A stretch of 63,961 nt of DNA, filler included, from an uncultured bacterium (GTDB lineage: Bacteria > CAYJOG01), in assembly GCA_964371695.1 (NCBI GenBank). It is 4 parts of 4 records of this genome, joined end to end, with 100 filler letters (N's around TTAATTAATTAA, not from the genome) between each part and the next. Parts side by side here need not be neighbours in the genome. Positions count along the whole stretch, not along the records: positions 32,476 to 48,343 come from CAYJOG010000015.1; 3 more parts are not named here. The stretch is one strand, 5' to 3'. Made by a program: the position numbers and the translations under genes. This document shows positions 1 to 63,961 of the stretch, in pieces. The notes under the pieces were generated by a model. It did no database searches and was not told the DNA's origin. It saw only the letters and a program-made list of their open reading frames with translations. The first letter of the stretch is position 1. Each line of letters starts with the position of its first letter.

Positions 1-756
1 GGTGTGGGCGTCAAACCCCGCCGAGACCAGCACAAAATCGGGCATGAACTCCAGGCCCTCCATGAGCACCGTGTCGTGATAGGCCCTCAGCACTTCTTCG
101 TCTCCGCTGCCGGGCCGCAGGGGAATGTTGCGTGTGTAGCCCGCGCCTTTGCCCGCGCCCCGCTCGCTGGCGTGGCCCGTGCCCGGATAACAGGGTGACT
201 GGTGGCTCGACACGTACATCACCGTGTCGTCGGCATAAAAAATGTCCTGCGTGCCGTTGCCGTGGTGTACATCAAAATCCACAATCAGCACGCGCTTCAG
301 GCCGTGTTGCCGTTGCAGATACCGCGCCAGCACGGCCACGTGGTTCACCAGGCAAAACCCCATGGCCTGTCCTGCCGTGGCGTGGTGGCCCGGCGGCCTG
401 CCAGCCACAAAGGCGTTGGTGAGTTCACCGGCCATGACAAGGTCCGCCGCCCGCATGGCCGCGCCGCTCGTGCGCAGGGCGGCGTTGAAGCTCTGGGGGC
501 TGGCGGGGGTGTCGGCGTCCAGGTGGCCGCCGCCGCGCTCGCAAATGGCCGCGAGGGTGTCCATGTGTGCGGGGTCGTGCACGGCGTCCACCGCCTCGCG
601 GGGCGCGTTCTCTGCGCTTTCCGGCGTCAGGTCGCGCAGCAGGCCCGTCTCTTGCAGGTGATGATGAATGGCCTCCAGCCGCTGGGGCCGTTCGGGGTGC
701 GGCCCGGTGTCGTGCTGCAAAAAGAGCGGATCGGTGAAATATCCCGTTTTGGCCAT
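1..756 (-). CDS. Histone deacetylase family (Zn-dependent amidohydrolase), 3'-truncated by window edge
   Basis: Not in the ORF track; translated by hand from ATG at 756: HPERPQRL, RPPGHHA, MGFC, DFDVHHGNGTQ, SAGFDAH, all canonical HDAC-family motifs. Confidence 0.93.
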   Translation of the reverse strand, partial: MAKTGYFTDPLFLQHDTGPHPERPQRLEAIHHHLQETGLLRDLTPESAENAPREAVDAVHDPAHMDTLAAICERGGGHLDADTPASPQSFNAALRTSGAAMRAADLVMAGELTNAFVAGRPPGHHATAGQAMGFCLVNHVAVLARYLQRQHGLKRVLIVDFDVHHGNGTQDIFYADDTVMYVSSHQSPCYPGTGHASERGAGKGAGYTRNIPLRPGSGDEEVLRAYHDTVLMEGLEFMPDFVLVSAGFDAHT

Positions 757-760
757 GGGG

Positions 761-1300
761 TTATTGTGATAAAGGTGGGCCGGATTGGCCAGATGCCGCC
801 ACCGCATGGGGAGGGTTGCGGTTACTTTGCTGCGTCTGGGCCAAACCCCGCACGCGGGCGATGAACTCATCCACGCTCACGTCCGTGTAGTCCTCAAACG
901 GCAACGCGGGGCGGCCCCAGTTGCCCACCACAAACAGGGTGGGGTAGCCCTGCACCTGCCACTGGTCGGTGATGCCGCGCTCGGCCTGACCCGTGTCGGG
1001 ATTGATGGACACCTTGATGATGTCGGTGGCGTTTTGCAGAAACTGGGGCTGGCTGAAAATGGCGGCATCGAGCTTTTTGCAATAACCGCACCACTCGGTG
1101 TGAAAGTAAACCAGCACCGGTTGTTTGGTGCGCTGGTGTTCGCTCACCGCAGCGGTATAACCCGACGCGCCGTGAAACCACGACCCGAACGCGACATTGG
1201 TTTTGTGGCGTTTCCAGCCGGTCCAGGCCAAAAGCGCCGCAATGGGCAACAGCATGAGCAGCGTGTGTTTCAGGCTGTCTTTTCTGGCCTGCTCATCCAT
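761..1300 (-). CDS. Membrane-anchored thioredoxin-fold protein
   Basis: N-terminal hydrophobic segment, WCGYC active-site motif, GYPT cis-Pro motif. Confidence 0.85.
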   Translation of the reverse strand: MDEQARKDSLKHTLLMLLPIAALLAWTGWKRHKTNVAFGSWFHGASGYTAAVSEHQRTKQPVLVYFHTEWCGYCKKLDAAIFSQPQFLQNATDIIKVSINPDTGQAERGITDQWQVQGYPTLFVVGNWGRPALPFEDYTDVSVDEFIARVRGLAQTQQSNRNPPHAVAASGQSGPPLSQ

Positions 1301-1357
1301 GACGATGCCATTGTAAAGGCTTGTCGTGAAAGTGGTGAATGTCGTTTTCAGGCGGCA

Positions 1358-2113
1358 TCATACAAACCGCCGCACCCAGTCCGGCGCGACAAACACACCC
1401 CCATCTGCCTGGGCCTGCAACAGGGCGGTATTGTCAAAATCTTCCCACACCGGTGTCAAACCAAGCAGTTCGCCAAACGCAGCCGCCAGCCGCTCGCACC
1501 AGTGCGCTGGTGCGGGGTCAAAACCAAAACCGGCCAGGTCCGCGACAAAATCGCCGTGGGGAATATCGGGGCGCTCCGGGGGCAGTCGCAGCCAGCGGTC
1601 CATGGCGGGTTTGTCGGCTGATAGCAGCAGCGTGCCGTGGTGCAGCAACACCCGGCGGCCCCGGTATTGGGCGTTGCCGCTGATTTTTTTGCCCGCAAAA
1701 GTCACGTCGCTGATGCGCTCAATCTGGGCGTGATGCTCGCCCAGCGTGCGCACCAGCGACGACAGCACAAAGGCCGCCGCCGCCCTGGGGCTTTGGGGCA
1801 GGCCGGGCCAGTCGGTGGGCAGCGTGATGGAGAAATTCAGATTGTTTTCGTCCTGATACACCGTGCCGCCGCCGCTGCGCCTGCGGGCCAGAAAGCCGGT
1901 GGGCGTGGCCAGGGCGGCCTCGGTGAGGTCCAGCGAAACCTTGCGGGTGCGCCCCAGCACCACGCAGGGGGCGTTGACGTAAAAGAGCAGTTCCGGCCTT
2001 GGCGGCGGCGCGGCGGCGTCATCCAGTGCTTTGACCCGCGCCCACTCCAGCGAGAGATTTTCACCCACATCCAAAAGCGGGCTTTTGCGCACGGTCAGGC
2101 GGCCTGTGGTCAT
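1358..2113 (-). CDS. Lipoate-protein ligase A family (catalytic domain only)
   Basis: RRRSGGGTVYQD, KKISGNAQ and HHGTLL motifs. Confidence 0.88.
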   Translation of the reverse strand: MTTGRLTVRKSPLLDVGENLSLEWARVKALDDAAAPPPRPELLFYVNAPCVVLGRTRKVSLDLTEAALATPTGFLARRRSGGGTVYQDENNLNFSITLPTDWPGLPQSPRAAAAFVLSSLVRTLGEHHAQIERISDVTFAGKKISGNAQYRGRRVLLHHGTLLLSADKPAMDRWLRLPPERPDIPHGDFVADLAGFGFDPAPAHWCERLAAAFGELLGLTPVWEDFDNTALLQAQADGGVFVAPDWVRRFV

Positions 2114-2208
2114 GGCCGCATTATGCCGCCAACAAAATCCCGCACCCGGAACCTTTTATCTCATGCGACCGTTACTATAAAAAGCGCAGGCTTTCCCCGG
2201 AGGCGACC

Positions 2209-3927
2209 ATGCAGACCCCGTTGGTGATTTTTCAGGTGCAGGGCATCACCTGCGGCCATTGTGTTTCCGTCATCCGCCACACGCTGCGGGGACTGCCTGG
2301 CGTAAGACGGGTAGAGGTACACCGCCGCACGGGTGTGGTGAAGATGTGGGCAGAGGGCTCCGCCCCCACGCTGGAGGCCCTCAACGCCCTGCTGCAACCC
2401 CAAGGTTATGCCGCCACGAAAATAACAGCCGCACCGCAGCAGGCCACGCCCGCCGTGAGCCACCCCTCGATGGAGCAGGTGATGCTGGCGGCGTTTGGTC
2501 TTTTGATGGTGTTGCTGGTGTTGAAAAACCTGGGGCTGGACCAGACCACCAGCGGCATTGGCGCGGACATGGGCCTGTGGGCCGCGGCCGGTGCGGGGTT
2601 GCTGGCGTCGCTCAGCACCTGCATGGCCTCGGCAGGGGCGCTGGTGATGGCCATGGCCCGCCGCCACGGCGAGCTTTCGCCCCACGATGGCCTGCGGGGA
2701 CTGGGGTTGCCCCTGGGTCTGTTTCACCTGGGGCGCGTGGCGGCCTATGGCGTGGGTGGCGCGGTGCTGGGTCTTTTGGGACAGCGATTGTTGCCCCAGA
2801 GCTGGCTTTTGGCGGCCCTGAGCGTGGGTGTGGGGCTGTTGATGGCGGGTGTGGGGCTGCAACTGGCGGGCCTGTGGCCCCGCCAGTTGACCTTCAATGC
2901 GCCCTGGACGGCGGCCCTTGGCCGCCTCACCGATTACTGCGTGGATGGCGCGCACCCCATGGCCTCGGCGGGTCTGGGGGCGCTGACCTTTTTTCTGCCC
3001 TGTGGTTTCACCCAGTCGCTGCAACTGGTGGCGCTGGGCGCGGCAGACCCCCTGCGGGGTGGGGCCATCATGGCCCTGTTCGCCCTGGGCACGATGCCGG
3101 GCCTGAGCGGTCTGGGTGTGTTGATGGGGGCGGGGGGCCCCCGTGTCTCCCGCGGGGTGGGTCTGGTGGGGGGCATGCTGGTGGTGGTGATGGGACTGGG
3201 CAACATCCGGGGCGGTTTGGTGATGCTGGGTCTCGCGCCGCCGCCCCTCATGGCTTCGGCCCAGGCCGCGCCCCCCGCCCGGCCCGTTCTGCAAAACGGC
3301 CAGCAGGTGGTGGACATGCGGGTGCAGGGCCTGCGCTACATCCCCAGCCGCTTCGCCGTGCAAAAGGGCGTGCCGGTGAAATGGCGCATTCACGCCGAGG
3401 AAGCCGCCGGTTGCGCCCGTGTGCTGGAGGCCCCGGCCCTGGGGCTGCGCCGGTTACTGGGCCAGCAGGAGACGGTCATCACCTTCACGCCGAAAAAAAA
3501 CGGAGAGACACCGTTTTTCTGCAGCATGGGCATGACCACGCCCGGCGCGGCTTTTCTGGTGGGTGATCAGCCAACAGCCAGACTCGCCGACCCCGCCCGC
3601 ACCCCGGCCCAGGCCACAGCGGTGAAAAAGAAATCTAAATACCCGCCCACCGCCACGCAGCGCCGCAAGGCCCGCCTGCTGTGGGGCGGCACGCTGGTGC
3701 CCAAAGAATTCATGGTGCAAAAAGGCGTGCCCGTCACACTCACCATCCAGAGCGACTTCACGCCCTTTGGCTGCCTGTCGGGTTTCGCCATTCCGGATTT
3801 GAATGTGATTCAGGCGGTGAAAAAGGGAAAAACCGATGTCACGTTCACGCCGCACAAGGTTGGGAAATTCGCCATGATGTGCCACATGGAAATGATCCAT
3901 TACGGCACGCTGGAAGTCACACCATGA
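2209..3927 (+). CDS. HMA domain + DsbD_2/TauE-like membrane domain + two cupredoxin-like domains (copper handling)
   Basis: N-terminal GITCGHC; multiple TM helices with LPCG; C-terminal GC...CSMGM and GC...CHMEM cupredoxin-like motifs; coupled to the Cu-ATPase. Confidence 0.82.
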
Positions 3928-6137
3928 GCACCGCCGCCGCCCCGGCGCAAAACACGGCTGAAAAAAACCTGCGGTTTGGCGTGGGTGGCCTGCGCTGCGC
4001 CAACTGCGCGTCCCGCACCGAAAAGGCCCTGCGCGAAACACCGGGCGTGACCGAGGCGGTGGTGAACTTCGCCACGCGCACCGCCACGGTGCGGTTTGAC
4101 GCCACGGCGCTCACAGAAAAGGACCTGCACACCGTGGTGGTGAAAGCGGGTTATGACGTCATCTCTGCCGAAAACACCGCGCTGATGGCCGAAGCCCAGC
4201 AAAAGGAACAACGCCGGGCCGGATGGCTGGCGCTGTCGGCCCTGGCCCTGAGCGCCCCGGTGGCGGTGCTGGGCATGTCCATGCCGCCGCCCACGGCCCA
4301 CGGCCACGCCGCCGGACCCACGGCGGGGGTGCTGGTGCAGGCGGTGCTGGGCAGCGTGGTGGTGCTGGGGCTGGGCTGGGGGTTTCACGCCGGTTTTGTG
4401 CGCCAGCTCCGGCACCGCGCCGCCAACATGGACACACTGGTGAGCATCGGCACACTGAGCGCGCTTTTTTTCAGCCTGTGGACCCTGGCCCGGGGCGGGG
4501 GTCATTATTATTTCGAGAGCGGTGCGCTGATTACGGCGTTCATATTGCTGGGCCGCTGGCTGGAGGCCCGCGCCCGGGGCCAGGCCGGTGAGGCGGTGAA
4601 AAAACTGCTGCAACTGGGGGCGAAAACAGCGCGCCTTATCACGCCAGGTGGCGAGCGCGAAGTGCCGGTGGAAGACATCACCCCCGGCCAGCGGGTGCGG
4701 GTGCTGCCCGGCGAAAAAATGCCCGTGGATGGCCGCGTGATTGAGGGAACCAGTCACGTGGACGAATCCATGCTCACCGGCGAAAGCCTGCCGGTGGCCA
4801 AGTCTGCGGGCGACGCGATCACCGCCGGTTCGCTCAACCAGCAGGGCATGCTGGTGGTGGAAACCATCGCCACGGGGCCGGACACCGTGCTGGCGCAGAT
4901 GGCGCGTCTGGTGCAGGACGCCCAGGCCAAAAAAGCCCCGGTGCAGCAACTGGCCGACAAAGTGGCCGGTGTGTTTGTGCCCATTGTGCTCGTGTTGGCG
5001 GGTCTCACGCTGTTGGGCTGGTGGGGGATTGGTCACGATGCCACGGCGGGCCTCATCAACGCCATCGCCGTGCTGGTGATTGCCTGCCCCTGCGCCCTGG
5101 GGCTGGCCACGCCCACGGCCATTCTGGCGGGCACGGGCAGGGCGGCCCAGATGGGTGTGTTGTTCAAAAGCGGCGAAGCGCTGCAAAAGGCCGCCCATGT
5201 CGGCATGGTGCTGATGGACAAAACCGGCACCCTCACACAGGGCGCGCCCACGCTCAACCATGTGCTGGCCGCGCCGGGCGAAACCCCGCAAACGGTGCTG
5301 GCCCTGGCGGCGGCGCTGGAAAGCGGCTCGGAACACCCCCTGGCGCGGGCGGTGGCCGCCAAAGCCAGGGCAGAGGGGTTGGCGCTGCCAGCGGTGGTGG
5401 ACTTTGAAGCCGTGACGGGCCGGGGCGTGCGGGGGGTGGTGTCGGGAGAAGCACTGCTGCTGGGCAGCCCGCTGTGGATGTCGGAACAGGGCGTGGTGCT
5501 CGCGCCACTGGAGGCGGACCTGCGCAGGCTGGAGGACGAAGCCAACACCGTGGTGGTGCTGGCCCGCGCCAAGGGTCCAAAGTTGCTGGGGGCGCTGGGC
5601 ATTGCCGACGCGCTCAAACCCACGGCCACCGGCGCGGTGAAAACCCTCACCAGCATGGGCATTGAGGCGGCCATGGTGACGGGAGACAACCCACGCACGG
5701 CCCAGGCCATCGCCACGCAGGCGGGCATAAGCCTTGTGTTTGCCCAGGTGCTGCCCGCCGATAAGGCGGGCCGCGTGGCGGAACTGCAAAAACAGGGCAA
5801 GCTGGTGGCGTTTGTGGGCGACGGCATCAATGACGCCCCGGCCCTGGCCCAGGCCGACGTGGGCATCGCCATGGGCACGGGCACGGACATCGCCATAGAC
5901 ACCGCCGGTGTGGTGCTGGTGAAGGGCGACCCGCTGAAGGCCGCCTGGGCGCTGGGTCTGGCGCGGCGCACCTGGGCGGTGATTTGTCAAAATCTCTTCT
6001 GGGCGTTTTTTTATAACCTGGCGGCGCTGCCGCTGGCGGCCATGGGCCAACTCAACCCGATGATCGCCGCCGGGGCCATGGCGCTTTCCAGCGTGAGTGT
6101 GGTGAGCAACAGTCTGCGCCTGCGGGGGGTTCGATAA
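3924..6137 (+). CDS. copA: Cu(I)-translocating P1B-type ATPase
   Basis: ATG at 3924 overlaps the upstream TGA (ATGA); CANC metal-binding domain, [26 protein letters not shown] and MALSS motifs. Confidence 0.92.
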
Positions 6138-6159
6138 GCGTCTCAACTGCTCTTTTGCC

Positions 6160-6186
6160 GTCATTCCCGCGAAAGCGGGAATCCAG
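6160..6186. repeat. REP-like palindrome GTCATTCCCGCGAAAGCGGGAATCCAG (ATTCCC-N8-GGGAAT type)
   Basis: Same palindrome at 56034-56060, and in reverse orientation at 7466-7492 and 56366-56392. Confidence 0.85.
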
Positions 6187-6351
6187 TCAGACATGAGCCA
6201 AAACCATTTTCTTTTGGTAGTGGGGGGGGGGGGGCCCCCNNNNNNNNNNNNNNNNNNNNNNNNNNNNNNNNNNNNNNNNNNNNNNNNNNNNCGCCCCCCC
6301 CCCGCCCCACTAAAACCGATTCCAATTTAAAAAAGCGCGAATTGGAATCTT

Positions 6352-6792
6352 TTACTGGCCACTGTTTTCCTCGCGGATGACCTCGGCGTAGTTGTTGGGG
6401 GTTTCCCACAGCGTCAGGCGCTCCACGCGCCAGTTGGCCAAGTGCTTCTGGGCTTCGTTGAAAATGTGCATGGCCAGATTTTCTGCCGTGGGGGCGGTGG
6501 GCATGATCACCAGTTTCCAGCCGTTGCGTTTCACCAGATCAATGATTTCCACGTCCCGTTCGTCGGCCACAAAAGCGTGGTCCAGCGGCGTGATGACCTG
6601 CGCGAGCGCCGCCTTGACCTCGGCGAAATCCAGCACCATGCCTTCGTCGCTTTCGCTGGTGCTGCCCTTGACCGCGCCACTCACCGTGAGGGCGGCCCGA
6701 TAGGTGTGGCCGTGCAGGTTGGAGCACTGGCTGTTGTGATGCATCAGCCGGTGGCCGGAATCGAAAGTAATCTGTCGCGTGATGGTGACCAT
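6352..6792 (-). CDS. queD: 6-carboxytetrahydropterin synthase (PTPS family)
   Basis: FDSGHRL, CSNLHGHTY, GMVLDF, LDHAF, PTAEN and WETP motifs. Confidence 0.92.
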   Translation of the reverse strand: MVTITRQITFDSGHRLMHHNSQCSNLHGHTYRAALTVSGAVKGSTSESDEGMVLDFAEVKAALAQVITPLDHAFVADERDVEIIDLVKRNGWKLVIMPTAPTAENLAMHIFNEAQKHLANWRVERLTLWETPNNYAEVIREENSGQ

Positions 6793-6811
6793 GGAGAGAT
6801 TTTATGCTTTT

Positions 6812-6985
6812 TAACTTGTCTCATAAATCCCTCCATGGATTTATTCGACCGCAGTGGCCGGAAGTAAATTCCGACCACGAGCGCGAAAACCTGCGCTTTT
6901 AAAGCTCCGGTTTTCGGGGCAGTCCATCCATGGACTGCAACACTTGTCTCATAAATCCCTCCATGGATTTATTCGACCGCAGTGG
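6812..6985. repeat. Dispersed ~125-bp structured element plus a tandem 44-bp partial copy
   Basis: 6814-6857 is identical to 6942-6985; 6812-6937 aligns to the reverse complement of 10550-10677. Confidence 0.9.
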
Positions 6986-7001
6986 ATATTTTTCACGCGG
7001 T

Positions 7002-7325
7002 TCACCCCCGCATGAGCTGATCCAGGTTGGGCATGCCCATGCCGCCGGTGGCGGATTTCATTTTGACCTCGGCGGCTTCGCGGCTTTTTTTCAGGCAGCC
7101 GCTGAAGGCGGTAAAGATGAGGTCCTGCAACATTTCGGGGTCGTCCGGCGTGATCACGTCCGGGTGAATCTCCACCTTCAGCAACTCCTGATGACCGTTC
7201 ATGGCCACCGTCACCTTGCCCCCGGCCACGGCGTGTTCCACCACGGTCTGGGCCAGTTCCTGCTGGGCCTGCACCAGCCCCTGTTGCAGTTTTTGCGCCT
7301 GCTGCATGATCTCGTTGAGGTTCAT
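7002..7325 (-). CDS. ybaB: YbaB/EbfC nucleoid-associated protein
   Basis: MQQAQKLQ...GGKVTVAMNG...DPEMLQDLI; directly downstream of dnaX; start set at ATG 7325. Confidence 0.93.
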   Translation of the reverse strand: MNLNEIMQQAQKLQQGLVQAQQELAQTVVEHAVAGGKVTVAMNGHQELLKVEIHPDVITPDDPEMLQDLIFTAFSGCLKKSREAAEVKMKSATGGMGMPNLDQLMRG

Positions 7326-7369
7326 GAAAACATCATGGCACAGGGCGCAAGAAGTGAGAAGACAAATTG

Positions 7370-7535
7370 GTGGGGCAGGCATCCTGCCTGCCTGAAACAA
7401 AAAAGAAAATCACCTTATTCCCCTCTCCCTCAGGGAGAGGGGAATGGGTGGCGCTTTTTGTTTTACTGGATTCCCGCTTTCGTGGGAATGACGCCAGGAG
7501 AAGCCGGGGGCTTCTCTTTTTCCAACTTCCGGCGT
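7370..7535. repeat. Composite cluster of REP-like palindromes (GCAGGCATCCTGCCTGC, CCCTCTCCC/GGGAGAGGG, ATTCCC/GGGAAT)
   Basis: Three different hairpins at 7370-7392, 7420-7442 and 7466-7492, each recurring elsewhere in the window. Confidence 0.82.
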
Positions 7536-7537
7536 CT

Positions 7538-9178
7538 TCACTTCGGTGGTTCTTCCACCTCTGCACCGGGGGCGAGTTTGAGAATGCGCCCCAACACGCC
7601 TTCATCCAGCGGCAGACCAGCGGGGGCAGGCGCGGATTTGCGCGCCGGTTTGCGGGTGCTCTCAGCGGGCGGCGCGGTTTGTGCCGGTGGCGGCGCGACC
7701 GGGGCAACCGGGGCTGCCGTCTCCCCGCCCACCTTCAACACCAGCGTCACGCCATGGCCCAGAAAATCGGACAGGTGTTTTTCCAGAATCTTTTCTTTGC
7801 CATGGCGCATGAGGGTGTCCACGCGCCATTTGCTGGCGAAGCTCACCACCGCCTCTTCACCCGAAATCACACCCTCGGCCTGACTCAGCATGGCCAGCAG
7901 CGACACGTCTGTTTTCATCAGATGGTTGAGAAATCCCTGCCAGCCGCTGCCGGGTGCGGACGGGGCCGCCGCGACTGCGGGCTGCGCCACGGGTGGCGGT
8001 GCGGCCAGCGCAGCGGGATTGAGAATGGGCGCGGATGCGGGCGCGGGTGCAGGTGCGCCGCCACCCAGGCCAGCCGGTTTGCGGCGGACAAAGCCGGATG
8101 CAGGCGCGGGGGTTTCGGCAGAGGGCGCGGGCGCGCCCCCTGCGGCCACCACCGGCGGCGCGGCGGCCTCGGCCACCCAGCGGGCCAGGGCGGTTTCCAT
8201 GGACAGCAGGGGTTCCTTGTCAAAACCCAGCCGGTGATCCAGCCTGTCCAGCCAGCGCATCAGCCCCGCCCACTTCGCCGCGTCGGCCCCCGACAGAATC
8301 AGTTCCGAAAGATAACGCCGCATTTCGCGCACCAGCATGGACAGGCTCAGCCCCCGGCCGTAATAGTCCATCAGCCGGTCGCGCAGCGCCGGGCCTTCCG
8401 CCTTTTTGAACAGGTCCAGCCAGTCTTTGAGTTCCGCCTCTCCCAGCCTGCCGGAGATGCGCCTCAGCGCCTCTGTCGAAAGCTGCCCTTCCGTCACGCT
8501 GGCGAGTTGCTGCAACAGTGAGAGCGCGTCTCTCATGCAGCCGTCGCTGGCGGCGCAAAGCTCGGCCAGCACGCCCTCTTCGGCGGCGTAACCCTCTTTG
8601 CCGCAAATGGCCAGCAGGGCGGGCTGCATGTCCGCCAGCGACAGGCGCTGAAAGGCGAACTCCTGGCAGCGGCTGCGGATGGTGGCGGGCACCTTGTGGG
8701 GCTCGGTGGTGGCCAGAATGAACAGCAGCCCCTCCGGCGGTTCCTCCACGGCTTTCAGCAGCGCGTTGAAGGCGCTGGTGCTGAGCATGTGGACTTCGTC
8801 GAGGATGTAGACCTTGTAGCGGTTGCGTGTGCGGGGAATCCACAACTGCTCGGTGAGGCGGCGCACTTCCTCTACCTTGCTGTGGCTGGCGGCGTCCATC
8901 TCCACCACTTCGGGGTTGCGGCCCGCCAGGACGTCCACACAGTTCTGGCACTGGCCGCAGGGGTCCGCGCCCAGGCCCTTTTCGCAGTTGAGACTGCGGG
9001 CGATGATGCGCGCCAGACTGGTTTTGCCCGTGCCCCGGGGGCCGTGAAACAGATAGGCGTGGGCCATGTCCTGACGGGCCAGGGCGTTTTTGAGCGTGCG
9101 CACCGGCATGGCCTGACCCACCACTTCGCTGAGGGTCTGGGGGCGGTATTTGCGATAGAGGGTGAGTTGCGTGGCCAT
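7538..9178 (-). CDS. dnaX: DNA polymerase III subunit gamma/tau
   Basis: [15 protein letters not shown], zinc module [21 protein letters not shown]. Confidence 0.96.
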
Positions 9179-9464
9179 GACCGGGCGCGGCCAGTTTACG
9201 CCCGTCGCTGTCGAATCGGAATCAGGGCTTTATATAAAAAATTCGAGTTTGGTTTTTTGTCTCAAGGCGGGGGGGGGGGCGCCCCCCCCCCCGGGGAGAG
9301 AAAAATTATTTTTTTTGGGGGGGGGGGCCCGCCCCCCCGCGAAANNNNNNNNNNACCCCCAAACAAAATTGGGGTGTGGGGGGGGGCCCCCCCCCCCCCC
9401 CCGCCTCAAGCAAAGAAAAACACCACTGTATTTGAGTAAAAAAAGTGACTGGCCCGAACCCAAG

Positions 9465-10520
9465 TTACTTCTTTTTCGCCAGCACGGCCTTGAGCAGCAT
9501 GTGGTCGCTCGCCATGCTGCGGATCACCTGCACGCTGGCCACACCCAGGGCCGGGGGCACATAAATGTGGTCAATGCGAATCAGCGGCAGACGCCGGTGA
9601 AAGGTGTAACCAAACCCCCAGCCCGCCGCCATGAAGGCGTCGGTGTGGGTGCGGCGCAGGCGTGTGCCGAGCGGCATGAGGGGCGTGGCATTGAAGTCGC
9701 CCAGCACCACGGCGGGGGCGTCCAGCGTGCGCACCCAGCCGTCGATCATGCGGGCCTGACGCTCGCTGGACTGAATCTTGGACACCACCAGCGACATGTC
9801 CAGAAAGGTGCGCTTGAGCAATCGCCGCTGCCCCCAACTGGGGGCTTCAAAGTGACAGCCGATTACCCACAGCGGCCCCAGGGGTGTTTGCAATCTGGCC
9901 CCCACGGCGGTGCGGTGCGACCCCAGGCGGCGGGTTTCCTGACGGGTGATCGGAAACCGGCTGATGAGGATGGTCTCGCCACCGTGCACGATGGCTTTTG
10001 CACCCCCCACGATTTGGCGGGCGGCCTCGCGGTCGAGGCCGGGGTTTTTCTTCCAGGGGGTGACCTCCTGCAACGCCCACACGTCCGCCGGATTTTTTTT
10101 GAGTTCATCCAGCAGGCCATAGGGCCCCAGCGCACCCATGTACACGTTCCAGGCGCCCACGGTGATCGTGGGTCCGACGGGGCGCAGCAACCACCGACGC
10201 CAGGGTGCGTTCAGGCCGCACAAAAAAAACAGCGCCCCCAGCAAAAGCCCCGCCGAAAACCACGGCCTGCGGCGCAACAACAAACCCCGCAGCACCCAAA
10301 GCCCCAAAAATCCTGCAAACCACTGGCCGGGCATCACCACCCACAACGCCGCCAAGGGCTGGCCCTGCTGGCTCAGGTGAAGGATGAGGCGGCTGAGGCC
10401 AAAGGCCCCCAGCACGCCCAGGGCCAGATGCGGCAGGGGCCGGGGCCGCGTGGACGGCGCTTTTTGCACGGGGGGCCTGTGGGATTTGCCTGAAGCCACC
10501 CGGCGGATTTTAGAAGTCAT
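9465..10520 (-). CDS. Membrane-anchored endonuclease/exonuclease/phosphatase family protein
   Basis: WNV, LQE, GDFN, RIDHI and SDH motifs after N-terminal TM helices; start uncertain (ATG 10520 or GTG 10499). Confidence 0.85.
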   Translation of the reverse strand: MTSKIRRVASGKSHRPPVQKAPSTRPRPLPHLALGVLGAFGLSRLILHLSQQGQPLAALWVVMPGQWFAGFLGLWVLRGLLLRRRPWFSAGLLLGALFFLCGLNAPWRRWLLRPVGPTITVGAWNVYMGALGPYGLLDELKKNPADVWALQEVTPWKKNPGLDREAARQIVGGAKAIVHGGETILISRFPITRQETRRLGSHRTAVGARLQTPLGPLWVIGCHFEAPSWGQRRLLKRTFLDMSLVVSKIQSSERQARMIDGWVRTLDAPAVVLGDFNATPLMPLGTRLRRTHTDAFMAAGWGFGYTFHRRLPLIRIDHIYVPPALGVASVQVIRSMASDHMLLKAVLAKKK

Positions 10521-10549
10521 CTCAATAAATAGGTATGAGATGACTTCTT

Positions 10550-10677
10550 CAGGCCAGGGATGGACTGTTCCGAAAACCGAAGCTTTGCAAAAGCGCAGGT
10601 TTTCGCGCTCGTGGCCGGGATTTACTCTCGGCCACGGCGGTCGAATAAATACAAGGAGGGATTTTTTAGACAAGTTA
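10550..10677. repeat. Second copy (inverted) of the ~125-bp element
   Basis: Reverse complement TAACTTGTCTAAAAAATCCCTCCTTGTATTTATTCGACCGCCGTGGCCG...GAGCGCGAAAACCTGCGCTTTT...CAGTCCATCC matches 6812-6937. Confidence 0.9.
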
Positions 10678-10714
10678 TAGACTCTCGCCATCCCTCACCC
10701 TCAAGGAGCTTCAC

Positions 10715-11356
10715 ATGTTCACTGTTCACGGCGTCAGCGCTTCACCCTTTGTGCGAAAAGTCCTCGTGGTTCTGCACGAAAAAAACCTGCCCTTTGAAAA
10801 TATCCCGGTGATTCCCGGCAGCGGCGGTGAACTCTTTAACCGGCACAGCCCCCTGGGCAAGGTTCCCTTGTTGCAGGACGGCGATTTTTTTGTGCCCGAT
10901 TCGTCGGTGATCTCTGCCTACCTCGAAAAAACCCATCCCACGCCAGCGCTTTTTCCCGAAAACCCGCAGGACTACGCCCATGCCCTGTGGCTGGAGGAAT
11001 ACGCCGACACCCGCCTGGCCATGGCGGCGGGCACGGTGTTTTTTGAGCGATTTCTGGCCCAGCCCATTTTCAACCGCCCCCCCGACGAAGAAAAAGTCCG
11101 CGCCGTGCTGGCCAAGGATGTCCCCGTGGTGAATGCGTATCTGGAAGAACAGTTGAGCGGCGACTTTTTTGCGGGTGAGCGTTTTGGCATCGCCGACATC
11201 AGCGTGGCGGTGCATTATGTGGGGCTGGTGTATGCCCGCGAGCCGGTGGATGCCGGGCAATATCCCAAGCTGGCCGCTTTTTTGAACACCACACTGGCGC
11301 GCCCCAGTTTTGCCGCCGCCATGGCGCTGGACAAAAAAGCGCTGCCGGGAACATAA
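10715..11356 (+). CDS. Glutathione S-transferase family protein
   Basis: SPFVRKV, PLGKVP, DSSVI..YL and FGIADI motifs; AAGGAG RBS. Confidence 0.92.
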   Translation: MFTVHGVSASPFVRKVLVVLHEKNLPFENIPVIPGSGGELFNRHSPLGKVPLLQDGDFFVPDSSVISAYLEKTHPTPALFPENPQDYAHALWLEEYADTRLAMAAGTVFFERFLAQPIFNRPPDEEKVRAVLAKDVPVVNAYLEEQLSGDFFAGERFGIADISVAVHYVGLVYAREPVDAGQYPKLAAFLNTTLARPSFAAAMALDKKALPGT

Positions 11357-11381
11357 CCACATCGTGGATTAAGCTCACGCC

Positions 11382-12008
11382 ATGTGGCACGTGATGGAGG
11401 CGGGGTGTGTGGATTATGCCCAGGGTCTTGCCCTGCAGGAACACGCCCGCGCCCTGGTGAGCGCCGCGCCCGGCGAAGGTTTTTTGCTCTCGCTGGAGCA
11501 CCCGCCCACCCTCACGCGGGGCAGGCGCAGCGCGCCGGGCGAAGTGCTGCTTGGCCCCGAGGAACTGGCGCGCCGGGGCATTGCACTTTTCACCGTCAAC
11601 CGGGGCGGTCTGGTGACGGCACATGAGCCGGGGCAGGTGGTGATTTATCCGGTGGTGTCGCTGGTCACGCTGGGGCTTTCTGCGAGCGCCTACATGGCGG
11701 CGCTGGAATCGGCCCTGCTGGGCGCACTCACCGGCCTGGGGGCAGAGGTGTTTGTCCGCCCTGGCCACCGGGGCATTTTTTCGCCCAAGGGCAAAACCGC
11801 CGCCATGGGGGTGAGCGTGAAAGACGGCGTGTCACAACACGGCGTGTCGGTGAACGTCAGCAACACGATGACCACCTTTGCCGCCATCGTGCCCTGCGGC
11901 CTTGCAGACACACCGGTCACCAGCCTCACACAAATGGGCCTCACCGCGACACCCCCGCAGGTGGCCCAGGCGGTGTGCTCAGAAATCATGTCACGGCTGC
12001 CGTTGTAA
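11382..12008 (+). CDS. lipB: Octanoyltransferase LipB
   Basis: LEHPPTLTRG, NRGGLVTAHEPGQVVIYP, HGVSVNV and IVPCGL motifs. Confidence 0.92.
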   Translation: MWHVMEAGCVDYAQGLALQEHARALVSAAPGEGFLLSLEHPPTLTRGRRSAPGEVLLGPEELARRGIALFTVNRGGLVTAHEPGQVVIYPVVSLVTLGLSASAYMAALESALLGALTGLGAEVFVRPGHRGIFSPKGKTAAMGVSVKDGVSQHGVSVNVSNTMTTFAAIVPCGLADTPVTSLTQMGLTATPPQVAQAVCSEIMSRLPL

Positions 12009-12670
12009 AGGCGTGAACTTTTTTTCAACCCGGTTGAGAAAAAATTTTCCGTGAAATTCCGCTTCAGTTTTTTCCGTAGGCCGCGATAAATCGGAATGAC
12101 ATAGACAACCTTCTTGTGGGGGCAACGGCATCCGCTGGGGCCCCACCTTTTTTATATTTCGGGTTGCTCATCAACTATTGGCAGGTTTCACCAACAACTG
12201 GGTAAAAGTTGCACCGACCCGGTTTTATGTTTTGCGGGTCGCCTTCATCCTTGAAGGCTTACCCGCTACGCCGCTGCGGGCTTCGCCCTGCGGCGGGAAC
12301 GGCCATCCATGGCCTCTGGCGTTGGATGTTGCGGGGCGTTGCTTTTTGTCGGGAAGATTTAACCAAGGTGGTGGGCAGGTGTTACACCGACCCGGTTTTT
12401 TGTTGGGTTCGCCGGTTTCGTCCGTGATTTCTTTGGTGGGGCAGGCATCTTGCCTGCCTTCTTACAAAAAGGCGGGGGGGGGGGGCCCCCCCCCCCCGGG
12501 AAAAAAACGGGGGGGGGGTGTGGGGGGGGCCCCCCCCCCCGCCTTATCAAAAAAGCAAAAAACCTTTTTCTTTTCAAACAGGCAAGATGCCTGCTCTACC
12601 AAAATAAAAAACAACAGCCCTCCGGCCTCAAGCCTGTCTTTCTCACCTCATCGTTGCCCAAACCACCCAT

Positions 12671-14557
12671 GTGCCTCAGCATGGGTTGGTGTTCAAGCGG
12701 GTCAACCTTTTGCGCGCCCGGCGGGTTTTTCTGCCGCTGCTGGCGGCGACGGGTTTGGCCCTGCTGAGTGGTTGCGCTGGCGGCGGCGGCAGTCAGGGTG
12801 GCGTGGTGACGCCCCCACCGGCGCCCCCCACCGGGCTCAGCACACTGGTGGAGGTGATGACCGACACCCCCGTGGGGGCGCGGCAGGCCAGCACGCTGTT
12901 TGGCACACCCGCTGGTCTGAGGGCCACACTTGCGCCGCTTGTGAACACCGGCGCGGCCTTCAGCACATCGCTGGCGGGCGTCACCTTCACCGGCCAGAGC
13001 GCCACCGTGAACCTGCCCGGTGAAACCCTGCTGGTGAGTGTGCGTCTGGGCCAGCAGGTGAACAGCGCCGTGGTGCGCCTGCCCGGCGTGGCGGGCCAGC
13101 GTCTGCGCCTGTGGGCCGCCGCCGAAAACGGCGTGGACTTCAACCAGGACGGCGACAGTCAGGACCTGCTCATCCGCGCCGTGTCGTTTGTGGACACCGC
13201 CGCAGACGGCGTGAGCGACAACCTGTTTCTGTTCGAGCGGCTTTATTCCGGCGCCGTCAACACCCGCAGCGCGGCGGGCATCCGGTTCATGGACCTGAAC
13301 GGCGACGGCGTGCTCAACGCCGCCCAGGGTGAACTGGTGATGGCCGATCAGGACAACGACGGCGCAGCCGACCCCACCGACAGCGACGACGACAACGACG
13401 GTTTTCTCGATCCCGAAGACAACGACGACGACAACGACGGCGTGGCCGACGGCTCGGACACCACCGACACCGACAACGACAACGACGGCGTGCTCAACTT
13501 CACCGACCCGGATTTCACCGACGGCCTGATTCCCTCGGCGGGGGGGGCGTCGCTCAACAGCGCCCGGCAACTGGTGCAAAGCGCGTTTTATTTCCGCAGC
13601 CAGATTCCGGCGGACCTGGACCGTTTCACCAACGCTCACCAGATGATGGGAGCGCTCTCGGACATCTATTCGTCTTACCTCACCGCGCCGGACATGACGG
13701 CGCTCACCCAGGGCCTGTCGGGGCAGGTGAGCGGCGTGGGGGTGCAGCTTGAGAACAACCCCACGGGCGGCACGCGCATCAAGGCCCTGGTGGCGGGCGG
13801 CCCGGCGGCCACCGCCGGTGTGCTGGCGGGCGACGTGCTGCTGGGCGTGGGCGGCATGGACACCAGCCGCGTCACCCCCACCGAGGCGTCGGGCCTGTTG
13901 CGGGGACCACAAAACAGCAGCGTACTGCTCACCCTGGGCCGGAGCAGCCAGCGTCTGAACTTTGTGCTCAGCCGCGCCACGCTGCTGTTCAACCCGGTGA
14001 GTGTTTCGCGCCCGGCGGCCACGGTGTTGCAGGTGACGCTCTCGGCTTTTGACACCGGCAGCGCGGGACAGGTGAAGGCGGCCATAGATGCCGAGGCGGG
14101 CCTGACGGGCCTGATTCTGGACCTGCGGGGCAACCCCGGCGGACTGGTGGATGAAGCGGTGACGCTGGCGGATTATTTTCTCTCAGGCGGTAACATCGTC
14201 ACTCTCGCGCCCTTTGGCGCGGCCAGCACCATCAGCACCGCCAGCAATCAGGCCTCGGACATCACCCTGCCCCTGGCCGTGCTCACCGACCCCAACAGCG
14301 CCAGCGCCAGCGAAATTTTCGCCGCCGCCATCAAGGAGAACAACCGGGGCAACGTGGTGGGGCAGATCACCTTTGGCAAGGGCATCGTGCAATACATCTA
14401 CACATTCAGCGGCGGCGACGGCCTGAAACTCACCGCCGCCGGATATCTCACGCCCCTGGGCAACAACATCCACGGCGTGGGCGTATCCCCCACCCACCCC
14501 GTGTCCACGGGCGCAGACCCGGTGGCCGTGGCGCTGGGTCTGCTGGGCGCGAACTGA
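12671..14557 (+). CDS. Lipoprotein S41 (CtpA-like) protease with Ca-binding acidic repeats and PDZ domain
   Basis: LLSGC lipobox; DxDNDG repeats; GVGV...GGPA..AGVLAGD PDZ; DLRGNPGG, SASASE and TFGKG catalytic motifs. Confidence 0.88.
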   Translation: MPQHGLVFKRVNLLRARRVFLPLLAATGLALLSGCAGGGGSQGGVVTPPPAPPTGLSTLVEVMTDTPVGARQASTLFGTPAGLRATLAPLVNTGAAFSTSLAGVTFTGQSATVNLPGETLLVSVRLGQQVNSAVVRLPGVAGQRLRLWAAAENGVDFNQDGDSQDLLIRAVSFVDTAADGVSDNLFLFERLYSGAVNTRSAAGIRFMDLNGDGVLNAAQGELVMADQDNDGAADPTDSDDDNDGFLDPEDNDDDNDGVADGSDTTDTDNDNDGVLNFTDPDFTDGLIPSAGGASLNSARQLVQSAFYFRSQIPADLDRFTNAHQMMGALSDIYSSYLTAPDMTALTQGLSGQVSGVGVQLENNPTGGTRIKALVAGGPAATAGVLAGDVLLGVGGMDTSRVTPTEASGLLRGPQNSSVLLTLGRSSQRLNFVLSRATLLFNPVSVSRPAATVLQVTLSAFDTGSAGQVKAAIDAEAGLTGLILDLRGNPGGLVDEAVTLADYFLSGGNIVTLAPFGAASTISTASNQASDITLPLAVLTDPNSASASEIFAAAIKENNRGNVVGQITFGKGIVQYIYTFSGGDGLKLTAAGYLTPLGNNIHGVGVSPTHPVSTGADPVAVALGLLGAN

Positions 14558-14633
14558 AGCCCATTTTCTCCAACTGCCATCGGTGCGAAATCGTATTGGT
14601 ATAACATGAAGCTCCGGCGTTGGCTGCCGGATT

Positions 14634-14708
14634 GCCCTCATAGCACAATGGATAGTGCAGCAGCCTCCTAAGCTGAAGATCCAAGTTCGATTCCTGGTGG
14701 GGGCGCCA
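14634..14708 (+). tRNA. tRNA-Arg (anticodon CCT)
   Basis: Acceptor GCCCTCA/TGGGGGC, D arm GCAC..GTGC, anticodon loop CT-CCT-AA, T loop GTTCGATT, encoded CCA; TGGTATAAC extended -10-like site upstream. Confidence 0.95.
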
Positions 14709-14724
14709 AAAAAATCTTGGCCTT

Positions 14725-16242
14725 TCAGGGCGCTCCGGCAGAGCCGGACACAGGCCCGGAGCCGCTGAGCGCCGCCGAGGCGCTGAGCGCCGCCGAGGCG
14801 CTGAGGGGCGCCGCCACGGCGTTCTGGATAATTTTTTTCACCGGCGGGGGCAGACCCTTCATCAGGGCGGCCACTTCTTTTTCGATGGCGGCGAGTTTGA
14901 ACAAACCCGCCAGTTCACGGGCCTGACCCAGTTCGTCGGCGGCCTCCTGTTTTTTGCCGTCCTGCTTCAGGCAGCGACCCTTCACCACGCGCATCAGCAA
15001 CTGGCTGGGCATGTCGCCCTGTTTTTCGTTTTTCAGCAGCGCCTGGGCTTTTTCCAGGTGGGGTTTGGCCGCCTTGCACTGACCCGCCGTGGCCAGACTC
15101 TGGGCCAGCCCCAGCCGCACGCGATATAACCCGGCGACATCTTTGAACCGCGACACCAGCCGCCCGAACAGCCGCGCAGCCTCCGCGTGCTGCCCCACCT
15201 CCAGCGACGTTTGCGCGGCGCTCCACAGCGCCCTTTTTTCTCCCTCGGCAAAGTGGAATTTTTCAAACAGTTTCAGGGCGGCGAGATAATCGGCCCTGGC
15301 TTTGAGGGGTTGTTTTTTGACCTCCCACACTGTGGCGCGGCGCACCAGGGCGTCGGCCTCGACCATGGAGCCGCCGGGCGCGAGTTGATGGGCCAGCGAC
15401 ACCGCCCGGTTGAGTGTCTCAAGGGCTTTGTCGGCTTGCCCCGCCCGCATGTGCGCGCCGCCCAAAAGCCCAGCCAGACGCACCACGGCGGGTTTGTCGG
15501 CGGCCTGGGTGAACAACCGCAGACTTTCTTCAATCAGCGAAATGGCGGCGGCGTGGCGGCCCTGGCCCAGGGCGACACGCCCGGCGGCCTCGGGCAATTT
15601 GCCGGGCAGGGGTTTGTGCAGTTTGGCGTAAACGGCGCGGACCTCTTTGAGGCGGCTGTCGCCCTGGGCCATGCGGCCCGCCATGTAGGCCGCCATCACC
15701 AGATCACCCCGCACCATAGCCACCTCAGACTGAAAAGGCGTGTTTTTGAGCGCCCCCAGGGACTGGTTCAGCAGCGCTTCGGCGCGGGCCGGATCCTTCT
15801 CCATCACCCCCAGCGCCAGACTGTGTCGCGCCAGCGCCAGGGCGGGGCCCAGGGCCGGTTCCTGTGCGGCGGCCTTCAGCCAGCGGCCCATGTCTTTTTG
15901 CAGCAGGGCGGCGTCAGACAGCACCACGGCGCTGAGCAGGCTGCCCCACAAATCGCCGGTGCCCGCCGCGTGCAGGTGGGTCTGGCGCAGCAGGCGGCTT
16001 TGTTCCGCCCCCCGCGCCGAAAGCGCCTTGCCCATCAGGTCAAAAGCCAGGCGGTCGCCCTTGCCTGCGTCCACGCGCGTTTTCCATCTGGCCAGCGTGG
16101 TGAAAAAAACATTGGCGGGAGGAGCCTTGGCCGGGGCCGCAACCGCCTTGTTGGGTTTGCCCTTCACCGGCGCGGCCCCAAGCGGCAGAGAAAAAACAAT
16201 CGCCCACACAAGAGCCGCCAACAGAAAGGGATTTTTTGCCAC
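14725..16242 (-). CDS. Secreted tetratricopeptide-repeat protein
   Basis: Signal peptide and repeated helical A/L/G-rich TPR-like units; 18-bp tandem repeat (LSASAA) near the 3' end. Confidence 0.75.
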   Translation of the reverse strand: MAKNPFLLAALVWAIVFSLPLGAAPVKGKPNKAVAAPAKAPPANVFFTTLARWKTRVDAGKGDRLAFDLMGKALSARGAEQSRLLRQTHLHAAGTGDLWGSLLSAVVLSDAALLQKDMGRWLKAAAQEPALGPALALARHSLALGVMEKDPARAEALLNQSLGALKNTPFQSEVAMVRGDLVMAAYMAGRMAQGDSRLKEVRAVYAKLHKPLPGKLPEAAGRVALGQGRHAAAISLIEESLRLFTQAADKPAVVRLAGLLGGAHMRAGQADKALETLNRAVSLAHQLAPGGSMVEADALVRRATVWEVKKQPLKARADYLAALKLFEKFHFAEGEKRALWSAAQTSLEVGQHAEAARLFGRLVSRFKDVAGLYRVRLGLAQSLATAGQCKAAKPHLEKAQALLKNEKQGDMPSQLLMRVVKGRCLKQDGKKQEAADELGQARELAGLFKLAAIEKEVAALMKGLPPPVKKIIQNAVAAPLSASAALSASAALSGSGPVSGSAGAP

Positions 16243-16338
16243 GGGCTTTTATACCACAGGGGGTGAGGCCAGTGGCACGGGCGCTCTCGCCACAGGCGTT
16301 AGAGCGTTTTTGGAATTGGTAGAGCGCTGAGGAGGTTT

Positions 16339-16438
16339 NNNNNNNNNNNNNNNNNNNNNNNNNNNNNNNNNNNNNNNNNNNNTTAATTAATTAANNNNNN
16401 NNNNNNNNNNNNNNNNNNNNNNNNNNNNNNNNNNNNNN
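16339..16438. other. Artificial contig linker (N-run with TTAATTAATTAA)
   Basis: Six-frame stop spacer at 16383-16394; same linker at 32420-32431 and 48388-48399. Confidence 0.95.
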
Positions 16439-16565
16439 GCCCTCTCCCTGAGGGAGAGGGCAAAAGATGTCCTCCCGCCAAGACCATGTGACATCCAACC
16501 CCAAAGTTAGCGGCTATGGGCAAGGTGCCTGCCTTTAAATGAAGAGGCGGGGGGACGCCCGCCCC

Positions 16566-17051
16566 CTACCGCCCCAGCAGCCACCACAACCGAAACGACA
16601 CGCCGCTGGGGTCGGGCGTGACGCTGGGGGCGGGGGCCAGCTGGTCCAGGTCGGCCTGCTGATAACGCACCTCGCTCAGCAGGTGTTTGCCGATGGGCCA
16701 GGTGGCCCGCAGGTGATAACCCAGTACGGTGTCGGTGTAATTCACGCCCGGCGTGGCCAGGGACACGTCCAGCCAGTCCAGCCCCAAGCCATAATTCAGG
16801 CCCCGCTGGCTGCGGCTTTTGAACATATAACTGAGGCTGGCGCGGTTGATGTCCAGCATGTCGCCGGTAGAAGGAATGCCCAGCTCATGCACCTGACCGA
16901 CGCCCAGCATCAGCCCCCGTTTGTTGCGGGGCGAGAGGGAATAATCCAGCGCCCAGCCCACGCCGGGGGCCAGGTCGCGGTGGGGGGGCATTAAAAAAAC
17001 CGGCGCAAAACCCCGCTTGCCCATGGGGTCCCCCCGGCCCGCCCGCGCCAT
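16566..17051 (-). CDS. Probable beta-barrel-like C-terminal part of the SLH protein (frameshifted)
   Basis: Alternating amphipathic strands rich in G/Y/L; overlaps the upstream ORF at a C5 run. Confidence 0.55.
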   Translation of the reverse strand: MARAGRGDPMGKRGFAPVFLMPPHRDLAPGVGWALDYSLSPRNKRGLMLGVGQVHELGIPSTGDMLDINRASLSYMFKSRSQRGLNYGLGLDWLDVSLATPGVNYTDTVLGYHLRATWPIGKHLLSEVRYQQADLDQLAPAPSVTPDPSGVSFRLWWLLGR

Positions 17052-17599
17052 GGGGGCAGCACCACGGGGGGTGGCTTCATGGCGGGCATGGGGGGCAGTT
17101 TCTCGGCCTTCAGCTTGGCCACCTGGGCGCGCATTTCCTGCACTTCGGCAGAAAGCGCCCGCAGGTCGTCCACGTTGTTTTGCAACTCCAGGGCCACCTG
17201 CCGGTCAAACGAGGCAAAATCCGTCTGCCGGGCGATGACCTCAAACCCCTGGCCCTCTTTGAGGCGGTCATAAAGTTTGGTGGTCATGACGGCGGCGTGG
17301 TAACGCGTCATGGCCGAGTCGCCGTCAAAACCCTGTTTGTACTGGCCGTTGAACACGCCGTAATCGAAGGCTTTTTTGACGTTTTCCTGTGCCCAGCCGG
17401 GGGGCGCGGCGGCGGGCAGGGGGTTGGCGGTTTCCAGATGCTGGGGTTTGACCGCAGGCTTTGGGGCGGGCTTGACCTTGGGTTTGTAGGCCACCAGCAC
17501 CGAGCCGGGGGCCTGGGCCAGCGTGGCGGGCGCACCCGCCGCCAGGGCCGTGCCGCCCATCAGGGCCAGGGCCGCGCCTGTGGTGAAAATCAGCTTCAT
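16991..17599 (-). CDS. S-layer homology (SLH) domain + coiled-coil secreted protein
   Basis: Signal peptide; WAQENVKKAFDYGVFNG...FDGDSAMTRYHAAV matches the SLH W..G...G.F......TRY pattern; heptad coiled coil follows. Confidence 0.75.
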   Translation of the reverse strand: MKLIFTTGAALALMGGTALAAGAPATLAQAPGSVLVAYKPKVKPAPKPAVKPQHLETANPLPAAAPPGWAQENVKKAFDYGVFNGQYKQGFDGDSAMTRYHAAVMTTKLYDRLKEGQGFEVIARQTDFASFDRQVALELQNNVDDLRALSAEVQEMRAQVAKLKAEKLPPMPAMKPPPVVLPPWRGRAGGTPWASGVLRRFF

Positions 17600-17664
17600 G
17601 GGCCATCAATGCTGTCACCGGTTGGCCTGTTTGTAAAGCGGGCAGACACGATTACCATGCCCCC

Positions 17665-18396
17665 ATGCCAGAAAAAATCCACTATCGCCTCGAAGGCCGC
17701 GTGGCCCATCTCGTGATGGACGACGGCAAGGCCAACACCATGAACCTGGAATATTTCCAGGAGCTTTCCGCCGCCATTCTGCGGGCCGAGCAGGAGGCCC
17801 GGGGCATTCTCATCGAGGGCCGCCCCCGGTTTTTCAGCGCCGGTCTGGACCTCAAGCACCTCATGGCCTACACCGACGCCCAGCGGCGACAGGTGATCAA
17901 GGGCTTCGCCGATGTGTGCATGAAACAGCTTTACCTCTCACCCCTGCCGGTGGTGGCCTGTGTAGAGGGCCACGCCATGGCGGGCGGCGCGGTGTTGCTG
18001 CTGTGCTGCGACAAAAAAATCGGTGCCGAGGGCAGTTACAACGTGGGGCTGAACGAAGTGCGCGTGGGCATCAACATGCCCGCTTTTCTGCTGCCGCTGG
18101 AGCGCGCCACGCTGCCGCCCCAATCCCACACCGATGTCATTCTGATGGGCAAAGTCTTTGACCCCGCCGGGGCCGTGACCGCAGGGATTCTGGACGAACT
18201 GGCCCCCGCCACCGCTGCCAAAGACCGCGCCCTGGAAGTGTTGAAAGACATGATGTCGCTGCCCCCCCAGGCCTACGGCGCCACCAAGCAGGACCTGCAC
18301 AGCCAGGTGCTGCGGGAGCTGCTGCACCAGGACATCGAAGAGGTCATCACACAGACCCTCACCAGCGGCATTTTTCAGGGCAAAAAGGTGGAGTAG
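17665..18396 (+). CDS. Enoyl-CoA hydratase/isomerase (crotonase) family
   Basis: FSAGLDL, GHAMAGG and GLNEVRVGI motifs. Confidence 0.92.
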   Translation: MPEKIHYRLEGRVAHLVMDDGKANTMNLEYFQELSAAILRAEQEARGILIEGRPRFFSAGLDLKHLMAYTDAQRRQVIKGFADVCMKQLYLSPLPVVACVEGHAMAGGAVLLLCCDKKIGAEGSYNVGLNEVRVGINMPAFLLPLERATLPPQSHTDVILMGKVFDPAGAVTAGILDELAPATAAKDRALEVLKDMMSLPPQAYGATKQDLHSQVLRELLHQDIEEVITQTLTSGIFQGKKVE

Positions 18397-18507
18397 GGCG
18401 GTCCACGCCGGTGTCATCCCGGCGAAGAAATCCGCCGTCATTTATAGCCGCCATCCAACTTGCCACAGTCACCATTGGCACTCCGTGACACTGAGAGGCC
18501 AGAGCGG

Positions 18508-19656
18508 TCAATTTCCCCCTGTTTTTCGTATTTCACCCGTCAATTCAAGATGCCAGGAAGGATCTGCCCACATTCCCCGGTGGTGTGGTTGACAAAAATT
18601 GCTTGTGCAAATTCCTGTCCAGCCCATCTCAATCGCCTTTGGAACGGCAAATTCCGAAACTTTTCGCACCCAGGCCCATTCATTGACCAAACCAGGAATA
18701 TCAGAATAATTGGTCGGCCCCCAACCCTCCGTTGTGATTAACGAAAGCGAATTGCGCGAGGCCCATTCCGACCAAGTTATCATTTTGGGCAACAGGTGCG
18801 TGTCCAGCCAGTAGGCCAGCTTGCTGGCGGGCAATGCCGCCATCCGTCTGGCATGCATTTTTGTGCCGCAAGGGAGTTCGAGCAAAGAAGCAATTTGCAG
18901 GCTGGAAACATTCCATGCAGGGCTGTCCGTAAGCCAACAATGAATTTCTGCAACGTCAAATTCTGAAACATCCAATGTGCGCAACGAAGAACCGGCCAGA
19001 TCGGGGAACGAATAACAAAACCGGAGTGTGGGCCACTTCATTTTCAGCGGGCGTATTGCGCCGGTCAGGTACGCCTGGGTTTGCCGTTTCCATCGCTCCG
19101 GCCACGGAATTCCCCGAAAAGCCACGCCCATGGGCATTGGCAGGGTTTGGCCGAATATGCGCCCTGCAGCCCCTGGCGCCCAAAGGTCGAGCGGAAACTC
19201 GTTGCACAGATCAACCCATTTGATTAACCCAATCAGGCCCTCATTGTCAATCAGGCTTAGCGTTTCATCCCACACGCGCACAAAATCAAGCGGCGTGCAA
19301 ACCTGCCGGTGCCTGCCGGCACTGTCTGGAATAAACCACGACGAGAGGCCAACTGAAATATCGCGCTGTTTGCATTTTTGCATGAATTCAATCAATTCTC
19401 GGCGAGGTGCAATCTTCACCGGTTGATGGTTGCCCCACATGAATCTTTCCCGTTGCGGCAAAACCACAAATTCGCCGGACGGATGCTCGTCGGGACCAAC
19501 GGCCACGAGATGGGGAAAGGCGTCAATACGTACATTGTCATACCCCCGATCAGCCAGTTCATCAAGTATTTTGTCCCAATCGGCATATTCCGATTCGCTC
19601 CCAGATCGCCGGGTGGCCCAGGAAAAATCCCACATCGCTGTTGCAAAACGATTCAT
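18508..19656 (-). CDS. Cellulase-like (TIM-barrel glycoside hydrolase-like) family protein
   Basis: MWDFSW..RR, RGYDNVRIDAFPHL, DLCNE (acid/base-like) and TEGWG (nucleophile-like); AT-richer than flanks. Confidence 0.75.
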   Translation of the reverse strand: MNRFATAMWDFSWATRRSGSESEYADWDKILDELADRGYDNVRIDAFPHLVAVGPDEHPSGEFVVLPQRERFMWGNHQPVKIAPRRELIEFMQKCKQRDISVGLSSWFIPDSAGRHRQVCTPLDFVRVWDETLSLIDNEGLIGLIKWVDLCNEFPLDLWAPGAAGRIFGQTLPMPMGVAFRGIPWPERWKRQTQAYLTGAIRPLKMKWPTLRFCYSFPDLAGSSLRTLDVSEFDVAEIHCWLTDSPAWNVSSLQIASLLELPCGTKMHARRMAALPASKLAYWLDTHLLPKMITWSEWASRNSLSLITTEGWGPTNYSDIPGLVNEWAWVRKVSEFAVPKAIEMGWTGICTSNFCQPHHRGMWADPSWHLELTGEIRKTGGN

Positions 19657-19736
19657 GCCAAACCTCCGATTAGAAAAGACAAAAGTTTTTCTCTCTGTTT
19701 GTTTGAAACAGACCGAAAACCTGTTCTAACAAAAAC

Positions 19737-21620
19737 TCAAAACCCCTCGCGGTAAATCACCACGCCGTCGGCTTCCAGCGTGAGTTCGGTTTCGCCCTCG
19801 GCTTCAAACTCGGTTTCGTCAAACTCGTTTTTGGCGTAGTCGCCTTCCAGCGCCACGTGCTCGCCGGTTTCGTCTTTGTAAAGCACCCTGATGCGCGTGG
19901 TTTCTTCGCGGTAACCCTGAATGCTCACCTTCACCAGCTTGCTGCCGCCGCTGCCGGGGCCACGGCTCAGCACCAGCACAAAGGGGTTGGCCTCGCCGCT
20001 GCCCAGGGGTTTTTCGGCGGCGGGCTCCTGGGCCACCACCACCCCTTCGGCTTCGCGGGCGGGGCGCTGTATGTTGGCAAACAGCGGCAAGCCCTCTTCG
20101 TTCAGTTTCTGGCGGGCGTCTTCCAGCGACTGACCCCGCAGGTCGGGGCTTTTGCGGGCTTCGTTTTCTTCACCGGCGCTCAGCACCACGCTCACCCGTG
20201 TGCCGGGGCGCACCCGGTCTCCGGCGGGCGGGTCCTGACGCAGCACCAGACCCAGCGCCACCGTGGCCGAGGCTTCGTAGCTGGGTTTGTCCATCACGTC
20301 CAGACCAAGTTTTTTCAGTTCGGCCCAGGCTTCTTCCCAGGTGTGGCCCGTCAGGTCGGGCACTTCCACCCGCTGTTCTGCGCCGCTCAGCAGCACGGTG
20401 ATGGTGCGGGGTTTCTTCACTTTTTTCCCGGCGGGCGGGTCCTGGCTCAGCACCACGCCTTCGGGCACACCTTCGCGGAACTGCCGCCCGCTGATGCGCA
20501 GGCGCAGGCCCTGACGACCCAGGGCGGCCTGGGCTTCTTCAAGCCGCGCCCCCACCAGATCGGGCACGTCCACCGGCTGAGAGGGACTCAGCCAGTGGGC
20601 CACAAACGAGTAATAACTGCTGCCCTTCGGCCCCCGCTGAAAAGCCATGAACCCCACAAAACTCATGGCCACCAATATGGCGAAAGCCAGCACCGAGGCC
20701 GCCAGTGTGTTGGTGATGCGCCACCACGACCACGCCCGGCGCACCGGCCTGGGCCTGGGCGGCGCGCCGCCGGGCGCGGGCTGGGGCAGCCTCACCGGCA
20801 GGCCCCCCAGGGCGGTCTGATAAGCGTGGCTGAGCTGCTGCACCGTGGTGAACCGCTGGTCGGGGTCGGTGGCCAGGCACTTCTGGATCACCGTGTCCCA
20901 CCGGGTGTTTTTCACGCCGTGTTTTTCGAGGGGCACATAGTTTTCGCTCCCCAGCGTGGTGAGCGCCCCCAGGTCGGTTTTGGCAAAAGGGATTTTCCAG
21001 CCACTGAGACAGGCATAGAGCAGGCAGCCCAAAGAGTAGATGTCCGCCGCCGAGCCGCTGTGTTTGCCCAGCAGGGTTTCGGGCGAGAGAAACGGCACGC
21101 AGGCGTCCGGCAGCATGTCATAACCAGCCAGATGCTCCAGCAGCAGAGACTGGGTGAGCCAGTCGCCGGTTTTGATGGTGAGGTCGCGGCGGATGAGAAT
21201 GTTCAGCGGCGTGAGCGCACCGTGGCACAGGCCCTGTGAATGCACATAGGCCGTGGTGGCCATCACCTGCTGAAACATGGCCAGGCGTTGCTCCAGCGCG
21301 GGTTGGGTCAGGCTGAAGGCGTCCATGAGGGTGGAGCGGCTGAAGTAATCCTCCACCACAAACAGTTGCCCCTCCACCACGCCGTGGCGCAGCACGTTGA
21401 CCATGCCGCCGTGCGAGAGCTGGGCCTGGGCGCGCAGGGCCTCGGCCAAAGCGGGCAAAATGCCGGGCGAGGTGAAGTCTTCGCGCAGTTTTTTGAGCAC
21501 CACGGCAAAGCCGGTGCCCACCTCGGTGGCCAGATACACGTCGAACAACCCCGCGCCCTCGCGCAGGGATTCGCTCACCTGATAACGCCCGCCAATGACC
21601 TGACCGACCACCGGCGGCAT
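19737..21620 (-). CDS. PASTA-domain Ser/Thr kinase-like protein (PknB/PrkC architecture, degenerate catalytic loop)
   Basis: Kinase fold (GRY, VYLA, LKK, SPE, DIYSLG), one TM helix, three VPDL.G/SPDL.G PASTA repeats. Confidence 0.88.
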   Translation of the reverse strand: MPPVVGQVIGGRYQVSESLREGAGLFDVYLATEVGTGFAVVLKKLREDFTSPGILPALAEALRAQAQLSHGGMVNVLRHGVVEGQLFVVEDYFSRSTLMDAFSLTQPALEQRLAMFQQVMATTAYVHSQGLCHGALTPLNILIRRDLTIKTGDWLTQSLLLEHLAGYDMLPDACVPFLSPETLLGKHSGSAADIYSLGCLLYACLSGWKIPFAKTDLGALTTLGSENYVPLEKHGVKNTRWDTVIQKCLATDPDQRFTTVQQLSHAYQTALGGLPVRLPQPAPGGAPPRPRPVRRAWSWWRITNTLAASVLAFAILVAMSFVGFMAFQRGPKGSSYYSFVAHWLSPSQPVDVPDLVGARLEEAQAALGRQGLRLRISGRQFREGVPEGVVLSQDPPAGKKVKKPRTITVLLSGAEQRVEVPDLTGHTWEEAWAELKKLGLDVMDKPSYEASATVALGLVLRQDPPAGDRVRPGTRVSVVLSAGEENEARKSPDLRGQSLEDARQKLNEEGLPLFANIQRPAREAEGVVVAQEPAAEKPLGSGEANPFVLVLSRGPGSGGSKLVKVSIQGYREETTRIRVLYKDETGEHVALEGDYAKNEFDETEFEAEGETELTLEADGVVIYREGF

Positions 21621-21638
21621 TATAGAAAGGTGCGGACG

Positions 21639-24038
21639 GTGCCGTCCTTTTCACTCCCCCCCCTGACCTGGGGGGCCACCGGCCTTGTGGCCGGGGCTTT
21701 TGTGGGTCTGGGCGTGGCGCTGGCGTGGCCCTGGATGTCCGGTCTGGGGGCGCTCCTGTCCATCGGCGCCGTGACCGCGACGCCTCAGCGCCGGGTGCTG
21801 GCGCTGGTGGCCGGTCTGTTTGGCCTGGGGGTGATGGTGGGTCTGTCGGATGGCGGGCGGGTGCAAAACCGCCTGAACACCCTGCTCCGGTCTTCGGGCG
21901 CAGGGCAGGTGGCACTCACCGGCGTCATACGCGACACATGGTTGAGCACCATGGGCCAGCCCCGCGCCCGTCTGCTGGTGCAGGGGGCCGGTTCCATCCC
22001 CGGCCTTGTCGGCGGCACGGTGGTGCTCACGGGAAATGAAAAACAGATCCTCCGTTTTTCCATTGGTTCGACGTGGCGGCTGAAGGGCCGTTATGCCCCG
22101 CCCGGCCCGCCCCAGGGGTTGTCATTTTTCAGCCCCCGTTTTCACGGCGCGGTGCGGGGCGAGATGGGCTGGCTCAAGGTGACAAACGCCAAGGCCCTTG
22201 TGGCCCAACCCCCCGCCACGGCCCGTTTGTGGCGCTGGCAGAAAAACATCGAACAACGCCTGCTGAGCGCCTATGGGCCGGACACCGCCGCTCTGCTGGC
22301 GGGTCTGGTGCTGGGGCGCAGGATGCCCGGTACGGAAGCCCTCGCTGAAGACCTGCGGTCGAGCGGCGCGTTGCACCTGCTGGTGGTGAGTGGCGCGCAC
22401 CTGGCGCTGCTGATGGGGGCGGTGGCCTGGGGGCTGCGCAGCGCAAAAGTGGGTTACCGACGCCGGCTGATGGCCATGGCGGCGGCGCTGCTTGTATACG
22501 GCGTCATGGCCGGGGGCGTGGCGTTGTTCCGCGCCCTGTGCATGAGCGCCCTGGTGTTGGGGGGCCGTTTTGCCGGATGGGGTGTGCGGCCCGCCGTGGC
22601 GCTTTCTGTCGCGGTGGTGGTGCTGGTGGCCGCCGACGCGGCGGTGCTGCTGGTGCCCGGCTTCTGGCTCAGCGTGGCCGCCACCGCCGGTGTGCTGGTG
22701 GGTCTCGCCACCCGCGCCGCTGCCGCCGCCGAGCCGCCCTGGCTGGGCAAGGTCAATCTCACCCTGTGGTGCGGGGCCTGGGCCACGGCCCTCACGCTGC
22801 CCCTGCTGGCGGGTTTTTTTGGTCAGGCCGCGCCGCTCTCGCCCCTCAGCACGTTGATGCTGCTGCCGCTGCTGAGCGCGCTTTTGGTGCTGGGCTTGTT
22901 CACCGTGGCCGTGGGGGTGTGGTTGCCGGGCCTGCGCGAAGCACTGGGATTTGTGATCGGCGGCCTGCACCGCATGACCGAAGCCCTGGCCGGTGTGCTG
23001 GCCCAGGCCCCCGGCGCGGTGTGGTCGGTGAACCTGACCGAAGGCGCGGCGCTGGGCGCGGCGCTGTGTTTGTTGTTGTGGGTCTGGTGGTTGAAAAAAC
23101 AGTCTCAGGAGGAACCGGCCAGCGAAACCCCCGCACCCGCCAGACCCGAACCATTCTGGAGAACCTGGCGTGCCCGTCCGCCTCTTGCACCCCTGGCCGT
23201 GTTGCTGATGGGGGCGGTGGCCCTGTGGCCCGCTTTTGTTTCGCCGCCGCCCCTGATGGTGGATTTTCTGAACGTGGGTCAGGGCGACGCCACGCTTTTC
23301 ACCGGCCCGCAAACCGGCGTGGTGCTGGTGGATGGCGGCCCCTGGCCCGTGGCGCTGCCGCCGGGCCGCGCACCGGTGGTGGAAGCGCTACGCCAAAGGG
23401 GGGTGCGGCGGGTAGACCTGCTGGTGGCCACCCACGCCGACGCCGACCACCTGGGGGGCGTGGTGGCGGTGCTGCGCTCCATGCCCGTGGGGCGCGTGGT
23501 GTGGCCCGCCGCCGACAGCCGTTTTCAAAAAGCAGACAGCGACACCCTGCGCCAGTTCGCCAGTCTGACAGCCGACAAAAAAATGTGGCGCGTGAAAACC
23601 GGCGACACGTTGCGCGCCGGGCCTCTCGCCCTGTCGGTGCTGGCCCCGGCGCGGCGGGGCAGTTGCCAGCGCAACATCTGCGCCCTGGTGATGGAGGCGG
23701 ACATGGGCCGCCTGCGCCTGCTGCTCAGCTCCGATCACCCCATGAACGACACCGCCCTGTTGCAGGAAAATCTCGCGGCGCGCTTAAGGCCCGTCCACTT
23801 GGCCCACGTGCCCCACCACGGCGGCGCGCACGACAGCGGCGGCCTGCTGTGGTGGCGCACCCGCCCGGCGGTGGTTCACCTGAGCGTGGGGGCGTTCAAT
23901 CCCTATGGGCATCCCGCGCCGGGCACCCTGCAGGGGCTTGAGTTTTTTCACCTGCCCTGGTTCGCCAGTCACCGACACGGCACCGTCACCCTTTATGGCG
24001 ACCCGTGGCGAAAAATGCAGATGCAGACAAGGCCGTGA
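21639..24038 (+). CDS. comEC: ComEC/Rec2 DNA uptake channel with metallo-beta-lactamase domain
   Basis: HLLVVSGAHL, many TM helices, NVGQGDA, THADADH, PHHG and NPYGHP motifs; GTG start at 21639 after AGAAAGG is inferred. Confidence 0.9.
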   Translation: MPSFSLPPLTWGATGLVAGAFVGLGVALAWPWMSGLGALLSIGAVTATPQRRVLALVAGLFGLGVMVGLSDGGRVQNRLNTLLRSSGAGQVALTGVIRDTWLSTMGQPRARLLVQGAGSIPGLVGGTVVLTGNEKQILRFSIGSTWRLKGRYAPPGPPQGLSFFSPRFHGAVRGEMGWLKVTNAKALVAQPPATARLWRWQKNIEQRLLSAYGPDTAALLAGLVLGRRMPGTEALAEDLRSSGALHLLVVSGAHLALLMGAVAWGLRSAKVGYRRRLMAMAAALLVYGVMAGGVALFRALCMSALVLGGRFAGWGVRPAVALSVAVVVLVAADAAVLLVPGFWLSVAATAGVLVGLATRAAAAAEPPWLGKVNLTLWCGAWATALTLPLLAGFFGQAAPLSPLSTLMLLPLLSALLVLGLFTVAVGVWLPGLREALGFVIGGLHRMTEALAGVLAQAPGAVWSVNLTEGAALGAALCLLLWVWWLKKQSQEEPASETPAPARPEPFWRTWRARPPLAPLAVLLMGAVALWPAFVSPPPLMVDFLNVGQGDATLFTGPQTGVVLVDGGPWPVALPPGRAPVVEALRQRGVRRVDLLVATHADADHLGGVVAVLRSMPVGRVVWPAADSRFQKADSDTLRQFASLTADKKMWRVKTGDTLRAGPLALSVLAPARRGSCQRNICALVMEADMGRLRLLLSSDHPMNDTALLQENLAARLRPVHLAHVPHHGGAHDSGGLLWWRTRPAVVHLSVGAFNPYGHPAPGTLQGLEFFHLPWFASHRHGTVTLYGDPWRKMQMQTRP

Positions 24039-24124
24039 ACTGGTGTCACGAAAGGCCCTTTTCCTGACACACCATTCTGTTTTTTCATAAACTGACCGGG
24101 TTGCCGATTTCCGGGAGGTTCAAC

Positions 24125-26509
24125 ATGCGCCATGTCTTTTTTCGCCCCACGTTGTGGGCGGTTGTTTTAACCTGCACCCTCAGCACCGCCAGCCGCGCCG
24201 AGACCATTCGCCTCAAGGGCCTGAAGGCCCCCGTGAAGGTAGCCATGGACAAACACGGCGTGTGGCACATCAAGGGCAAAACCGATCTGGACGCCATTCG
24301 TGTGCAGGGTTATCTGGTGGCGAAATACCGCCTGTTCCAGATGGACGTTTTCCGTCGCAGCGCGCTGGGAACCCGCGCCGAGCTGTTTGGCAAAGGCAAA
24401 CTCGCAGACGACTGGAACGCCAAAAAACTGCTGGTGGAACGGGTGGCCCCGAAGATTCTGGCGCAGATGAGCAAACCCGCCCTGGCGGTGCTCAAGGCCT
24501 ATGCCGAGGGGGCCAACGCCTTCATCAATTCCCCCGCCGCCGCCAAACTGCCCGAATATAAAAAACTGGGGCTGAAACCCCAGCCCTGGACACCCGCCGA
24601 CACCATCGCCATTGGCCGCGCCATGAGCTGGTCGCTTTCGGGCGGCATGCCGGAGGAACTCCTGCTGGGCGTGATGCGCAACATGCTGGGGCCCAAAAAG
24701 TTTGACGAACTGGCCCCCACCACCAACATCGATCCGGTCACCATCACCCGCCAGAAAACAGAGCCGCCTTCTCTCGCGGGCATGGCCGAAGAAGACCTCC
24801 TGAAACTCATGCACTCCGACGTGTTCGCCAACACCTGGCAGGGCCTGGGCGAAAAGGTGGGCAGCAACAACTGGGTGGTGAGCGGCGCACGCACACAAAG
24901 CGGCCAGCCCCTGCTGGCCAACGACCCGCACCTGGGTCTGGACGTGCCCGCCATCTGGGTGATGGTGCACCTCACCGCCCCCAACCTGAACGTGGCGGGT
25001 GTGAGTTTTGCGGGCACCCCCGGCGTGGTGATCGGCCACAACGACCACCTGGGCTGGGGCGTGACCACCACGGGTTATGACGTGACCGACGCCTATGTGC
25101 TCAAGATGAACCCGACCAACAACAAACAATACAAATTCGGCAGCGAGTGGCGGGACATCCAAGAGATTCCCGTGGACCTCAAATATTGGGAAAACGGCAA
25201 GATGCTGGTGGAAAAGAAAACCCTGCGCCTCACCCACTTCGGCCCCATTGCGCTGGAGCGCGACAGCGGCGTGAGCATGGGCAAGACCGTGGCCTTTCGC
25301 TGGACAGGCCACGACCCCAGCACCGAAATCGAAACCTTCTTTGGCATGGACTACGCCAAAAATCTGGACGAGTTCAAAAAGGCGCTCTCACATTTCAAAA
25401 CCGGCGCGCAGAACTTCATTTACCTCGACCGCAAGGGCAACATTTTTTATCACGCCCACGCCGACGTGCCGCTGCACAAAGAAGGCATTGTGCCCTATGT
25501 GCCCCAGGACGGCAGCGACCCTGAGCAGCAATGGCTTGGGTACATTCCCTATGACGAACTACCCAAAAAAGAGAACCCCCCCGAAGGCTACGTGGTGACC
25601 GCCAACAACCGGCCCGCGCCCCTCGATTACAAGTATTACATCGGTCGGTTTTTTGATGGCGGCAGCCGCGCCCGGCGCATCACCGACCTCGTGCTGGCCA
25701 CGCCCAAACACACGCCCGAAACCTTCATGGCCGCCCAGATGGACAACAAGGTGTTCATGCAGGAAAAATTCCTGCCCGTTTTTCTCAAAGCCATGGAAGG
25801 CCAGCCCGCAGCGGGCAATCAGGCCGCCGCCCTGGCGCAGCTCAATGCCTGGGACGGCCACACCAATGTGGACAGCCTGGGGCCTTTCGTGTTTTTCAAA
25901 TGGCTCAAACACATCAACAAAATGGCGCTGGAAGACAACGTGACCGGCAGCCTGATGGCGCAGGCCTATGACCACATCGAGGTGATCGGCGACATCATCC
26001 GCCGCCAGATTGACGGGCGGCTGAAAACCAACTGGTTCGACATCAAGAACACTGAAAAAGAAGAAACCATGGACGACATCGCCCGGCTGGCTTTCCCGGA
26101 AGCGGTGAAGGAATGCGAAAAAATCCTTGGCCCCGACCCGGCGAAATGGACCTGGGGGCGCATTCACCAGCTCAACATGAATCACGACCTGTTGCCGGAA
26201 TACAACCGCTTCAACATTCCCGGCCCGGGGGCCTATGGCACGGTGAACAACGCCGGTCACGGCTTCATGGGCGAGCGCATGGACTACGGCGGCGGCCCCA
26301 GTGTGCGGCTGGTGATGACCCCCGGCGAAAAAAGCGGCATCCGCATGTGGACCACCCTGCCGGGCAGCGACATCTCTGACTGGAAAAGCAAAGACGCGGT
26401 GGATCAGTTCCCCAACTGGCTGGCGGGCAAATATTTCGAGTTCGACAGCAACCCCGCCCGGGCTGATCAGACCAAGGACAACAAACGGGTGCTGGATTTC
26501 AAGCCGTAA
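24125..26509 (+). CDS. Penicillin acylase family Ntn-hydrolase (peptidase S45)
   Basis: Signal peptide, D.HGV.HI, RLFQMD, GSNNW autocleavage site, ANDPHL, TANN; GGGAGG RBS. Confidence 0.93.
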   Translation: MRHVFFRPTLWAVVLTCTLSTASRAETIRLKGLKAPVKVAMDKHGVWHIKGKTDLDAIRVQGYLVAKYRLFQMDVFRRSALGTRAELFGKGKLADDWNAKKLLVERVAPKILAQMSKPALAVLKAYAEGANAFINSPAAAKLPEYKKLGLKPQPWTPADTIAIGRAMSWSLSGGMPEELLLGVMRNMLGPKKFDELAPTTNIDPVTITRQKTEPPSLAGMAEEDLLKLMHSDVFANTWQGLGEKVGSNNWVVSGARTQSGQPLLANDPHLGLDVPAIWVMVHLTAPNLNVAGVSFAGTPGVVIGHNDHLGWGVTTTGYDVTDAYVLKMNPTNNKQYKFGSEWRDIQEIPVDLKYWENGKMLVEKKTLRLTHFGPIALERDSGVSMGKTVAFRWTGHDPSTEIETFFGMDYAKNLDEFKKALSHFKTGAQNFIYLDRKGNIFYHAHADVPLHKEGIVPYVPQDGSDPEQQWLGYIPYDELPKKENPPEGYVVTANNRPAPLDYKYYIGRFFDGGSRARRITDLVLATPKHTPETFMAAQMDNKVFMQEKFLPVFLKAMEGQPAAGNQAAALAQLNAWDGHTNVDSLGPFVFFKWLKHINKMALEDNVTGSLMAQAYDHIEVIGDIIRRQIDGRLKTNWFDIKNTEKEETMDDIARLAFPEAVKECEKILGPDPAKWTWGRIHQLNMNHDLLPEYNRFNIPGPGAYGTVNNAGHGFMGERMDYGGGPSVRLVMTPGEKSGIRMWTTLPGSDISDWKSKDAVDQFPNWLAGKYFEFDSNPARADQTKDNKRVLDFKP

Positions 26510-26913
26510 AAAGTTGGAAGCTGGAGGTTGGAAAAGGAAAAGGCCCCATCGCACCCTCTCCCCTTTATGGGGAGAGGGTGATGCGAAGCATCGGGTGAGG
26601 GGTTGGACATAGGCAAAAAACAATGGTTTTTGTTTTTGATTAAACCCCGGTGCTGCCGCACCTGGGCGCACCCGGCAGCATCGACATGGGTCTGAACCAG
26701 CAACCCTTCACCCTCACGGTAAATTTTTAGGGCGAATCAAGAAAACATTTTTATTCCAACGGCCGAGCGAAATAGCAGTAATTCACCCGAAAAAGCACCA
26801 GAAAAACGGCCTTTTGTGCAAACCATTACTGCTATTTCGAATGGTCTTTTGTATTAGTAGGCGCGATGTCCAATTAATAAGCATTGTAACGAACAGCCTG
26901 TTGTAGGTAAATG

Positions 26914-28038
26914 CTATGACACCATTGTTCTGCGTGTCGGAGTGCAAAAAAGGAGGTTCTTTGAAACGGTTGAATATCCTTTTGATCTCGCAACACCAAT
27001 GACAGTCAACCCAGAATTATTTTCGCAAAAAATAGCGTCAATAAGCGCGCTTGTATCGATATGTTTAAACTGACTTGGGTTATTCACCGCATTACCAACA
27101 AAATTCAGCACTTCGGCGCTTCCTCGATCTGCGGCAAGATGCAGTGGAGTATTACCATCTATGTCGGAAATAGAGATATCTGCGCCACTTTTCAGGAGCA
27201 ATTCAAATGCCTCTTTTTTATTGTACTTGGCGGCCCTATGCAAAGGTGTTCTCCCGAAAAATGTTTTTGAATCAACAAATGCGCCATTGGCCAAAAGAGT
27301 GTGAATAATTTCGCAATCCCCTTGTCTCGCTGCTACATGAAGTGGCCTGTGTCCGTACCGATTAGAAGCCTCTGGATCAGCACTATTTATCAATAAAAAG
27401 TGGACCATAGCAAGATTTTTTGCCCAGACCGCATTGTGAATTGGCCTCAATCCTGTGACGGATTCGGAATTGACATTCACATGATAACCGCAAATCAAAA
27501 GTTCTGCCGCAGAGATGTCATCAGCAAATGCCGCCTTGTGCAGGGGTGTGCATTTCTGATTAGTCTTTAAATTGGCCTCTCCACCATTTTTTAATAGTAA
27601 CCCTAAAATCGCGGACTCCCCAAGAAAAGCCGCCAAATGGACAGGAGTGTAGCCAGATCGATCCTTAAAATTTACACTTTTTTTAATTTCTTCAGGATCA
27701 TTTATCCCTTTTAAAATCAAATTCACCATAGCTAACTCGCCACTTTCAACCGCCACATGAAGAGCGGTAATTTCTTCTCCGGTAAAGGGAGCCATTTTAC
27801 CCCCTTCACGGAAATTCGCCTCGACGCAAGTTTCGTTCCGTTCAATAACGCTATTGAAGAGGCTCAGGTGACTTTCCGATTTTCCAAATTCCTGTGCGGA
27901 AAACAATCGCTCCCTACGTCTCCTGAATGTGATGATGCTATCCCTTGTCTGAATAAGCGAAAAATATATAAACAGGCTAGCCGCTGTTAGCGCCAAAATC
28001 GAAGATATCAGTGCTCCTACTGCCACAATTATTTCCAT
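26914..28038 (-). CDS. Ankyrin-repeat protein with N-terminal TM segment
   Basis: Repeated TPLH.AA / GxTPVHLAA units; markedly AT-rich. Confidence 0.9.
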   Translation of the reverse strand: MEIIVAVGALISSILALTAASLFIYFSLIQTRDSIITFRRRRERLFSAQEFGKSESHLSLFNSVIERNETCVEANFREGGKMAPFTGEEITALHVAVESGELAMVNLILKGINDPEEIKKSVNFKDRSGYTPVHLAAFLGESAILGLLLKNGGEANLKTNQKCTPLHKAAFADDISAAELLICGYHVNVNSESVTGLRPIHNAVWAKNLAMVHFLLINSADPEASNRYGHRPLHVAARQGDCEIIHTLLANGAFVDSKTFFGRTPLHRAAKYNKKEAFELLLKSGADISISDIDGNTPLHLAADRGSAEVLNFVGNAVNNPSQFKHIDTSALIDAIFCENNSGLTVIGVARSKGYSTVSKNLLFCTPTRRTMVS

Positions 28039-28667
28039 TACCTCGCCCCCATAAATGACTGCATCTGGATGCTTTTCACTTTAATAATAATTATTGCCAC
28101 TGAAAAAAGTATCAAAGCACGGTTTATGCCTATAAGTTCATCAAGCCTTTTGTGCTCCCACAATACAGCCAGTTCTATTGTTAAATATGGTATAAGCGTG
28201 AATACGGAAAGAGTTTTTGATATTGCCGACAGATTGTAGGTGAAAACTTTTTCAGACAATCCCATGAAATTGAGTATTGACACGGCATGTCCATTATTTA
28301 ACACTCTCTTGTACTTCCCGTCGTTAAGCCATCCCTTGAGACGATCAGTGGTTAAGTTTGAGACGGTTTTCATTTGTTTTTCATGAAAAAACCTTGTGTC
28401 TGTGGGCATTCCCAAAAACATCACTGCGAACAAGAGAAAAAAATCATCCCACATTGTCCCAATTAATTCTATTGGAGAAGAATTCCAAGCAATCCAAATC
28501 AGGGAAAGTTGAATACCTGCGGGAATAGCAATTTCTATCAATAAACCAGAAAGAATGAGCGCAGGTCTCTCTGTCGGCAATTTTTTCACCACGGATGCGC
28601 ACGGTAATTTCCCCATATACCTCTTGTCAAGCGACCTACTCGCCACCTGCAGCCCCCGGTTATCCAC
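28038..28667 (-). CDS. Hypothetical membrane protein
   Basis: About four hydrophobic segments; TAATG overlap with the ankyrin gene; AT-rich. Confidence 0.55.
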   Translation of the reverse strand: MDNRGLQVASRSLDKRYMGKLPCASVVKKLPTERPALILSGLLIEIAIPAGIQLSLIWIAWNSSPIELIGTMWDDFFLLFAVMFLGMPTDTRFFHEKQMKTVSNLTTDRLKGWLNDGKYKRVLNNGHAVSILNFMGLSEKVFTYNLSAISKTLSVFTLIPYLTIELAVLWEHKRLDELIGINRALILFSVAIIIIKVKSIQMQSFMGAR

Positions 28668-28670
28668 CCT

Positions 28671-31064
28671 CTACCCCATCTCCGCCTCTGCCGCAGCGAT
28701 GACGGCGCGGATGGCCAGGGCCGAATCGGGGTTCAGGCTGATGCTGTTGATGCCCTCTGTCACCAGAAAACGCGCCAGTTCGGGATAGTCGCTGGGGGCC
28801 TGTCCGCAAATGCCGATGGGCCGCCCGCTTTCGTGTGCCCCCATGATCGCCATCTGCAGCAAGCGCTTCACCGCCGGGTTGCGTTCGTCAAACACCGGGG
28901 CCACCAGCTCGCTGTCGCGGTCCACGCCCAGGGTGAGTTGTGTGAGGTCGTTGCTGCCGATGGAAAAACCGTCGAACAGTTCGCCAAACTTATCCGCCAG
29001 CAGCACGTTGCTGGGAATCTCGCACATCACCCACACCTCCAGGCCGTCTTCGCCCCGCACCAGGCCGCCGTGTTCCAGCACCGCCAGCACCTTTTTGCCT
29101 TCTTCCACCGTGCGGCAAAAGGGCACCATCACCTTCAGGTTTTTCAGCCCCATTTCGCCGCGCACGCGCCGCACGGCTTCTATCTCCAGCTTGAAGGCGT
29201 CCATGAAACTGGGGTGGGTATACCGCGCCGCTCCACGAAAACCGATCATGGGGTTTTCCTCTTTGGGTTCATAGAGATGCCCCCCCAGCAGGCCCGCGTA
29301 TTCGTTGGACTTGAAATCGCTGAAGCGCAGGGTCACGGGCCGGGGATAAAACCCCGCCGCCAGCAGCCCCACGCCCTGGGCCAGTTTGTCCACAAAAAAA
29401 TCGGCCTTGCGCGAGTAACCCGCCGTGCGGGTTTCGATTTCTTCTTTCAGGGCGGTGTCTTTGAGGTTGTCAAAATCCAGCAGCGCGTTGGGGTGTATGC
29501 CGATGTCGTGGTTGATGATGAACTCCATGCGCGCCAGCCCCACGCCGTCAAAGGGCATCTGCCCCAGGGCCAGGGCCTGACCGGGGTTGGCCAGAATGAG
29601 CATGACCTGGGTGCGGGTCTGGGGCAGTTCTTCCAGCGCCGTGGTGGTGTGACGGGTGGGCAGCAGTCCCTCATACACCACGCCGGTGTCGCCCTCGGCG
29701 CAGCTCACCGTCACCGCGCCCTTGCCCCTCAGGCGCGTGGTGGCCCCGGTGGCCCCCACCACGGCGGGCAGGCCCAGTTCGCGGCTCACGATGGCGGCGT
29801 GGCAGGTGCGCCCGCCCCGGTTGGTGACAATGGCGCTCACCTTTTTCATCACCGGCTCCCAGTCGGGGTCGGTGCGGTCGGCCACCAGCACGTCGCCGGG
29901 CAGCACGGTGTGCATTTCTTCGGGCCGGTTCACCACACGCACCGTGCCCTGGCCAATGCGGTGCCCCACCGCCACGCCGGTGAGCAGCACGGGGCCTTTT
30001 TCTTCAAGCAGCCTGGTTTCCAGGGCGGGGGCGCGGCGGGCCTCTACCGTTTCGGGCCGGGCCTGCACAATGAACAGCTCCCCCGTGTTGCCATCTTTGG
30101 CCCATTCCATGTCCATGGGCGAGGGGCGGCCATAGGCCTGGGTGTAGTGGTTTTCGATGATTACCGCCCAGCGGCTGAGGGTAAGCAGTTCGTCGTCGCT
30201 CAACACAAAACGCCGCTGCATGGCGCGGGGGGTTTTCTCGGTGCGGGTGCCCCGGCCGCCGTGGGCATACACCATGCGGATGGCCTTCTCACCCAGCCTG
30301 CGGCTGACGATGGGTTTGAAGCCCTGCCCCAGCGTGGGTTTGTGTACCAGAAACTCGTCGGGATTCACCGCCCCCTGCACCACCGTCTCACCCAGACCCC
30401 AGGCTCCGGTGATCAGCACCACGTCCCGGTTGCCGCTTTCGGTGTCCAGGCTGAACATCACCCCGCTCGAGGCCAGGTCGCTGCGCACCATCTGCTGCAC
30501 CCCCACCGACAGCGCCACCTTCATGTGGTCGAACTGCCGCTCGGTGCGATAACTGATGGCGCGGTCGGTGAACAGGCTGGCGAAGCATTTGCGCACGGCC
30601 TCCAGCAGGGCGTCGGGGCCGTGAATGTTCAGGTAGGTTTCCTGCTGGCCGGCGAAGCTGGCGTCGGGCAGGTCTTCTGCCGTGGCGGAACTGCGCACGG
30701 CGACATCCAGCAACGCGCCGTGCAGCTCACACAGCACGTCATAGGCGCGCAAAATTTCGCTGGAAACATCGGGCGGAAAAGCCGCGTTCAGCCACAGTTG
30801 GCGCAGCGCTTTGCCACGGACCTGCAAATCGGCCACGTCGTGGGGGTCCAGGCCATCCAGTAGTTCCAGCATGGCGGGTTTCACGCCCGCGTGTTGGGCC
30901 ACGGCCCAATAGGCCGCCGAGGTGACGGCAAAGCCGCCGGGCACCTTCACCCCCAGCGTGGCCAGCTCCCGCACCATCTCACCCAACGAGGCGTTTTTGC
31001 CCCCCACCAGGGGCACGTCCTTCAGCGAAAGGTCTTCAAAAAAAATCACATGGGGTGTGGCCAT
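28671..31064 (-). CDS. ppsA: Phosphoenolpyruvate synthase
   Basis: VGGKNASLGEM, RSSATAED, GGRTCHAAI (phospho-His), SIGSNDLTQ and GICGQAPS motifs. Confidence 0.97.
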   Translation of the reverse strand: MATPHVIFFEDLSLKDVPLVGGKNASLGEMVRELATLGVKVPGGFAVTSAAYWAVAQHAGVKPAMLELLDGLDPHDVADLQVRGKALRQLWLNAAFPPDVSSEILRAYDVLCELHGALLDVAVRSSATAEDLPDASFAGQQETYLNIHGPDALLEAVRKCFASLFTDRAISYRTERQFDHMKVALSVGVQQMVRSDLASSGVMFSLDTESGNRDVVLITGAWGLGETVVQGAVNPDEFLVHKPTLGQGFKPIVSRRLGEKAIRMVYAHGGRGTRTEKTPRAMQRRFVLSDDELLTLSRWAVIIENHYTQAYGRPSPMDMEWAKDGNTGELFIVQARPETVEARRAPALETRLLEEKGPVLLTGVAVGHRIGQGTVRVVNRPEEMHTVLPGDVLVADRTDPDWEPVMKKVSAIVTNRGGRTCHAAIVSRELGLPAVVGATGATTRLRGKGAVTVSCAEGDTGVVYEGLLPTRHTTTALEELPQTRTQVMLILANPGQALALGQMPFDGVGLARMEFIINHDIGIHPNALLDFDNLKDTALKEEIETRTAGYSRKADFFVDKLAQGVGLLAAGFYPRPVTLRFSDFKSNEYAGLLGGHLYEPKEENPMIGFRGAARYTHPSFMDAFKLEIEAVRRVRGEMGLKNLKVMVPFCRTVEEGKKVLAVLEHGGLVRGEDGLEVWVMCEIPSNVLLADKFGELFDGFSIGSNDLTQLTLGVDRDSELVAPVFDERNPAVKRLLQMAIMGAHESGRPIGICGQAPSDYPELARFLVTEGINSISLNPDSALAIRAVIAAAEAEMG

Positions 31065-31134
31065 TGGAGAATTCACCTGCTTAAGTCAGACTGCGCCTTC
31101 GGCGCGCACACCATCCTATAAACACCTCCCCCTC

Positions 31135-32375
31135 ATGTCCTCAACTCCTTACAAAGAAACAACACCTTCGAGCGCGCTGGACGTGCTCGCTATCCGCGAC
31201 TTTCGCCTTTATGAAATGGCGCGGCTGTTCGCCATCACGGCCTTGGCCATGCAGTCGGTGGCGGTGGGCTGGCAGGTGTATGCGCTCACCCACCGACCCC
31301 TGGACCTGGGTTATACGGGTCTGGTGCAGTTTCTGCCGTCGGTGGCGCTGGTGCTGTTCACGGGCCAGGTGGCTGACAGGTACGACCGGCGGAAAATCGT
31401 GATGCTGTGCTACGCCCTGGGCCTGTGCTGCGCGCTGGCGTTGTGGTGGCTGGCGGGCCAGAGCCTGACCACGCCGCTGCCCATCTTCGCCACGCTGCTG
31501 GTGCTGGGTGTGGCGCGGGCGTTTGAAGGCCCGGCGGAGACCTCCATGTTGCCCCATCTGGTGCCCAGAGAGCAGATGAGCCGTGCCCTGGCCCTGGGCA
31601 TGGCGGTGTGGAACCTGTCGGTGATCATCGGCCCGGCGGTGGGCGGCGTGGTGCTGGCGTGGGCGGGGCATGTGCGGGTGGTGTATGGCCTGTGCGCGGC
31701 GCTGGTGGCCATGGCCCTGGTGTGCATGGCGTCGCTCCACGTGCGCCCCGGCAGGCAAATGGCGCAGCCCATGGACTGGGCCAACCTGCTGGCGGGCCTG
31801 CGGTTTGTCTTTGGCCGCAAGATCATTCTGGGGGCCATTTCGCTGGACCTGTTCGCCGTGCTGCTGGGCGGCTCAGTGGCGCTGTTGCCGATATTTGCGC
31901 GGGACATTCTGCATGTCGGCCCCAGGGGCATGGGCCTGTTGCGCAGCGCACCGGCGGCGGGGGCGGGGCTGATGGCGCTGATGCTGGTGTGGCAGCCCCT
32001 CAAGCGGCGCGTGGGGCGCAAGATGTTTGTGGGCGTGGTGTTGTTTGGCCTGTGTACGGTGGTGTTTGGCCTGTCGCGGAACTTTTGGCTGTCGCTGGGC
32101 GTGCTGGGGGTGTTGGGGGCGGCGGACATGCTGAGTGTGGTGGTGCGCCACACGCTGGTGCAGACCCGCACGCCCCTGCACCTGCTGGGGCGCGTGGGCA
32201 CGGTGAACATGCTGTTTATCGGCGCGAGCAACGAACTGGGCGAGTTTGAATCGGGCCTGACGGCCCAGTGGTGGGGCGCGCCCACGGCGGTGCTGGTGGG
32301 GGGCATCGGCACACTGCTGGTGGCGCTGTTGTGGGCCTGGCTGTGCCGCGAACTACGACAGGCCAATCGATTTGA
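31135..32375 (+). CDS. MFS transporter, truncated at contig end
   Basis: GQVADRYDRRK motif A, about 12 TM segments, GASNELGEFESG. Confidence 0.9.
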
Positions 32376-32475
32376 NNNNNNNNNNNNNNNNNNNNNNNNN
32401 NNNNNNNNNNNNNNNNNNNTTAATTAATTAANNNNNNNNNNNNNNNNNNNNNNNNNNNNNNNNNNNNNNNNNNNN

Positions 32476-34817
32476 ACACCCGTCACCAGCCCCACACTCT
32501 GGCTGGCCACGGCATCAAATCCACCCGGCGTTGTGCCCACGCTCACCACATAGTCCGTGACGCCGCTCTCGGCATCAGTGGCCGCAGACCAACTGGCGCT
32601 CACCGTGGTGGTGCTGAGCTGAAAACTGCCGCTGTCCGTCAGCGCGCTCACCGCGCTTGGGGCGGTGATCTCCATCATGATGCCGTCGGTGCTCGCGATG
32701 CTGCTGGTCAATCCCGCACCATTGATCGCCGCCACATTGATGTAATAGGTGGTGCCGTTTAATAAAAACATGGGGCCGATGGCAACGCCCGTGACAAGAC
32801 CCACGCTCTGGCTGGCCACGGCGTCCGTTGCGCCGGGTGACGTGCCCACGCTCACTTCATAACCCGTCACGCTGCTTTCGCCGTCACTGGCGGGTGACCA
32901 ACTGGCGCTGAGGTAGGTGGCGCCGGTGGTGTAGCTGCCGCTGTCGGTGAGCGCGCCCACGGCAGAGGGGGCCGTGGTGTCTACCATGATGCCGTCCGTG
33001 CTGCTCACAGAGCCGGTGAGGCCCGCGTTGTTCACCGCCACCACGTTCACGTAATACGTCACGCCATTGGTGAAACTGCCTGCAATGGCCGCAGCCGTCG
33101 CCAGTCCCACGCTCTGGCTGGCCACGGCGTCTGTTGCGCCGGGCGACGTGCCCACGCTGACCTCATAACTGGCGATGCCGCTCTGGGCGTCGGTGGCGGC
33201 GGCCCAGCTGGCGCTGAGGGTGGTGGTGCTGGTCTGATAACTGCCGCTGTCGGTGAGTGCGCCCACGGCGGTGGGGCCAACGGTGTCCACCATGATGCCG
33301 TTGGTGCTGCTGATAGAGCTGGTGAGACCCACGCCGTTCACCGCTGCCACGTTTACGTAATAGGTCACGCCGTCGCTGTAGCTGGCCACGATGGCCGCGC
33401 TGGTGGACAACCCCACACTCTGGCTGGCCACGGTGTCGGTTGCGCCGGGTGACGTGCCCACGCTGACTTCATAACTGACGATGCCGGTTTCTGCGTCCGT
33501 GGAGGCGGTCCAACTGGCGCTGATGGTGGTGGAGCCAGTCTGAAAACTGCCGCTGTCGGTGAGTGCGCCCACGGCGGCGGGGGCGGTGGCGTCTACCAAT
33601 ATGCCGTTGGTGCTGCTGATGCTGCCCGTGAGGCCTGCGCCGTTGATGGCCGCCACATTGACGTAATAGGTGACGCCGGTGGTGAAAGTCCCTGCGATGC
33701 CCGCGCCGGTGACAAGCCCCACACTCTGGCTGGCCACGGCGTCCGTCGCGCCGGGGGTTGTGCCCACACTCACCTCATAACTTGTCACGCTGCTTTCGCC
33801 GTCACTGGCGGGCGACCAACTGGCGCTCACAGTGGTGGTGCTGGTTTGGTAACTACCGCTGTCAGTGAGCGCCCCCACGGCAGCGGGTGGGGTGGTGTCC
33901 ACCGTGATGCCGTCGGTGCTGTTTATCGAGCCAGTGAGTCCTGCTCCGTTGATGGCCGCCACGTTGAGGTAATAGGTCTGGCCCTGAATGTACCCCCCCG
34001 CAATTCCCGCACTGGTGACCAACCCCACACTCTGACTGGCCACAAAATCTGACCAACCGGGGGCTGTGCCCACGCTGACTTCATAAAAAGCGATGCCGCT
34101 CTCTGCGTCTGTGGCGGCTGTCCAACTGGCGCTGATGGTGCTGGTGCTGGTTTGATAACTGCCGCTGTCGGTGAGCGCCCCCACTGCGCCGGGGGCGCTG
34201 GTTTCCACCGTGATGCCATCGGTGGTGATGGCGCTGCCGGTGAGTCCCGCGGCATTGACCGCCGCCACACTCACGTAATAAAAGGTGCTGCCGACATAGC
34301 TGCCCGCTATGGCCACACCCGTCACCAGCCCCACGCTCTGGCTGGCCACGGCGTCAAACCCACCCGGCGTTGTGCCCACGCTTACCACATAGTCCGTGAC
34401 GCCGCTCTCAGCATCTGTGGCCGCAGACCAACTGGCGGAAACGGTGGTGGTGCTGGTTTGGAAACTTCCGCTGTCTGTGAGTGCGCCCACCGCGCCAGGG
34501 GCGGTGGCGTCTACCAATATGCCGTTGGTGCTGCTGATGCTGCCCGTGAGGCCTGCGCCGTTGATGGCCGCCACATTGACGTAATAGGTGACGCCGGTGG
34601 TGAAAGTCCCTGCGATGCCCGCGCCGGTGACAAGCCCCACACTCTGGCTGGCCACGGCGTCCGTCGCGCCGGGGGTTGTGCCCACACTCACCTCATAACT
34701 TGTCACGCTGCTTTCGCCGTCACTGGCGGGCGACCAACTGGCGCTCACAGTGGTGGTGCTGGTCTGATAACTGCCGCTGTCGGTGAGCGCCCCCACGGCG
34801 GTGGGGGGTGTTGCGTC
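32476..34817 (-). repeat. Intragenic tandem repeat, period ~306 bp, at least 8 units
   Basis: Recurrent AVGALTDSGS..SASW..YEVSVGT.PG..YYVNVAA.N.AGL; unit starts at 34817 and 34511. Confidence 0.92.
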
Positions 34818-37766
34818 CAGGAAAAAGTTGTCCTCCACGGCAAAAGCCGATGACAAAAATCCGGTGTTGTCCACCGCCTGCACGCTCCAGTAATAGGTCA
34901 CGGCGCTGGCCCCGGCGCTGAGTGTGACCGCATGGCTCAGCGCCTGCCCCATGTTGCCCGGCCCGGCGGCGATTTTGGCGCTCACAATTTCATTGCCGCC
35001 CGGCGTGGTGCCCACCCGCAGGTTGTAGGTGAGCAGCGCTGCGGGTGTCTGTGCGTCACTGGCGGCGGCCCACTCAAGCTTCACACTGCCGCTCACACCG
35101 TCCGGCTCTGCGGTGAGTGCCGGTGTGGCTGGTGCATTGTTGGCGGGGTTGAGGTTATTGACATACACCCGATTGGCGACGCTGTTGCCGGCTTTGAGGT
35201 AGTCCATATCCCCGTCCCCGTCCGTGTCGCCCAGCGCCAATCCCTCGGAGGCCTCGGATTCCACGCTGGTCCATGCCAACGTGAAGGTGTTGCCGCCGTC
35301 GTTGCGGTAGACACGATTGGTTCCGCCGCTGTTGATGACCACTTGGTCCAGATCCCCGTCGCCGTCGTAGTCTCCCCAGGCAATGCCGGTGGTGGGGTCT
35401 GATTCACTGCTTGACCAGATGAGGGTGAAGGTGCTTGCACCATCGTTGCGGTAAACGCGGTTGGGTTGGTTGAGGTTCCCAACCAATTGGTCCAGGTCGC
35501 CGTCGCCGTCGGAATCCCCCCAAGCCACGGATAGGGTGTTATCCGTCTCGGTGCTGCTCCACACCAGCGTGAAAACGCCGCCGCCGTCATTACGGTAAAC
35601 ACGGTTGGCCGTGGTGGTGTCGTTGCCTACCAATTGGTCCAGGTCGCCGTCGCCGTCGTAATCCCCCCAGGCCACCGACTTGGTGTTGTCGCTTTCCACA
35701 CTGGTCCATGCCAAGGTGAACGAGCCACTCACATTCCAATCGTTGCGGTAGACGCGGTTGGCCCCGGTGTTATTGCCCACCAATTGGTCCAGGTCCCCGT
35801 CGGCGTCATAGTCCCCCAGCGAGATATTAAAGGTCTGTTCCGACACCCCAGCCGTCCATGCCAGGGCAAAAGAGCAAGTGCCGTTGTTGAGGTAAACCCG
35901 GTTGGGCCCTCCCCCGTTGGCAATTACATGGTCCAGATCCCCATCATTGTCAACGTCCCCCCAGGTTGAGCCATAGGAGGCGTCCGTTTCGACGCTGGTC
36001 CAAACCGAGGTAAACGCGTTGCCACCGTCGTTGCGGTAAACACGGTTAATGGCGGCGTAGTTGGCAACCAATTGGTCCAGATCCCCGTCGCCATCACAAT
36101 CGCCAAGGCTTGCGGCGGTGGATCCTTCGGGCCCTGGGCCAGACCAAACACTTGAGAATTCAGACAGATAAAGAAAACCATCCGACTGAACGAAATAGGA
36201 GTTGCTGACGTTATCAATGGCTTTGACTTCAAACCTGTAGTTGTGTCCACTCACCAATGAGCCAGTTGATAAATTTAAAGTGGTTGAAGCCGCGTTGCTG
36301 GTGAATCCGAGTGTGTAGGAGGCAGAAGTGGTGTCGTAGAGGGCATAATCGTATCTGGCCAGGCCGCTTCCCGCGTCGGTTGAAACCGTCCAGTTCGCGT
36401 CCAGAGAAATGCTGTTGATGATGGTGTCCAGGTCTGCCCCAGTGCCGTCATTCAGCGTGAAAGCCGATGGGTTGGTGGTGTCCAGCAGCACGGTGAAGCC
36501 ACCCGTGTTGGTGGTGCCCTGACCGTTGTAACAGGTGGCGTTCGCCGCTCCGTTTTGTGTGGAGCCGCCGCTGAAAGAATAGGTTGTGGAACTGTAGGGG
36601 TTGCTGGTGTCATCTCCCGATCCGCCGGTGATGCCTGTCAGGGCAGGGAAGTTCACTTTCTGTATCCCCGTTTCACCGTCTGTGGCGGTGGCGCTCACGA
36701 TGAAGTTTCCTGTGCCAGCGGTGTTGTAATACGCCGTGGTTCCTGTGGTGAAAAGAAAATCACTGGCGGGTGCTTCGGCAATGCCGCTGACGGAGCAGGC
36801 GGGTGCGGTGACGTCGTTTCCGCCGTCTGTGGTGCGAAAAACACCAGCTCCTGAACTCACCGCCCAGCAATTGGTTGAATTTATACAGGAAACGCCGTTT
36901 ATAGAACCAGCTACGCCTTGATGGAAAAAATTAACACCATCGTTTGTTTTTCCAATTGTCCCGCCACCTGCCGCCCAATAACAAACCGTACCAGAAGGGC
37001 ATTCCAAATCAAGAACAGATGCACCGGGATGTGTCCCCACCATTCCCCAGGCTGAGCCATCGGTTGTTTTTTTGACCTGATACGATCCACAGGACCCCAG
37101 GAATGAATAACAGGTCGTGGTGCTTGAACAAGCCGTTGACTCTAAACACGGGGATCCCAGATTGGTTTCAGACCATGTGCTGCCATTGGTTGTTTTGCCG
37201 ACCCAGCCAGCACTGGTAGAGTAGTAACAGGTGAGAGTATCTGGACAAGAAATGGTGTTGGGCATATTTACTATTCCAGAGGTTAGCGGAGACCAGTTGG
37301 TGCCATCTGTGGTTTTAAGCACATTCATATCTCCACCTACCGCATAACACACGGTGGTGGAAGGACAGCTAATGTCCTCAAAGTTTTGGGTAACCACAGA
37401 GGTTTGTGTGCTCCAGTTTGTCCCGTCGCTGGTTTTGATGATGGTGCCAGTCTGCCCCACTGCGTAACAAACTGTGGTGGATGGGCACGAAACTGCATAA
37501 AGATAGTTTCCGGTGGGAGATGTTTGATTGGTCCAGGTGGAGCCATTGGTCGTTTTTCTGATGAATCCTGTCTCGCCAACCGCATAGCAGGTCGTGGTAG
37601 CAGGCACGCAGGAAATTCCATATAGCCATCCTGCTGCGGAATCAATTGTCCACCCGGCCTCAGCGGGCCTTGAAAAGAACACCACGCCCGCCAGCACACA
37701 AAAAGCAAAAAACGAATGGAATCGCCTTCCCCGCCCAAAACCCCGATGGTCCAGCTTTTGGTTCAT
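32476..37766 (-). CDS. Giant secreted modular surface protein (Cys-containing propeller, FG-GAP propeller, FN3-like repeats), 3'-truncated
   Basis: Signal peptide ending PAEA; seven SC....CY..G...KT.DG repeats; seven GD.DGDGDLD repeats; at least eight ~102-aa repeats. Confidence 0.88.
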
Positions 37767-38187
37767 GTGTGTGTCGATGCCTGCTGCGTGATGAAGCCTT
37801 GATACCCCCCGATTGGGGTTGTATAAGCAAAAAATAAATAAAACGGGGGGCAAGCACCCAACCTGCCGGACGAGCGAAAATCACGCGCTTAATGCGGCAC
37901 ATCCCCCAAAAAAGAGGGTTTACCGGTACCGATGCGGGTTAGAGTTTTCACAGGCCACTGTTTTTCGCGGTATTTTGGGTCTGGGTGCGTTGGGATGTTA
38001 AGGGGAAATGGTACACCCATGTCTTTTTCAAAAACAGGCCCAACCGAAAAATTTGGGTCAAAAAACCGACGAAATGCGGCGGCCCGCACACCACGAGCAG
38101 GCGCGCCCACGCTCAGCCCCTGCACCGCTGCCGCAGTGCGCAGCGCACTGGTCAGGCGGTCCAGACTGTCATGCCCCTCTCGTGCCG

Positions 38188-38868
38188 CTACGCCCCAAAT
38201 GGTTTTTTCGGTATGGGCAAAGGGGGTTGGGACTTGATGAACAGGTGGGGGCACACTGCGCCGCAGGTTTTGGCGTGTTTGCATCCGCTGCAGATGCGCT
38301 GGCGCAAAACAAAGGCCGCCACCACCGCCACCGCCGAAACCAGGATCATGTAAAAACCCGGCCCGGGCATGCCCAGCGTGCGGAAGTTGCCAATCGCCCC
38401 CATGCCCAGCAGGGTGGGGGTAAAGGGCGCCACGTTCACCGGGGCCTTGGGGTTCAACTGGTGGCCAAACTGGTACATCCAGAAATACATGGACCCCAGA
38501 AAAACAGACGGAAACAGGAGGGCGGGCAAAGAAAACATCTTGGCGTAGCGTTTGCCCGGCAAAAACACCCCCACCATGGTGACAAGGCCAATGCCCGACA
38601 CGCCGTAAACCGCCATGGCCCTTTCCAGCTTGGCGGCTTCATCCAGCCGGGCCATGCCGATGTAGTGGTTCAGGATGTTGATTTCGGTGATGTCTCCGGT
38701 GACCTTGTTCAGGTAAACGGCCATCACCAGACCGTTGGGATATTGGGGGGCCTGCAGATACCAGCCCCAAATCGGAAAGAAATAAGCCGCAGCGTAAAGA
38801 AGGCACGCGAGCAGGGCCAGAAAAACCACTGTCCACCGCAGGAACCGGTCTTGAGAAGAGATGTGCAT
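38188..38868 (-). CDS. nosB: Clade II nos cluster membrane protein NosB-like
   Basis: APQYPNGL and INILNHYIGM motifs, four TM segments, AAAGGAGA RBS, last gene of the nos cluster. Confidence 0.8.
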   Translation of the reverse strand: MHISSQDRFLRWTVVFLALLACLLYAAAYFFPIWGWYLQAPQYPNGLVMAVYLNKVTGDITEINILNHYIGMARLDEAAKLERAMAVYGVSGIGLVTMVGVFLPGKRYAKMFSLPALLFPSVFLGSMYFWMYQFGHQLNPKAPVNVAPFTPTLLGMGAIGNFRTLGMPGPGFYMILVSAVAVVAAFVLRQRICSGCKHAKTCGAVCPHLFIKSQPPLPIPKKPFGA

Positions 38869-38890
38869 TGTTTCTCCTTTGAATGAATGC

Positions 38891-39829
38891 TCAAACAACA
38901 TTGGACCGCCTGAAAACCAGGAAACCCGTGGCGGCGCAAACCAGACCCAGCAACAGGGGCCAGACAATGGCCCAGGCCAGCACGCCGCCCCGGCCCAGGA
39001 CATCGGTCAGGGCGTAGGAAAGAGGCCCCAGGATGGAAAGCTCCGGGTCGAACACCGCAATCGCCGCCGTGCGGAAAGCCTGCACCGGATTGAGCAGCGC
39101 CAGGGTCATCACCATTTCAGCCTGCACCATCTGGCGGATCATCACCCCCAGCAAGAGGCCATCCACCAGCGCCTCCAGCGACAGCCACACCCCAAAGGCC
39201 ATGCCCAGGGCGGATTCCTGTGTGGCGCTGAGTATGGAAATCAGCATGGCCATGCCCAGAAAACAGACCACCATGGACGCCGTGAGGCCGGAGTAATACA
39301 CCACCATGGACCACGGCACCCCCCCGCCCCGCAACTGCTCATAAAGCGCCCCGGCCCAAAGCGCCATCACCAGGGGGGTGGCCATGGCGACAAGCCCACC
39401 CCCAAACCGGCCCCAGTAATAACCCGACAGCGAAACCGGCAGCGACAGCATGTACTCCCACACGCCCGATTCCCGGTCTCCCACCAGGGTTCTGGCGGTG
39501 GTGATGAGGATGAAAATGGGCAGGATGACCATGCTGGCCTGAATGAAGGTGAGCAGAAGCCGACCCAGGCCATGAAACCCCAGCACCTGGGATTCCGCCA
39601 AGCCAAACATGAAAAACAGACCCATCAAAAGGGCGAAGCCCAGGCAATAAAGAAGAAACCAGCGCGCCAGCAGGGTCTCTCTCAGTTCCAGGCTGAAAAA
39701 CTCCCGCAGCGTGGAGCGGCGGGGGCGGGGAGCGATGGGGGCAGGAATGTTAATTGTCCCCTCCGGCTTCTGTGCCACCCTCAACCGGATAGAGGTGGTC
39801 GTGGCGTTGCGCGCCTTTGGAACCCACAC
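38891..39829 (-). CDS. nosY: ABC permease NosY
   Basis: DRESGVWEYMLSLP and LNPVQAFR motifs, six TM segments, nos context; start codon uncertain. Confidence 0.85.
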   Translation of the reverse strand: MWVPKARNATTTSIRLRVAQKPEGTINIPAPIAPRPRRSTLREFFSLELRETLLARWFLLYCLGFALLMGLFFMFGLAESQVLGFHGLGRLLLTFIQASMVILPIFILITTARTLVGDRESGVWEYMLSLPVSLSGYYWGRFGGGLVAMATPLVMALWAGALYEQLRGGGVPWSMVVYYSGLTASMVVCFLGMAMLISILSATQESALGMAFGVWLSLEALVDGLLLGVMIRQMVQAEMVMTLALLNPVQAFRTAAIAVFDPELSILGPLSYALTDVLGRGGVLAWAIVWPLLLGLVCAATGFLVFRRSNVV

Positions 39830-40238
39830 GTTTCAAGAGGATTTTTTGCGCCTGAGCGAAGGTGAGTTTTCCGTTTCTGTCGGGACCGATGCCGTAATCC
39901 ATGGGGGTTTTCAGGCCGTCTGTATACCGGGCCTGTTCTGCCTTGAGCCACGTTTTCCCGTCCTGCGGACTCAGCACATAAAGCACCGCGTTTTTAAGGG
40001 CGGGCGCGGCCTGCTTTTTGGCCAGGGCGCAGCCCAGGTCATCAAAAAAATGAATCTGCGCGCCCGGCCCCACCCACTGGGCGGCAAAACGGCGCTCGGT
40101 GATGGCCATGCGGCAATGTTCGCAGGTGTCCCTGCCCCAGTGGGGCGGCCCCACGCGCATCTCCCCCACAGAACACCCCTGCAAAAAAATCGCGGCAAGC
40201 GTCGCGACAAAAAGAGCAGGCCAGATTTTCCGGTTCAT
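39750..40238 (-). CDS. nosL: Copper chaperone lipoprotein NosL
   Basis: LQGC lipobox, CEHCRMAI, FDDLGC and TPMDYG motifs. Confidence 0.9.
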   Translation of the reverse strand: MNRKIWPALFVATLAAIFLQGCSVGEMRVGPPHWGRDTCEHCRMAITERRFAAQWVGPGAQIHFFDDLGCALAKKQAAPALKNAVLYVLSPQDGKTWLKAEQARYTDGLKTPMDYGIGPDRNGKLTFAQAQKILLKRVGSKGAQRHDHLYPVEGGTEAGGDN

Positions 40239-41119
40239 GCCTGTGGCCGCCCTTCCGCGCCCGGCGCGGGAGAAATTTTCACATCCCGGAGCAGTCCGCC
40301 ATAGCGGGTGAGCAACGCAAAAAAACGGTAGCGGTCGGCTGCGGGAATCTGGCCGGTCCAGTGGAGGGGTTCCTTTTCTTCAAGCCCCCACTCGTGAAAC
40401 GCTTTTTTCATGGTGTCCACGCCCGGCGTCACCCTCAACGACACGGCCATGGGGCTGACGGCGCCCGTCAGGCCGCCATCCACCGCCACGATGTCGTCCA
40501 TCACCAGTGTTCCCTGGTCCAGTTCCACCACCCGGTTGACCAGACCGGCGATTTCGTCCACCCGGTGCGAGGCCAGCAGCATGGTGGTGTGTCGGGGGGT
40601 CTCGCTGAGCTGGCGAAAAAACACCGCCCGCGATTTGGGGTCCAGGTTGGCCCCCGGTTCGTCCATGATCAGAATGGGCGGCTGCCGGGCAATGGCGGCG
40701 GCGATGAGCAGTTTTTGCTTCATGCCCCCCGAAAGCGCGCTGAAACGCCGTTGTTGCAGGCTTTGCAGGTCCAGACCAAGAGGCCCGGCAACGGCTTCGA
40801 TTTGTTGACGTGAGACCTGGCACACGCGCTCCATGGTGCGCAGATAATCCGCCACCCGCACCCGCAGGCCCGGCGGCAACTGGGGGACAAACCCGATTTG
40901 CCCAAGCACCTGGGGGCGGTGCCCGCGCGTGTTGAGGCCATTGACCGTGATGTCGCCGGTGAACTGGTACAACCCCAGCAGGCAGCGGATGAGCGTGGTT
41001 TTGCCAGAGCCGTTTTGCCCCACCAGGGCAATGCGATCGCCCGGGCGAATCGTCAGGTCCAGGCCCTTGAGGATTTCGTCTTTGCCAAAAAACTTTCTCA
41101 GCCCACGTACTTCAATCAT
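40235..41119 (-). CDS. nosF: ABC ATPase NosF
   Basis: GQNGSGKT, LSGGMKQK and MDEP motifs; ATGA-coupled to nosD and nosL. Confidence 0.9.
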   Translation of the reverse strand: MIEVRGLRKFFGKDEILKGLDLTIRPGDRIALVGQNGSGKTTLIRCLLGLYQFTGDITVNGLNTRGHRPQVLGQIGFVPQLPPGLRVRVADYLRTMERVCQVSRQQIEAVAGPLGLDLQSLQQRRFSALSGGMKQKLLIAAAIARQPPILIMDEPGANLDPKSRAVFFRQLSETPRHTTMLLASHRVDEIAGLVNRVVELDQGTLVMDDIVAVDGGLTGAVSPMAVSLRVTPGVDTMKKAFHEWGLEEKEPLHWTGQIPAADRYRFFALLTRYGGLLRDVKISPAPGAEGRPQA

Positions 41120-42435
41120 GCGCCGCGAGTCCTTTGCAGAGGCCGGGGAAGGGTGGGGGTGTCCAGCCGGGGGCTGGCGTCCTCCAGCAGCAGAAGCGGC
41201 TCGGTGATTGGCACAAGACGTTCTATCAGATTAATGAGCAACAACACCGGCGACCCCCTGAAAAACATCGCCGAAGGATGCACCCCAGTCAATAAATCTC
41301 CATATTTCCTGGGTGCGTGAGGGGTGTCGCCAAACTTGTCGTGGTTGCGGTCAAACCCTTCGTAACTGTCCCAGTAATTGCCATTCCACACGCCGGGCGA
41401 GGTGTGTCTGCTTTCGGTGTCCACGTCGGCAGTGTTGGATTTCAGCACGTTCTGCTCAAAAAAATTGCCCGGCCTGTCGTTGGCCAGCAAAATTCCGGTG
41501 GCGTTGAAAGCCACCGTGTTTTGTCTGATGCGGTTCACCGCCCCCGTGTGCCAGGGCGAGTTGTCCACCAGAATGCCCGTGTTGGAATCCAGAATGGTGT
41601 TGTGCCGCACAAAAACGCCAGAGGTTTCCTTCAGACCCAGGCCAATGCCAGAGGCCCCGGTGGACTGCCGAATGTCATTGTCCACCACCCGGATGTTCTG
41701 GCCGTACATGAGGAATATCCCCACCTGATTGTTCCTGAAAAAGTTGCGGCGCAGGGTGACGTTTTCGGAATACATGGAATGAACGCTGTAGCGGGAGCCT
41801 TGGCCGTGATTGTCTTCCAGCAGCACGTTGCGGGAATACCAAACCACGGCGTCTCTGGAACGCCGCCAGTGGTTGCCCCGCAGGGTCACGCCGTTGCTGG
41901 ACCACACCCGGATGGCGTCTCCGCGCAGGGTGATGTCCCGGAACATGCTCTGAACGGTGCAGTTTTTCACCAAAACGTTCTGGCTGTCGCCGATGTCAAT
42001 GCCAAACAGGGTGTTGTGTATGCGCAGGCCCTGCAGGACGACATCCCGCTGGCTTTGCACCGAGACACCGGCGTCCACGTCGGGATTGGACTGGCCCGAT
42101 CTGCGCACGGTCAGGTTGCGCAGCGTGACGCCGGGGGCCTTCACCCAAATCACGGTGCCCTTTCCGTTGCCTTCAATCACGACACCCTTTTCTCCCTGTA
42201 TGACCACCTGGGGCGCGAGGATTTCAATAGGCCCGTGATAAACCCCGGCCTTCAGCCGCAGGGTTTCTCCGGGCATCAGACGGGAAATCCGTTTCTGGAA
42301 AGGTCCGGTCTGAATGCGTACGCCCCAGCCGCCCGCCATGCCGCCGTCAGCCGCCAGAAGAGGGCACCTGCCCGCTAAAAGCAGGCAGGTGTAAATACCC
42401 GTCAATAAAGATTTATTCAGTCTTTTTTTCGCCAT
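41116..42435 (-). CDS. nosD: Nitrous oxide reductase maturation protein NosD
   Basis: Beta-helix repeats, RGDAIRVW, RYSVHSMYS, GNYWD.Y.GFD...D.FGD. Confidence 0.93.
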   Translation of the reverse strand: MAKKRLNKSLLTGIYTCLLLAGRCPLLAADGGMAGGWGVRIQTGPFQKRISRLMPGETLRLKAGVYHGPIEILAPQVVIQGEKGVVIEGNGKGTVIWVKAPGVTLRNLTVRRSGQSNPDVDAGVSVQSQRDVVLQGLRIHNTLFGIDIGDSQNVLVKNCTVQSMFRDITLRGDAIRVWSSNGVTLRGNHWRRSRDAVVWYSRNVLLEDNHGQGSRYSVHSMYSENVTLRRNFFRNNQVGIFLMYGQNIRVVDNDIRQSTGASGIGLGLKETSGVFVRHNTILDSNTGILVDNSPWHTGAVNRIRQNTVAFNATGILLANDRPGNFFEQNVLKSNTADVDTESRHTSPGVWNGNYWDSYEGFDRNHDKFGDTPHAPRKYGDLLTGVHPSAMFFRGSPVLLLINLIERLVPITEPLLLLEDASPRLDTPTLPRPLQRTRGA

Positions 42436-42492
42436 GAAAGGCTTTTTGAAAATGTTTTTTTGTGCATGGTATTCATTGGCAGACTTACCTGG

Positions 42493-44874
42493 CTACCAGG
42501 TCGCCAAGTAATCCACGATTTTCTCCGCTTCGGCCTTGGTCACGCCCTGCTTGGGCATCTTGATGCCGAACTTTTTGATCAGCGGGGTGATATAGGGGTC
42601 CTCGTAATATTTTTCCGGATCCATGATCCATTGGACCAGCCAGGCTTTTTCGCGCCGGGTGGTGAGGCCGACCAGGTTGGGGCCGCCGGCTTCCTTGCCT
42701 TTCTGGTGGCAGGCCATGCAGCCATATTTGTTGAACTCGGCCTCGCCGGGGGCTTTGGGGGCTTCCTCTTCGGCAAACTCCCACGCAGCCAGCCGGGCGG
42801 TGGCAGCCTGGGCTGCGGCGTGGTTCCTCAGGCGGCTTGTTTCAGCCAGACTGTCTGGCCGCACCGACAACAAACCAAGGCCCTTTGTGGCGAAGGGGCT
42901 GTCTGCCGGGCGGGTTTTGAGGGGAAACAGGCCAGACTGGCTGGCGGTGACCTTCACCGTGGCGGTTTCGCCCGGTGAAAACACATTCATGCCGTTTAAC
43001 CCGGAGACAAAAAAGGAAATGGCAGCGTTGGGGTCAGTCTCGGTGTTGGTCAGGTGAAACACCACTGTCTGGCCCTGCTTGGCGTTGACGCGCCTGGGGT
43101 TGATGCCCTGGCGGCTGAGGGTGCCAAACACCTCCACCGAAGAACCAGACTGCACCACGCGCTCCTTGCCCGCCTCGGTGGCGCTGGCCGACCGCGCCAT
43201 GGTGTAGGGGTCCGTTCCCGGTTCGTAGGTGTCTTGGGGTTTCAGGGTATTTACGTCAATGCACTGGGTGTAGTGAGGCTCGCCCATGGGCAGGGGCATG
43301 TCATAAAGCAACCGCATTTTTTCGCCCGAAACGGAAATGAGCTGATGGTTCTGGGGGTGCAGCGGCCCCACGTGCGAGAAACGGTCAATGGCCAGTTTGT
43401 TGAGCGCGATCACATAACGGCCTCGTGGGTCCGTGGAGTCGCCCTGCATGGAGACCAGATGGCCGATGTTGTAATGGACCGATTGTTTGCCGAGTATCTT
43501 GAGGGTTTCATAGTTCCATTGCACCACCATGGAATCAATGTAGACAGAGGTGTAGGCGATACCTTTTTTGGCGTCAAACTGAGTGTGCAGCGGCCCCAGA
43601 CCAAGCTGCACCTGACCGTGCAGGGCTTTTTTGTAATCCAGGATGGGCAGGCCGTAGGGGTCTGTTCCGGCAAAGTCCCTGGCTTTGATGAGGGCCTTGA
43701 TTTTGCGGATGTCGAAAATGCTGGCGTGGGTGTCCAGCTTGCCCGCCACCACGATGAACCGTCCGTCGGGGCTGACATCAGAGCCATGGGGTGACTTCGG
43801 CTCTGGCACCAGGAACATCAAACCCTCCTGAATCGCCACTTCCATGGGAATCACGTTGTGGCCGCGCACCTTGATGGCCTTGCCTTCGGCCACCACTTTT
43901 TCGGCCTTTTTCCAGTCGATGATGTGCATGTAGTCCATGTCGCGGGTGGAGCAGCCCGCCTCATAGGGGGGGCGTCCCTGTTTGCTGCCGCCCACGTAAC
44001 GCTCGGCGCAAAAGGAATTGGTGAACGAAAATCCGTAGCTCTCTTTTTTGCCCGCATCGCTGAGATCCTGCACATAGGGCGGCGCGATGAGGGTGAAGGA
44101 TGCCTCCCGATCAATGCGTCCCTTCTGACGGTCAAATTTGTGGTAGGTGATGCCGCCTCGGTAGTACTTGTTGAAATACCCCTGTTCCAAGGGTTTGTAG
44201 GAGTGATCCACCGTGGTGGGATATTGCGAGCCTTCAATGACATATTCGGTGTTGGGCGTGACAAACGCACCGCCGTGGTCGCTGCGGAAAATGGGGTTGT
44301 TCACGATTTGTTTGGTTTCCAGATCCCGCAGGTCCACCACAAAAATGCGGGGGTTGGCTTTGTCGTTGATGAAGGCGAACTGGCCGTCATATTTGCCGTC
44401 CGTCTCTGAAAACGCTGGATGGTGCGTGTCGCCCCAGTTTGTCTTGACGCCGTCAATGTCTCCCTCACGGGCAAGCTGGCGCGATTCTTCAGTGAAATGA
44501 AACCCTGCTGATGAATCCGGCGCAGAGGTGGGAATGTATTTGACAATGCGCATGGAGGGAACGAGATAGGCGATGAGGGATGCTGCCTGACCGCCCGAAT
44601 TGAGGCAGAGAAATTCTTCCTTGTCATTTTTGGGATAGGTGGAAAAAGCGGCAACCATGTCGTCGGTGGCAAGGTTGCGGGCTTTGGCCACGCTCAGGAG
44701 GTCTCCCTTGTGGCCGGTGGCTTCGAGGCCACCCTGGCCGCCTTTTTGGCAGCCGGAGCCAAAGGCGAGCAGCGCCGTGGCGCTCAGCAATAGTCCTATT
44801 TTCAGGCGGGTTTTGGCCGGGCGGCTTGGCCCCTGGCCAGACCGGTGAAACAAAAAACGGTTTGAGAGAATCAT
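42493..44874 (-). CDS. nosZ: NosZ paralogue B: intact CuZ propeller, CuA-less cupredoxin domain, C-terminal cytochrome c
   Basis: Lipobox FGSGC; DTHH, SDHGG, KSPHG, GPLH, NIGH and EPH (seven His); CuA motif absent; CMACH heme motif at 42706-42720; ATG 44874 overlaps the upstream TGA. Confidence 0.92.
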   Translation of the reverse strand: MILSNRFLFHRSGQGPSRPAKTRLKIGLLLSATALLAFGSGCQKGGQGGLEATGHKGDLLSVAKARNLATDDMVAAFSTYPKNDKEEFLCLNSGGQAASLIAYLVPSMRIVKYIPTSAPDSSAGFHFTEESRQLAREGDIDGVKTNWGDTHHPAFSETDGKYDGQFAFINDKANPRIFVVDLRDLETKQIVNNPIFRSDHGGAFVTPNTEYVIEGSQYPTTVDHSYKPLEQGYFNKYYRGGITYHKFDRQKGRIDREASFTLIAPPYVQDLSDAGKKESYGFSFTNSFCAERYVGGSKQGRPPYEAGCSTRDMDYMHIIDWKKAEKVVAEGKAIKVRGHNVIPMEVAIQEGLMFLVPEPKSPHGSDVSPDGRFIVVAGKLDTHASIFDIRKIKALIKARDFAGTDPYGLPILDYKKALHGQVQLGLGPLHTQFDAKKGIAYTSVYIDSMVVQWNYETLKILGKQSVHYNIGHLVSMQGDSTDPRGRYVIALNKLAIDRFSHVGPLHPQNHQLISVSGEKMRLLYDMPLPMGEPHYTQCIDVNTLKPQDTYEPGTDPYTMARSASATEAGKERVVQSGSSVEVFGTLSRQGINPRRVNAKQGQTVVFHLTNTETDPNAAISFFVSGLNGMNVFSPGETATVKVTASQSGLFPLKTRPADSPFATKGLGLLSVRPDSLAETSRLRNHAAAQAATARLAAWEFAEEEAPKAPGEAEFNKYGCMACHQKGKEAGGPNLVGLTTRREKAWLVQWIMDPEKYYEDPYITPLIKKFGIKMPKQGVTKAEAEKIVDYLATW

Positions 44875-47201
44875 TTGGAGGCTCCTTTTTCGCTCAGAAC
44901 CTTCTTGGCGCGAAGGCCGGCGTCTGCGGCTTTCACCTGATACTGGAACATCTGCTCGGCCCAAAGCTTGGCTTCAGACCATTTTTTGTCACGCACGGCG
45001 GCGTCCAGTTTGGGCCTCAGTTTTTCTATTTCCTCAAGTTGCTGCACCGCGTCGTTCACGAAATTGGCCGCACGGGGGTCGGACTGGTAATTGTTTTTCT
45101 TCAGCCACGCCACCACGGAATCGATCACCGCCTGGGTGTCTTTGATGACCTTCATTTTTTCATCAAAAATCTTTTTGGCTTCTTCAGGCGCCATCTCTTC
45201 GGTTTCAAATTTTTCCGCAGTCGCTTTCCAGTTTTTGGGTTTCACCAGCAGATAACCCATCATCTCAAGGTGCAGGGCCGAGCAAAACTCGGTGCAGTAA
45301 TAAGGGAACACGCCTTCGCGGCCTGCCTTGAAGGTGACCGAGGCCACCTTGCCCGGTTCCCAACTGCTATGCACGTTGTAGGCGCTCACCGTAAAGCCGT
45401 GGGTCTGGTCTTTGGCCTGCTCCAGGTTGGTCAGGTGAAAAGTCACCGTGTCGCCCACTTCCACCTCCACGATGTCCGGCACAATGTGGCTGCGGATCAC
45501 CGTGCCGAAGACATGCACCCGGTTGCCTTTTCTCTCCACCCGCTCGTTGCCCGGCATGGTGCGGTAAGGCGCGGTTTTTCCGATGCGGGGGTTGGTGCCG
45601 ATGGGGTAACTGTCCACCCCCTTGATCAGTTTCACGCTGAGTCCCACTCCGTTCAGGTTCGTGGCCTGGGGAACAGCGCCTTCATAAAGCCGCACCAGCT
45701 TGTCTTTCTGAATTTCAAACAGCAGCGGGTTCATGGGTTTTTGGGGCCCCACATTGGGCAGGTGCCCCGCGGGGCGGGTGTTCAGGACAATCAGATAACT
45801 GCTTTGCGCAGTGGCGGTTTCTTCCTGCGGAATCACCAGCCTGCCGCCGGGTTCCTCCAGGGTCACGGCTTCGGCCACTTGCCCGCTCTTCAGGTCCAGC
45901 CGCACCACCTTGCCGGGGTCACGCACCGAAACAAACGCCTGACCGTCGCCGGTGAAGGCGGTGTCCACCGTCGCGCCGCCCACTTTTACCTGCCGCAGCA
46001 CCTTTGCCCCTGCGGGTGCGGTGGGCACGCCGAAATCATCCTTTTCCGTGGCCAGTGCAGCGGCGAGTTTTTCCAGGTCCACCAGTGTCACCCTGTCGCC
46101 TGTTTCGTGGGTGATGACAGCCTGCTTGCCATCGGGCGACACCCGGATGCCAGAGGGGAGGGGAAGCGTCTCCAACTGAAAAAGCCCCCCTGCGGCCACC
46201 AACCCGGGCAGGTCTGCAAACGGGTGACCTTTAAACCGCTGGGTGGTTTTGGCCACAGCCGACTGAGCTTTGGCGAGGTCCACCACGTGCAGCACGCCGG
46301 GGGCGTCCGCCGGACAGTCTTCCAGTCCGGGATAGGCTCCCTTTTTCACGCGGCAGGCCGACACCGTGAGCACCAGATTTTTGGAGTTTTCCCTGCCGGT
46401 GGCGGTCTGGATTTGCAGATAGGGCGGCAATGCGGCGGTGAAGGAATTCTTTTTGTCAAATCGCCCGGCGTGGCCCTCTTCGGCGGCGTATTTCCAGAAG
46501 GTCAGGCCGCCCCTTAAACCGGCCGCCCCGCCCTGTTCCGGGTCGGCCCATTTAAGCCCCGGTATCTGGGGAATGTGCGTGGTCTGCACCACATAACGGG
46601 TGTCGGCGTCCACCGCCACGTCGTTGCCGGAGTTGGAAAAAACGGGGTTGGAGAGGATTTCCTTCACCTCGAAATCATCCAGGTGCATCACGGCAATCCT
46701 GCCGTTGGCCCCGTCGGCCACAAACAGGGCCTTGCCGTCATAACGGCCTGCGGTCTCTGACATCGCGGGCAGGCCGCTGTCGCCAAAGTCATAGGAAATC
46801 TCGTCTCTCGCGCTGGCCGCCAGCACAACCTTGCTCTCGTCGTCAAAGCCGAAGCCCTGCCACGGTTCGGGTGTGAAAAGACCCGAATATTTCAGAATGC
46901 GCATGGAGGGCAGCCCCACCATGGCCAGGCGGCCTGAACTGCCCGTGGTGAGCATCACCATGTGGGTGTCCAGCCCGCCGCTGGGCACAAAGGTTTTCAG
47001 GGCCGCCAGTTGTTCCTGCTCGTCCAGCCCCCTTTGCTCGGCGATTTCGAACAGTTCACCAGACAGGCCCATGGACCTTTCTTCCTTCTTCTTCAAGTCC
47101 CTTTTTTTGTCTGCCCTGAAGCATCCCGCGCCAAAAGCCAGCACCACAAGCAAGGTGGTGGCCAGGAGCGGGGTGCGAATGACTGGAAGTTTTGAATTCA
47201 T
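44871..47201 (-). CDS. nosZ: NosZ paralogue A: CuZ-less propeller, intact CuA domain, helical C-terminal extension
   Basis: Lipobox GAGC; NosZ-type PSMRILKY, PEPWQGFG and SET.G.YDG segments; THGF (His at 45399-45401) and CTEFCSALHLEM (45261-45296); no CuZ histidines. Confidence 0.9.
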   Translation of the reverse strand: MNSKLPVIRTPLLATTLLVVLAFGAGCFRADKKRDLKKKEERSMGLSGELFEIAEQRGLDEQEQLAALKTFVPSGGLDTHMVMLTTGSSGRLAMVGLPSMRILKYSGLFTPEPWQGFGFDDESKVVLAASARDEISYDFGDSGLPAMSETAGRYDGKALFVADGANGRIAVMHLDDFEVKEILSNPVFSNSGNDVAVDADTRYVVQTTHIPQIPGLKWADPEQGGAAGLRGGLTFWKYAAEEGHAGRFDKKNSFTAALPPYLQIQTATGRENSKNLVLTVSACRVKKGAYPGLEDCPADAPGVLHVVDLAKAQSAVAKTTQRFKGHPFADLPGLVAAGGLFQLETLPLPSGIRVSPDGKQAVITHETGDRVTLVDLEKLAAALATEKDDFGVPTAPAGAKVLRQVKVGGATVDTAFTGDGQAFVSVRDPGKVVRLDLKSGQVAEAVTLEEPGGRLVIPQEETATAQSSYLIVLNTRPAGHLPNVGPQKPMNPLLFEIQKDKLVRLYEGAVPQATNLNGVGLSVKLIKGVDSYPIGTNPRIGKTAPYRTMPGNERVERKGNRVHVFGTVIRSHIVPDIVEVEVGDTVTFHLTNLEQAKDQTHGFTVSAYNVHSSWEPGKVASVTFKAGREGVFPYYCTEFCSALHLEMMGYLLVKPKNWKATAEKFETEEMAPEEAKKIFDEKMKVIKDTQAVIDSVVAWLKKNNYQSDPRAANFVNDAVQQLEEIEKLRPKLDAAVRDKKWSEAKLWAEQMFQYQVKAADAGLRAKKVLSEKGASK

Positions 47202-47729
47202 GTCTCACGCCTCCTGAAGTGGAGCAGGTTTTCGCGAAGATGGACTCCTTCGACTGTCACCCCTCAGGACACATGCTATGACATGAACCACTGTTTTTAA
47301 TTTCAGAAGGATATTTTTAATCGTTTTTTTTCTCCAAAGGCTGACACCAGTCATAAATAAACCATGGGCAGTGAAAAACATTCTGCTTTTTGGGGCGGAT
47401 GCCGGGCTTTGCCCCCGGTGAGGGGCTTCATAAACCCCGTCAGGGCCGGGCTTTGTCTGGCTGTTGATGTTCACAAAGGTATTGGGCTGCATTCTGCCCA
47501 CCATGGTGCCGTTGACCTGTTAATCAGGATTGTTCATGCTCAGACAGGGCAAAGCGGGCTGCAAGAGACGCCACCGCCTCTTTTCGCGTATGGGGTTTTC
47601 CATCCGCCGCAAAACGCAACAGGGGCGACATCAGACTCTGAAAATCAGGAATGGCCATTGGAAGGGTGGGGGTGGAGCGATGGTAACCCGTTTCGAACCG
47701 GGTCTGAGGCCGAACGCTTCAAGAAAGGG

Positions 47730-48341
47730 TCATTTTGGACCCAGATGTTCGCCGCATAGCCAATAAGCTACGTGCCCCAGGCTATGGAATTTTTGGCAAC
47801 CCACCGGCAAGTGAAAGGGAGAATATCCCCGTGCGCCTTTTTTCAGCAGCGCCAGCAAATATGGTCCGTGCAGGGGTGGTTTGCGGCGCATCTGGCCATG
47901 AACACTGGCCGGGTGGTGGCAAAAATCCAGCCAATGGGTGGCAAAGGGGCTTTGGCCCGCCGGGGGCGGCTTCAGGCCGGTCCTGATTTCATAACACACC
48001 TTCCGGCTGGGCAACACCAGCGCATGTTGGGGATGGGTTTTCAACCAATTCACCAAAAAAGTCTGCGACGAGGGGTAAACCAGGGGCATGTTCATTCGGG
48101 CGATCACTGTGAAAATAAAAAAAACCATGGCCACCCCCCATAACCCAATTCCGTGCCAGCGGGATGGTACGCCCCCTGCCCTCACCCCAGCGAGCAATAC
48201 CAACGCCAAGGGCCACCAGGCCACTAAGTGGCGCTCGCCATAACCTCCCATTCCTTTCACCCAAAACCCCCCGACCCCCGCCACCATCGCCACCACCCCT
48301 GACAGGGCCAGTACGCGCATGTGTTTTTTGCCTGCCCCCAA
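47730..48341 (-). CDS. Hypothetical membrane protein, C-terminal fragment (5' end in gap)
   Basis: Open frame with hydrophobic segments running into low-quality sequence and the linker. Confidence 0.4.
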   Translation of the reverse strand: MGAGKKHMRVLALSGVVAMVAGVGGFWVKGMGGYGERHLVAWWPLALVLLAGVRAGGVPSRWHGIGLWGVAMVFFIFTVIARMNMPLVYPSSQTFLVNWLKTHPQHALVLPSRKVCYEIRTGLKPPPAGQSPFATHWLDFCHHPASVHGQMRRKPPLHGPYLLALLKKGARGYSPFHLPVGCQKFHSLGHVAYWLCGEHLGPK

Positions 48342-48443
48342 ACNNNNNNNNNNNNNNNNNNNNNNNNNNNNNNNNNNNNNNNNNNNNTTAATTAATTAAN
48401 NNNNNNNNNNNNNNNNNNNNNNNNNNNNNNNNNNNNNNNNNNN

Positions 48444-48792
48444 CGTTGATGGTGTTCACGTTGGGCATGGCCACATAACCCTGCTCGTTGGCGTCGGGGT
48501 GGCTGGGGTCATGCACCAGCCGGGGGGGGCTGGGGTCTTTCTCGATTTTGATCACCTTCACGCCTTCGCCCACGCCACGGGGCTGGGCCCCCGGTTCCAG
48601 CGGCAAAAACGGAAAACGCCGCTCGGTGTCGAGGCTGTGGGTGCTGAACACCGCCAGCAGGCGCTTGAAGGGGCCGCCCTCTGGCGTGCGGGTGGTGTTG
48701 ACGTTGGCGATGTTGGCCGCGATCAGGTCCATGTGCAGGCGCTGGGCGCTGAGGCCACTGCCCGCGATGTCCATGGCTGAAAAAATGCTCAC
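48444..48792 (-). CDS. flgC: Flagellar basal-body rod protein FlgC (truncated by linker)
   Basis: SGLSAQR..MD.IAANIAN.NTTR and DPSHPDA...GYV.MPNV motifs. Confidence 0.95.
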
Positions 48793-48863
48793 GTGGCCCC
48801 CTTTTGATTGTTTTTATTTTTCGGACTGCCTTTGGTGCGGCGCAGGCATCCCGCCTGCGTTTT

Positions 48864-49295
48864 TTACCTTGCCGTGGACTTGATGAGATCTTTCAGGCCG
48901 GTGAACCGGCGGCTGACAATTCGGGAATAAGCCAGATACTGCTGGGTGTTCTTGGCCTCTTCGGCCATTTCCAGGTCAATGTCCACGTTGTTGCCGTCGT
49001 TGCGCCAGGTGGTGTGACCTTCGCGATAAACCGTGGGCGAGACTTCGTTCCAGGGGGTGCGGGCGTTGATGGGAAAATGCCCCGGATGGGTGAAAAAACC
49101 GGGCAGGCGCTCGGCCTCGTCGGCCTCCAGCGCGTGGCGCAACTCGGTTTCAAAACTCACCCGCTTGCGTTTGTAATTGGGGGTGTTGACGTTGGCGATG
49201 TTGTCGGAAATCGCCGCCTGACGCAGGTGCGACGCATCCATGCCCTTGGTCAGGGCCGTCATCACCTTGCTGTCATAAAGTTTTTGAAGAATCAC
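48864..49295 (-). CDS. flgB: Flagellar basal-body rod protein FlgB
   Basis: RQAAISDNIANVNTPNYK and RNDGNNVDIDLEM motifs. Confidence 0.95.
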   Translation of the reverse strand: MILQKLYDSKVMTALTKGMDASHLRQAAISDNIANVNTPNYKRKRVSFETELRHALEADEAERLPGFFTHPGHFPINARTPWNEVSPTVYREGHTTWRNDGNNVDIDLEMAEEAKNTQQYLAYSRIVSRRFTGLKDLIKSTAR

Positions 49296-49301
49296 TCTTG
49301 G

Positions 49302-49703
49302 TCAGTACCTTCTGTCATGCAGACGCGGCATGGCGGGGCCTTTGGCCCCATAGGTTTTGTGTATCTTCTTGAGGCGGGAGAGAATTTCAAGCTTTTTGGT
49401 GGCGCCCTGTCGCCCGGTGTTAAGCAGAACTTGAACTTCTGACCAGTTCTGCTGTATCGCCAACGCGCGTTTGCTCATGGTGGGGGTGACACCCTGGGGG
49501 CCGGGCATGAGTCTAGGGTCGCCGCCCCCGGCTTTCAACAGTTTTTCCTGCCTTTGTATGAGTGTGTTCACCAATCCCCACTGGGCAGAACGGGCGGCTT
49601 CCAGCAGTTCGGTGCTCAGCGTATACAACTCCTCCAGTTCGTCTTCTCCCAGCACCACCGGACTGGCTGGGGGCTGCGGCGCGGATGGGGAGTGTTCAGC
49701 CAT
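49302..49703 (-). CDS. Small helical protein, possibly FliT-like
   Basis: LLEAARSAQW..V..LI..Q..LL pattern; upstream of flgB; start set at ATG 49703. Confidence 0.5.
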   Translation of the reverse strand: MAEHSPSAPQPPASPVVLGEDELEELYTLSTELLEAARSAQWGLVNTLIQRQEKLLKAGGGDPRLMPGPQGVTPTMSKRALAIQQNWSEVQVLLNTGRQGATKKLEILSRLKKIHKTYGAKGPAMPRLHDRRY

Positions 49704-50613
49704 TGTTTGCTCGTTGTTCTGAAGATTCGTAGCCCACCTCGGCTTCGGCGCCCAAAAGAGCCGCCTCAAAGGCCAGAATGGACTCATCGGCCCCCTCTGG
49801 CGCGGCTTGCTGTTCCGGCGGTGAAGGCGCGGCGGGCGCGGGAGATTCACCGGCCCCCTGGGCCTGGGGAGCGGCGGGTTCGGTGGCGACCCCGGCGGCT
49901 TCCCTGGCCTCGCGGGCGGCGGCCAGGGCGTCGCGCACGTCTTCCATCCGGCGGCGGGCCATGCGTTTGCGCCAGTCGTCCTGATCAATTTCGGGGTAGC
50001 TGAACAACACCAGGGCCAGCCACTTGCGGGCCTCCTCGGCCATCCCCAGGCGCAGCGACAACTCCGCCACCAGATAGGCGGTGCCGATTTCCTCAAGCCG
50101 TTTTGGGAAATCATGGCTGTTCTCGAACACCTCGCGGTATCGGGCCACCGCCAGACGCAGAAACTCCCGCTCGCCGGTTTTGTCCTGCGCATAACGATAA
50201 AGCCAGGCTGTCTTGAGGAAATGCGACGCCTGACGCGCCACCTTGCCGGGCCGCAGGCGATAACAGTGGCTGGCCAGGTGCAGATTCAGAATGGCGTCTT
50301 CCAGACTGCGCACCCGCTGGCGCGCCTCCATGCCCTGCAACATTTCCAGGCTCAGGCGGGCGATGGCTTCCTTCTCGGCCTGGGTGAGGTCAAAAAAGTC
50401 GTCGGGCGCGCTGGCGTAGTGGCACTGGGGACACACCCACACGCTTTCCAGCAGCGGATTGCTGCCCTGGTAATAGGGGCAGAAATCGGTGTCTTCCTGC
50501 ACCTTGCGGAACAGATAGTGGCGCATCACCCGCGCCGCAAACGTGTGGGCGCACACCGGGCAGGCGACGGTTTTTTCGTAAACCCGAAGCGGTTTTTTGT
50601 TTTTGCCAGACAT
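49696..50613 (-). CDS. DUF2225-like protein (Zn-finger + TPR-like)
   Basis: CPVC...DTDFCPYY...NP...VWVCPQC.Y, AWLYR and YLVAEL..RLG motifs. Confidence 0.8.
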   Translation of the reverse strand: MSGKNKKPLRVYEKTVACPVCAHTFAARVMRHYLFRKVQEDTDFCPYYQGSNPLLESVWVCPQCHYASAPDDFFDLTQAEKEAIARLSLEMLQGMEARQRVRSLEDAILNLHLASHCYRLRPGKVARQASHFLKTAWLYRYAQDKTGEREFLRLAVARYREVFENSHDFPKRLEEIGTAYLVAELSLRLGMAEEARKWLALVLFSYPEIDQDDWRKRMARRRMEDVRDALAAAREAREAAGVATEPAAPQAQGAGESPAPAAPSPPEQQAAPEGADESILAFEAALLGAEAEVGYESSEQRANNG

Positions 50614-50671
50614 GTTTTGGGGCGGAACACCGCCACAGGTTAAGGATAGCAGGCCGAAGGGGGGGGAACGT

Positions 50672-51691
50672 TCAACCCGGGGACAGATTCTGTCCTACAC
50701 GTTCAATGATGGCCTCGGCAAGAGATTGAAAATCTTTCCTGGCATCATGCACTGCCTTGGCGTGAGAACCGATCGCACCATCTGAAGCTGTAAGAGCAAA
50801 AATCGGCTTCCTGGCTTCTTGTCCCATGGGCACCAGACTCCTGTAGTGACGCAGCGTGGCCAAACAGTGAGGATCGGCTTCTGGGCGCAGCCCCGTCTGG
50901 GCGTCTGGCTCCTCCAGGATACTTTTTCGGTATTCATGCGGTATTCGATTAACCCAGCGGTCAAAGGCCTGAATGGGTCTGTTCAGGCGAACAAGATGCT
51001 GCTGAACGACATAACCCAGAGGTTTCATCTCACCGCGAGGAAGTTGGAATTCCGGGTTTGGATAATTTTCAAGACGCTTCCCCCATTCCTTTCGCCATCG
51101 GTTAAGAGTAGGCCCCAGGTTTCGCAAGCCCTGAAGGGAAAACAGGTCTGCCCCAAGAGGAACGACAACAAAATCAGACCCAATCATGACCGATCTGTTG
51201 ATTGCGCCAAGATTCGGGCCAACATCCACCAAGACATACTTTGCAGAAAAACAATCTGCGCCCTTTTGAGCGACTTGCCAGAAAGCTGTCAGCACCCGAA
51301 AGGCTCGATAAAGATCGGAACCCCCAAGGCTGTTTGGCCATTCGCTTGACAGTTTGTCTTCAAACCCGGACAGCGCCAAGTCACCCGGCAGAAGGGCAAG
51401 ATTTTCTGAAATGATTTTAAGATTGGGATCCTGAATGTCGCCGACGCGCGTAAGCGGCTGGATACACCGATACATCGTATCGGGTCCGGTTGGAGGTTCA
51501 TCCTGATCTGGCCACAGGGCTTCAAGCGCTTCCTCCTGAAGAAAAGCAGACGTAAGATTTGCCTGTGGATCCAGATCACAAACCAGCACTTTATTTCCAA
51601 TTTCTGCGAGCATCCAGGCCAAGTGGTAAACAAGGGAAGTTTTCCCAACACCTCCCTTGTTGTTGAAAAATGTCAAAACCGGAACGCTCAT
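50672..51691 (-). CDS. ParA/MinD-family ATPase (no adjacent parB)
   Basis: NNKGGVGKT deviant Walker A, DLDPQANL, DVGPNLG; ATGA-coupled to the upstream gene. Confidence 0.88.
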   Translation of the reverse strand: MSVPVLTFFNNKGGVGKTSLVYHLAWMLAEIGNKVLVCDLDPQANLTSAFLQEEALEALWPDQDEPPTGPDTMYRCIQPLTRVGDIQDPNLKIISENLALLPGDLALSGFEDKLSSEWPNSLGGSDLYRAFRVLTAFWQVAQKGADCFSAKYVLVDVGPNLGAINRSVMIGSDFVVVPLGADLFSLQGLRNLGPTLNRWRKEWGKRLENYPNPEFQLPRGEMKPLGYVVQQHLVRLNRPIQAFDRWVNRIPHEYRKSILEEPDAQTGLRPEADPHCLATLRHYRSLVPMGQEARKPIFALTASDGAIGSHAKAVHDARKDFQSLAEAIIERVGQNLSPG

Positions 51692-52902
51692 GGCAGGACC
51701 CTGACCGTCCAGAGAATGTTGCTTTGATTGACATTAAACTCCGGGTCTGGATTTCCATTTTTTTTCAACTCATTGCGCACCGTCGGTATACCGAACCCGA
51801 AGCCCTGAACAAACCCCAACACCTTTAAAGCCTCTGCGATATTGGGGTTCCTGTAATCCGTCACACCTGGTTGCCCAAAATTATTTTCGTTTACAATTCC
51901 AAAAGGACCGCCGGGGCTTTGAATTTCTATTCTATCATTAAACCAATAAACATGGATTGGCGCGTTCGTGTGTTCATAAGTCCTGTGCAAAACCGCATTT
52001 CGAACAAGTTGCTGAAGCGCGGGCAATGGATAAGTCGAAACACGCTTTTCAATCTCGCCGCTGGTAAAATCTACGGCTGTATGGTTATGCGCCTTCATCT
52101 TTTCTTCGATTCGACGCAAGACATCTCCGAGTGTCCCATCAATTTCCTGTTCATCAGTTACAGTGTCTCCGTATGCGTTTCCATCGATTCTCAGGAATTG
52201 GATATAGGCGCATGGGAGAAAATCTCTTGTGCAGACACCTAGCGTCAACAACCCCAACACCGTTGGAATTGGATCATCCGCAGACACGATCATCTTTGTT
52301 GCAGACAACTGTTGCTCATAAGTTCTTCCGTTGGCGGCCAAGTCATCTGGTGAAAAAGCAACGCGGAGATAGTCTTCAAAATAACTGCTGTTCAAATCAT
52401 TCAGTTTCGCATTCGGAACGGGCTGGACGTCAAAGGGTCGGTTCTTGTGTCGACGTTTTTCATTCAGAACAGATTCATCCTGAGTGGTTGCCACGGCTTT
52501 TCTTGGCCCGACTCTTATCAAAACCCTTCCCTTATACCGAACTGGGGGTGAGTCCGAGGGCTGAACAAGAATGACAGCCATTTCCTTTCCCTTCAGGAGG
52601 TGTTTTTGAACTGTAAGGGTAGGTGGGGGCAAGATGTTTCCATCTGACGTGAGGCTGCCCAGCTGTTGAAGCAGCTCATCCGTGATGGCACATCCGGAGG
52701 GGGAACCATCGTCCCGAGCGCCAATAAAAACAACACCAGCTTTCATGTGATTTGGAAGATCATTGGCAAATGCACAAACAGCCTCTCTGACCTTTTTTGG
52801 GGCATCTCCCTGAAAAGATTCTTTTCTTTCAACAAAGTCGGACTCGATGTCATTCAACATCTCCTCCAGGTCACTTTCCTGATAGGGGTTCATGTTCACC
52901 AT
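51688..52902 (-). CDS. Schlafen/AlbA_2 domain + RecG-C/HATPase-like domain protein
   Basis: ESDFVERKE, CAFAN, IGARDDG; NAVLHR.Y, RIEIQSPG, RNP.IA...G.G. Confidence 0.85.
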   Translation of the reverse strand: MVNMNPYQESDLEEMLNDIESDFVERKESFQGDAPKKVREAVCAFANDLPNHMKAGVVFIGARDDGSPSGCAITDELLQQLGSLTSDGNILPPPTLTVQKHLLKGKEMAVILVQPSDSPPVRYKGRVLIRVGPRKAVATTQDESVLNEKRRHKNRPFDVQPVPNAKLNDLNSSYFEDYLRVAFSPDDLAANGRTYEQQLSATKMIVSADDPIPTVLGLLTLGVCTRDFLPCAYIQFLRIDGNAYGDTVTDEQEIDGTLGDVLRRIEEKMKAHNHTAVDFTSGEIEKRVSTYPLPALQQLVRNAVLHRTYEHTNAPIHVYWFNDRIEIQSPGGPFGIVNENNFGQPGVTDYRNPNIAEALKVLGFVQGFGFGIPTVRNELKKNGNPDPEFNVNQSNILWTVRVLP

Positions 52903-52940
52903 TTGAAAAAGACCTCTTGCCTTTTAAGAAAAACAGGCGC

Positions 52941-54038
52941 TCACACGTTAAACCGGAACTGGCACACATCGCCATCCTGCATCACATAGTCCTTGCCTTC
53001 CAGCTTCAGTTTACCCGCTTCGCGCACCGCCTGCTCGCTGCCCAGAGCAAACAGGTCCTGCACCTTATACACCTCGGCCTTGATGAAACCCTTTTCGAAA
53101 TCGGTGTGGATGACCCCCGCCGCCTGGGGCGCTCTGGCCCCCACGGGAATGGTCCAGGCGCGGGCCTCTTTTGGCCCGGCGGTGAAATAGGTCATCATGC
53201 CCAGCAGGCGGAACGCCTCGCGGATGAGTTGCTCCAGCCCCGGCTCCTTCACCCCCAGTTCCTGCAAAAAACCGGCCCGCTCGCTTTCGTCCATGTCGCT
53301 GAGTTCGGCCTCCATCTTGCCGCAGATCACCACCACACCGGCGTTCTCAGCGGCGGCCTTTTCGCGCACCTGATCCACCAGGGCATTGCCCCCCGCCGCC
53401 ACGTCGTCTTCACCCACGTTGCAGCCATAGAGCACTTTTTTGGCCGTGAGCAGGTGCAGGTCCCGCAGGTGATCCTGTTCGTCTTCGCTCAGGCCCTGGC
53501 CCCGCACCGGCACGCCGCTGTTGAGTTTTTCCGCCACTTTCTCAAGCACCACCGCCTGCTCGCGCATGGCGGCGTCGCCGCTCTTGGCCTTTTGGCGCAC
53601 GGCCCCCAGGCGTTTTTCCACCGTGGCGAGGTCCGCCAGCATCAGCTCGGTGTCCACCACGTCAATGTCGTGCAGGGGGTTGACCTGACCGTGTACGTGG
53701 GTGATGTCCCCCTCTTCAAAACAGCGCACCACGTGGCAGATGGCGTTGACCTGACGGATGTGGCTGAGAAACTGGTTGCCCATGCCCTCGCCCTGGCTGG
53801 CCCCTTTCACCAGACCGGCGATGTCCACAAACTCCATCACGGCGGGCAGTGTCTGGGCGCTGCCGATGATCTTCGCCAACTGGTCCAGCCGCTCGTCGGG
53901 CACCTTCACCACACCCACGTTTGGCTCGATGGTGCAGAACGGATAGTTCGCCGCCTCGGCCTTGGCGCGCGTCAGCGCGGTGAAAAGTGTGCTCTTGCCC
54001 ACGTTGGGCAGGCCCACGATACCCATTTGTAAACCCAT
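52941..54038 (-). CDS. ychF: Redox-regulated ATPase YchF
   Basis: GLPNVGKS, NYPFCTIEPN, DIAGLV and FRFNV motifs. Confidence 0.97.
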   Translation of the reverse strand: MGLQMGIVGLPNVGKSTLFTALTRAKAEAANYPFCTIEPNVGVVKVPDERLDQLAKIIGSAQTLPAVMEFVDIAGLVKGASQGEGMGNQFLSHIRQVNAICHVVRCFEEGDITHVHGQVNPLHDIDVVDTELMLADLATVEKRLGAVRQKAKSGDAAMREQAVVLEKVAEKLNSGVPVRGQGLSEDEQDHLRDLHLLTAKKVLYGCNVGEDDVAAGGNALVDQVREKAAAENAGVVVICGKMEAELSDMDESERAGFLQELGVKEPGLEQLIREAFRLLGMMTYFTAGPKEARAWTIPVGARAPQAAGVIHTDFEKGFIKAEVYKVQDLFALGSEQAVREAGKLKLEGKDYVMQDGDVCQFRFNV

Positions 54039-54117
54039 GGCGGGGGATTATGGATGAAGCGCCGAAGCTTTGCAGGGCGTTTTTTATCTTGCGGCATGAT
54101 GTAAAATGGGTGGTTCC

Positions 54118-55971
54118 ATGAAAAGGGTCCAAATGGGTTTCAGAAGCACGCTGCTGGTTTTGGTGTTGGCCATGATGGGCCTGGCCGCCCCCGCCAAGGC
54201 GGCGCTCAACTGCAACGTAGACGCTGCGGGCAACCCCTTTCCCGACGTGGGCGACATCGCCGCCCTGCTCACCCAGACCACGGCAGCCACCGCCACCGGG
54301 GCCTGCGCCAGCGGGGGCTGCGACTTTGACGCCAGCGGCGCGGCCACCCCCACCAGCACGGATCTCGATGCGCTGATCAATGTGGTGCTGAACACCGACC
54401 CCGACAGCCTGTGCTCCGTGGGCATTCTGGGCACGCTTGAGAAAACCCCCGACACCACCACCAGCGCCCGCGCCGCCAGCCAGACCTTCCTCAGCCCCAC
54501 CCAGGTCAGTGTCACCGCCGTGGACCTGTTGAGCGGCCAGACGGTGAGCCTGCGCCCCGTCAGCCCCGACGGTTTTGGTGAGTTTCGCGTGCCGCTCGCC
54601 CCCACCAGCACACCGGCAGACGTGATGCTGGTGATCACCGACGGCAGCAACACCCTCAAGGCGGTGGCCGAGGCCGTGAGCACCCAGAGCAAAAACGTGG
54701 GCACGGTGGACTTTGGCAGCACTGTGGCGGGCGAGGTGTATCAATATCTCAAACGGGACCTGGGACAGACCCCCGTCCTGGCCACACTCAAAAGCCAGAT
54801 GAAAACTGCGGGCTACATTCTGGATGGCGCGAGCCACACCGCGCCCCCCACCCAGGCTTATCTGGATCAGGTCAAGGCCTGCATGAGCGGCGGGGGATGC
54901 GCGCTGTCGGACACACAACCCAAGCTGGCGTTCCAGATCATGGAAAACAACTACATCGCCACCTACTTTTTTGCCTTCGCCTATCAGATGTTCAACCAGT
55001 ATGGCCCCACGACCACGGCGGCCTTGGGCTTTGGCGCGGGCGGCGCGGCGCGCCACGCCAGCGTGACCTGCGCCACGGGCGAGACCCAGGTCACCCCCAA
55101 CATCTGCTTCAGTTTCACCACCGGCCTCACCATGGTGGACCAACCCGTGGACGGCACCGCCTGCCTCGCCAACGGCACCCTCAAACCCACGCTGATGAAC
55201 GAAACCGTGAACGGCAACAGCGTGCTTTTCAGCCAGTGGAAAGGCCCCATCACCATCAGCAAATGCGCCACCACCGACCTGCTGGAAAACGGCGTGGTGG
55301 ACATTGACCTGCGTTATCGCACCAACAGCAGCAACCTCAGCACCCAGGGCATCAGCATCCAGAACATCCGCAACAGCTCGCTGGTTTACCAGAGCAGTGA
55401 AAGCAGCCTGCGGGCCACGCTGGTGATTCCCGCCGCCGACGGCAGCGTGTGCATTCAGCTTTGCCCGGACACCTACGACTATGCCCGCGACGCCAGCATG
55501 GTGGGCACTTATACCATGACCTTCAACAACACCCAGGCCCAGCTCACCGCCCAGGGTGGTTTCAGTTATCCGGCGGCCAACAACGTGTTGATTTCCGGCT
55601 CGCTGGTGGGCAGCACGCGGGACACCAGCATCGTGAGCATTCCGTTTTCGGTAGACGCCAGCGGCAGCCTCACCCTCACCGCCGAGGGAAGCATCACGCT
55701 GGCGGGGGGCGCGGGCACGGTCGCCTATTCCAGCGCGCCGGGCCAGTTCACCTTCAACACCACCACCGGCGGCGCGGTGAACTTCACCGGCCCCCAGGGC
55801 ACCAGCGGCAACATCGTCTACAACATCAACGGCTCAGGCAGCGGCGGCCTGATCCTCACGGGCGGAAACATCGGCCAGCTCGCCTGGACCAGCCTGACCA
55901 AACGGGCCTCGTTGCAGTTCGCCACGGGCGCAGCACTGCCCAGCGCCACGATGTATGTGATATCGAAGTAA
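54118..55971 (+). CDS. Secreted hypothetical protein with N-terminal dockerin-like duplicated motif
   Basis: Signal peptide (AKA); NVDAAG..DVGDIAALL and DFDASG...TDLDALINVVL; T/S/G-rich beta-type C-terminus. Confidence 0.65.
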   Translation: MKRVQMGFRSTLLVLVLAMMGLAAPAKAALNCNVDAAGNPFPDVGDIAALLTQTTAATATGACASGGCDFDASGAATPTSTDLDALINVVLNTDPDSLCSVGILGTLEKTPDTTTSARAASQTFLSPTQVSVTAVDLLSGQTVSLRPVSPDGFGEFRVPLAPTSTPADVMLVITDGSNTLKAVAEAVSTQSKNVGTVDFGSTVAGEVYQYLKRDLGQTPVLATLKSQMKTAGYILDGASHTAPPTQAYLDQVKACMSGGGCALSDTQPKLAFQIMENNYIATYFFAFAYQMFNQYGPTTTAALGFGAGGAARHASVTCATGETQVTPNICFSFTTGLTMVDQPVDGTACLANGTLKPTLMNETVNGNSVLFSQWKGPITISKCATTDLLENGVVDIDLRYRTNSSNLSTQGISIQNIRNSSLVYQSSESSLRATLVIPAADGSVCIQLCPDTYDYARDASMVGTYTMTFNNTQAQLTAQGGFSYPAANNVLISGSLVGSTRDTSIVSIPFSVDASGSLTLTAEGSITLAGGAGTVAYSSAPGQFTFNTTTGGAVNFTGPQGTSGNIVYNINGSGSGGLILTGGNIGQLAWTSLTKRASLQFATGAALPSATMYVISK

Positions 55972-55984
55972 TACACCTGCAATC

Positions 55985-56452
55985 CTGCAGAAGCAGGAAG
56001 CTGGCAAAAGCAAAAGACCCATTGCCCTCTGGCGTCATTCCCGCGAAAGCGGGAATCCAGTCAAACATGGGCAAAAAACTGTTTTCTGTTTTCTTTCAGT
56101 GGGGCAGGCGTCCCGCCTGCCTTGAAACAAAAGACAAAACCCCTTTTTCTTTTATGGCGGGCGGGACGCCCGCCCCACTGCTGTTGGCATTGCGGGAGTA
56201 GCGGCGACGCCCCCGTCGCCGTGAAGGGTAAAAACCCTTGTTTTTCTTTGTGGTCTATGCACGGTAGTTGGCGCGGCAGGCGTCCCCGCCTGCCTTTTAT
56301 ATGAACGCAGGCAGGATGCCTGCGCCACAAAAAAAACAGAACAAGGTGGGAGACTTTTGTTTTTACTGGATTCCCGCCTTCGCGGGAATGACGCCGGGGA
56401 ATGAGAAGGCTTTTTTCTTTTTCCGACTTCCAGCTTCAAGCTTCCTTCTTCC
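55985..56452. repeat. Dense BIME-like array of REP-like palindromes between convergent genes
   Basis: ATTCCC/GGGAAT hairpins at 56034-56060 and 56366-56392 (opposite orientation) flank four GCAGGC.TCC.GCCTGC-type hairpins. Confidence 0.85.
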
Positions 56453-56513
56453 GTGAAAATGATGGATGTGAATGGGCAGAGTCTTCGCCCTCCAACCCAC
56501 CCCTGACGAATGA

Positions 56514-59500
56514 TTACCGCTGCGCATAGGCGTGAATGCTCAGCAGGTCGTCGCGCTCCACGTGGCGTTCCTTCAGGGCATAGAGCAGGGCGCGGGCGCT
56601 GTCCAGGCTGGTCATGCAGGGCACGCCGGTTTCCACGCTGGCGCGGCGCATGCGTCGTCCGTCCACCTCGGCCTGTCGGTCGGGCGTGAGCGTGTTGATG
56701 AGCAGCACGGCGTCTTTGGCGCGGATGCCGTCCACGATGGTGGGGGAGGGTTCCGTCACCCGGTGCACACGGCGGCAGGGAATGCCATTTTTCTCAAGAA
56801 AGGCGAAGGTGCCGCTGGTGGCCACCAGGCCATAACCCAGCTCGCAGAAACCCCGCAGAATCGGCAGGGCTTCTTCTTTGTCGCGGTCGGCGATGGTGCA
56901 ATACACATTGCCCGTGGGCGGCACAATGAAATGGCTGGACACCAGGGCCTTGTAAAGCGCGTTGGGATAACGGGTGTCCAGGCCCATGACCTCGCCGGTG
57001 CTTTTCATTTCCGGGCCCAGGGCCACGTCCACCTCCACCAGTTTCTGAAAGCTGAAGGCGGGGGCCTTGACGGCGATGATGGGGCGATCCGCCAGCAGGC
57101 CCTCGCCATAATCGTTGCCTTTCAGTGAGCCGCCCAACAGCGCGCGGGTGGCCAGCGCCACCATGGGCACGCCGGTGACCTTGCTGAGAAACGGCACGGT
57201 GCGGCTGGCGCGGGGGTTGGCCTCGAAGATGAACACCTGTTCATCCACCACCACATATTGAATGTTGAGCACGCCCTTTACCTTGAGGGCGCGGGCCATG
57301 CGGCTGGTGTAGTCCACCACCTGTTTTTTCACGTCATCCGAAAGCGTCTGGGGCGGATACACCGCCATGCTGTCGCCGCTGTGTACACCGGCGCGCTCGA
57401 TGTGCTCCATGATGCCGGGAATAATCACCGTCTCACCGTCGCTGATCACGTCCACTTCAATTTCTTTGCCCACAAAGTAGCGGTCAATGAGCACAGGGTG
57501 TTCGGGCGTGAGGGTGACGGCGTGGCGGATGTAATGTTCCAGTTCCGAGAGGTCCGACACGATTTCCATGGCCTGACCCCCCAGCACAAAACTGGGGCGC
57601 ACCACCAGGGGAAAACCCAGGGTTCCCGCCGCTTCAATGGCCTCGGCGGCAGAGAAAACCGTCTTGCCCAGAGGCCGGGGAATGTCCAGCTCGGTGAGCA
57701 GTTCGTCGAAGAGTTTGCGGTCTTCGGCGCGGTCGATGCTGTTCACGCTGGTGCCCAGAATGGTGAAACCCGCCTCTTGCAGCGACCGGGCCAGATTGAT
57801 GGCCGTCTGACCGCCAAACTGCACCACCACGCCATCGGGCTGTTCGTTGTGCAGCACCCGCAGCACGTCGTCAATAAACAACGGCTCGAAATAAAGCCGC
57901 GTGGAAATGTCGAAATCGGTGCTGACGGTTTCGGGGTTGTTGTTGATGATGATGGCCTCGACACCTTCGCGCTGCAACGACATCACGCAGTGTACGCAGG
58001 AATAATCGAACTCCACGCCCTGGCCGATGCGGATAGGCCCCGACCCCAGCACCACCACGCGTTTTTTGCCGGGCACACGGGGCACCACGGCTTCGTTCTC
58101 TTCGCCGGGGGTGCTGTAGAAATAAGGCGTGCGCGCCTCGAACTCACCGGCGCAGGTGTCCACCATCTTGAAGCCGCCCTCCAGCCCCAGGGCGGCGAAA
58201 CGCTCCCGCAAAACTTTAGGAGGCGTCTTGGCCATCATGGCCATCTGCGTGGGGGTGAAGCCCAGTTGGGCCGCCTCGCGCAGTTCGGCGTCGCTCAGGT
58301 TGCCGACTGTTTCCACCAAGCGTTTTTCCATGCGGCTCAGCCGGTGGATTTTTTCGAGGAACCAGGTGCTGATGCCCGTGTGGCTGGCCACCTCGCGCAC
58401 CCCCATGCCCCGGCGAAACGCCTCGAAAATGGCGAACAGGCGCTGATCGGTGGGGCTTTCCAGCAGGTTTTCCAGGTGCATGGGGGTCCAGGTGGCCGCG
58501 CCCGCCACGGTGAGACCCTTCACGCCCATTTCCAGCGAGCGCACCGCCTTCAAGAGCGCCACCTCAAAACTGCGGGCGATGGCCATGACCTCGCCGGTGG
58601 CTTTCATTTGTGTGCCCAGGTGGCGGTCGGCCATGTAAAACTTGTCAAAGGGCCAGCGGGGCACCTTCACCACACAATAGTCGAGCGCCGGTTCAAAACA
58701 GGCCTTGGTAACGCCGGTGATGGGGTTGGGCAGTTCATCCAGCGTGCGGCCCACGGCGATTTTGGCGGCGATTTTGGCGATGGGATAACCCGTGGCCTTG
58801 CTCGCGAGCGCGCTGGATCGGCTCACGCGGGGGTTCACCTCGATGATGTAATAAGCCATGGATTTGTTGTCCAGCGCGAACTGAATGTTGCAGCCGCCCT
58901 GAATCTTGAGCGCCCGGATGATTTTGATCGCCGAGGAGCGCAGCAACTGATATTCCTTGTCGGTGAGCGTCTGGCTGGGGGCCACCACAATGCTGTCGCC
59001 GGTGTGCACGCCCATGGGGTCCATGTTCTCCATGTTGCAGATGGTGATGCAGTTGTCGTTGGCGTCGCGGATGACTTCGTATTCCAGCTCGCGCCAGCCC
59101 AGCAGGTTTTTTTCTACCAGCACCTGACCCACCGGCGAGAGCGTGAGGCCGTCGTGCAGAATCCGCCGCAGCTCGTCTTCGCCATAGGCCGCGCCGCCGC
59201 CGGTGCCCCCCAGCGTAAACGCCGGGCGCAGGATGACGGGATAACCGATTGTTTTCGCGGCGGCCACGCCCTGTTCAATGGTGCTGACCACCTCGGAGGG
59301 CGGCACCGGCTCGCCGATTTCCTGCATGTAATCCCGAAACTTTTCCCGGTCTTCGGCGGTCTCGATGGTCCACAGCGAATTGCCCAGCAGCTTTACGTCG
59401 CATTCGTCCAACACGCCGCTCCGGGCCAGGTCCACCGCCAGATTCAGGCCCGTTTGCCCCCCCAGTGTGGGCACAATGCCCCAGGGGCGTTCCTTGCGAA

Positions 59501-59744
59501 TGATGTTGCTCACATAGTCCACCGTGAGCGGCTCGAAATAAACGGCGTCGGCCATGTCCGGGTCGGTCATGATGGTGGCGGGGTTGTTATTCACCAGCAC
59601 CACGCTGTAGCCCTCTTCGCGCAGGCTGCGGCAGGCCTGTGCGCCGGAATAATCAAACTCCGCCGCCTGACCGATGATGATGGGGCCAGAGCCGATGACC
59701 AGCAGCTTGGCGCCTGCGGGGGGCCGTGTGGGGGGCGTTGTCAT
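56514..59744 (-). CDS. carB: Carbamoyl-phosphate synthase large subunit
   Basis: [34 protein letters not shown]; duplicated ATP-grasp domains and MGS-like tail. Confidence 0.98.
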
Positions 59745-60868
59745 GATGGGTTCTCCTGCAAAACATCGCCCAGCAGGCCGTCCAGAAAACCGTTCAGGAT
59801 GCCGCCGCTGTCGTGGGGGCCGGGGCTGGCCTCTGGGTGAAACTGCACCGACCGGGTGGGCGTGTCGCGGTGAGCGATGCCCTCTACTGTTTCGTCGTTG
59901 AGGTGCAGGTGGGTGAGTTCGATGGCGGGGTTGGCCTTCAGGCTGCTGGCGTCCACGGCATAACCGTGGTTCTGGCTGGTGATGGAGACCCTGCCTGTGC
60001 GCAGGTCCTTCACCGGGTGGTTTGCGCCCCGGTGGCCGAACTTCATTTTGTAGGTGTCCGCCCCCAGGGCCAACGAGAGCACCTGATGCCCCAGGCAGAT
60101 GCCCAGGATGGGCACCTTGCCCATGAGGTCGCGGGCCGCCTGCACCACGGTGGTGTTGGCCTCCGGGTCTCCGGGGCCGTTGCTGAAAATCACGCCGTGG
60201 GGCTCCATGGCCAGGATTTCCTCTGCGCTGGTGCGGGCGGGCGCCACGTTCACCTCAAAGCCCCGGTTGAACACCATGCGGGCGATGTTGTGCTTCACGC
60301 CCAGGTCCACAATCACCACCCGCTTGCCGTTGGGCGGCGGCGGCGTGGGATACCCCGTCTGGTGCAGAAACCGGAACGCCGTGCCGGTGCTCACCTGTCC
60401 CACCAGGTCCATTTCAATCTGGGGCGGCAGGGTGTGAATTTTCTCCAGGGCTTCTTCTTTGGTGAGTTCGGTGGTGATGGCGCAGTTCATGGTGCCGTGA
60501 TAACGCAGAAACACCGTGAGCCGCCGCGTGTCCACGCCCGACAGCGCCACCAGATTCTGCTGCTCCAGAAAACGCTCCAGCGCGCCGCCCATGCGCCAAC
60601 TGTCGGGCGCGGCGCAGTTTTCGCGCACCACAAACCCCGCGCAGTGGGGGCGGGTGCTTTCCATGTCCTGATCATTCACGCCATAGTTGCCGATGAGCGG
60701 ATAGGTGAGCATGACCACCTGACCGGCATAGCTGGGGTCGGTGAGGATTTCCTGATAACCCGTCATGGAGGTGTTGAACACCAGCTCTCCCAGGCAGGTG
60801 CCGCTGGCCCCCATGGCCACGCCCTCCAGGCACTGGCCGTCGGCCAGCACCAATAGTCCGTGTTTCAT
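59741..60868 (-). CDS. carA: Carbamoyl-phosphate synthase small subunit
   Basis: [23 protein letters not shown] and QFHPE motifs. Confidence 0.98.
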
Positions 60869-62202
60869 GTCGTCTCCTCGCTCACCACGCCGTCGAGCAA
60901 TGTGGCGCGCCCCCCCGCAAAGGTGTGGCGGGGCCTGCCGCTCAGCCGCCAGCCGATAAAAGGCGTGTTCTGTGATTTGCTCTTGATGCAGGTGCTGTCA
61001 AACGTGAACTCGCCGGTGCTGAGCACGGTGATGTCCGCCACGTCGCCGGGCCGCCAGCGGTTAAAGGGCAGGCCAAACCGCAGGGCTGGTTTCTCACCCA
61101 GCAACTGCACAAACTGCCCCAGGCTGAGGCGGCCCGTGCGCACAAAGTGGTGATACATCAGCGGCACGGCGCTTTCCAGGCCGATGATGCCAAAGGGGGC
61201 GTCGGTCATGGGGGCGTCTTTTTCAAAGGCGGCGTGGGGCGCGTGATCGGTGGCGACAAAATCGATGCCGCCGCGCACCAGACTCTCGGCCAGGGTTTTC
61301 ATTTCTTTTTCGCTTCGCAGGGGCGGGGCCATCTTGAAGTGCGTGTCGTAAGACCGGACGCAACCGGTGTGCAGCAGCACGTGGTGCGGGCTTACCTCGG
61401 CGCTCACGTCCGCGCCACGGCTGCGGGCCTCGCGCACCAGATCCACCGCCCGCTGGGTAGAGACATGGGCCACGTGCAGGCGGCTTTGTTCGGCCTCGCA
61501 CAGCCACACGTCCCGCGCCACGGCCACCCACTCGCTCACGGCGGGAATCCCCTTCAGCCCCAAATCAAAACTCGCGTCGCCTTCGTCAATCACGCCTTCG
61601 CCCTTGAGTTTTTTACACTCGCAGTGGCTGATGATGAGCGCGCCGAATGTTTTGGCGTAGCTCAGGGCAAAGCGCATNNNNNNNNNNAGAGCCGTTCCCT
61701 GAAAGGTAGACCAGTCCCGAATCTGGGCGTCTTCAATCCATTCGCCGTCGTCGCTGAAGGCCACGGCCCCCGCCTGAAGCAGGGCGTGGAAACTGGTGAG
61801 GTGCTCGCCCTTCATGCCCATCGTCACGGTGGCCACGGGATACATCCGCCCCAGGTGGGCCTCTTTGGCGCGGCGCAGCACATAATGCACGGCTTCGGGC
61901 TGGTCGATGGGCGGGCTGGTGTTGGCCATGGCCACCACCTGACTGAAGCCCCCCGCCGCCGCCGCCGCCAGACCGGTGCGAATGGTCTCTTTGTGGGACT
62001 GCCCCGGCTCGCGGAAATGCACGTGGGCGTCGGTGAGGCCCGGCAGCACCACATCGCCCCCCACGTCCAGCACACGGTCGGCCCTGGCGGGCATGTCTGT
62101 GCCCACCGCCAGAATGCCCGACTCGTCAAACAACACGTCCGAGAACACCGGCTCGCTGTCCAGGTTCAGCAGCACCCGACCGCCTTTAAGGAGTGTCCGC
62201 AT
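60865..62202 (-). CDS. pyrC: Dihydroorotase (contains a small N gap)
   Basis: [26 protein letters not shown] and ATDHAPH motifs. Confidence 0.95.
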
Positions 62203-63148
62203 GGGCGTCCTCCCTTTCGGACTGGGGCGCGCCGCCCGCCAGCAGCCAATAAAGTATGGCCATGCGCATGGGCACGCCGTTGCGCACCTGATCGAGAATC
62301 AGCGTGTTCTCCCAGTCCGCCGCCGCTTCGTCAATTTCCACGTTGCGGTTGATGGGGCCGGGGTGAAGGATTTTGAGATTGGGGTTGACCTTGAGCACCT
62401 GCTCCAGACGCAGGCCGTAGAGGTTGAAATATTCGCCGATGCTGGGGATGTAGCCCTTGCCCTGGCGCTCCTGCTGGATACGCAGCAGATACACCACGTC
62501 CACCGTGCGCAGCAGGTCGTCGGTCATGCGCCAGGAGATGCGGTGGGCGTAGCGTTCCACCCCCGCCGGAATCAGCGTGGGCGGGGCCACGATGGTGGCC
62601 TGCACCCCCAGTTGACCGTAGGCGAACAGGTGGCTGCGGGCCACGCGGCTGTGCAGGATGTCGCCCATGATGCACACCCGCAGGCCCTCGAGTTTGCCGA
62701 ACTCCTCGCGCAGGGTGTAGAGGTCCAGCAGCGCCTGGGTGGGGTGCTCGTGAATGCCGTCTCCGCCGTTGATGATGGGCAGGTTGCTCCAGCGGGCGAA
62801 AAGGTCGGCGATGCCGGGGCTGGGGTGGCGCACCACAATCAGGTTGCCCCCCAGGGCCTCGATGGTATAGAGCGTGTCTTTGAGCGACTCGCCCTTGCTC
62901 AGCGAACTGGTGCCGGGCGAGAAGTTCACCACGTCGGCGCTGAGCATGTTGGCCGCCACCTCGAAACTGGTGCGGGTGCGGGTGCTGTTTTCAAAGAACA
63001 GCGTCACCACGGTTTTGCCCTTGAGCACCGGGGCCTTGCGCACACGACGGCGGGCCACCTCGGCAAAGTTGTGGGCGGTGTCCATGAGCCAGTCATAGTC
63101 GGCCCGCGTGAGACCGCGCACGCTGGTGAGGTGTCTTATGCCGCTCAT
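62186..63148 (-). CDS. pyrB: Aspartate carbamoyltransferase catalytic subunit
   Basis: [26 protein letters not shown] and HPGP motifs; ATG 63148 overlaps the pyrR stop. Confidence 0.97.
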
Positions 63149-63702
63149 TTGCGCCGCTCCGGTTCGCGGTCCAGCACCACGCGGTCTTCGCCGTCTACTT
63201 CGCGCAGCTTCACCAGAATCCACTCATCGCGGCTGGAGGGCAGGTTTTTGCCCACAAAATCGGCCTTGATGGGCAACTCGCGGTGCCCCCGGTCTATCAG
63301 CACCGCCAGTTGCACGCAGGCGGGGCGGCCAAAATCCATGAGGGCGTCGAGCGCCGAGCGGATGGTGCGACCCGTGTAAAGCACCTCGTCGCACAGCACG
63401 ATGACCCGGCCCTCCACCTCAAAAGGAATGTCGGTTTCGCGCACCGAAGGCTGGTGCGAAAGATGGGCCACGTCGTCGCGGTAAAGGGCGATGTCCAGCT
63501 TGCCGATGGGCGGGGCCGCGCCCTCCACTTCTTCAATGGCGGCCTGCAGGCGGTGCGCGAGAGGCACACCCCGCGTCTGCAAACCCACCAGCGCCAGACC
63601 AGCCGCGCCCTTGTTGCGCTCCAGAATTTCATGGGCCATGCGGCGGATCATGCGCTCCACGGTGGGGCCGTCGGCCAGGTCTATCCAGCGCTCGGTGCTC
63701 AC
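63145..63702 (-). CDS. pyrR: PyrR attenuation regulator / uracil phosphoribosyltransferase
   Basis: RMAHEILE, LDIALYRDD, LYTGRT and DRGHRELPI motifs. Confidence 0.96.
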   Translation of the reverse strand: MSTERWIDLADGPTVERMIRRMAHEILERNKGAAGLALVGLQTRGVPLAHRLQAAIEEVEGAAPPIGKLDIALYRDDVAHLSHQPSVRETDIPFEVEGRVIVLCDEVLYTGRTIRSALDALMDFGRPACVQLAVLIDRGHRELPIKADFVGKNLPSSRDEWILVKLREVDGEDRVVLDREPERRK

Positions 63703-63721
63703 GGGCAGCCTCCCGGAACAG

Positions 63722-63827
63722 AAAAAAGAAAAATCCCTGGCCGTGTTTCAGGTTTAAGGCGCTCGCGCCCCTGGAATTTTTTCACCTTCTGCTCCCTTCT
63801 CAGGCTCTCTGGCCTGAATTAAAGGTT
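63722..63827 (-). promoter_or_regulatory. PyrR-binding RNA element and putative attenuator
   Basis: Minus strand reads CCTTTAATTCAGGCCAGAGAGCCTGAGAAGGG (CUUUAA plus CCAGAGAG loop typical of PyrR sites), followed by a CCTG..CAGG stem and U-rich tract before pyrR. Confidence 0.8.
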
Positions 63828-63871
63828 CAGACGAGTTTAGGCCCCGCCGGGGCGGTGTCAAATCGGGGGAC

Positions 63872-63945
63872 GGGAGGTTGGGGGTTGGGGGTTGGAGGTT
63901 GGAGGTCGGAAGTTGGAGGTTGGTGGTTGGTGGTTGGTGGCTGGA
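63872..63945. repeat. Heptamer tandem repeat (GG[A/G/T]GGTT)n
   Basis: About ten imperfect 7-nt units; shorter related runs at ~26512-26535, 7520-7535 and 56421-56447. Confidence 0.8.
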
Positions 63946-63961
63946 AAAGAAAAAGGCGACC

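Follow-up and report, generated by a model that had tools for sequence, protein, structure and literature searches.

A pair of adjacent NosZ paralogues with reciprocal loss of the CuZ and CuA sites: a candidate heteromeric nitrous oxide reductase

To our knowledge, N2O has no biological sink other than nitrous oxide reductase. In the available text of a 2026 review, the enzyme is described as a functional homodimer, and the structure shown is that of P. stutzeri, a clade I enzyme (PMC13685413). The window (the whole stretch of DNA analysed here; 63,961 nucleotides, filler included) contains two adjacent genes of the NosZ family, nosZ-A and nosZ-B, of which the first has lost the histidines of the CuZ cluster and the second the ligands of the CuA site. 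Are these two defective copies of one gene, a reductase with an accessory protein, or the two halves of a single enzyme? We consider it probable that A and B are subunits of one heteromeric enzyme, a nitrous oxide reductase of clade II type that has a single CuA-CuZ pair; most likely they are functional solely as a mixed pair, because the loss of sites is reciprocal and the pair has been kept across several phyla.

Both genes and all features described below lie on the minus strand. The nosZ-A gene (44871..47201; P0001) encodes a NosZ paralogue of 776 aa, and nosZ-B (42493..44874; P0002) encodes one of 793 aa counted from the ATG, with an open frame that reaches upstream to a TTG at 44964. The stop codon of A and the start codon of B share an ATGA overlap (44871..44874), with AAGGAG 8 nt before the ATG of B, so that the preliminary description of two full-length, overlapping ORFs was accurate in its coordinates. 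Protein A begins with a signal peptide (47121..47201, from the translation) which has a lipobox-like LAFGAGC without a twin arginine, and it may be exported as a lipoprotein. A beta-propeller without a CuZ site (residues 66-545; 45567..47006) and a cupredoxin domain (residues 548-660; 45222..45560) with the CuA ligands H601, C636, C640, H644 and M647 follow. The C-terminal extension of A (residues 672-774; 44880..45188), which forms three long helices in the AF2 secondary structure, is likewise conserved in the canonical NosZ proteins of about 760 aa and gave no convincing family in Pfam. Protein B consists of a beta-propeller (residues 85-556; 43207..44622) with H151, H152, H200, H363, H430, H472 and H534, a cupredoxin-like domain without copper ligands (residues 572-672; 42859..43161) and a cytochrome c domain (residues 705-793; 42496..42762) with CMACH at 719-723 (Pfam Cytochrom_C, E 2.4e-5). 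This last domain had not been mentioned in the preliminary description. No heme motif was found in A, where CuA is present, and the identity between A and B is about 28-29%.

The ligand positions were examined by alignment. The seven CuZ columns read GLGSDRL in A (0/7 histidines) and HHHHHHH in B (7/7), and the CuA columns are H601, C636, E638, C640, H644 and M647 in A and ITPDAG, with none of the ligands, in B. When A was aligned to the solved enzyme 1qni, GDSGLP lay under GDCHHP, LPSG under NPHG, and THGF...CTEFCSALHLEM of A under THGF...CNWFCHALHMEM of 1qni. All six motif substitutions quoted earlier for A were found, and the earlier assignment of an intact CuA to A and of seven histidines without CuA ligands to B agrees with these columns. 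The CuA ligands and their neighbours in A have a frequency of 1.0 over 48 A-type sequences. The A propeller is confidently folded in the AF2 model (pLDDT >90 across most of residues 140-460), and the best Foldseek match of A is N2OR 1fwx (E 1.8e-36, 612 columns). The metal-free cupredoxin-like domain of B is likewise a confident AF2 fold, in which blocks of 10 residues have a pLDDT of about 81-94. We also considered a new metal site in the A propeller and rejected it, since no conserved His/Cys/Met cluster occurs among the A-specific residues; those that are conserved are Q206, D413, R434, A513 and F71.

With respect to class, A and B both have the propeller and cupredoxin fold over the full length of the clade II model TIGR04246, the seven CuZ histidines occur in B only, and the CuA motif H...CxxxCxxxHxxM occurs in A only. 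B scores 671.8 bits, above the cut-off of 625, over profile positions 7-557, and A scores 392.6 bits, below the cut-off, over positions 1-578 of 578. Both are below the cut-off of 625 bits for the TAT-dependent clade I model TIGR04244 (A 182.1, B 265.3), and the twin-arginine (RR) motif is absent from both N-termini. Their scores with the lactonase-type clade III model NF052460 (A 74.9, B 109.3) are far below its cut-off of 700 bits and indicate distant similarity. Clade III clusters lack nosDFYL in the available text of the 2026 review (PMC13685413), unlike the cluster of the window, which has nosDFY. The pair resembles clade II NosZ in its seven-bladed propeller and cupredoxin fold, its CuZ and CuA ligand motifs, its nosDFY neighbourhood and its Sec-type leader, and differs in that both sites are split over two paralogous chains, neither of which has both.

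To see how often this arrangement recurs, we used an A profile on genomes (80 loci found, 15 with an A-type gene) and a B profile on metagenomes (80 loci found, 29 with a B-type gene). A B-type gene came next in 13/13 A-type genome loci with readable downstream DNA, and an A-type gene stood just before B in 27/27 metagenome loci with readable upstream DNA; no lone A-like or B-like gene was found in these 13 + 27 loci with a readable flank. The search proposed earlier, for neighbouring pairs with this reciprocal pattern, thus returned 40 other loci (both collections pooled, duplicates left in), none of which has lost one partner, and the repetition in these loci indicates that the pattern is not due to chance. 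In 39 of the 40, the B frame begins at most 50 nt from the A stop. The MAGs that carry these loci are labelled Bacteroidota, Ignavibacteriota/Chlorobiota and Bdellovibrionota, and the closest named protein relatives of the window are labelled Myxococcota; the nearest homologues with a name come from MAGs labelled Myxococcota and 'Deltaproteobacteria', with 52-53% identity. In the 21 closest A relatives examined, CuA is retained and at most one of the seven CuZ columns holds a histidine. Among the B relatives listed (at least 120), CuA ligands are absent and one or two CxxCH motifs are present in 120/120, and the seven histidines are complete in 119/120, the remaining sequence being N-terminally truncated. 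The two-gene form appears uncommon: of 401 evenly sampled Bacteroidota genomes, 135 gave a NosZ match, and an A-type gene was present in the seed genome alone. No NosZ match beyond the pair itself was found in 4/5 genomes with an A/B pair.

In a tree of 78 rows, A and B each formed one clade (SH-aLRT 100 each). The two clades split alike, into a branch of Bacteroidota/Ignavibacteriota/Chlorobiota and a branch of the Bdellovibrionota locus with the group of the window. Pairwise distances of A and B correlated with r = 0.965 over 48 pairs, a value to which shared ancestry contributes and in which 13 of the 48 pairs were matched solely through equal size of contigs. B is canonical for NosZ where A differs at 65 conserved columns, every one of them in the propeller; the reverse is seen at 39 columns, of which 26 lie within the cupredoxin domain. 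A tree of the cupredoxin domain only (110 columns) placed the CuA domain of A amid canonical NosZ of about 760 aa with weak support. In 10 independent pairs from the Bacteroidota-type branch, which is not the branch of the window, NG86 dN/dS was 0.04-0.12 for the A propeller, 0.01-0.05 for the A cupredoxin, 0.03-0.07 for the B propeller, 0.035-0.14 for the B cupredoxin and 0.02-0.10 for the B cytochrome c, values that are rough because dS was saturated (about 1-2.5 or more, some estimates undefined). Every domain, the metal-free ones included, is under purifying selection on these rough values, and the per-domain comparison proposed earlier hence gave no sign of relaxation.

These results bear on the reading of the locus as a decaying tandem duplicate, that is, two pseudo-enzymes, or as an assembly chimera. 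It is true that each protein alone is missing an essential site, that A is frameshifted in one related locus (L082), and that in each of two runs one contig leaves the sequence of the window at 44744, where the 30-base sequence of the loose end is absent elsewhere within the window. However, the frames are intact, the arrangement is repeated in 40 loci of independent assemblies, and all domains are under purifying selection. Contigs of three runs cross the A/B junction with 0 differences, although all three come from one study, which is possibly the source of the window. These bridging contigs and the agreeing synteny argue against a chimeric assembly, and we regard decay or chimera as highly improbable. 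The preference of the preliminary description for subfunctionalisation over decay is supported by the recurrent pairs, their co-divergence and the selection on all domains.

If the genes are sound, the next question is whether the two sites could meet. We modelled residues 60-655 of B with residues 548-660 of A, and the complex scored 0.86, against 0.01 for the best control; the mark used for this score was attained by 58/80 solved complexes and 2/110 mismatched pairs. At least 80% of the contacts agreed between runs, with a partner pLDDT of at least 84. On the B side the modelled interface consists of H200, H534 and neighbours of the other CuZ ligands, and on the A side it consists of residues 600, 602, 635, 637-639 and 642-650, around the CuA ligands. 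The CuA loops of A are thus predicted to sit on the CuZ face of B, a placement that may only reflect likeness to solved clade I homodimers; the PDB matches at E <1e-10 were clade I homodimer sequences only. The predicted contact of the A cupredoxin with the B propeller would mirror the inter-subunit CuA-CuZ contact of the NosZ homodimer. The contact face of B is more conserved than the rest of its propeller (column conservation 0.84 vs 0.66, p = 5.5e-6). The second, metal-free contact is not specially conserved, either on the top face of A (0.43 vs 0.49 for the remainder of the domain) or on the cupredoxin surface of B (0.41 vs 0.52), so that this half of the dimer may be loose or different, and full head-to-tail symmetry cannot be assumed.

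Such unremarkable metal-free surfaces would also suit a self-sufficient B, which would reduce N2O as a homodimer or monomer with its fused heme c replacing CuA as the donor to CuZ, and beside which A would be no stable subunit but an accessory protein, for example a scaffold for maturation or a redox carrier in its own right. A cytochrome c domain was in fact found in each B-like protein examined, and B alone passes the NCBIfam cut-off for NosZ. This explanation appears improbable to us, however, as A precedes B in every locus with a readable flank (27/27), and the invariance of the CuA ligands and their neighbours in the 48 A-type sequences indicates that the copper site of A is in use. As far as we know, CuA serves in the NosZ family solely to feed CuZ in trans. 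A homodimer of B, moreover, would have its CuZ face under a cupredoxin without a redox centre, and the model sets the CuA loops of A upon that very face.

The evidence for the CuA-CuZ contact, namely the ligand conservation, the model and the conserved B face, would also fit if A were a dedicated CuA electron shuttle that docks transiently on the CuZ face of B and forms no stable heterodimer, and the weak conservation of the second contact would suit such a looser association. On the other hand, the propeller of A is full-size, confidently folded and under purifying selection (dN/dS 0.04-0.12), a high cost for a protein that did no more than shuttle electrons. A and B are also tightly coupled in translation, which suggests that they are made in equal amounts, as expected for subunits. 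We therefore judge a transient shuttle, too, to be improbable.

In the heteromeric enzyme that we favour, B would supply the catalytic CuZ cluster and A the sole CuA electron-entry site. The cupredoxin of A would rest on the propeller of B as in the known head-to-tail homodimer, CuA of A would feed CuZ of B for the reduction of N2O, and each AB unit would contain one active CuA-CuZ pair. An AB unit would then hold six Cu, and the NosZ homodimer holds twelve in two active pairs. The metal-free propeller of A and the metal-free cupredoxin of B would be retained as scaffold. Electrons from the respiratory chain would probably enter at the cytochrome c of B and probably be passed to CuA of A, and a long reach to that site must be assumed because the cytochrome c is fused to the subunit without CuA.

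Copper loading would fall to NosDFY, probably with a NosL-like lipoprotein, and the corresponding genes lie downstream of nosZ-B. They are nosD (41116..42435; Pfam NosD, E 3.6e-31), which lies downstream of B in a further 9 A/B loci, the ABC ATPase gene nosF (40235..41119; Pfam ABC_tran, E 2.1e-26), syntenic in 7 loci, and the ABC-2 permease gene nosY (38891..39829; Pfam ABC2_membrane_2, E 9.2e-15). Between nosF and nosY is a lipoprotein-like ORF of 162 aa (39750..40238), with homologues at the same place in 5 loci. The sequence in the window had no family match in Pfam or NCBIfam; 4/6 of its aligned counterparts from other A/B loci gave weak matches to Pfam NosL, the best of which (E 1.6e-4) did not reach the cut-off, and RDxCxxCxM and TPM motifs are conserved in the family, so we tentatively call this ORF NosL-like. 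Of the intact nosDFLY set described earlier, nosD, nosF and nosY accordingly stand, and nosL is tentative only. Further downstream, an ORF of 271 aa (38188..39003) without a match in Pfam or NCBIfam has relatives with 22-40% identity within the nos clusters of 3 other A/B loci (L005, L044 and L046); a NosB-like role for it would be a guess.

Several known systems resemble the pair in part. cNosZ, of the Wolinella/Campylobacterota type, is a clade II NosZ that carries a monoheme cytochrome c domain at its C-terminus (Simon et al. 2004, as cited in the available text of bioRxiv 10.1101/2025.06.28.662143). B has the same domain order of propeller, cupredoxin fold and cytochrome c, as do the Campylobacterota proteins P0032 and P0039, but cNosZ keeps CuA (HCECHM in these two) and B has none. 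The heme of cNosZ can serve the CuA of its own chain, and that of B would need to supply the CuA of the partner chain. The 'nosZ-like' proteins of DPANN archaea, which have CuA but no CuZ, are CuA-only relatives of NosZ like A, and two MAGs encode, directly upstream, a protein in which five histidines are conserved (PMC10936187, available text). By the description in that text they are shorter and branch between Cox2 and clade II NosZ; unlike A, they are not full-length, propeller-bearing paralogues, they have no seven-histidine cytochrome c NosZ as a partner, and no heterodimer is proposed for them there.

In the sections available to us, the replacement of homomers by paralogous heteromers after gene duplication is treated as a general concept (PMC11066126, PMC10888846, PMC12867745). 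A and B would follow it in that two paralogues inherited a homodimer interface and then underwent complementary loss, and would depart from it in that the losses affect two distinct sites for metal cofactors, which have to come together at the subunit interface. It is conceivable, though rather doubtful, that the asymmetry is adaptive and not a neutral ratchet. The metal-free halves would then be a fixed platform that holds the heme domain of B against CuA of A, and AB would be a three-centre wire complete in itself, from heme c through CuA to CuZ, that would use half as much copper in each particle and be favoured in sediments that are anoxic and poor in copper. On the same speculative view, A and B would have been recruited from two different clade II subgroups and not have arisen by local tandem duplication.

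We found no description of a heteromeric or CuA-less NosZ in the passages of main text that the literature search covered. The term 'NosZ heterodimer' was encountered there only in a figure legend, where the P. stutzeri homodimer is mislabelled. If our reading is correct, this conserved pair of genes would be the first case of a heteromeric nitrous oxide reductase, a direct demonstration that only the cross-subunit route from CuA to CuZ matters, and a clean natural case in which each of two paralogues keeps one cofactor site. The form is relevant to surveys as well: B passes the NCBI NosZ model, A falls under its cut-off, and both genes are discarded by pipelines that demand all ligands. A filter of this kind is described in the methods, as available, of bioRxiv 10.1101/2025.06.28.662143. 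In MAG records, B-type proteins are named 'Sec-dependent nitrous-oxide reductase', and A-type proteins are recorded as 'cytochrome C', 'cupredoxin domain-containing protein' or 'hypothetical'.

The two nosZ-like genes of the window are read from the minus strand: A (nosZ-A, positions 44871-47201, 776 aa) is the first of the pair, and B (nosZ-B, positions 42493-44874, 793 aa) lies downstream of it. The start ATG of B overlaps the TGA of A as ATGA, and both frames and their overlap lie where the preliminary description had placed them. An AAGGAG sequence lies 8 nt upstream of the B start, and A has its own Shine-Dalgarno sequence (AGGAGG) and is preceded by an intergenic stretch of about 330 nt, in which TTTGTGAACATCAACA (positions 47465-47480) has a loose, putative likeness, read by eye, to an FNR/CRP-type palindrome. 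B is followed, in the same orientation, by nosD (Pfam NosD, E = 3.6e-31), nosF (ABC_tran), an ORF of 162 aa resembling a lipoprotein, nosY (ABC2_membrane_2) and a 271-aa ORF. Three members of the nosDFLY set described previously were thus recognized by Pfam, and the 162-aa ORF is a tentative candidate for nosL. No third NosZ was found by tblastn of the whole window. The N-termini of A and B carry a lipobox-like FG[AS]GC motif without a twin arginine, suggesting that both proteins are exported. Upstream of the nos cluster in the window, where positions from 48,444 on belong to another record that need not be its neighbour, are a flagellar rod gene (positions 48388-48792; Flg_bb_rod, E = 1e-8) and a DUF2225 gene (positions 49696-50613). 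Flagellar genes seem unusual in a Myxococcota relative, if the host is one.

A and B, which share 28-29% identity, are full-length relatives of the Sec-dependent (clade II) NosZ (profile TIGR04246); B scored 671.8 bits, above the 625-bit cut-off, and A scored 392.6 bits, below it, yet covered the entire profile. In the alignment with canonical NosZ, the seven columns of the catalytic CuZ cluster are occupied in B by H151, H152, H200, H363, H430, H472 and H534 and in A by G, L, G, S, D, R and L, and the columns of the electron-entry site CuA by H601, C636, E638, C640, H644 and M647 in A and by I, T, P, D, A and G in B. The register of A was confirmed by a HMMER alignment to the solved enzyme 1qni. 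Mutants of the P. stutzeri enzyme named in PDB entry titles are H129A, H130A, H178A, H326A, H382A, H433A and H494A, together with variants of H583; the first seven residues are the CuZ ligands and H583 is a CuA ligand. The complementary loss of the two sites in the preliminary description is therefore borne out, including all of the motif changes quoted there, although its picture of B missed a C-terminal cytochrome c domain (CMACH at 719; Pfam Cytochrom_C, E = 2.4e-5).

The losses extend beyond the ligands. When 48 A-type, 48 B-type and 35 canonical sequences were aligned, 65 columns had a conserved residue common to B and canonical NosZ and not to A, all of them in the propeller and some of them adjoining a ligand, as does the GEPH glutamate; at 39 columns A agreed with canonical NosZ and B differed, 26 in the cupredoxin domain and 13 in the N-terminal region, including a PEPWQ motif. 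These columns indicate that the whole catalytic pocket is gone from A and the whole CuA pocket from B. No new conserved His/Cys/Met cluster was found in the 48 aligned A-type sequences. The VFTPEPWQG-type segment (positions 46857-46916, A residues 96-115; B residues 104-123) is conserved in A and canonical NosZ, and every B-type protein has a degenerate version of it; a conserved segment thus goes together with a CuA site in its own chain. In the monomer model of A, part of the neighbouring stretch is modelled with low confidence. A further NosZ-like cluster representative (P0254, 753 aa) is without both ligand sets, with RGDRNFG at the CuZ and MAGADL at the CuA columns.

The proteins closest to A form a family of about 710-820 aa; the 21 members that we examined (41-83% identity) retain CuA, with 0-1 histidines in the CuZ columns. 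Among the B relatives in the matches listed, all 120 are without CuA and have one or two CxxCH motifs, and 119 have all seven CuZ histidines (the other is truncated). The search for adjacent pairs with the same reciprocal pattern, which the preliminary description had proposed, was positive. Scanning the GTDB species genomes with an A profile gave 80 loci, 15 of them with an A-type gene, and a B-type gene directly followed it in 13/13 loci with readable downstream DNA (two stop at a contig edge); the MAGs named in the record titles are Melioribacteraceae, Bacteroidales, Flavobacteriia, Lutibacter, Lentimicrobiaceae, Chlorobiota and Bacteriovoracaceae. A B-profile scan of JGI metagenome contigs likewise returned 80 loci, 29 with a B-type gene, and wherever the upstream DNA could be read (27/27) an A-type gene came directly before it (two begin at a contig edge). 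The two sets were counted separately, and duplicates between them are possible. The B frame opens within 50 nt of the A stop in 39/40 loci. Four of five genomes with the pair had no further NosZ match, and the fifth has an extra 667-aa frame. At the Melioribacteraceae locus, the pair lies inside a full clade II-type cluster (cytochrome c, membrane protein, nosD, NapG-like, NapH-like, nosF, NosL-like and nosY).

The remaining loci (65 GTDB, 51 JGI) have canonical NosZ with both copper sites, except for the second gene of locus L154 (positions 5896-13842). There, a 974-aa NosZ with both sites and two CxxCH motifs is followed by a frame of more than 1475 aa that runs off the locus. This frame has all seven histidines of CuZ, at least seven CxxCH motifs and gaps in the CuA columns, and so represents a different type of multiheme NosZ without CuA, adjoining a complete one. 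In L062 (positions 7604-15652), the frame after a canonical NosZ is 1910 aa long and joins a complete NosZ to ten CxxCH motifs, and several Rhodocyclaceae-type loci (L029, L032, L043, L106 and L125) have two complete canonical nosZ frames within about 10 kb. One of the 27 JGI loci, L082, has a frameshift in the A cupredoxin domain (positions 1972-3927; out of frame after 'AEQGD'), and the cluster representative P0246 has the same LVHEDRL pattern and an aberrant C-terminus; these are either sequencing errors or real broken copies.

In a maximum-likelihood tree (78 rows, quick search, LG+G4), A-type and B-type sequences each formed one clade (SH-aLRT 100 each), and both clades split alike, into a Bacteroidota/Ignavibacteriota/Chlorobiota branch and a branch in which the Bdellovibrionota locus is joined by the window's group; the nearest protein relatives of this group that have a name carry the label Myxococcota. 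The pairwise distances of A were correlated with those of B (r = 0.965, 48 pairs), with kinship alone contributing to r and 13 of the pairs matched only by the equal size of their records. The CuA domain and helical tail of A resemble a canonical subgroup of about 760 aa, and B groups with other subgroups without strong support. The tail (positions 44880-45188, A residues 672-774) is a three-helix extension that matched no Pfam family convincingly. It is also conserved in the canonical clade II proteins of about 760 aa, Rhodocyclaceae-type NosZ among them, and is missing in the short A-type genes of L044 (Bacteriovoracaceae, 685 aa) and L083 (a metagenome contig grouping with L044; 645-aa frame).

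The domains that bear metal had the highest mean pairwise identity (A cupredoxin 0.84, B propeller 0.68), and it was lower in the metal-free ones (0.49 for both the A propeller and the B cupredoxin domain). The dN/dS values (NG86, 10 independent pairs, Bacteroidota-type branch), which are rough because dS is saturated, were 0.04-0.12 for the A propeller, 0.01-0.05 for the A cupredoxin, 0.03-0.07 for the B propeller, 0.035-0.14 for the B cupredoxin and 0.02-0.10 for the B cytochrome c domain; selection on the metal-free domains (0.035-0.14) is not relaxed, and even with rough values they are clearly not drifting. In four DNA runs from one sediment-metagenome study, possibly including the window's own source, the A/B junction was bridged without differences in three (44679-44948, 44159-45416 and 44562-44974). 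In runs X2 and X3, one contig each matched the window up to 44744, 127 nt inside the 5' end of B, and then continued with unlike sequence, 30 bases of which are absent from the window; a related strain may be the source of these contigs. That the arrangement recurs in 40 other loci is a stronger argument against a chimeric assembly than the bridging contigs. With this recurrence and the selection on the metal-free domains, it is very improbable that the pair reflects decay or an artefact.

We consider that A and B probably constitute a heteromeric N2O reductase, in which heme c of B would be the electron entry point, CuA of A would feed CuZ of B across a subunit contact, and NosDFY and the NosL-like protein would take part in copper loading; the sequences themselves show the ligand patterns, the pairing of the two genes and the selection, and the association of the chains, its stoichiometry, the heme-to-CuA step and the activity are what we infer. 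The heme domain also suits a self-sufficient B with heme in place of CuA, which we regard as unlikely.

The AF2 model of A has a confident propeller, with most of residues 140-460 at pLDDT above 90, and ends in three long helices (672-774), and in that of B the copper-free cupredoxin domain folds confidently (about 81-94 per 10-residue block), followed by a linker helix (675-697) and the cytochrome c domain. In a Foldseek search, A matched solved N2O reductases, with 1fwx as the top match (E = 1.8e-36, 612 columns, TM 0.64 by target length). A complex model of B 60-655 with A 548-660 scored 0.86 (best of three controls, 0.01), passing a mark reached by 58/80 solved complexes and 2/110 mismatched pairs, with at least 80% contact agreement between runs and partner pLDDT of at least 84. 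The modelled contacts involve H200, H534 and residues adjoining the other CuZ ligands in B, and residues flanking H601, C636, C640, H644 and M647 in A. Since this geometry is that of the known N2OR homodimer, the pass may reflect likeness to solved structures, and the model shows predicted compatibility of A and B, not binding. The B face at the contact is more conserved than the rest of the B propeller (0.84 vs 0.66, p = 5.5e-6). At the would-be second contact, there was no extra conservation on the A face (0.43 vs 0.49 elsewhere) or the B cupredoxin surface (0.41 vs 0.52 elsewhere), which speaks against a second contact that is both fully symmetrical and tightly constrained. That A is instead a transient CuA shuttle seems to us unlikely, and we prefer the heteromeric enzyme.

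The pair would work like clade II NosZ, with neither chain holding both defining ligand sets and the two together holding both. cNosZ has a heme domain as in B but keeps CuA, and DPANN 'nosZ-like' proteins are CuA-only like A but are described as shorter and near Cox2 (PMC10936187). Passages of an October 2026 review present N2OR as a functional homodimer, distinguish three clades and leave heteromers unmentioned (PMC13685413), and our full-text literature searches, supplements aside, found no description of such a heteromeric split N2O reductase. The split form looks uncommon. A search of 1.84 billion cluster representatives with an A-propeller profile (E up to 0.001) gave 832 NosZ-like matches; the best 150 of these included 18 full-length proteins, 6 of them A-type. 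Of 401 evenly sampled Bacteroidota genomes, 135 gave a NosZ match and the seed genome alone had an A-type gene.

Follow-up and report, generated by a model that had tools for sequence, protein, structure and literature searches.

Two adjacent NosZ paralogues carry the CuA and CuZ sites on separate chains and may form a heterodimeric nitrous-oxide reductase with a fused cytochrome c

To our knowledge, only one biological sink for N2O is well established, the climate-relevant nitrous-oxide reductase NosZ, which has so far been regarded as a homodimer whose two active sites are identical. The relevant part of PMC13685413 describes a functional homodimer in which CuA and CuZ lie ~10 Å apart between chains, compared with ~40 Å within a chain. 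In Wolinella succinogenes, a clade II NosZ is fused to a monohaem cytochrome c (cNosZ; Simon et al. 2004, as cited in a section of PMC8139620), and the Campylobacterota cNosZ unite the CuZ and CuA columns (HHHHHHH/HCCHM) and one CxxCH on a single chain (11 of 11 sequences). The tailed clade II NosZ of the Rhodocyclales and others (Dechloromonas, Accumulibacter, Azonexus, Magnetospirillum; ~760 aa) are single-gene enzymes with both copper sites, a three-helix C-terminal tail, and no fused haem. Clade III lactonase-type NosZ (NCBIfam NF052460) is, like the locus described here, a recently recognised departure from the canonical NosZ, with gene clusters that lack nosDFY in the account given in part of PMC13685413. 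The DPANN ‘nosZ-like’ proteins, as portrayed in a portion of PMC10936187, are short, branch between Cox2 and NosZ, keep the CuA motif without the CuZ histidines, and in two genomes adjoin a histidine-rich NosZ-family protein. No description of a split or heterodimeric NosZ was found in the literature searched, with most subscription journals outside the reach of that search.

The two paralogues described here, nosZ-A and nosZ-B (hereafter A and B), lie on the minus strand, as do all features given below, of a window of 63,961 nucleotides (the whole stretch of DNA analysed, including filler between joined parts) from an uncultured bacterium (CAYJOG01; GCA_964371695.1). The genome is ~83% complete, and genes reported as not found in it were sought with the queries used; no other NosZ was found in this 83% complete genome, and the genome collection searched held no second genome from the same phylum. 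The sequencing runs listed are four DNA runs of one sediment study, with no RNA run among them, and contigs from three of the four, each run having been assembled separately within that study, bridge the A/B junction without differences.

A (44871..47201) encodes a 776-aa NosZ paralogue with CuA only, in which the CuA columns read HCCHM and the CuZ columns GLGSDRL. By alignment, all five CuA ligands (H, C, C, H, M) are kept, none of the seven CuZ histidines is present, and there is no CxxCH. Its score against TIGR04246 (392.6 bits) is below the cut-off of 625, so that A is a relative of the clade II NosZ family and not a member by this test. The seven-bladed propeller, with all seven CuZ histidines replaced, occupies 45567..47063, and is followed by a cupredoxin domain (45234..45566; PF00116, 28.2 bits, cut-off 22) with a complete CuA site (H601, C636, C640, H644, and M647). 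The last ~120 residues (44874..45233) form a tail of three predicted helices (672–702, 709–737, and 741–774, mostly at pLDDT ~90) with no haem motif and with many positions invariant within the A family. Alignment and model therefore bear out the initial annotation in assigning to A a retained CuA site and a haem-less helical tail. The tail is not peculiar to A: a large subgroup of clade II, including many complete NosZ among the matches listed, ordinarily ends in this extension; a search of the ESM Atlas with the tail gave a best score of 0.78 and nothing useful. Modelling continues to give A a complete NosZ fold (pLDDT 88.4; target-normalised TM 0.84–0.87 against solved NosZ), a result favoured by the input, since the underlying alignment included complete NosZ. 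A-type proteins were seen annotated as ‘cupredoxin domain-containing protein’, ‘cytochrome C’, or ‘hypothetical’.

B (42493..44874) encodes a 793-aa paralogue with the reverse assignment, holding 7/7 CuZ histidines and 0/5 CuA ligands in addition to a cytochrome c. Its catalytic propeller, with the seven CuZ histidines aligned to solved NosZ, spans 43195..44637. Downstream, region 42493–43160 encodes residues ~572–793 and the stop, for which the reading of a ligand-free cupredoxin, a linker, and a class I cytochrome c (CMACH, K-M-P) was upheld by Pfam matches and alignments. The cupredoxin (42859..43194; beta strands at 572–672 in the model) gave a weak Cupredoxin_1 match at residues 585–651 (19.4 bits, under the 27-bit cut-off), and the expected ligand is missing from all five CuA columns. 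The linker (42751..42858) is predicted to contain one long helix (675–700). The cytochrome c domain (42496..42750; Cytochrom_C PF00034, 26 bits, cut-off 21.3, residues 709–792) has a predicted haem attachment site, CMACH (residues 719–723, 42706–42720), a GGPNL motif, and an invariant Met773–Pro774 (42553–42558) preceded by K; C719, C722, H723, M773, and P774 were invariant in 14/14 B-type sequences. The features of a class I cytochrome c (N-terminal CxxCH, distal Met, and a score above the gathering cut-off) are all found in B, and haem binding is predicted. The structure model of B, built from a 14-row alignment, had a mean pLDDT of 62, too poor for placement of the haem domain. The N-termini of A and B, judged by eye and with no predictor, are hydrophobic; a Cys follows ‘FGAG/FGSG’, and an RR motif is absent.

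Since the two copper sites never occur on one chain, neither A nor B amounts to a complete NosZ by itself, and the same division holds across the family. All 122 B-type proteins had at least one CxxCH, compared to none of the 23 A-type proteins; the haem domain is thus present in every B homologue examined, a point on which the initial annotation had made its reading depend. The seven CuZ histidines were complete in 121/122 B-type proteins (the remaining one being N-terminally truncated), with 0–1 of the five CuA ligands in all. Conversely, every A-type protein (n = 23) had at most one histidine at the seven CuZ columns, and 22 kept all five CuA ligands, the exception being C-terminally truncated. 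The carriers, identified by record title or source name, include Myxococcota, Bacteriovoracaceae, Bacteroidota, Chlorobiota, and Sulfuricurvum MAGs as well as the lineage of the window, and among the matches listed all A/B carriers seen were metagenome-assembled genomes. In an even sample of 401 genomes from the phylum of one carrier, a NosZ match was present in 135, and a B-type match in the carrier alone; the runner-up was 45% identical and stopped short of the haem domain. The A/B form occurs widely but rarely.

The DPANN ‘nosZ-like’ proteins resemble A in their copper-site motifs, but in the material of PMC10936187 drawn on here they differ from A and B in lacking a full propeller, a partner with a cytochrome, and nos maturation genes. 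The distance from clade III is also large (NF052460 scores of 74.9 bits for A and 109.3 for B against a 700-bit cut-off). Among the matches listed, most of which were complete NosZ, the nearest complete relatives of A and B are the tailed clade II NosZ; relative to the window, the Accumulibacter enzyme is 71% identical in the A cupredoxin and 65% in the B propeller.

The two genes appear to be retained and to evolve together. In the window the TGA stop of A shares bases with the ATG start of B in an ATGA overlap (44871..44874), and in 17/17 A-type loci fetched from other genomes the B coding sequence starts 0–43 nt after the A stop. Among 10 same-contig pairs, the propeller, which is the fast-evolving part of A, had a mean pairwise identity of 45.5% in A compared to 66.9% in B (A higher in 0/45 comparisons), while the cupredoxin, which is the fast-evolving part of B, had 82.6% in A compared to 44.0% in B (A higher in 45/45). 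The CuA ligands are invariant across the A family, and the A cupredoxin is the best-conserved part of the pair. The A and B distances were correlated (0.96 and 0.86; 10 same-contig pairs), and the same two subclades occurred in the A tree and the B tree. Joint retention, mirror-image conservation, and matching subclades, features of a putative heteromer of paralogues with complementary degeneration, were all found.

These patterns bear directly on the alternative that two B chains form a working homodimer, the haem standing in for CuA as direct donor to CuZ, with A having a separate function or decaying. B alone does exceed the NosZ family cut-off (TIGR04246, 671.8 bits against 625) and has its own redox centre, but the adjacency of A in all 17 loci fetched and its translational coupling to B in the window, the invariance of its CuA ligands, a cupredoxin more conserved than anything in B, and the co-diversification of the two genes all argue otherwise, and 83% identity in one A domain is not the behaviour of a decaying gene. 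B also retains an empty cupredoxin, which in a B homodimer would presumably be placed between the haem and CuZ. The alternative, which the initial annotation had raised, is therefore disfavoured and regarded as very improbable.

Instead, A and B probably function only as a mixed pair, each copy being without the opposite copper site. N2O reductase depends on transfer across the dimer, so that neither an A2 nor a B2 homodimer would contain a working pair. The reading that we favour, with reasonable but not high confidence, is an obligate A:B heterodimeric nitrous-oxide reductase with one CuA(A)–CuZ(B) pair, fed through the haem of B. Gene duplication would have been followed by the loss of CuZ from A and of CuA from B, removing one of the two cross-chain pairs and leaving CuA(A)–CuZ(B) as the single live pair, while the emptied A propeller and emptied B cupredoxin would persist as scaffold. 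Electron entry would most likely be at the haem of B, with electrons passing to CuA of A and then to CuZ of B, where N2O would be reduced. We infer the formation of the heterodimer and, more weakly, the electron step from the haem of B to CuA of A. A complex prediction (A 545–776, B 655–793, and haem) scored 0.00 against a mark of 0.32 with controls not run, and neither supports nor opposes this arrangement.

In the canonical dimer geometry, as we take it to be, the C-terminus of B leaves from the dead site, which counts against this path, as the ~53-residue linker would have to bring the haem back to the CuA of A. The spacer from G667 to the haem Cys is 51–58 residues in 122/122 B-type proteins (52–54 in 103/122), its length being held tightly while its sequence conservation is low. 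The tethering at the dead site, and not beside the live CuA, is in keeping with a different route in the same A:B heterodimer, in which a soluble cytochrome docking at the tail of A reduces CuA(A) directly and the haem of B is a store, a side path, or a structural element. Direct reduction is also favoured by complete clade II enzymes that share this tail and work with no fused haem (seven proteins, and dozens of loci among the matches listed). It nonetheless appears unlikely, given that none of the 122 B proteins has lost the haem domain, that its haem ligands are invariant, and that the length of the spacer is constrained. Dihaem proteins add to this: 28 of the 122 B proteins have two haems, and in the eight for which the second domain was tested it is 35–51% identical to a free NosC-like cytochrome c gene, so that a NosC-like donor has repeatedly been fused behind the B haem. 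An electron-entry role is also assigned to the fused haem of cNosZ in the pertinent part of PMC8139620.

With entry at the B haem, the step upstream of it in other lineages would be a NosC-like cytochrome, either free-standing or fused behind B. A free NosC-like cytochrome c gene lies 124–230 nt downstream of monohaem B in 4/8 loci and was not found in the fetched stretch of the other four. No NosC-like or NosH-like donor was found in the cluster of the window or elsewhere in its 83% complete genome with Bacteroidota proteins as queries. A different contig of the same genome encodes a 502-aa pentahaem protein whose cytochrome c at the C-terminus shares 40% identity with that of B; by this resemblance the protein is a candidate electron donor, and only a lead.

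Genes for NosZ maturation (nosD, F, (L), and Y) come directly after B, and in keeping nosDFY the cluster differs from those of clade III. In order, these are nosD (41116..42435; TIGR04247, 351.3 bits, cut-off 300, with a further match to PF05048), a nosF-like ABC ATPase (40235..41119; PF00005, with the nosF name taken from cluster position), a probable nosL (39750..40238) encoding a 162-aa lipoprotein-like protein, and a nosY-like ABC-2 permease (38891..39829; PF12679). The nosL name is inferred from position, as the protein has no Pfam or NCBIfam match; it occupies the place of a gene in locus L014 that matches PF05573 NosL at 22.5 bits (cut-off 24). A membrane protein at 38188..39003, also with no Pfam or NCBIfam match, appears from its BLASTP match (E 3e-9 against L014:15116–15874) to be related to an unnamed membrane protein of Bacteroidota-type nos clusters, and is presumably NosB-like.

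The propeller, cupredoxin, three-helix tail, and class I cytochrome c of cNosZ each have a homologous counterpart in A or B, and its Sec-type, nosR-less cluster context may be shared by A/B. The arrangement differs, in that cNosZ carries its haem on the chain with CuA and CuZ, while in the pair split over two genes the haem is on the CuA-less chain and the CuA chain is without haem. The A tail aligns over its full length with the tail that separates CuA domain and cytochrome c in cNosZ, the B cytochrome c aligns with that of cNosZ (39% identity to a cNosZ-length representative, E 2e-11), and the B linker begins where the tail begins, although B lacks tail helices 2–3 present in cNosZ. The C-terminal modules of a cNosZ-like protein may thus have been divided, A keeping the three-helix tail and B a one-helix linker and cytochrome c. 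The partition of such an ancestor proposed at the outset is consistent with these homologies and with the haem-domain clade.

Trees of separate domains, as had been suggested, gave support for the haem domain but not for the deep order of A, B, cNosZ, and tailed NosZ. In the tree of 54 cytochrome c domains, which included 16 other top-scoring domains, one supported clade (98/94) took in the 20 from B and the 7 from cNosZ without exception. A clade of only B and cNosZ haem domains was rejected (p 5e-5) because short database entries nest inside; of the seven nested entries that were read, six were fragments of B or cNosZ and the seventh (P0387) was a free-standing cytochrome. In the propeller trees, haem-less tailed NosZ were placed between cNosZ and A with supports of 82–91, below the star threshold. 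No clade I NosZ outgroup sought in the control genomes passed, and the trees were consequently rooted on short clade II NosZ.

A different history, affecting only the origin of the modules, is that B gained its cytochrome c independently from a common family and not from a cNosZ-like ancestor, so that the modules were never ‘partitioned’. The family is indeed very common (2080 representatives at E ≤ 0.001), four free-standing signal-peptide cytochromes fall inside the B and cNosZ haem clade, and the position of the haem-less tailed NosZ would agree with such a gain. Against it stand the grouping of 20/20 B and 7/7 cNosZ haem domains relative to the 16 other top-scoring domains, the shared starting point of linker and tail, and the clades of A+B and of A+B+cNosZ, neither of which was rejected (p-AU 0.55 and 0.50, respectively). 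Independent gain is considered a minority prospect, less likely than descent from a cNosZ-like protein.

It is possible, though we put this forward tentatively, that the cytochrome c of clade II NosZ acts in trans, like CuA. Helices 1 and 3 of the up-down-up tail would point the same way, holding the haem of cNosZ far from its own CuA and near that of the partner. With one active site dead, the only useful haem would be that on the CuA-less chain, which would explain why it was kept; the length-constrained helix of B, about one tail helix long, would end at the same point and run along the three-helix tail of A, which could serve as a rail or docking face. No solved NosZ with a tail or fused cytochrome was present among the PDB matches.

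The two-gene, one-active-site form, if confirmed, would change how nosZ is counted, as surveys that demand all CuZ and CuA residues drop both A and B; one such all-residue filter is described in a section of bioRxiv 10.1101/2025.06.28.662143. The pair would represent a clean case of duplication and complementary degeneration in a metalloenzyme, and would isolate a single electron path from haem to CuA to CuZ in one complex. It could make electron entry in clade II and the role of the conserved tail directly testable and, if the cytochrome does act in trans, A and B would be a natural dissection of electron entry in every clade II N2O reductase that has a tail or a fused cytochrome.

All of the nos genes occur on one 15,868-base contig (32476–48343) of the several that were joined by runs of N (N spacers at 6240–6291, 9345–9354, 16339–16438, 32376–32475, 48344–48443, and 61678–61687; the MAG comprises 672 contigs), so the nos cluster does not adjoin the flagellar genes at 48388–49295 or any sequence before 32476. 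The minus strand carries two NosZ-like genes arranged head to tail, nosZ-A (A; 44871–47201, 776 aa) and nosZ-B (B; 793 aa); for B, the preferred start is the ATG at 44874, from which it runs to 42493. The TGA of A and the ATG of B have four bases in common (ATGA), and this junction was crossed without difference by contigs from three of four DNA runs, separately assembled, of one study. Positioned 3′ of B are nosD, an ABC ATPase (nosF), a probable nosL (162 aa), an ABC-2 permease (nosY), and a membrane protein with an unnamed relative in Bacteroidota-type nos clusters. Just downstream of the cluster, a gene cut by the contig end (32476–37853, minus strand) encodes a very large secreted protein (>1800 aa) in which FG-GAP/VCBS-like ‘GDxDGDGDLD’ repeats precede about eight nearly identical repeats of ~95 aa.

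B passed a curated model for Sec-dependent NosZ (671.8 bits; cut-off, 625), with all seven CuZ histidines aligned to those of solved enzymes and none of the five CuA ligands in its cupredoxin region. Within the last ~220 residues of B (42493–43160), a single long helix (residues 675–700) follows the cupredoxin region and precedes a class I cytochrome c (PF00034, 26 bits; cut-off, 21.3) with the haem motif CMACH at residues 719–723 and an invariant Met773-Pro774. A is the reverse of B, keeping the H/C/C/H/M ligands with no CuZ histidine and no CxxCH, and its C-terminal end is predicted to form three long helices (672–702, 709–737, and 741–774). The model of A has the whole NosZ fold (pLDDT 88.4; target-normalised TM 0.84–0.87 to solved NosZ), a fold favoured by an input alignment that included complete NosZ. 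The initial annotation, which had placed the cytochrome c on the CuA-less B and a helical tail lacking a haem motif on A, was borne out by the ligand columns, PF00034, CxxCH, and helices.

Classification of 134 proteins by ligand columns gave 23 A-type, 14 B-type, and 97 complete NosZ with both sites. Across the seven CuZ columns, no A-type protein has more than one histidine; none has a CxxCH (0/23), and all five CuA ligands occur in 22, the remaining one being truncated. The full-length B query recovered at least 120 relatives, the matches listed still being short of complete NosZ at their end, and these were combined with the earlier B-type proteins (n = 122 among the matches listed). All seven CuZ histidines are present in 121 of these, the other being truncated N-terminally, and all 122 have zero or one of the five CuA ligands and at least one CxxCH (one, n = 94; two, n = 28), such that the haem domain is found in every homologous B protein listed. 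Among the matches listed from species-representative genomes, B-like coding sequence occurs 0–43 nt past the A stop at 17/17 A-type loci, three of which are cut off shortly afterwards by a contig end. By record label, A-type carriers among the matches listed are MAGs of the Bacteroidales, Flavobacteriaceae, Lentimicrobiaceae, Melioribacteraceae, Chlorobiota, and one Sulfuricurvum, with further carriers from protein sources in the Myxococcota and Bacteriovoracaceae. The window's genome is the sole member of its phylum in a collection of 199,900 species, and no other NosZ was found in it (83% complete). An even sample of 401 genomes from the phylum of the Melioribacteraceae carrier had a NosZ match in 135 and no B-type match beyond the carrier itself; the best non-self match (45% identical) ends at query residue ~665, without a haem domain. 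The A/B form is rare in at least one phylum that carries it. Overall, the split pattern is a family trait and not an accident of the window's genome.

N2OR is a functional dimer, with CuZ ~40 Å from the CuA of its own chain and ~10 Å from that of its partner, as given in PMC13685413. If one chain lost CuA and its partner lost CuZ, exactly one cross-chain pair would disappear and the second would survive; no working CuA–CuZ pair would exist in A2 or B2 by itself, and A:B would keep one. A heterodimer predicts mirror-image conservation, which was found across ten same-contig A/B pairs (45 comparisons per domain): mean pairwise identity in the propeller was 45.5% for A and 66.9% for B (A higher in 0/45), and in the cupredoxin domain 82.6% for A and 44.0% for B (A higher in 45/45). 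Across the same pairs, A–A and B–B distances were correlated (0.96 and 0.86), and the A and B families are each monophyletic (100/100) with the same two subclades. The mirror-image conservation, correlated distances, matching subclades, and ATGA overlap are strong indirect evidence, drawn from sequence, from which we infer a 1:1 A:B complex. A B homodimer with the haem in place of CuA, also raised initially, is very improbable, as A is, at the loci listed, always present, coupled, and best conserved exactly in its CuA domain.

By C-terminal alignment, the Campylobacterota cNosZ (clade II NosZ with a fused monohaem cytochrome c) is ordered cupredoxin (CuA), three-helix tail, cytochrome c. The tail of A aligns with the cNosZ tail over its full length, including a near-invariant WxxQ..QYxVKxADxGLRAK motif, and the haem domain of B aligns with that of cNosZ. 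The same tail closes complete, haem-free clade II NosZ (‘tailed’ NosZ; 7 of the 134 proteins classed), and also occurs in dozens of Rhodocyclales and other loci among the matches listed, so that it is an ordinary feature, simply retained by A. The cytochrome family of B is common (2080 matches at E ≤ 0.001; 1.84 billion representatives searched). A tree of 54 cytochrome c domains placed all B (20/20) and cNosZ (7/7) domains in one clade (98/94) along with 11 short entries, of which seven are nested inside B or cNosZ (six B or cNosZ fragments and P0387, a free-standing cytochrome of 208 aa) and another four carry signal peptides and are likewise free-standing. Set against short clade II NosZ, A, B, cNosZ, and tailed NosZ group together as a single clade (100/100), and neither A+B nor A+B+cNosZ was rejected as a single clade. 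The proposed partition of a cNosZ-like module set between A and B is supported by the tail and haem homologies and the shared haem clade, but the trees do not prove the order of events, with support of just 82–91 for the branching (cNosZ,(B,(tailed,A))); that B gained its haem domain independently is a somewhat unlikely history. Some Rhodocyclaceae and Dechloromonas loci (L055, L057, and L076) contain two tailed nosZ copies, both complete, in a span of ~8 kb; such unsplit duplicates could be the starting point for an A/B pair.

Three indirect points lead us to infer that the haem of B is on the electron path. The haem is universal in the B-type proteins listed, with invariant ligands. The spacer between the last strand of the cupredoxin and the haem cysteine spans 51–58 residues in all 122 proteins (52–54 in 103), with only a handful of positions conserved; this suggests a stiff arm whose reach is fixed, not a loose tether. 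In 28 of the 122, the first cytochrome c is followed by another fused to it (cases include loci L012, L015, L016, and L052 and proteins P0004–P0006, P0009, and P0140). The second domain of dihaem B (eight compared) is 35–51% identical to a small free cytochrome c gene, found 124–230 nt downstream of monohaem B in 4/8 loci and followed by NosB-like, NosD, NosG-like, NosH-like, NosF, NosL, and NosY genes. Gene fusion here connects electron carriers that follow one another, and a donor fused behind the B haem argues that this haem is the next station. A path through the B haem matches the role given to the cNosZ haem in PMC8139620. Against such a path, the C-terminus of B presumably departs, in the canonical dimer geometry, from the dead site, so the linker must bring the haem back to the CuA of A. 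Direct reduction of CuA(A) by a soluble cytochrome, of the kind that must operate in tailed NosZ without haem, would make the B haem accessory; this is improbable, if a more serious rival than the B homodimer.

Elsewhere in the window's own genome, locus L003 (contig C69) encodes a protein of 502 aa (757–2265, minus strand) that is anchored in the membrane and has five CxxCH motifs; its C-terminal cytochrome c is 40% identical to the B haem domain. A 196-aa lipoprotein cytochrome c (152–742, minus strand) is next, and the two together, ActA-like by a weak PDB match, may serve the reductase as a donor chain. Between nosD and the NosG-like gene of one Bacteroidales nos cluster (L011), there is an inserted TonB-dependent receptor gene (17642–19735), which may have a link to copper uptake.

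In the full-text literature searched, which takes in only a minority of subscription journals, no account of a split or heterodimeric NosZ was found. The nearest published item, a CuA-only ‘nosZ-like’ protein of DPANN archaea (PMC10936187), is a different and much shorter protein. The parts are all familiar, and no printed account was found of the putative two-gene, one-active-site layout that puts the haem on the CuA-less chain. A preprint (bioRxiv 10.1101/2025.06.28.662143) describes a pipeline that discards NosZ matches missing any conserved CuZ or CuA residue, a filter that would drop both A and B.
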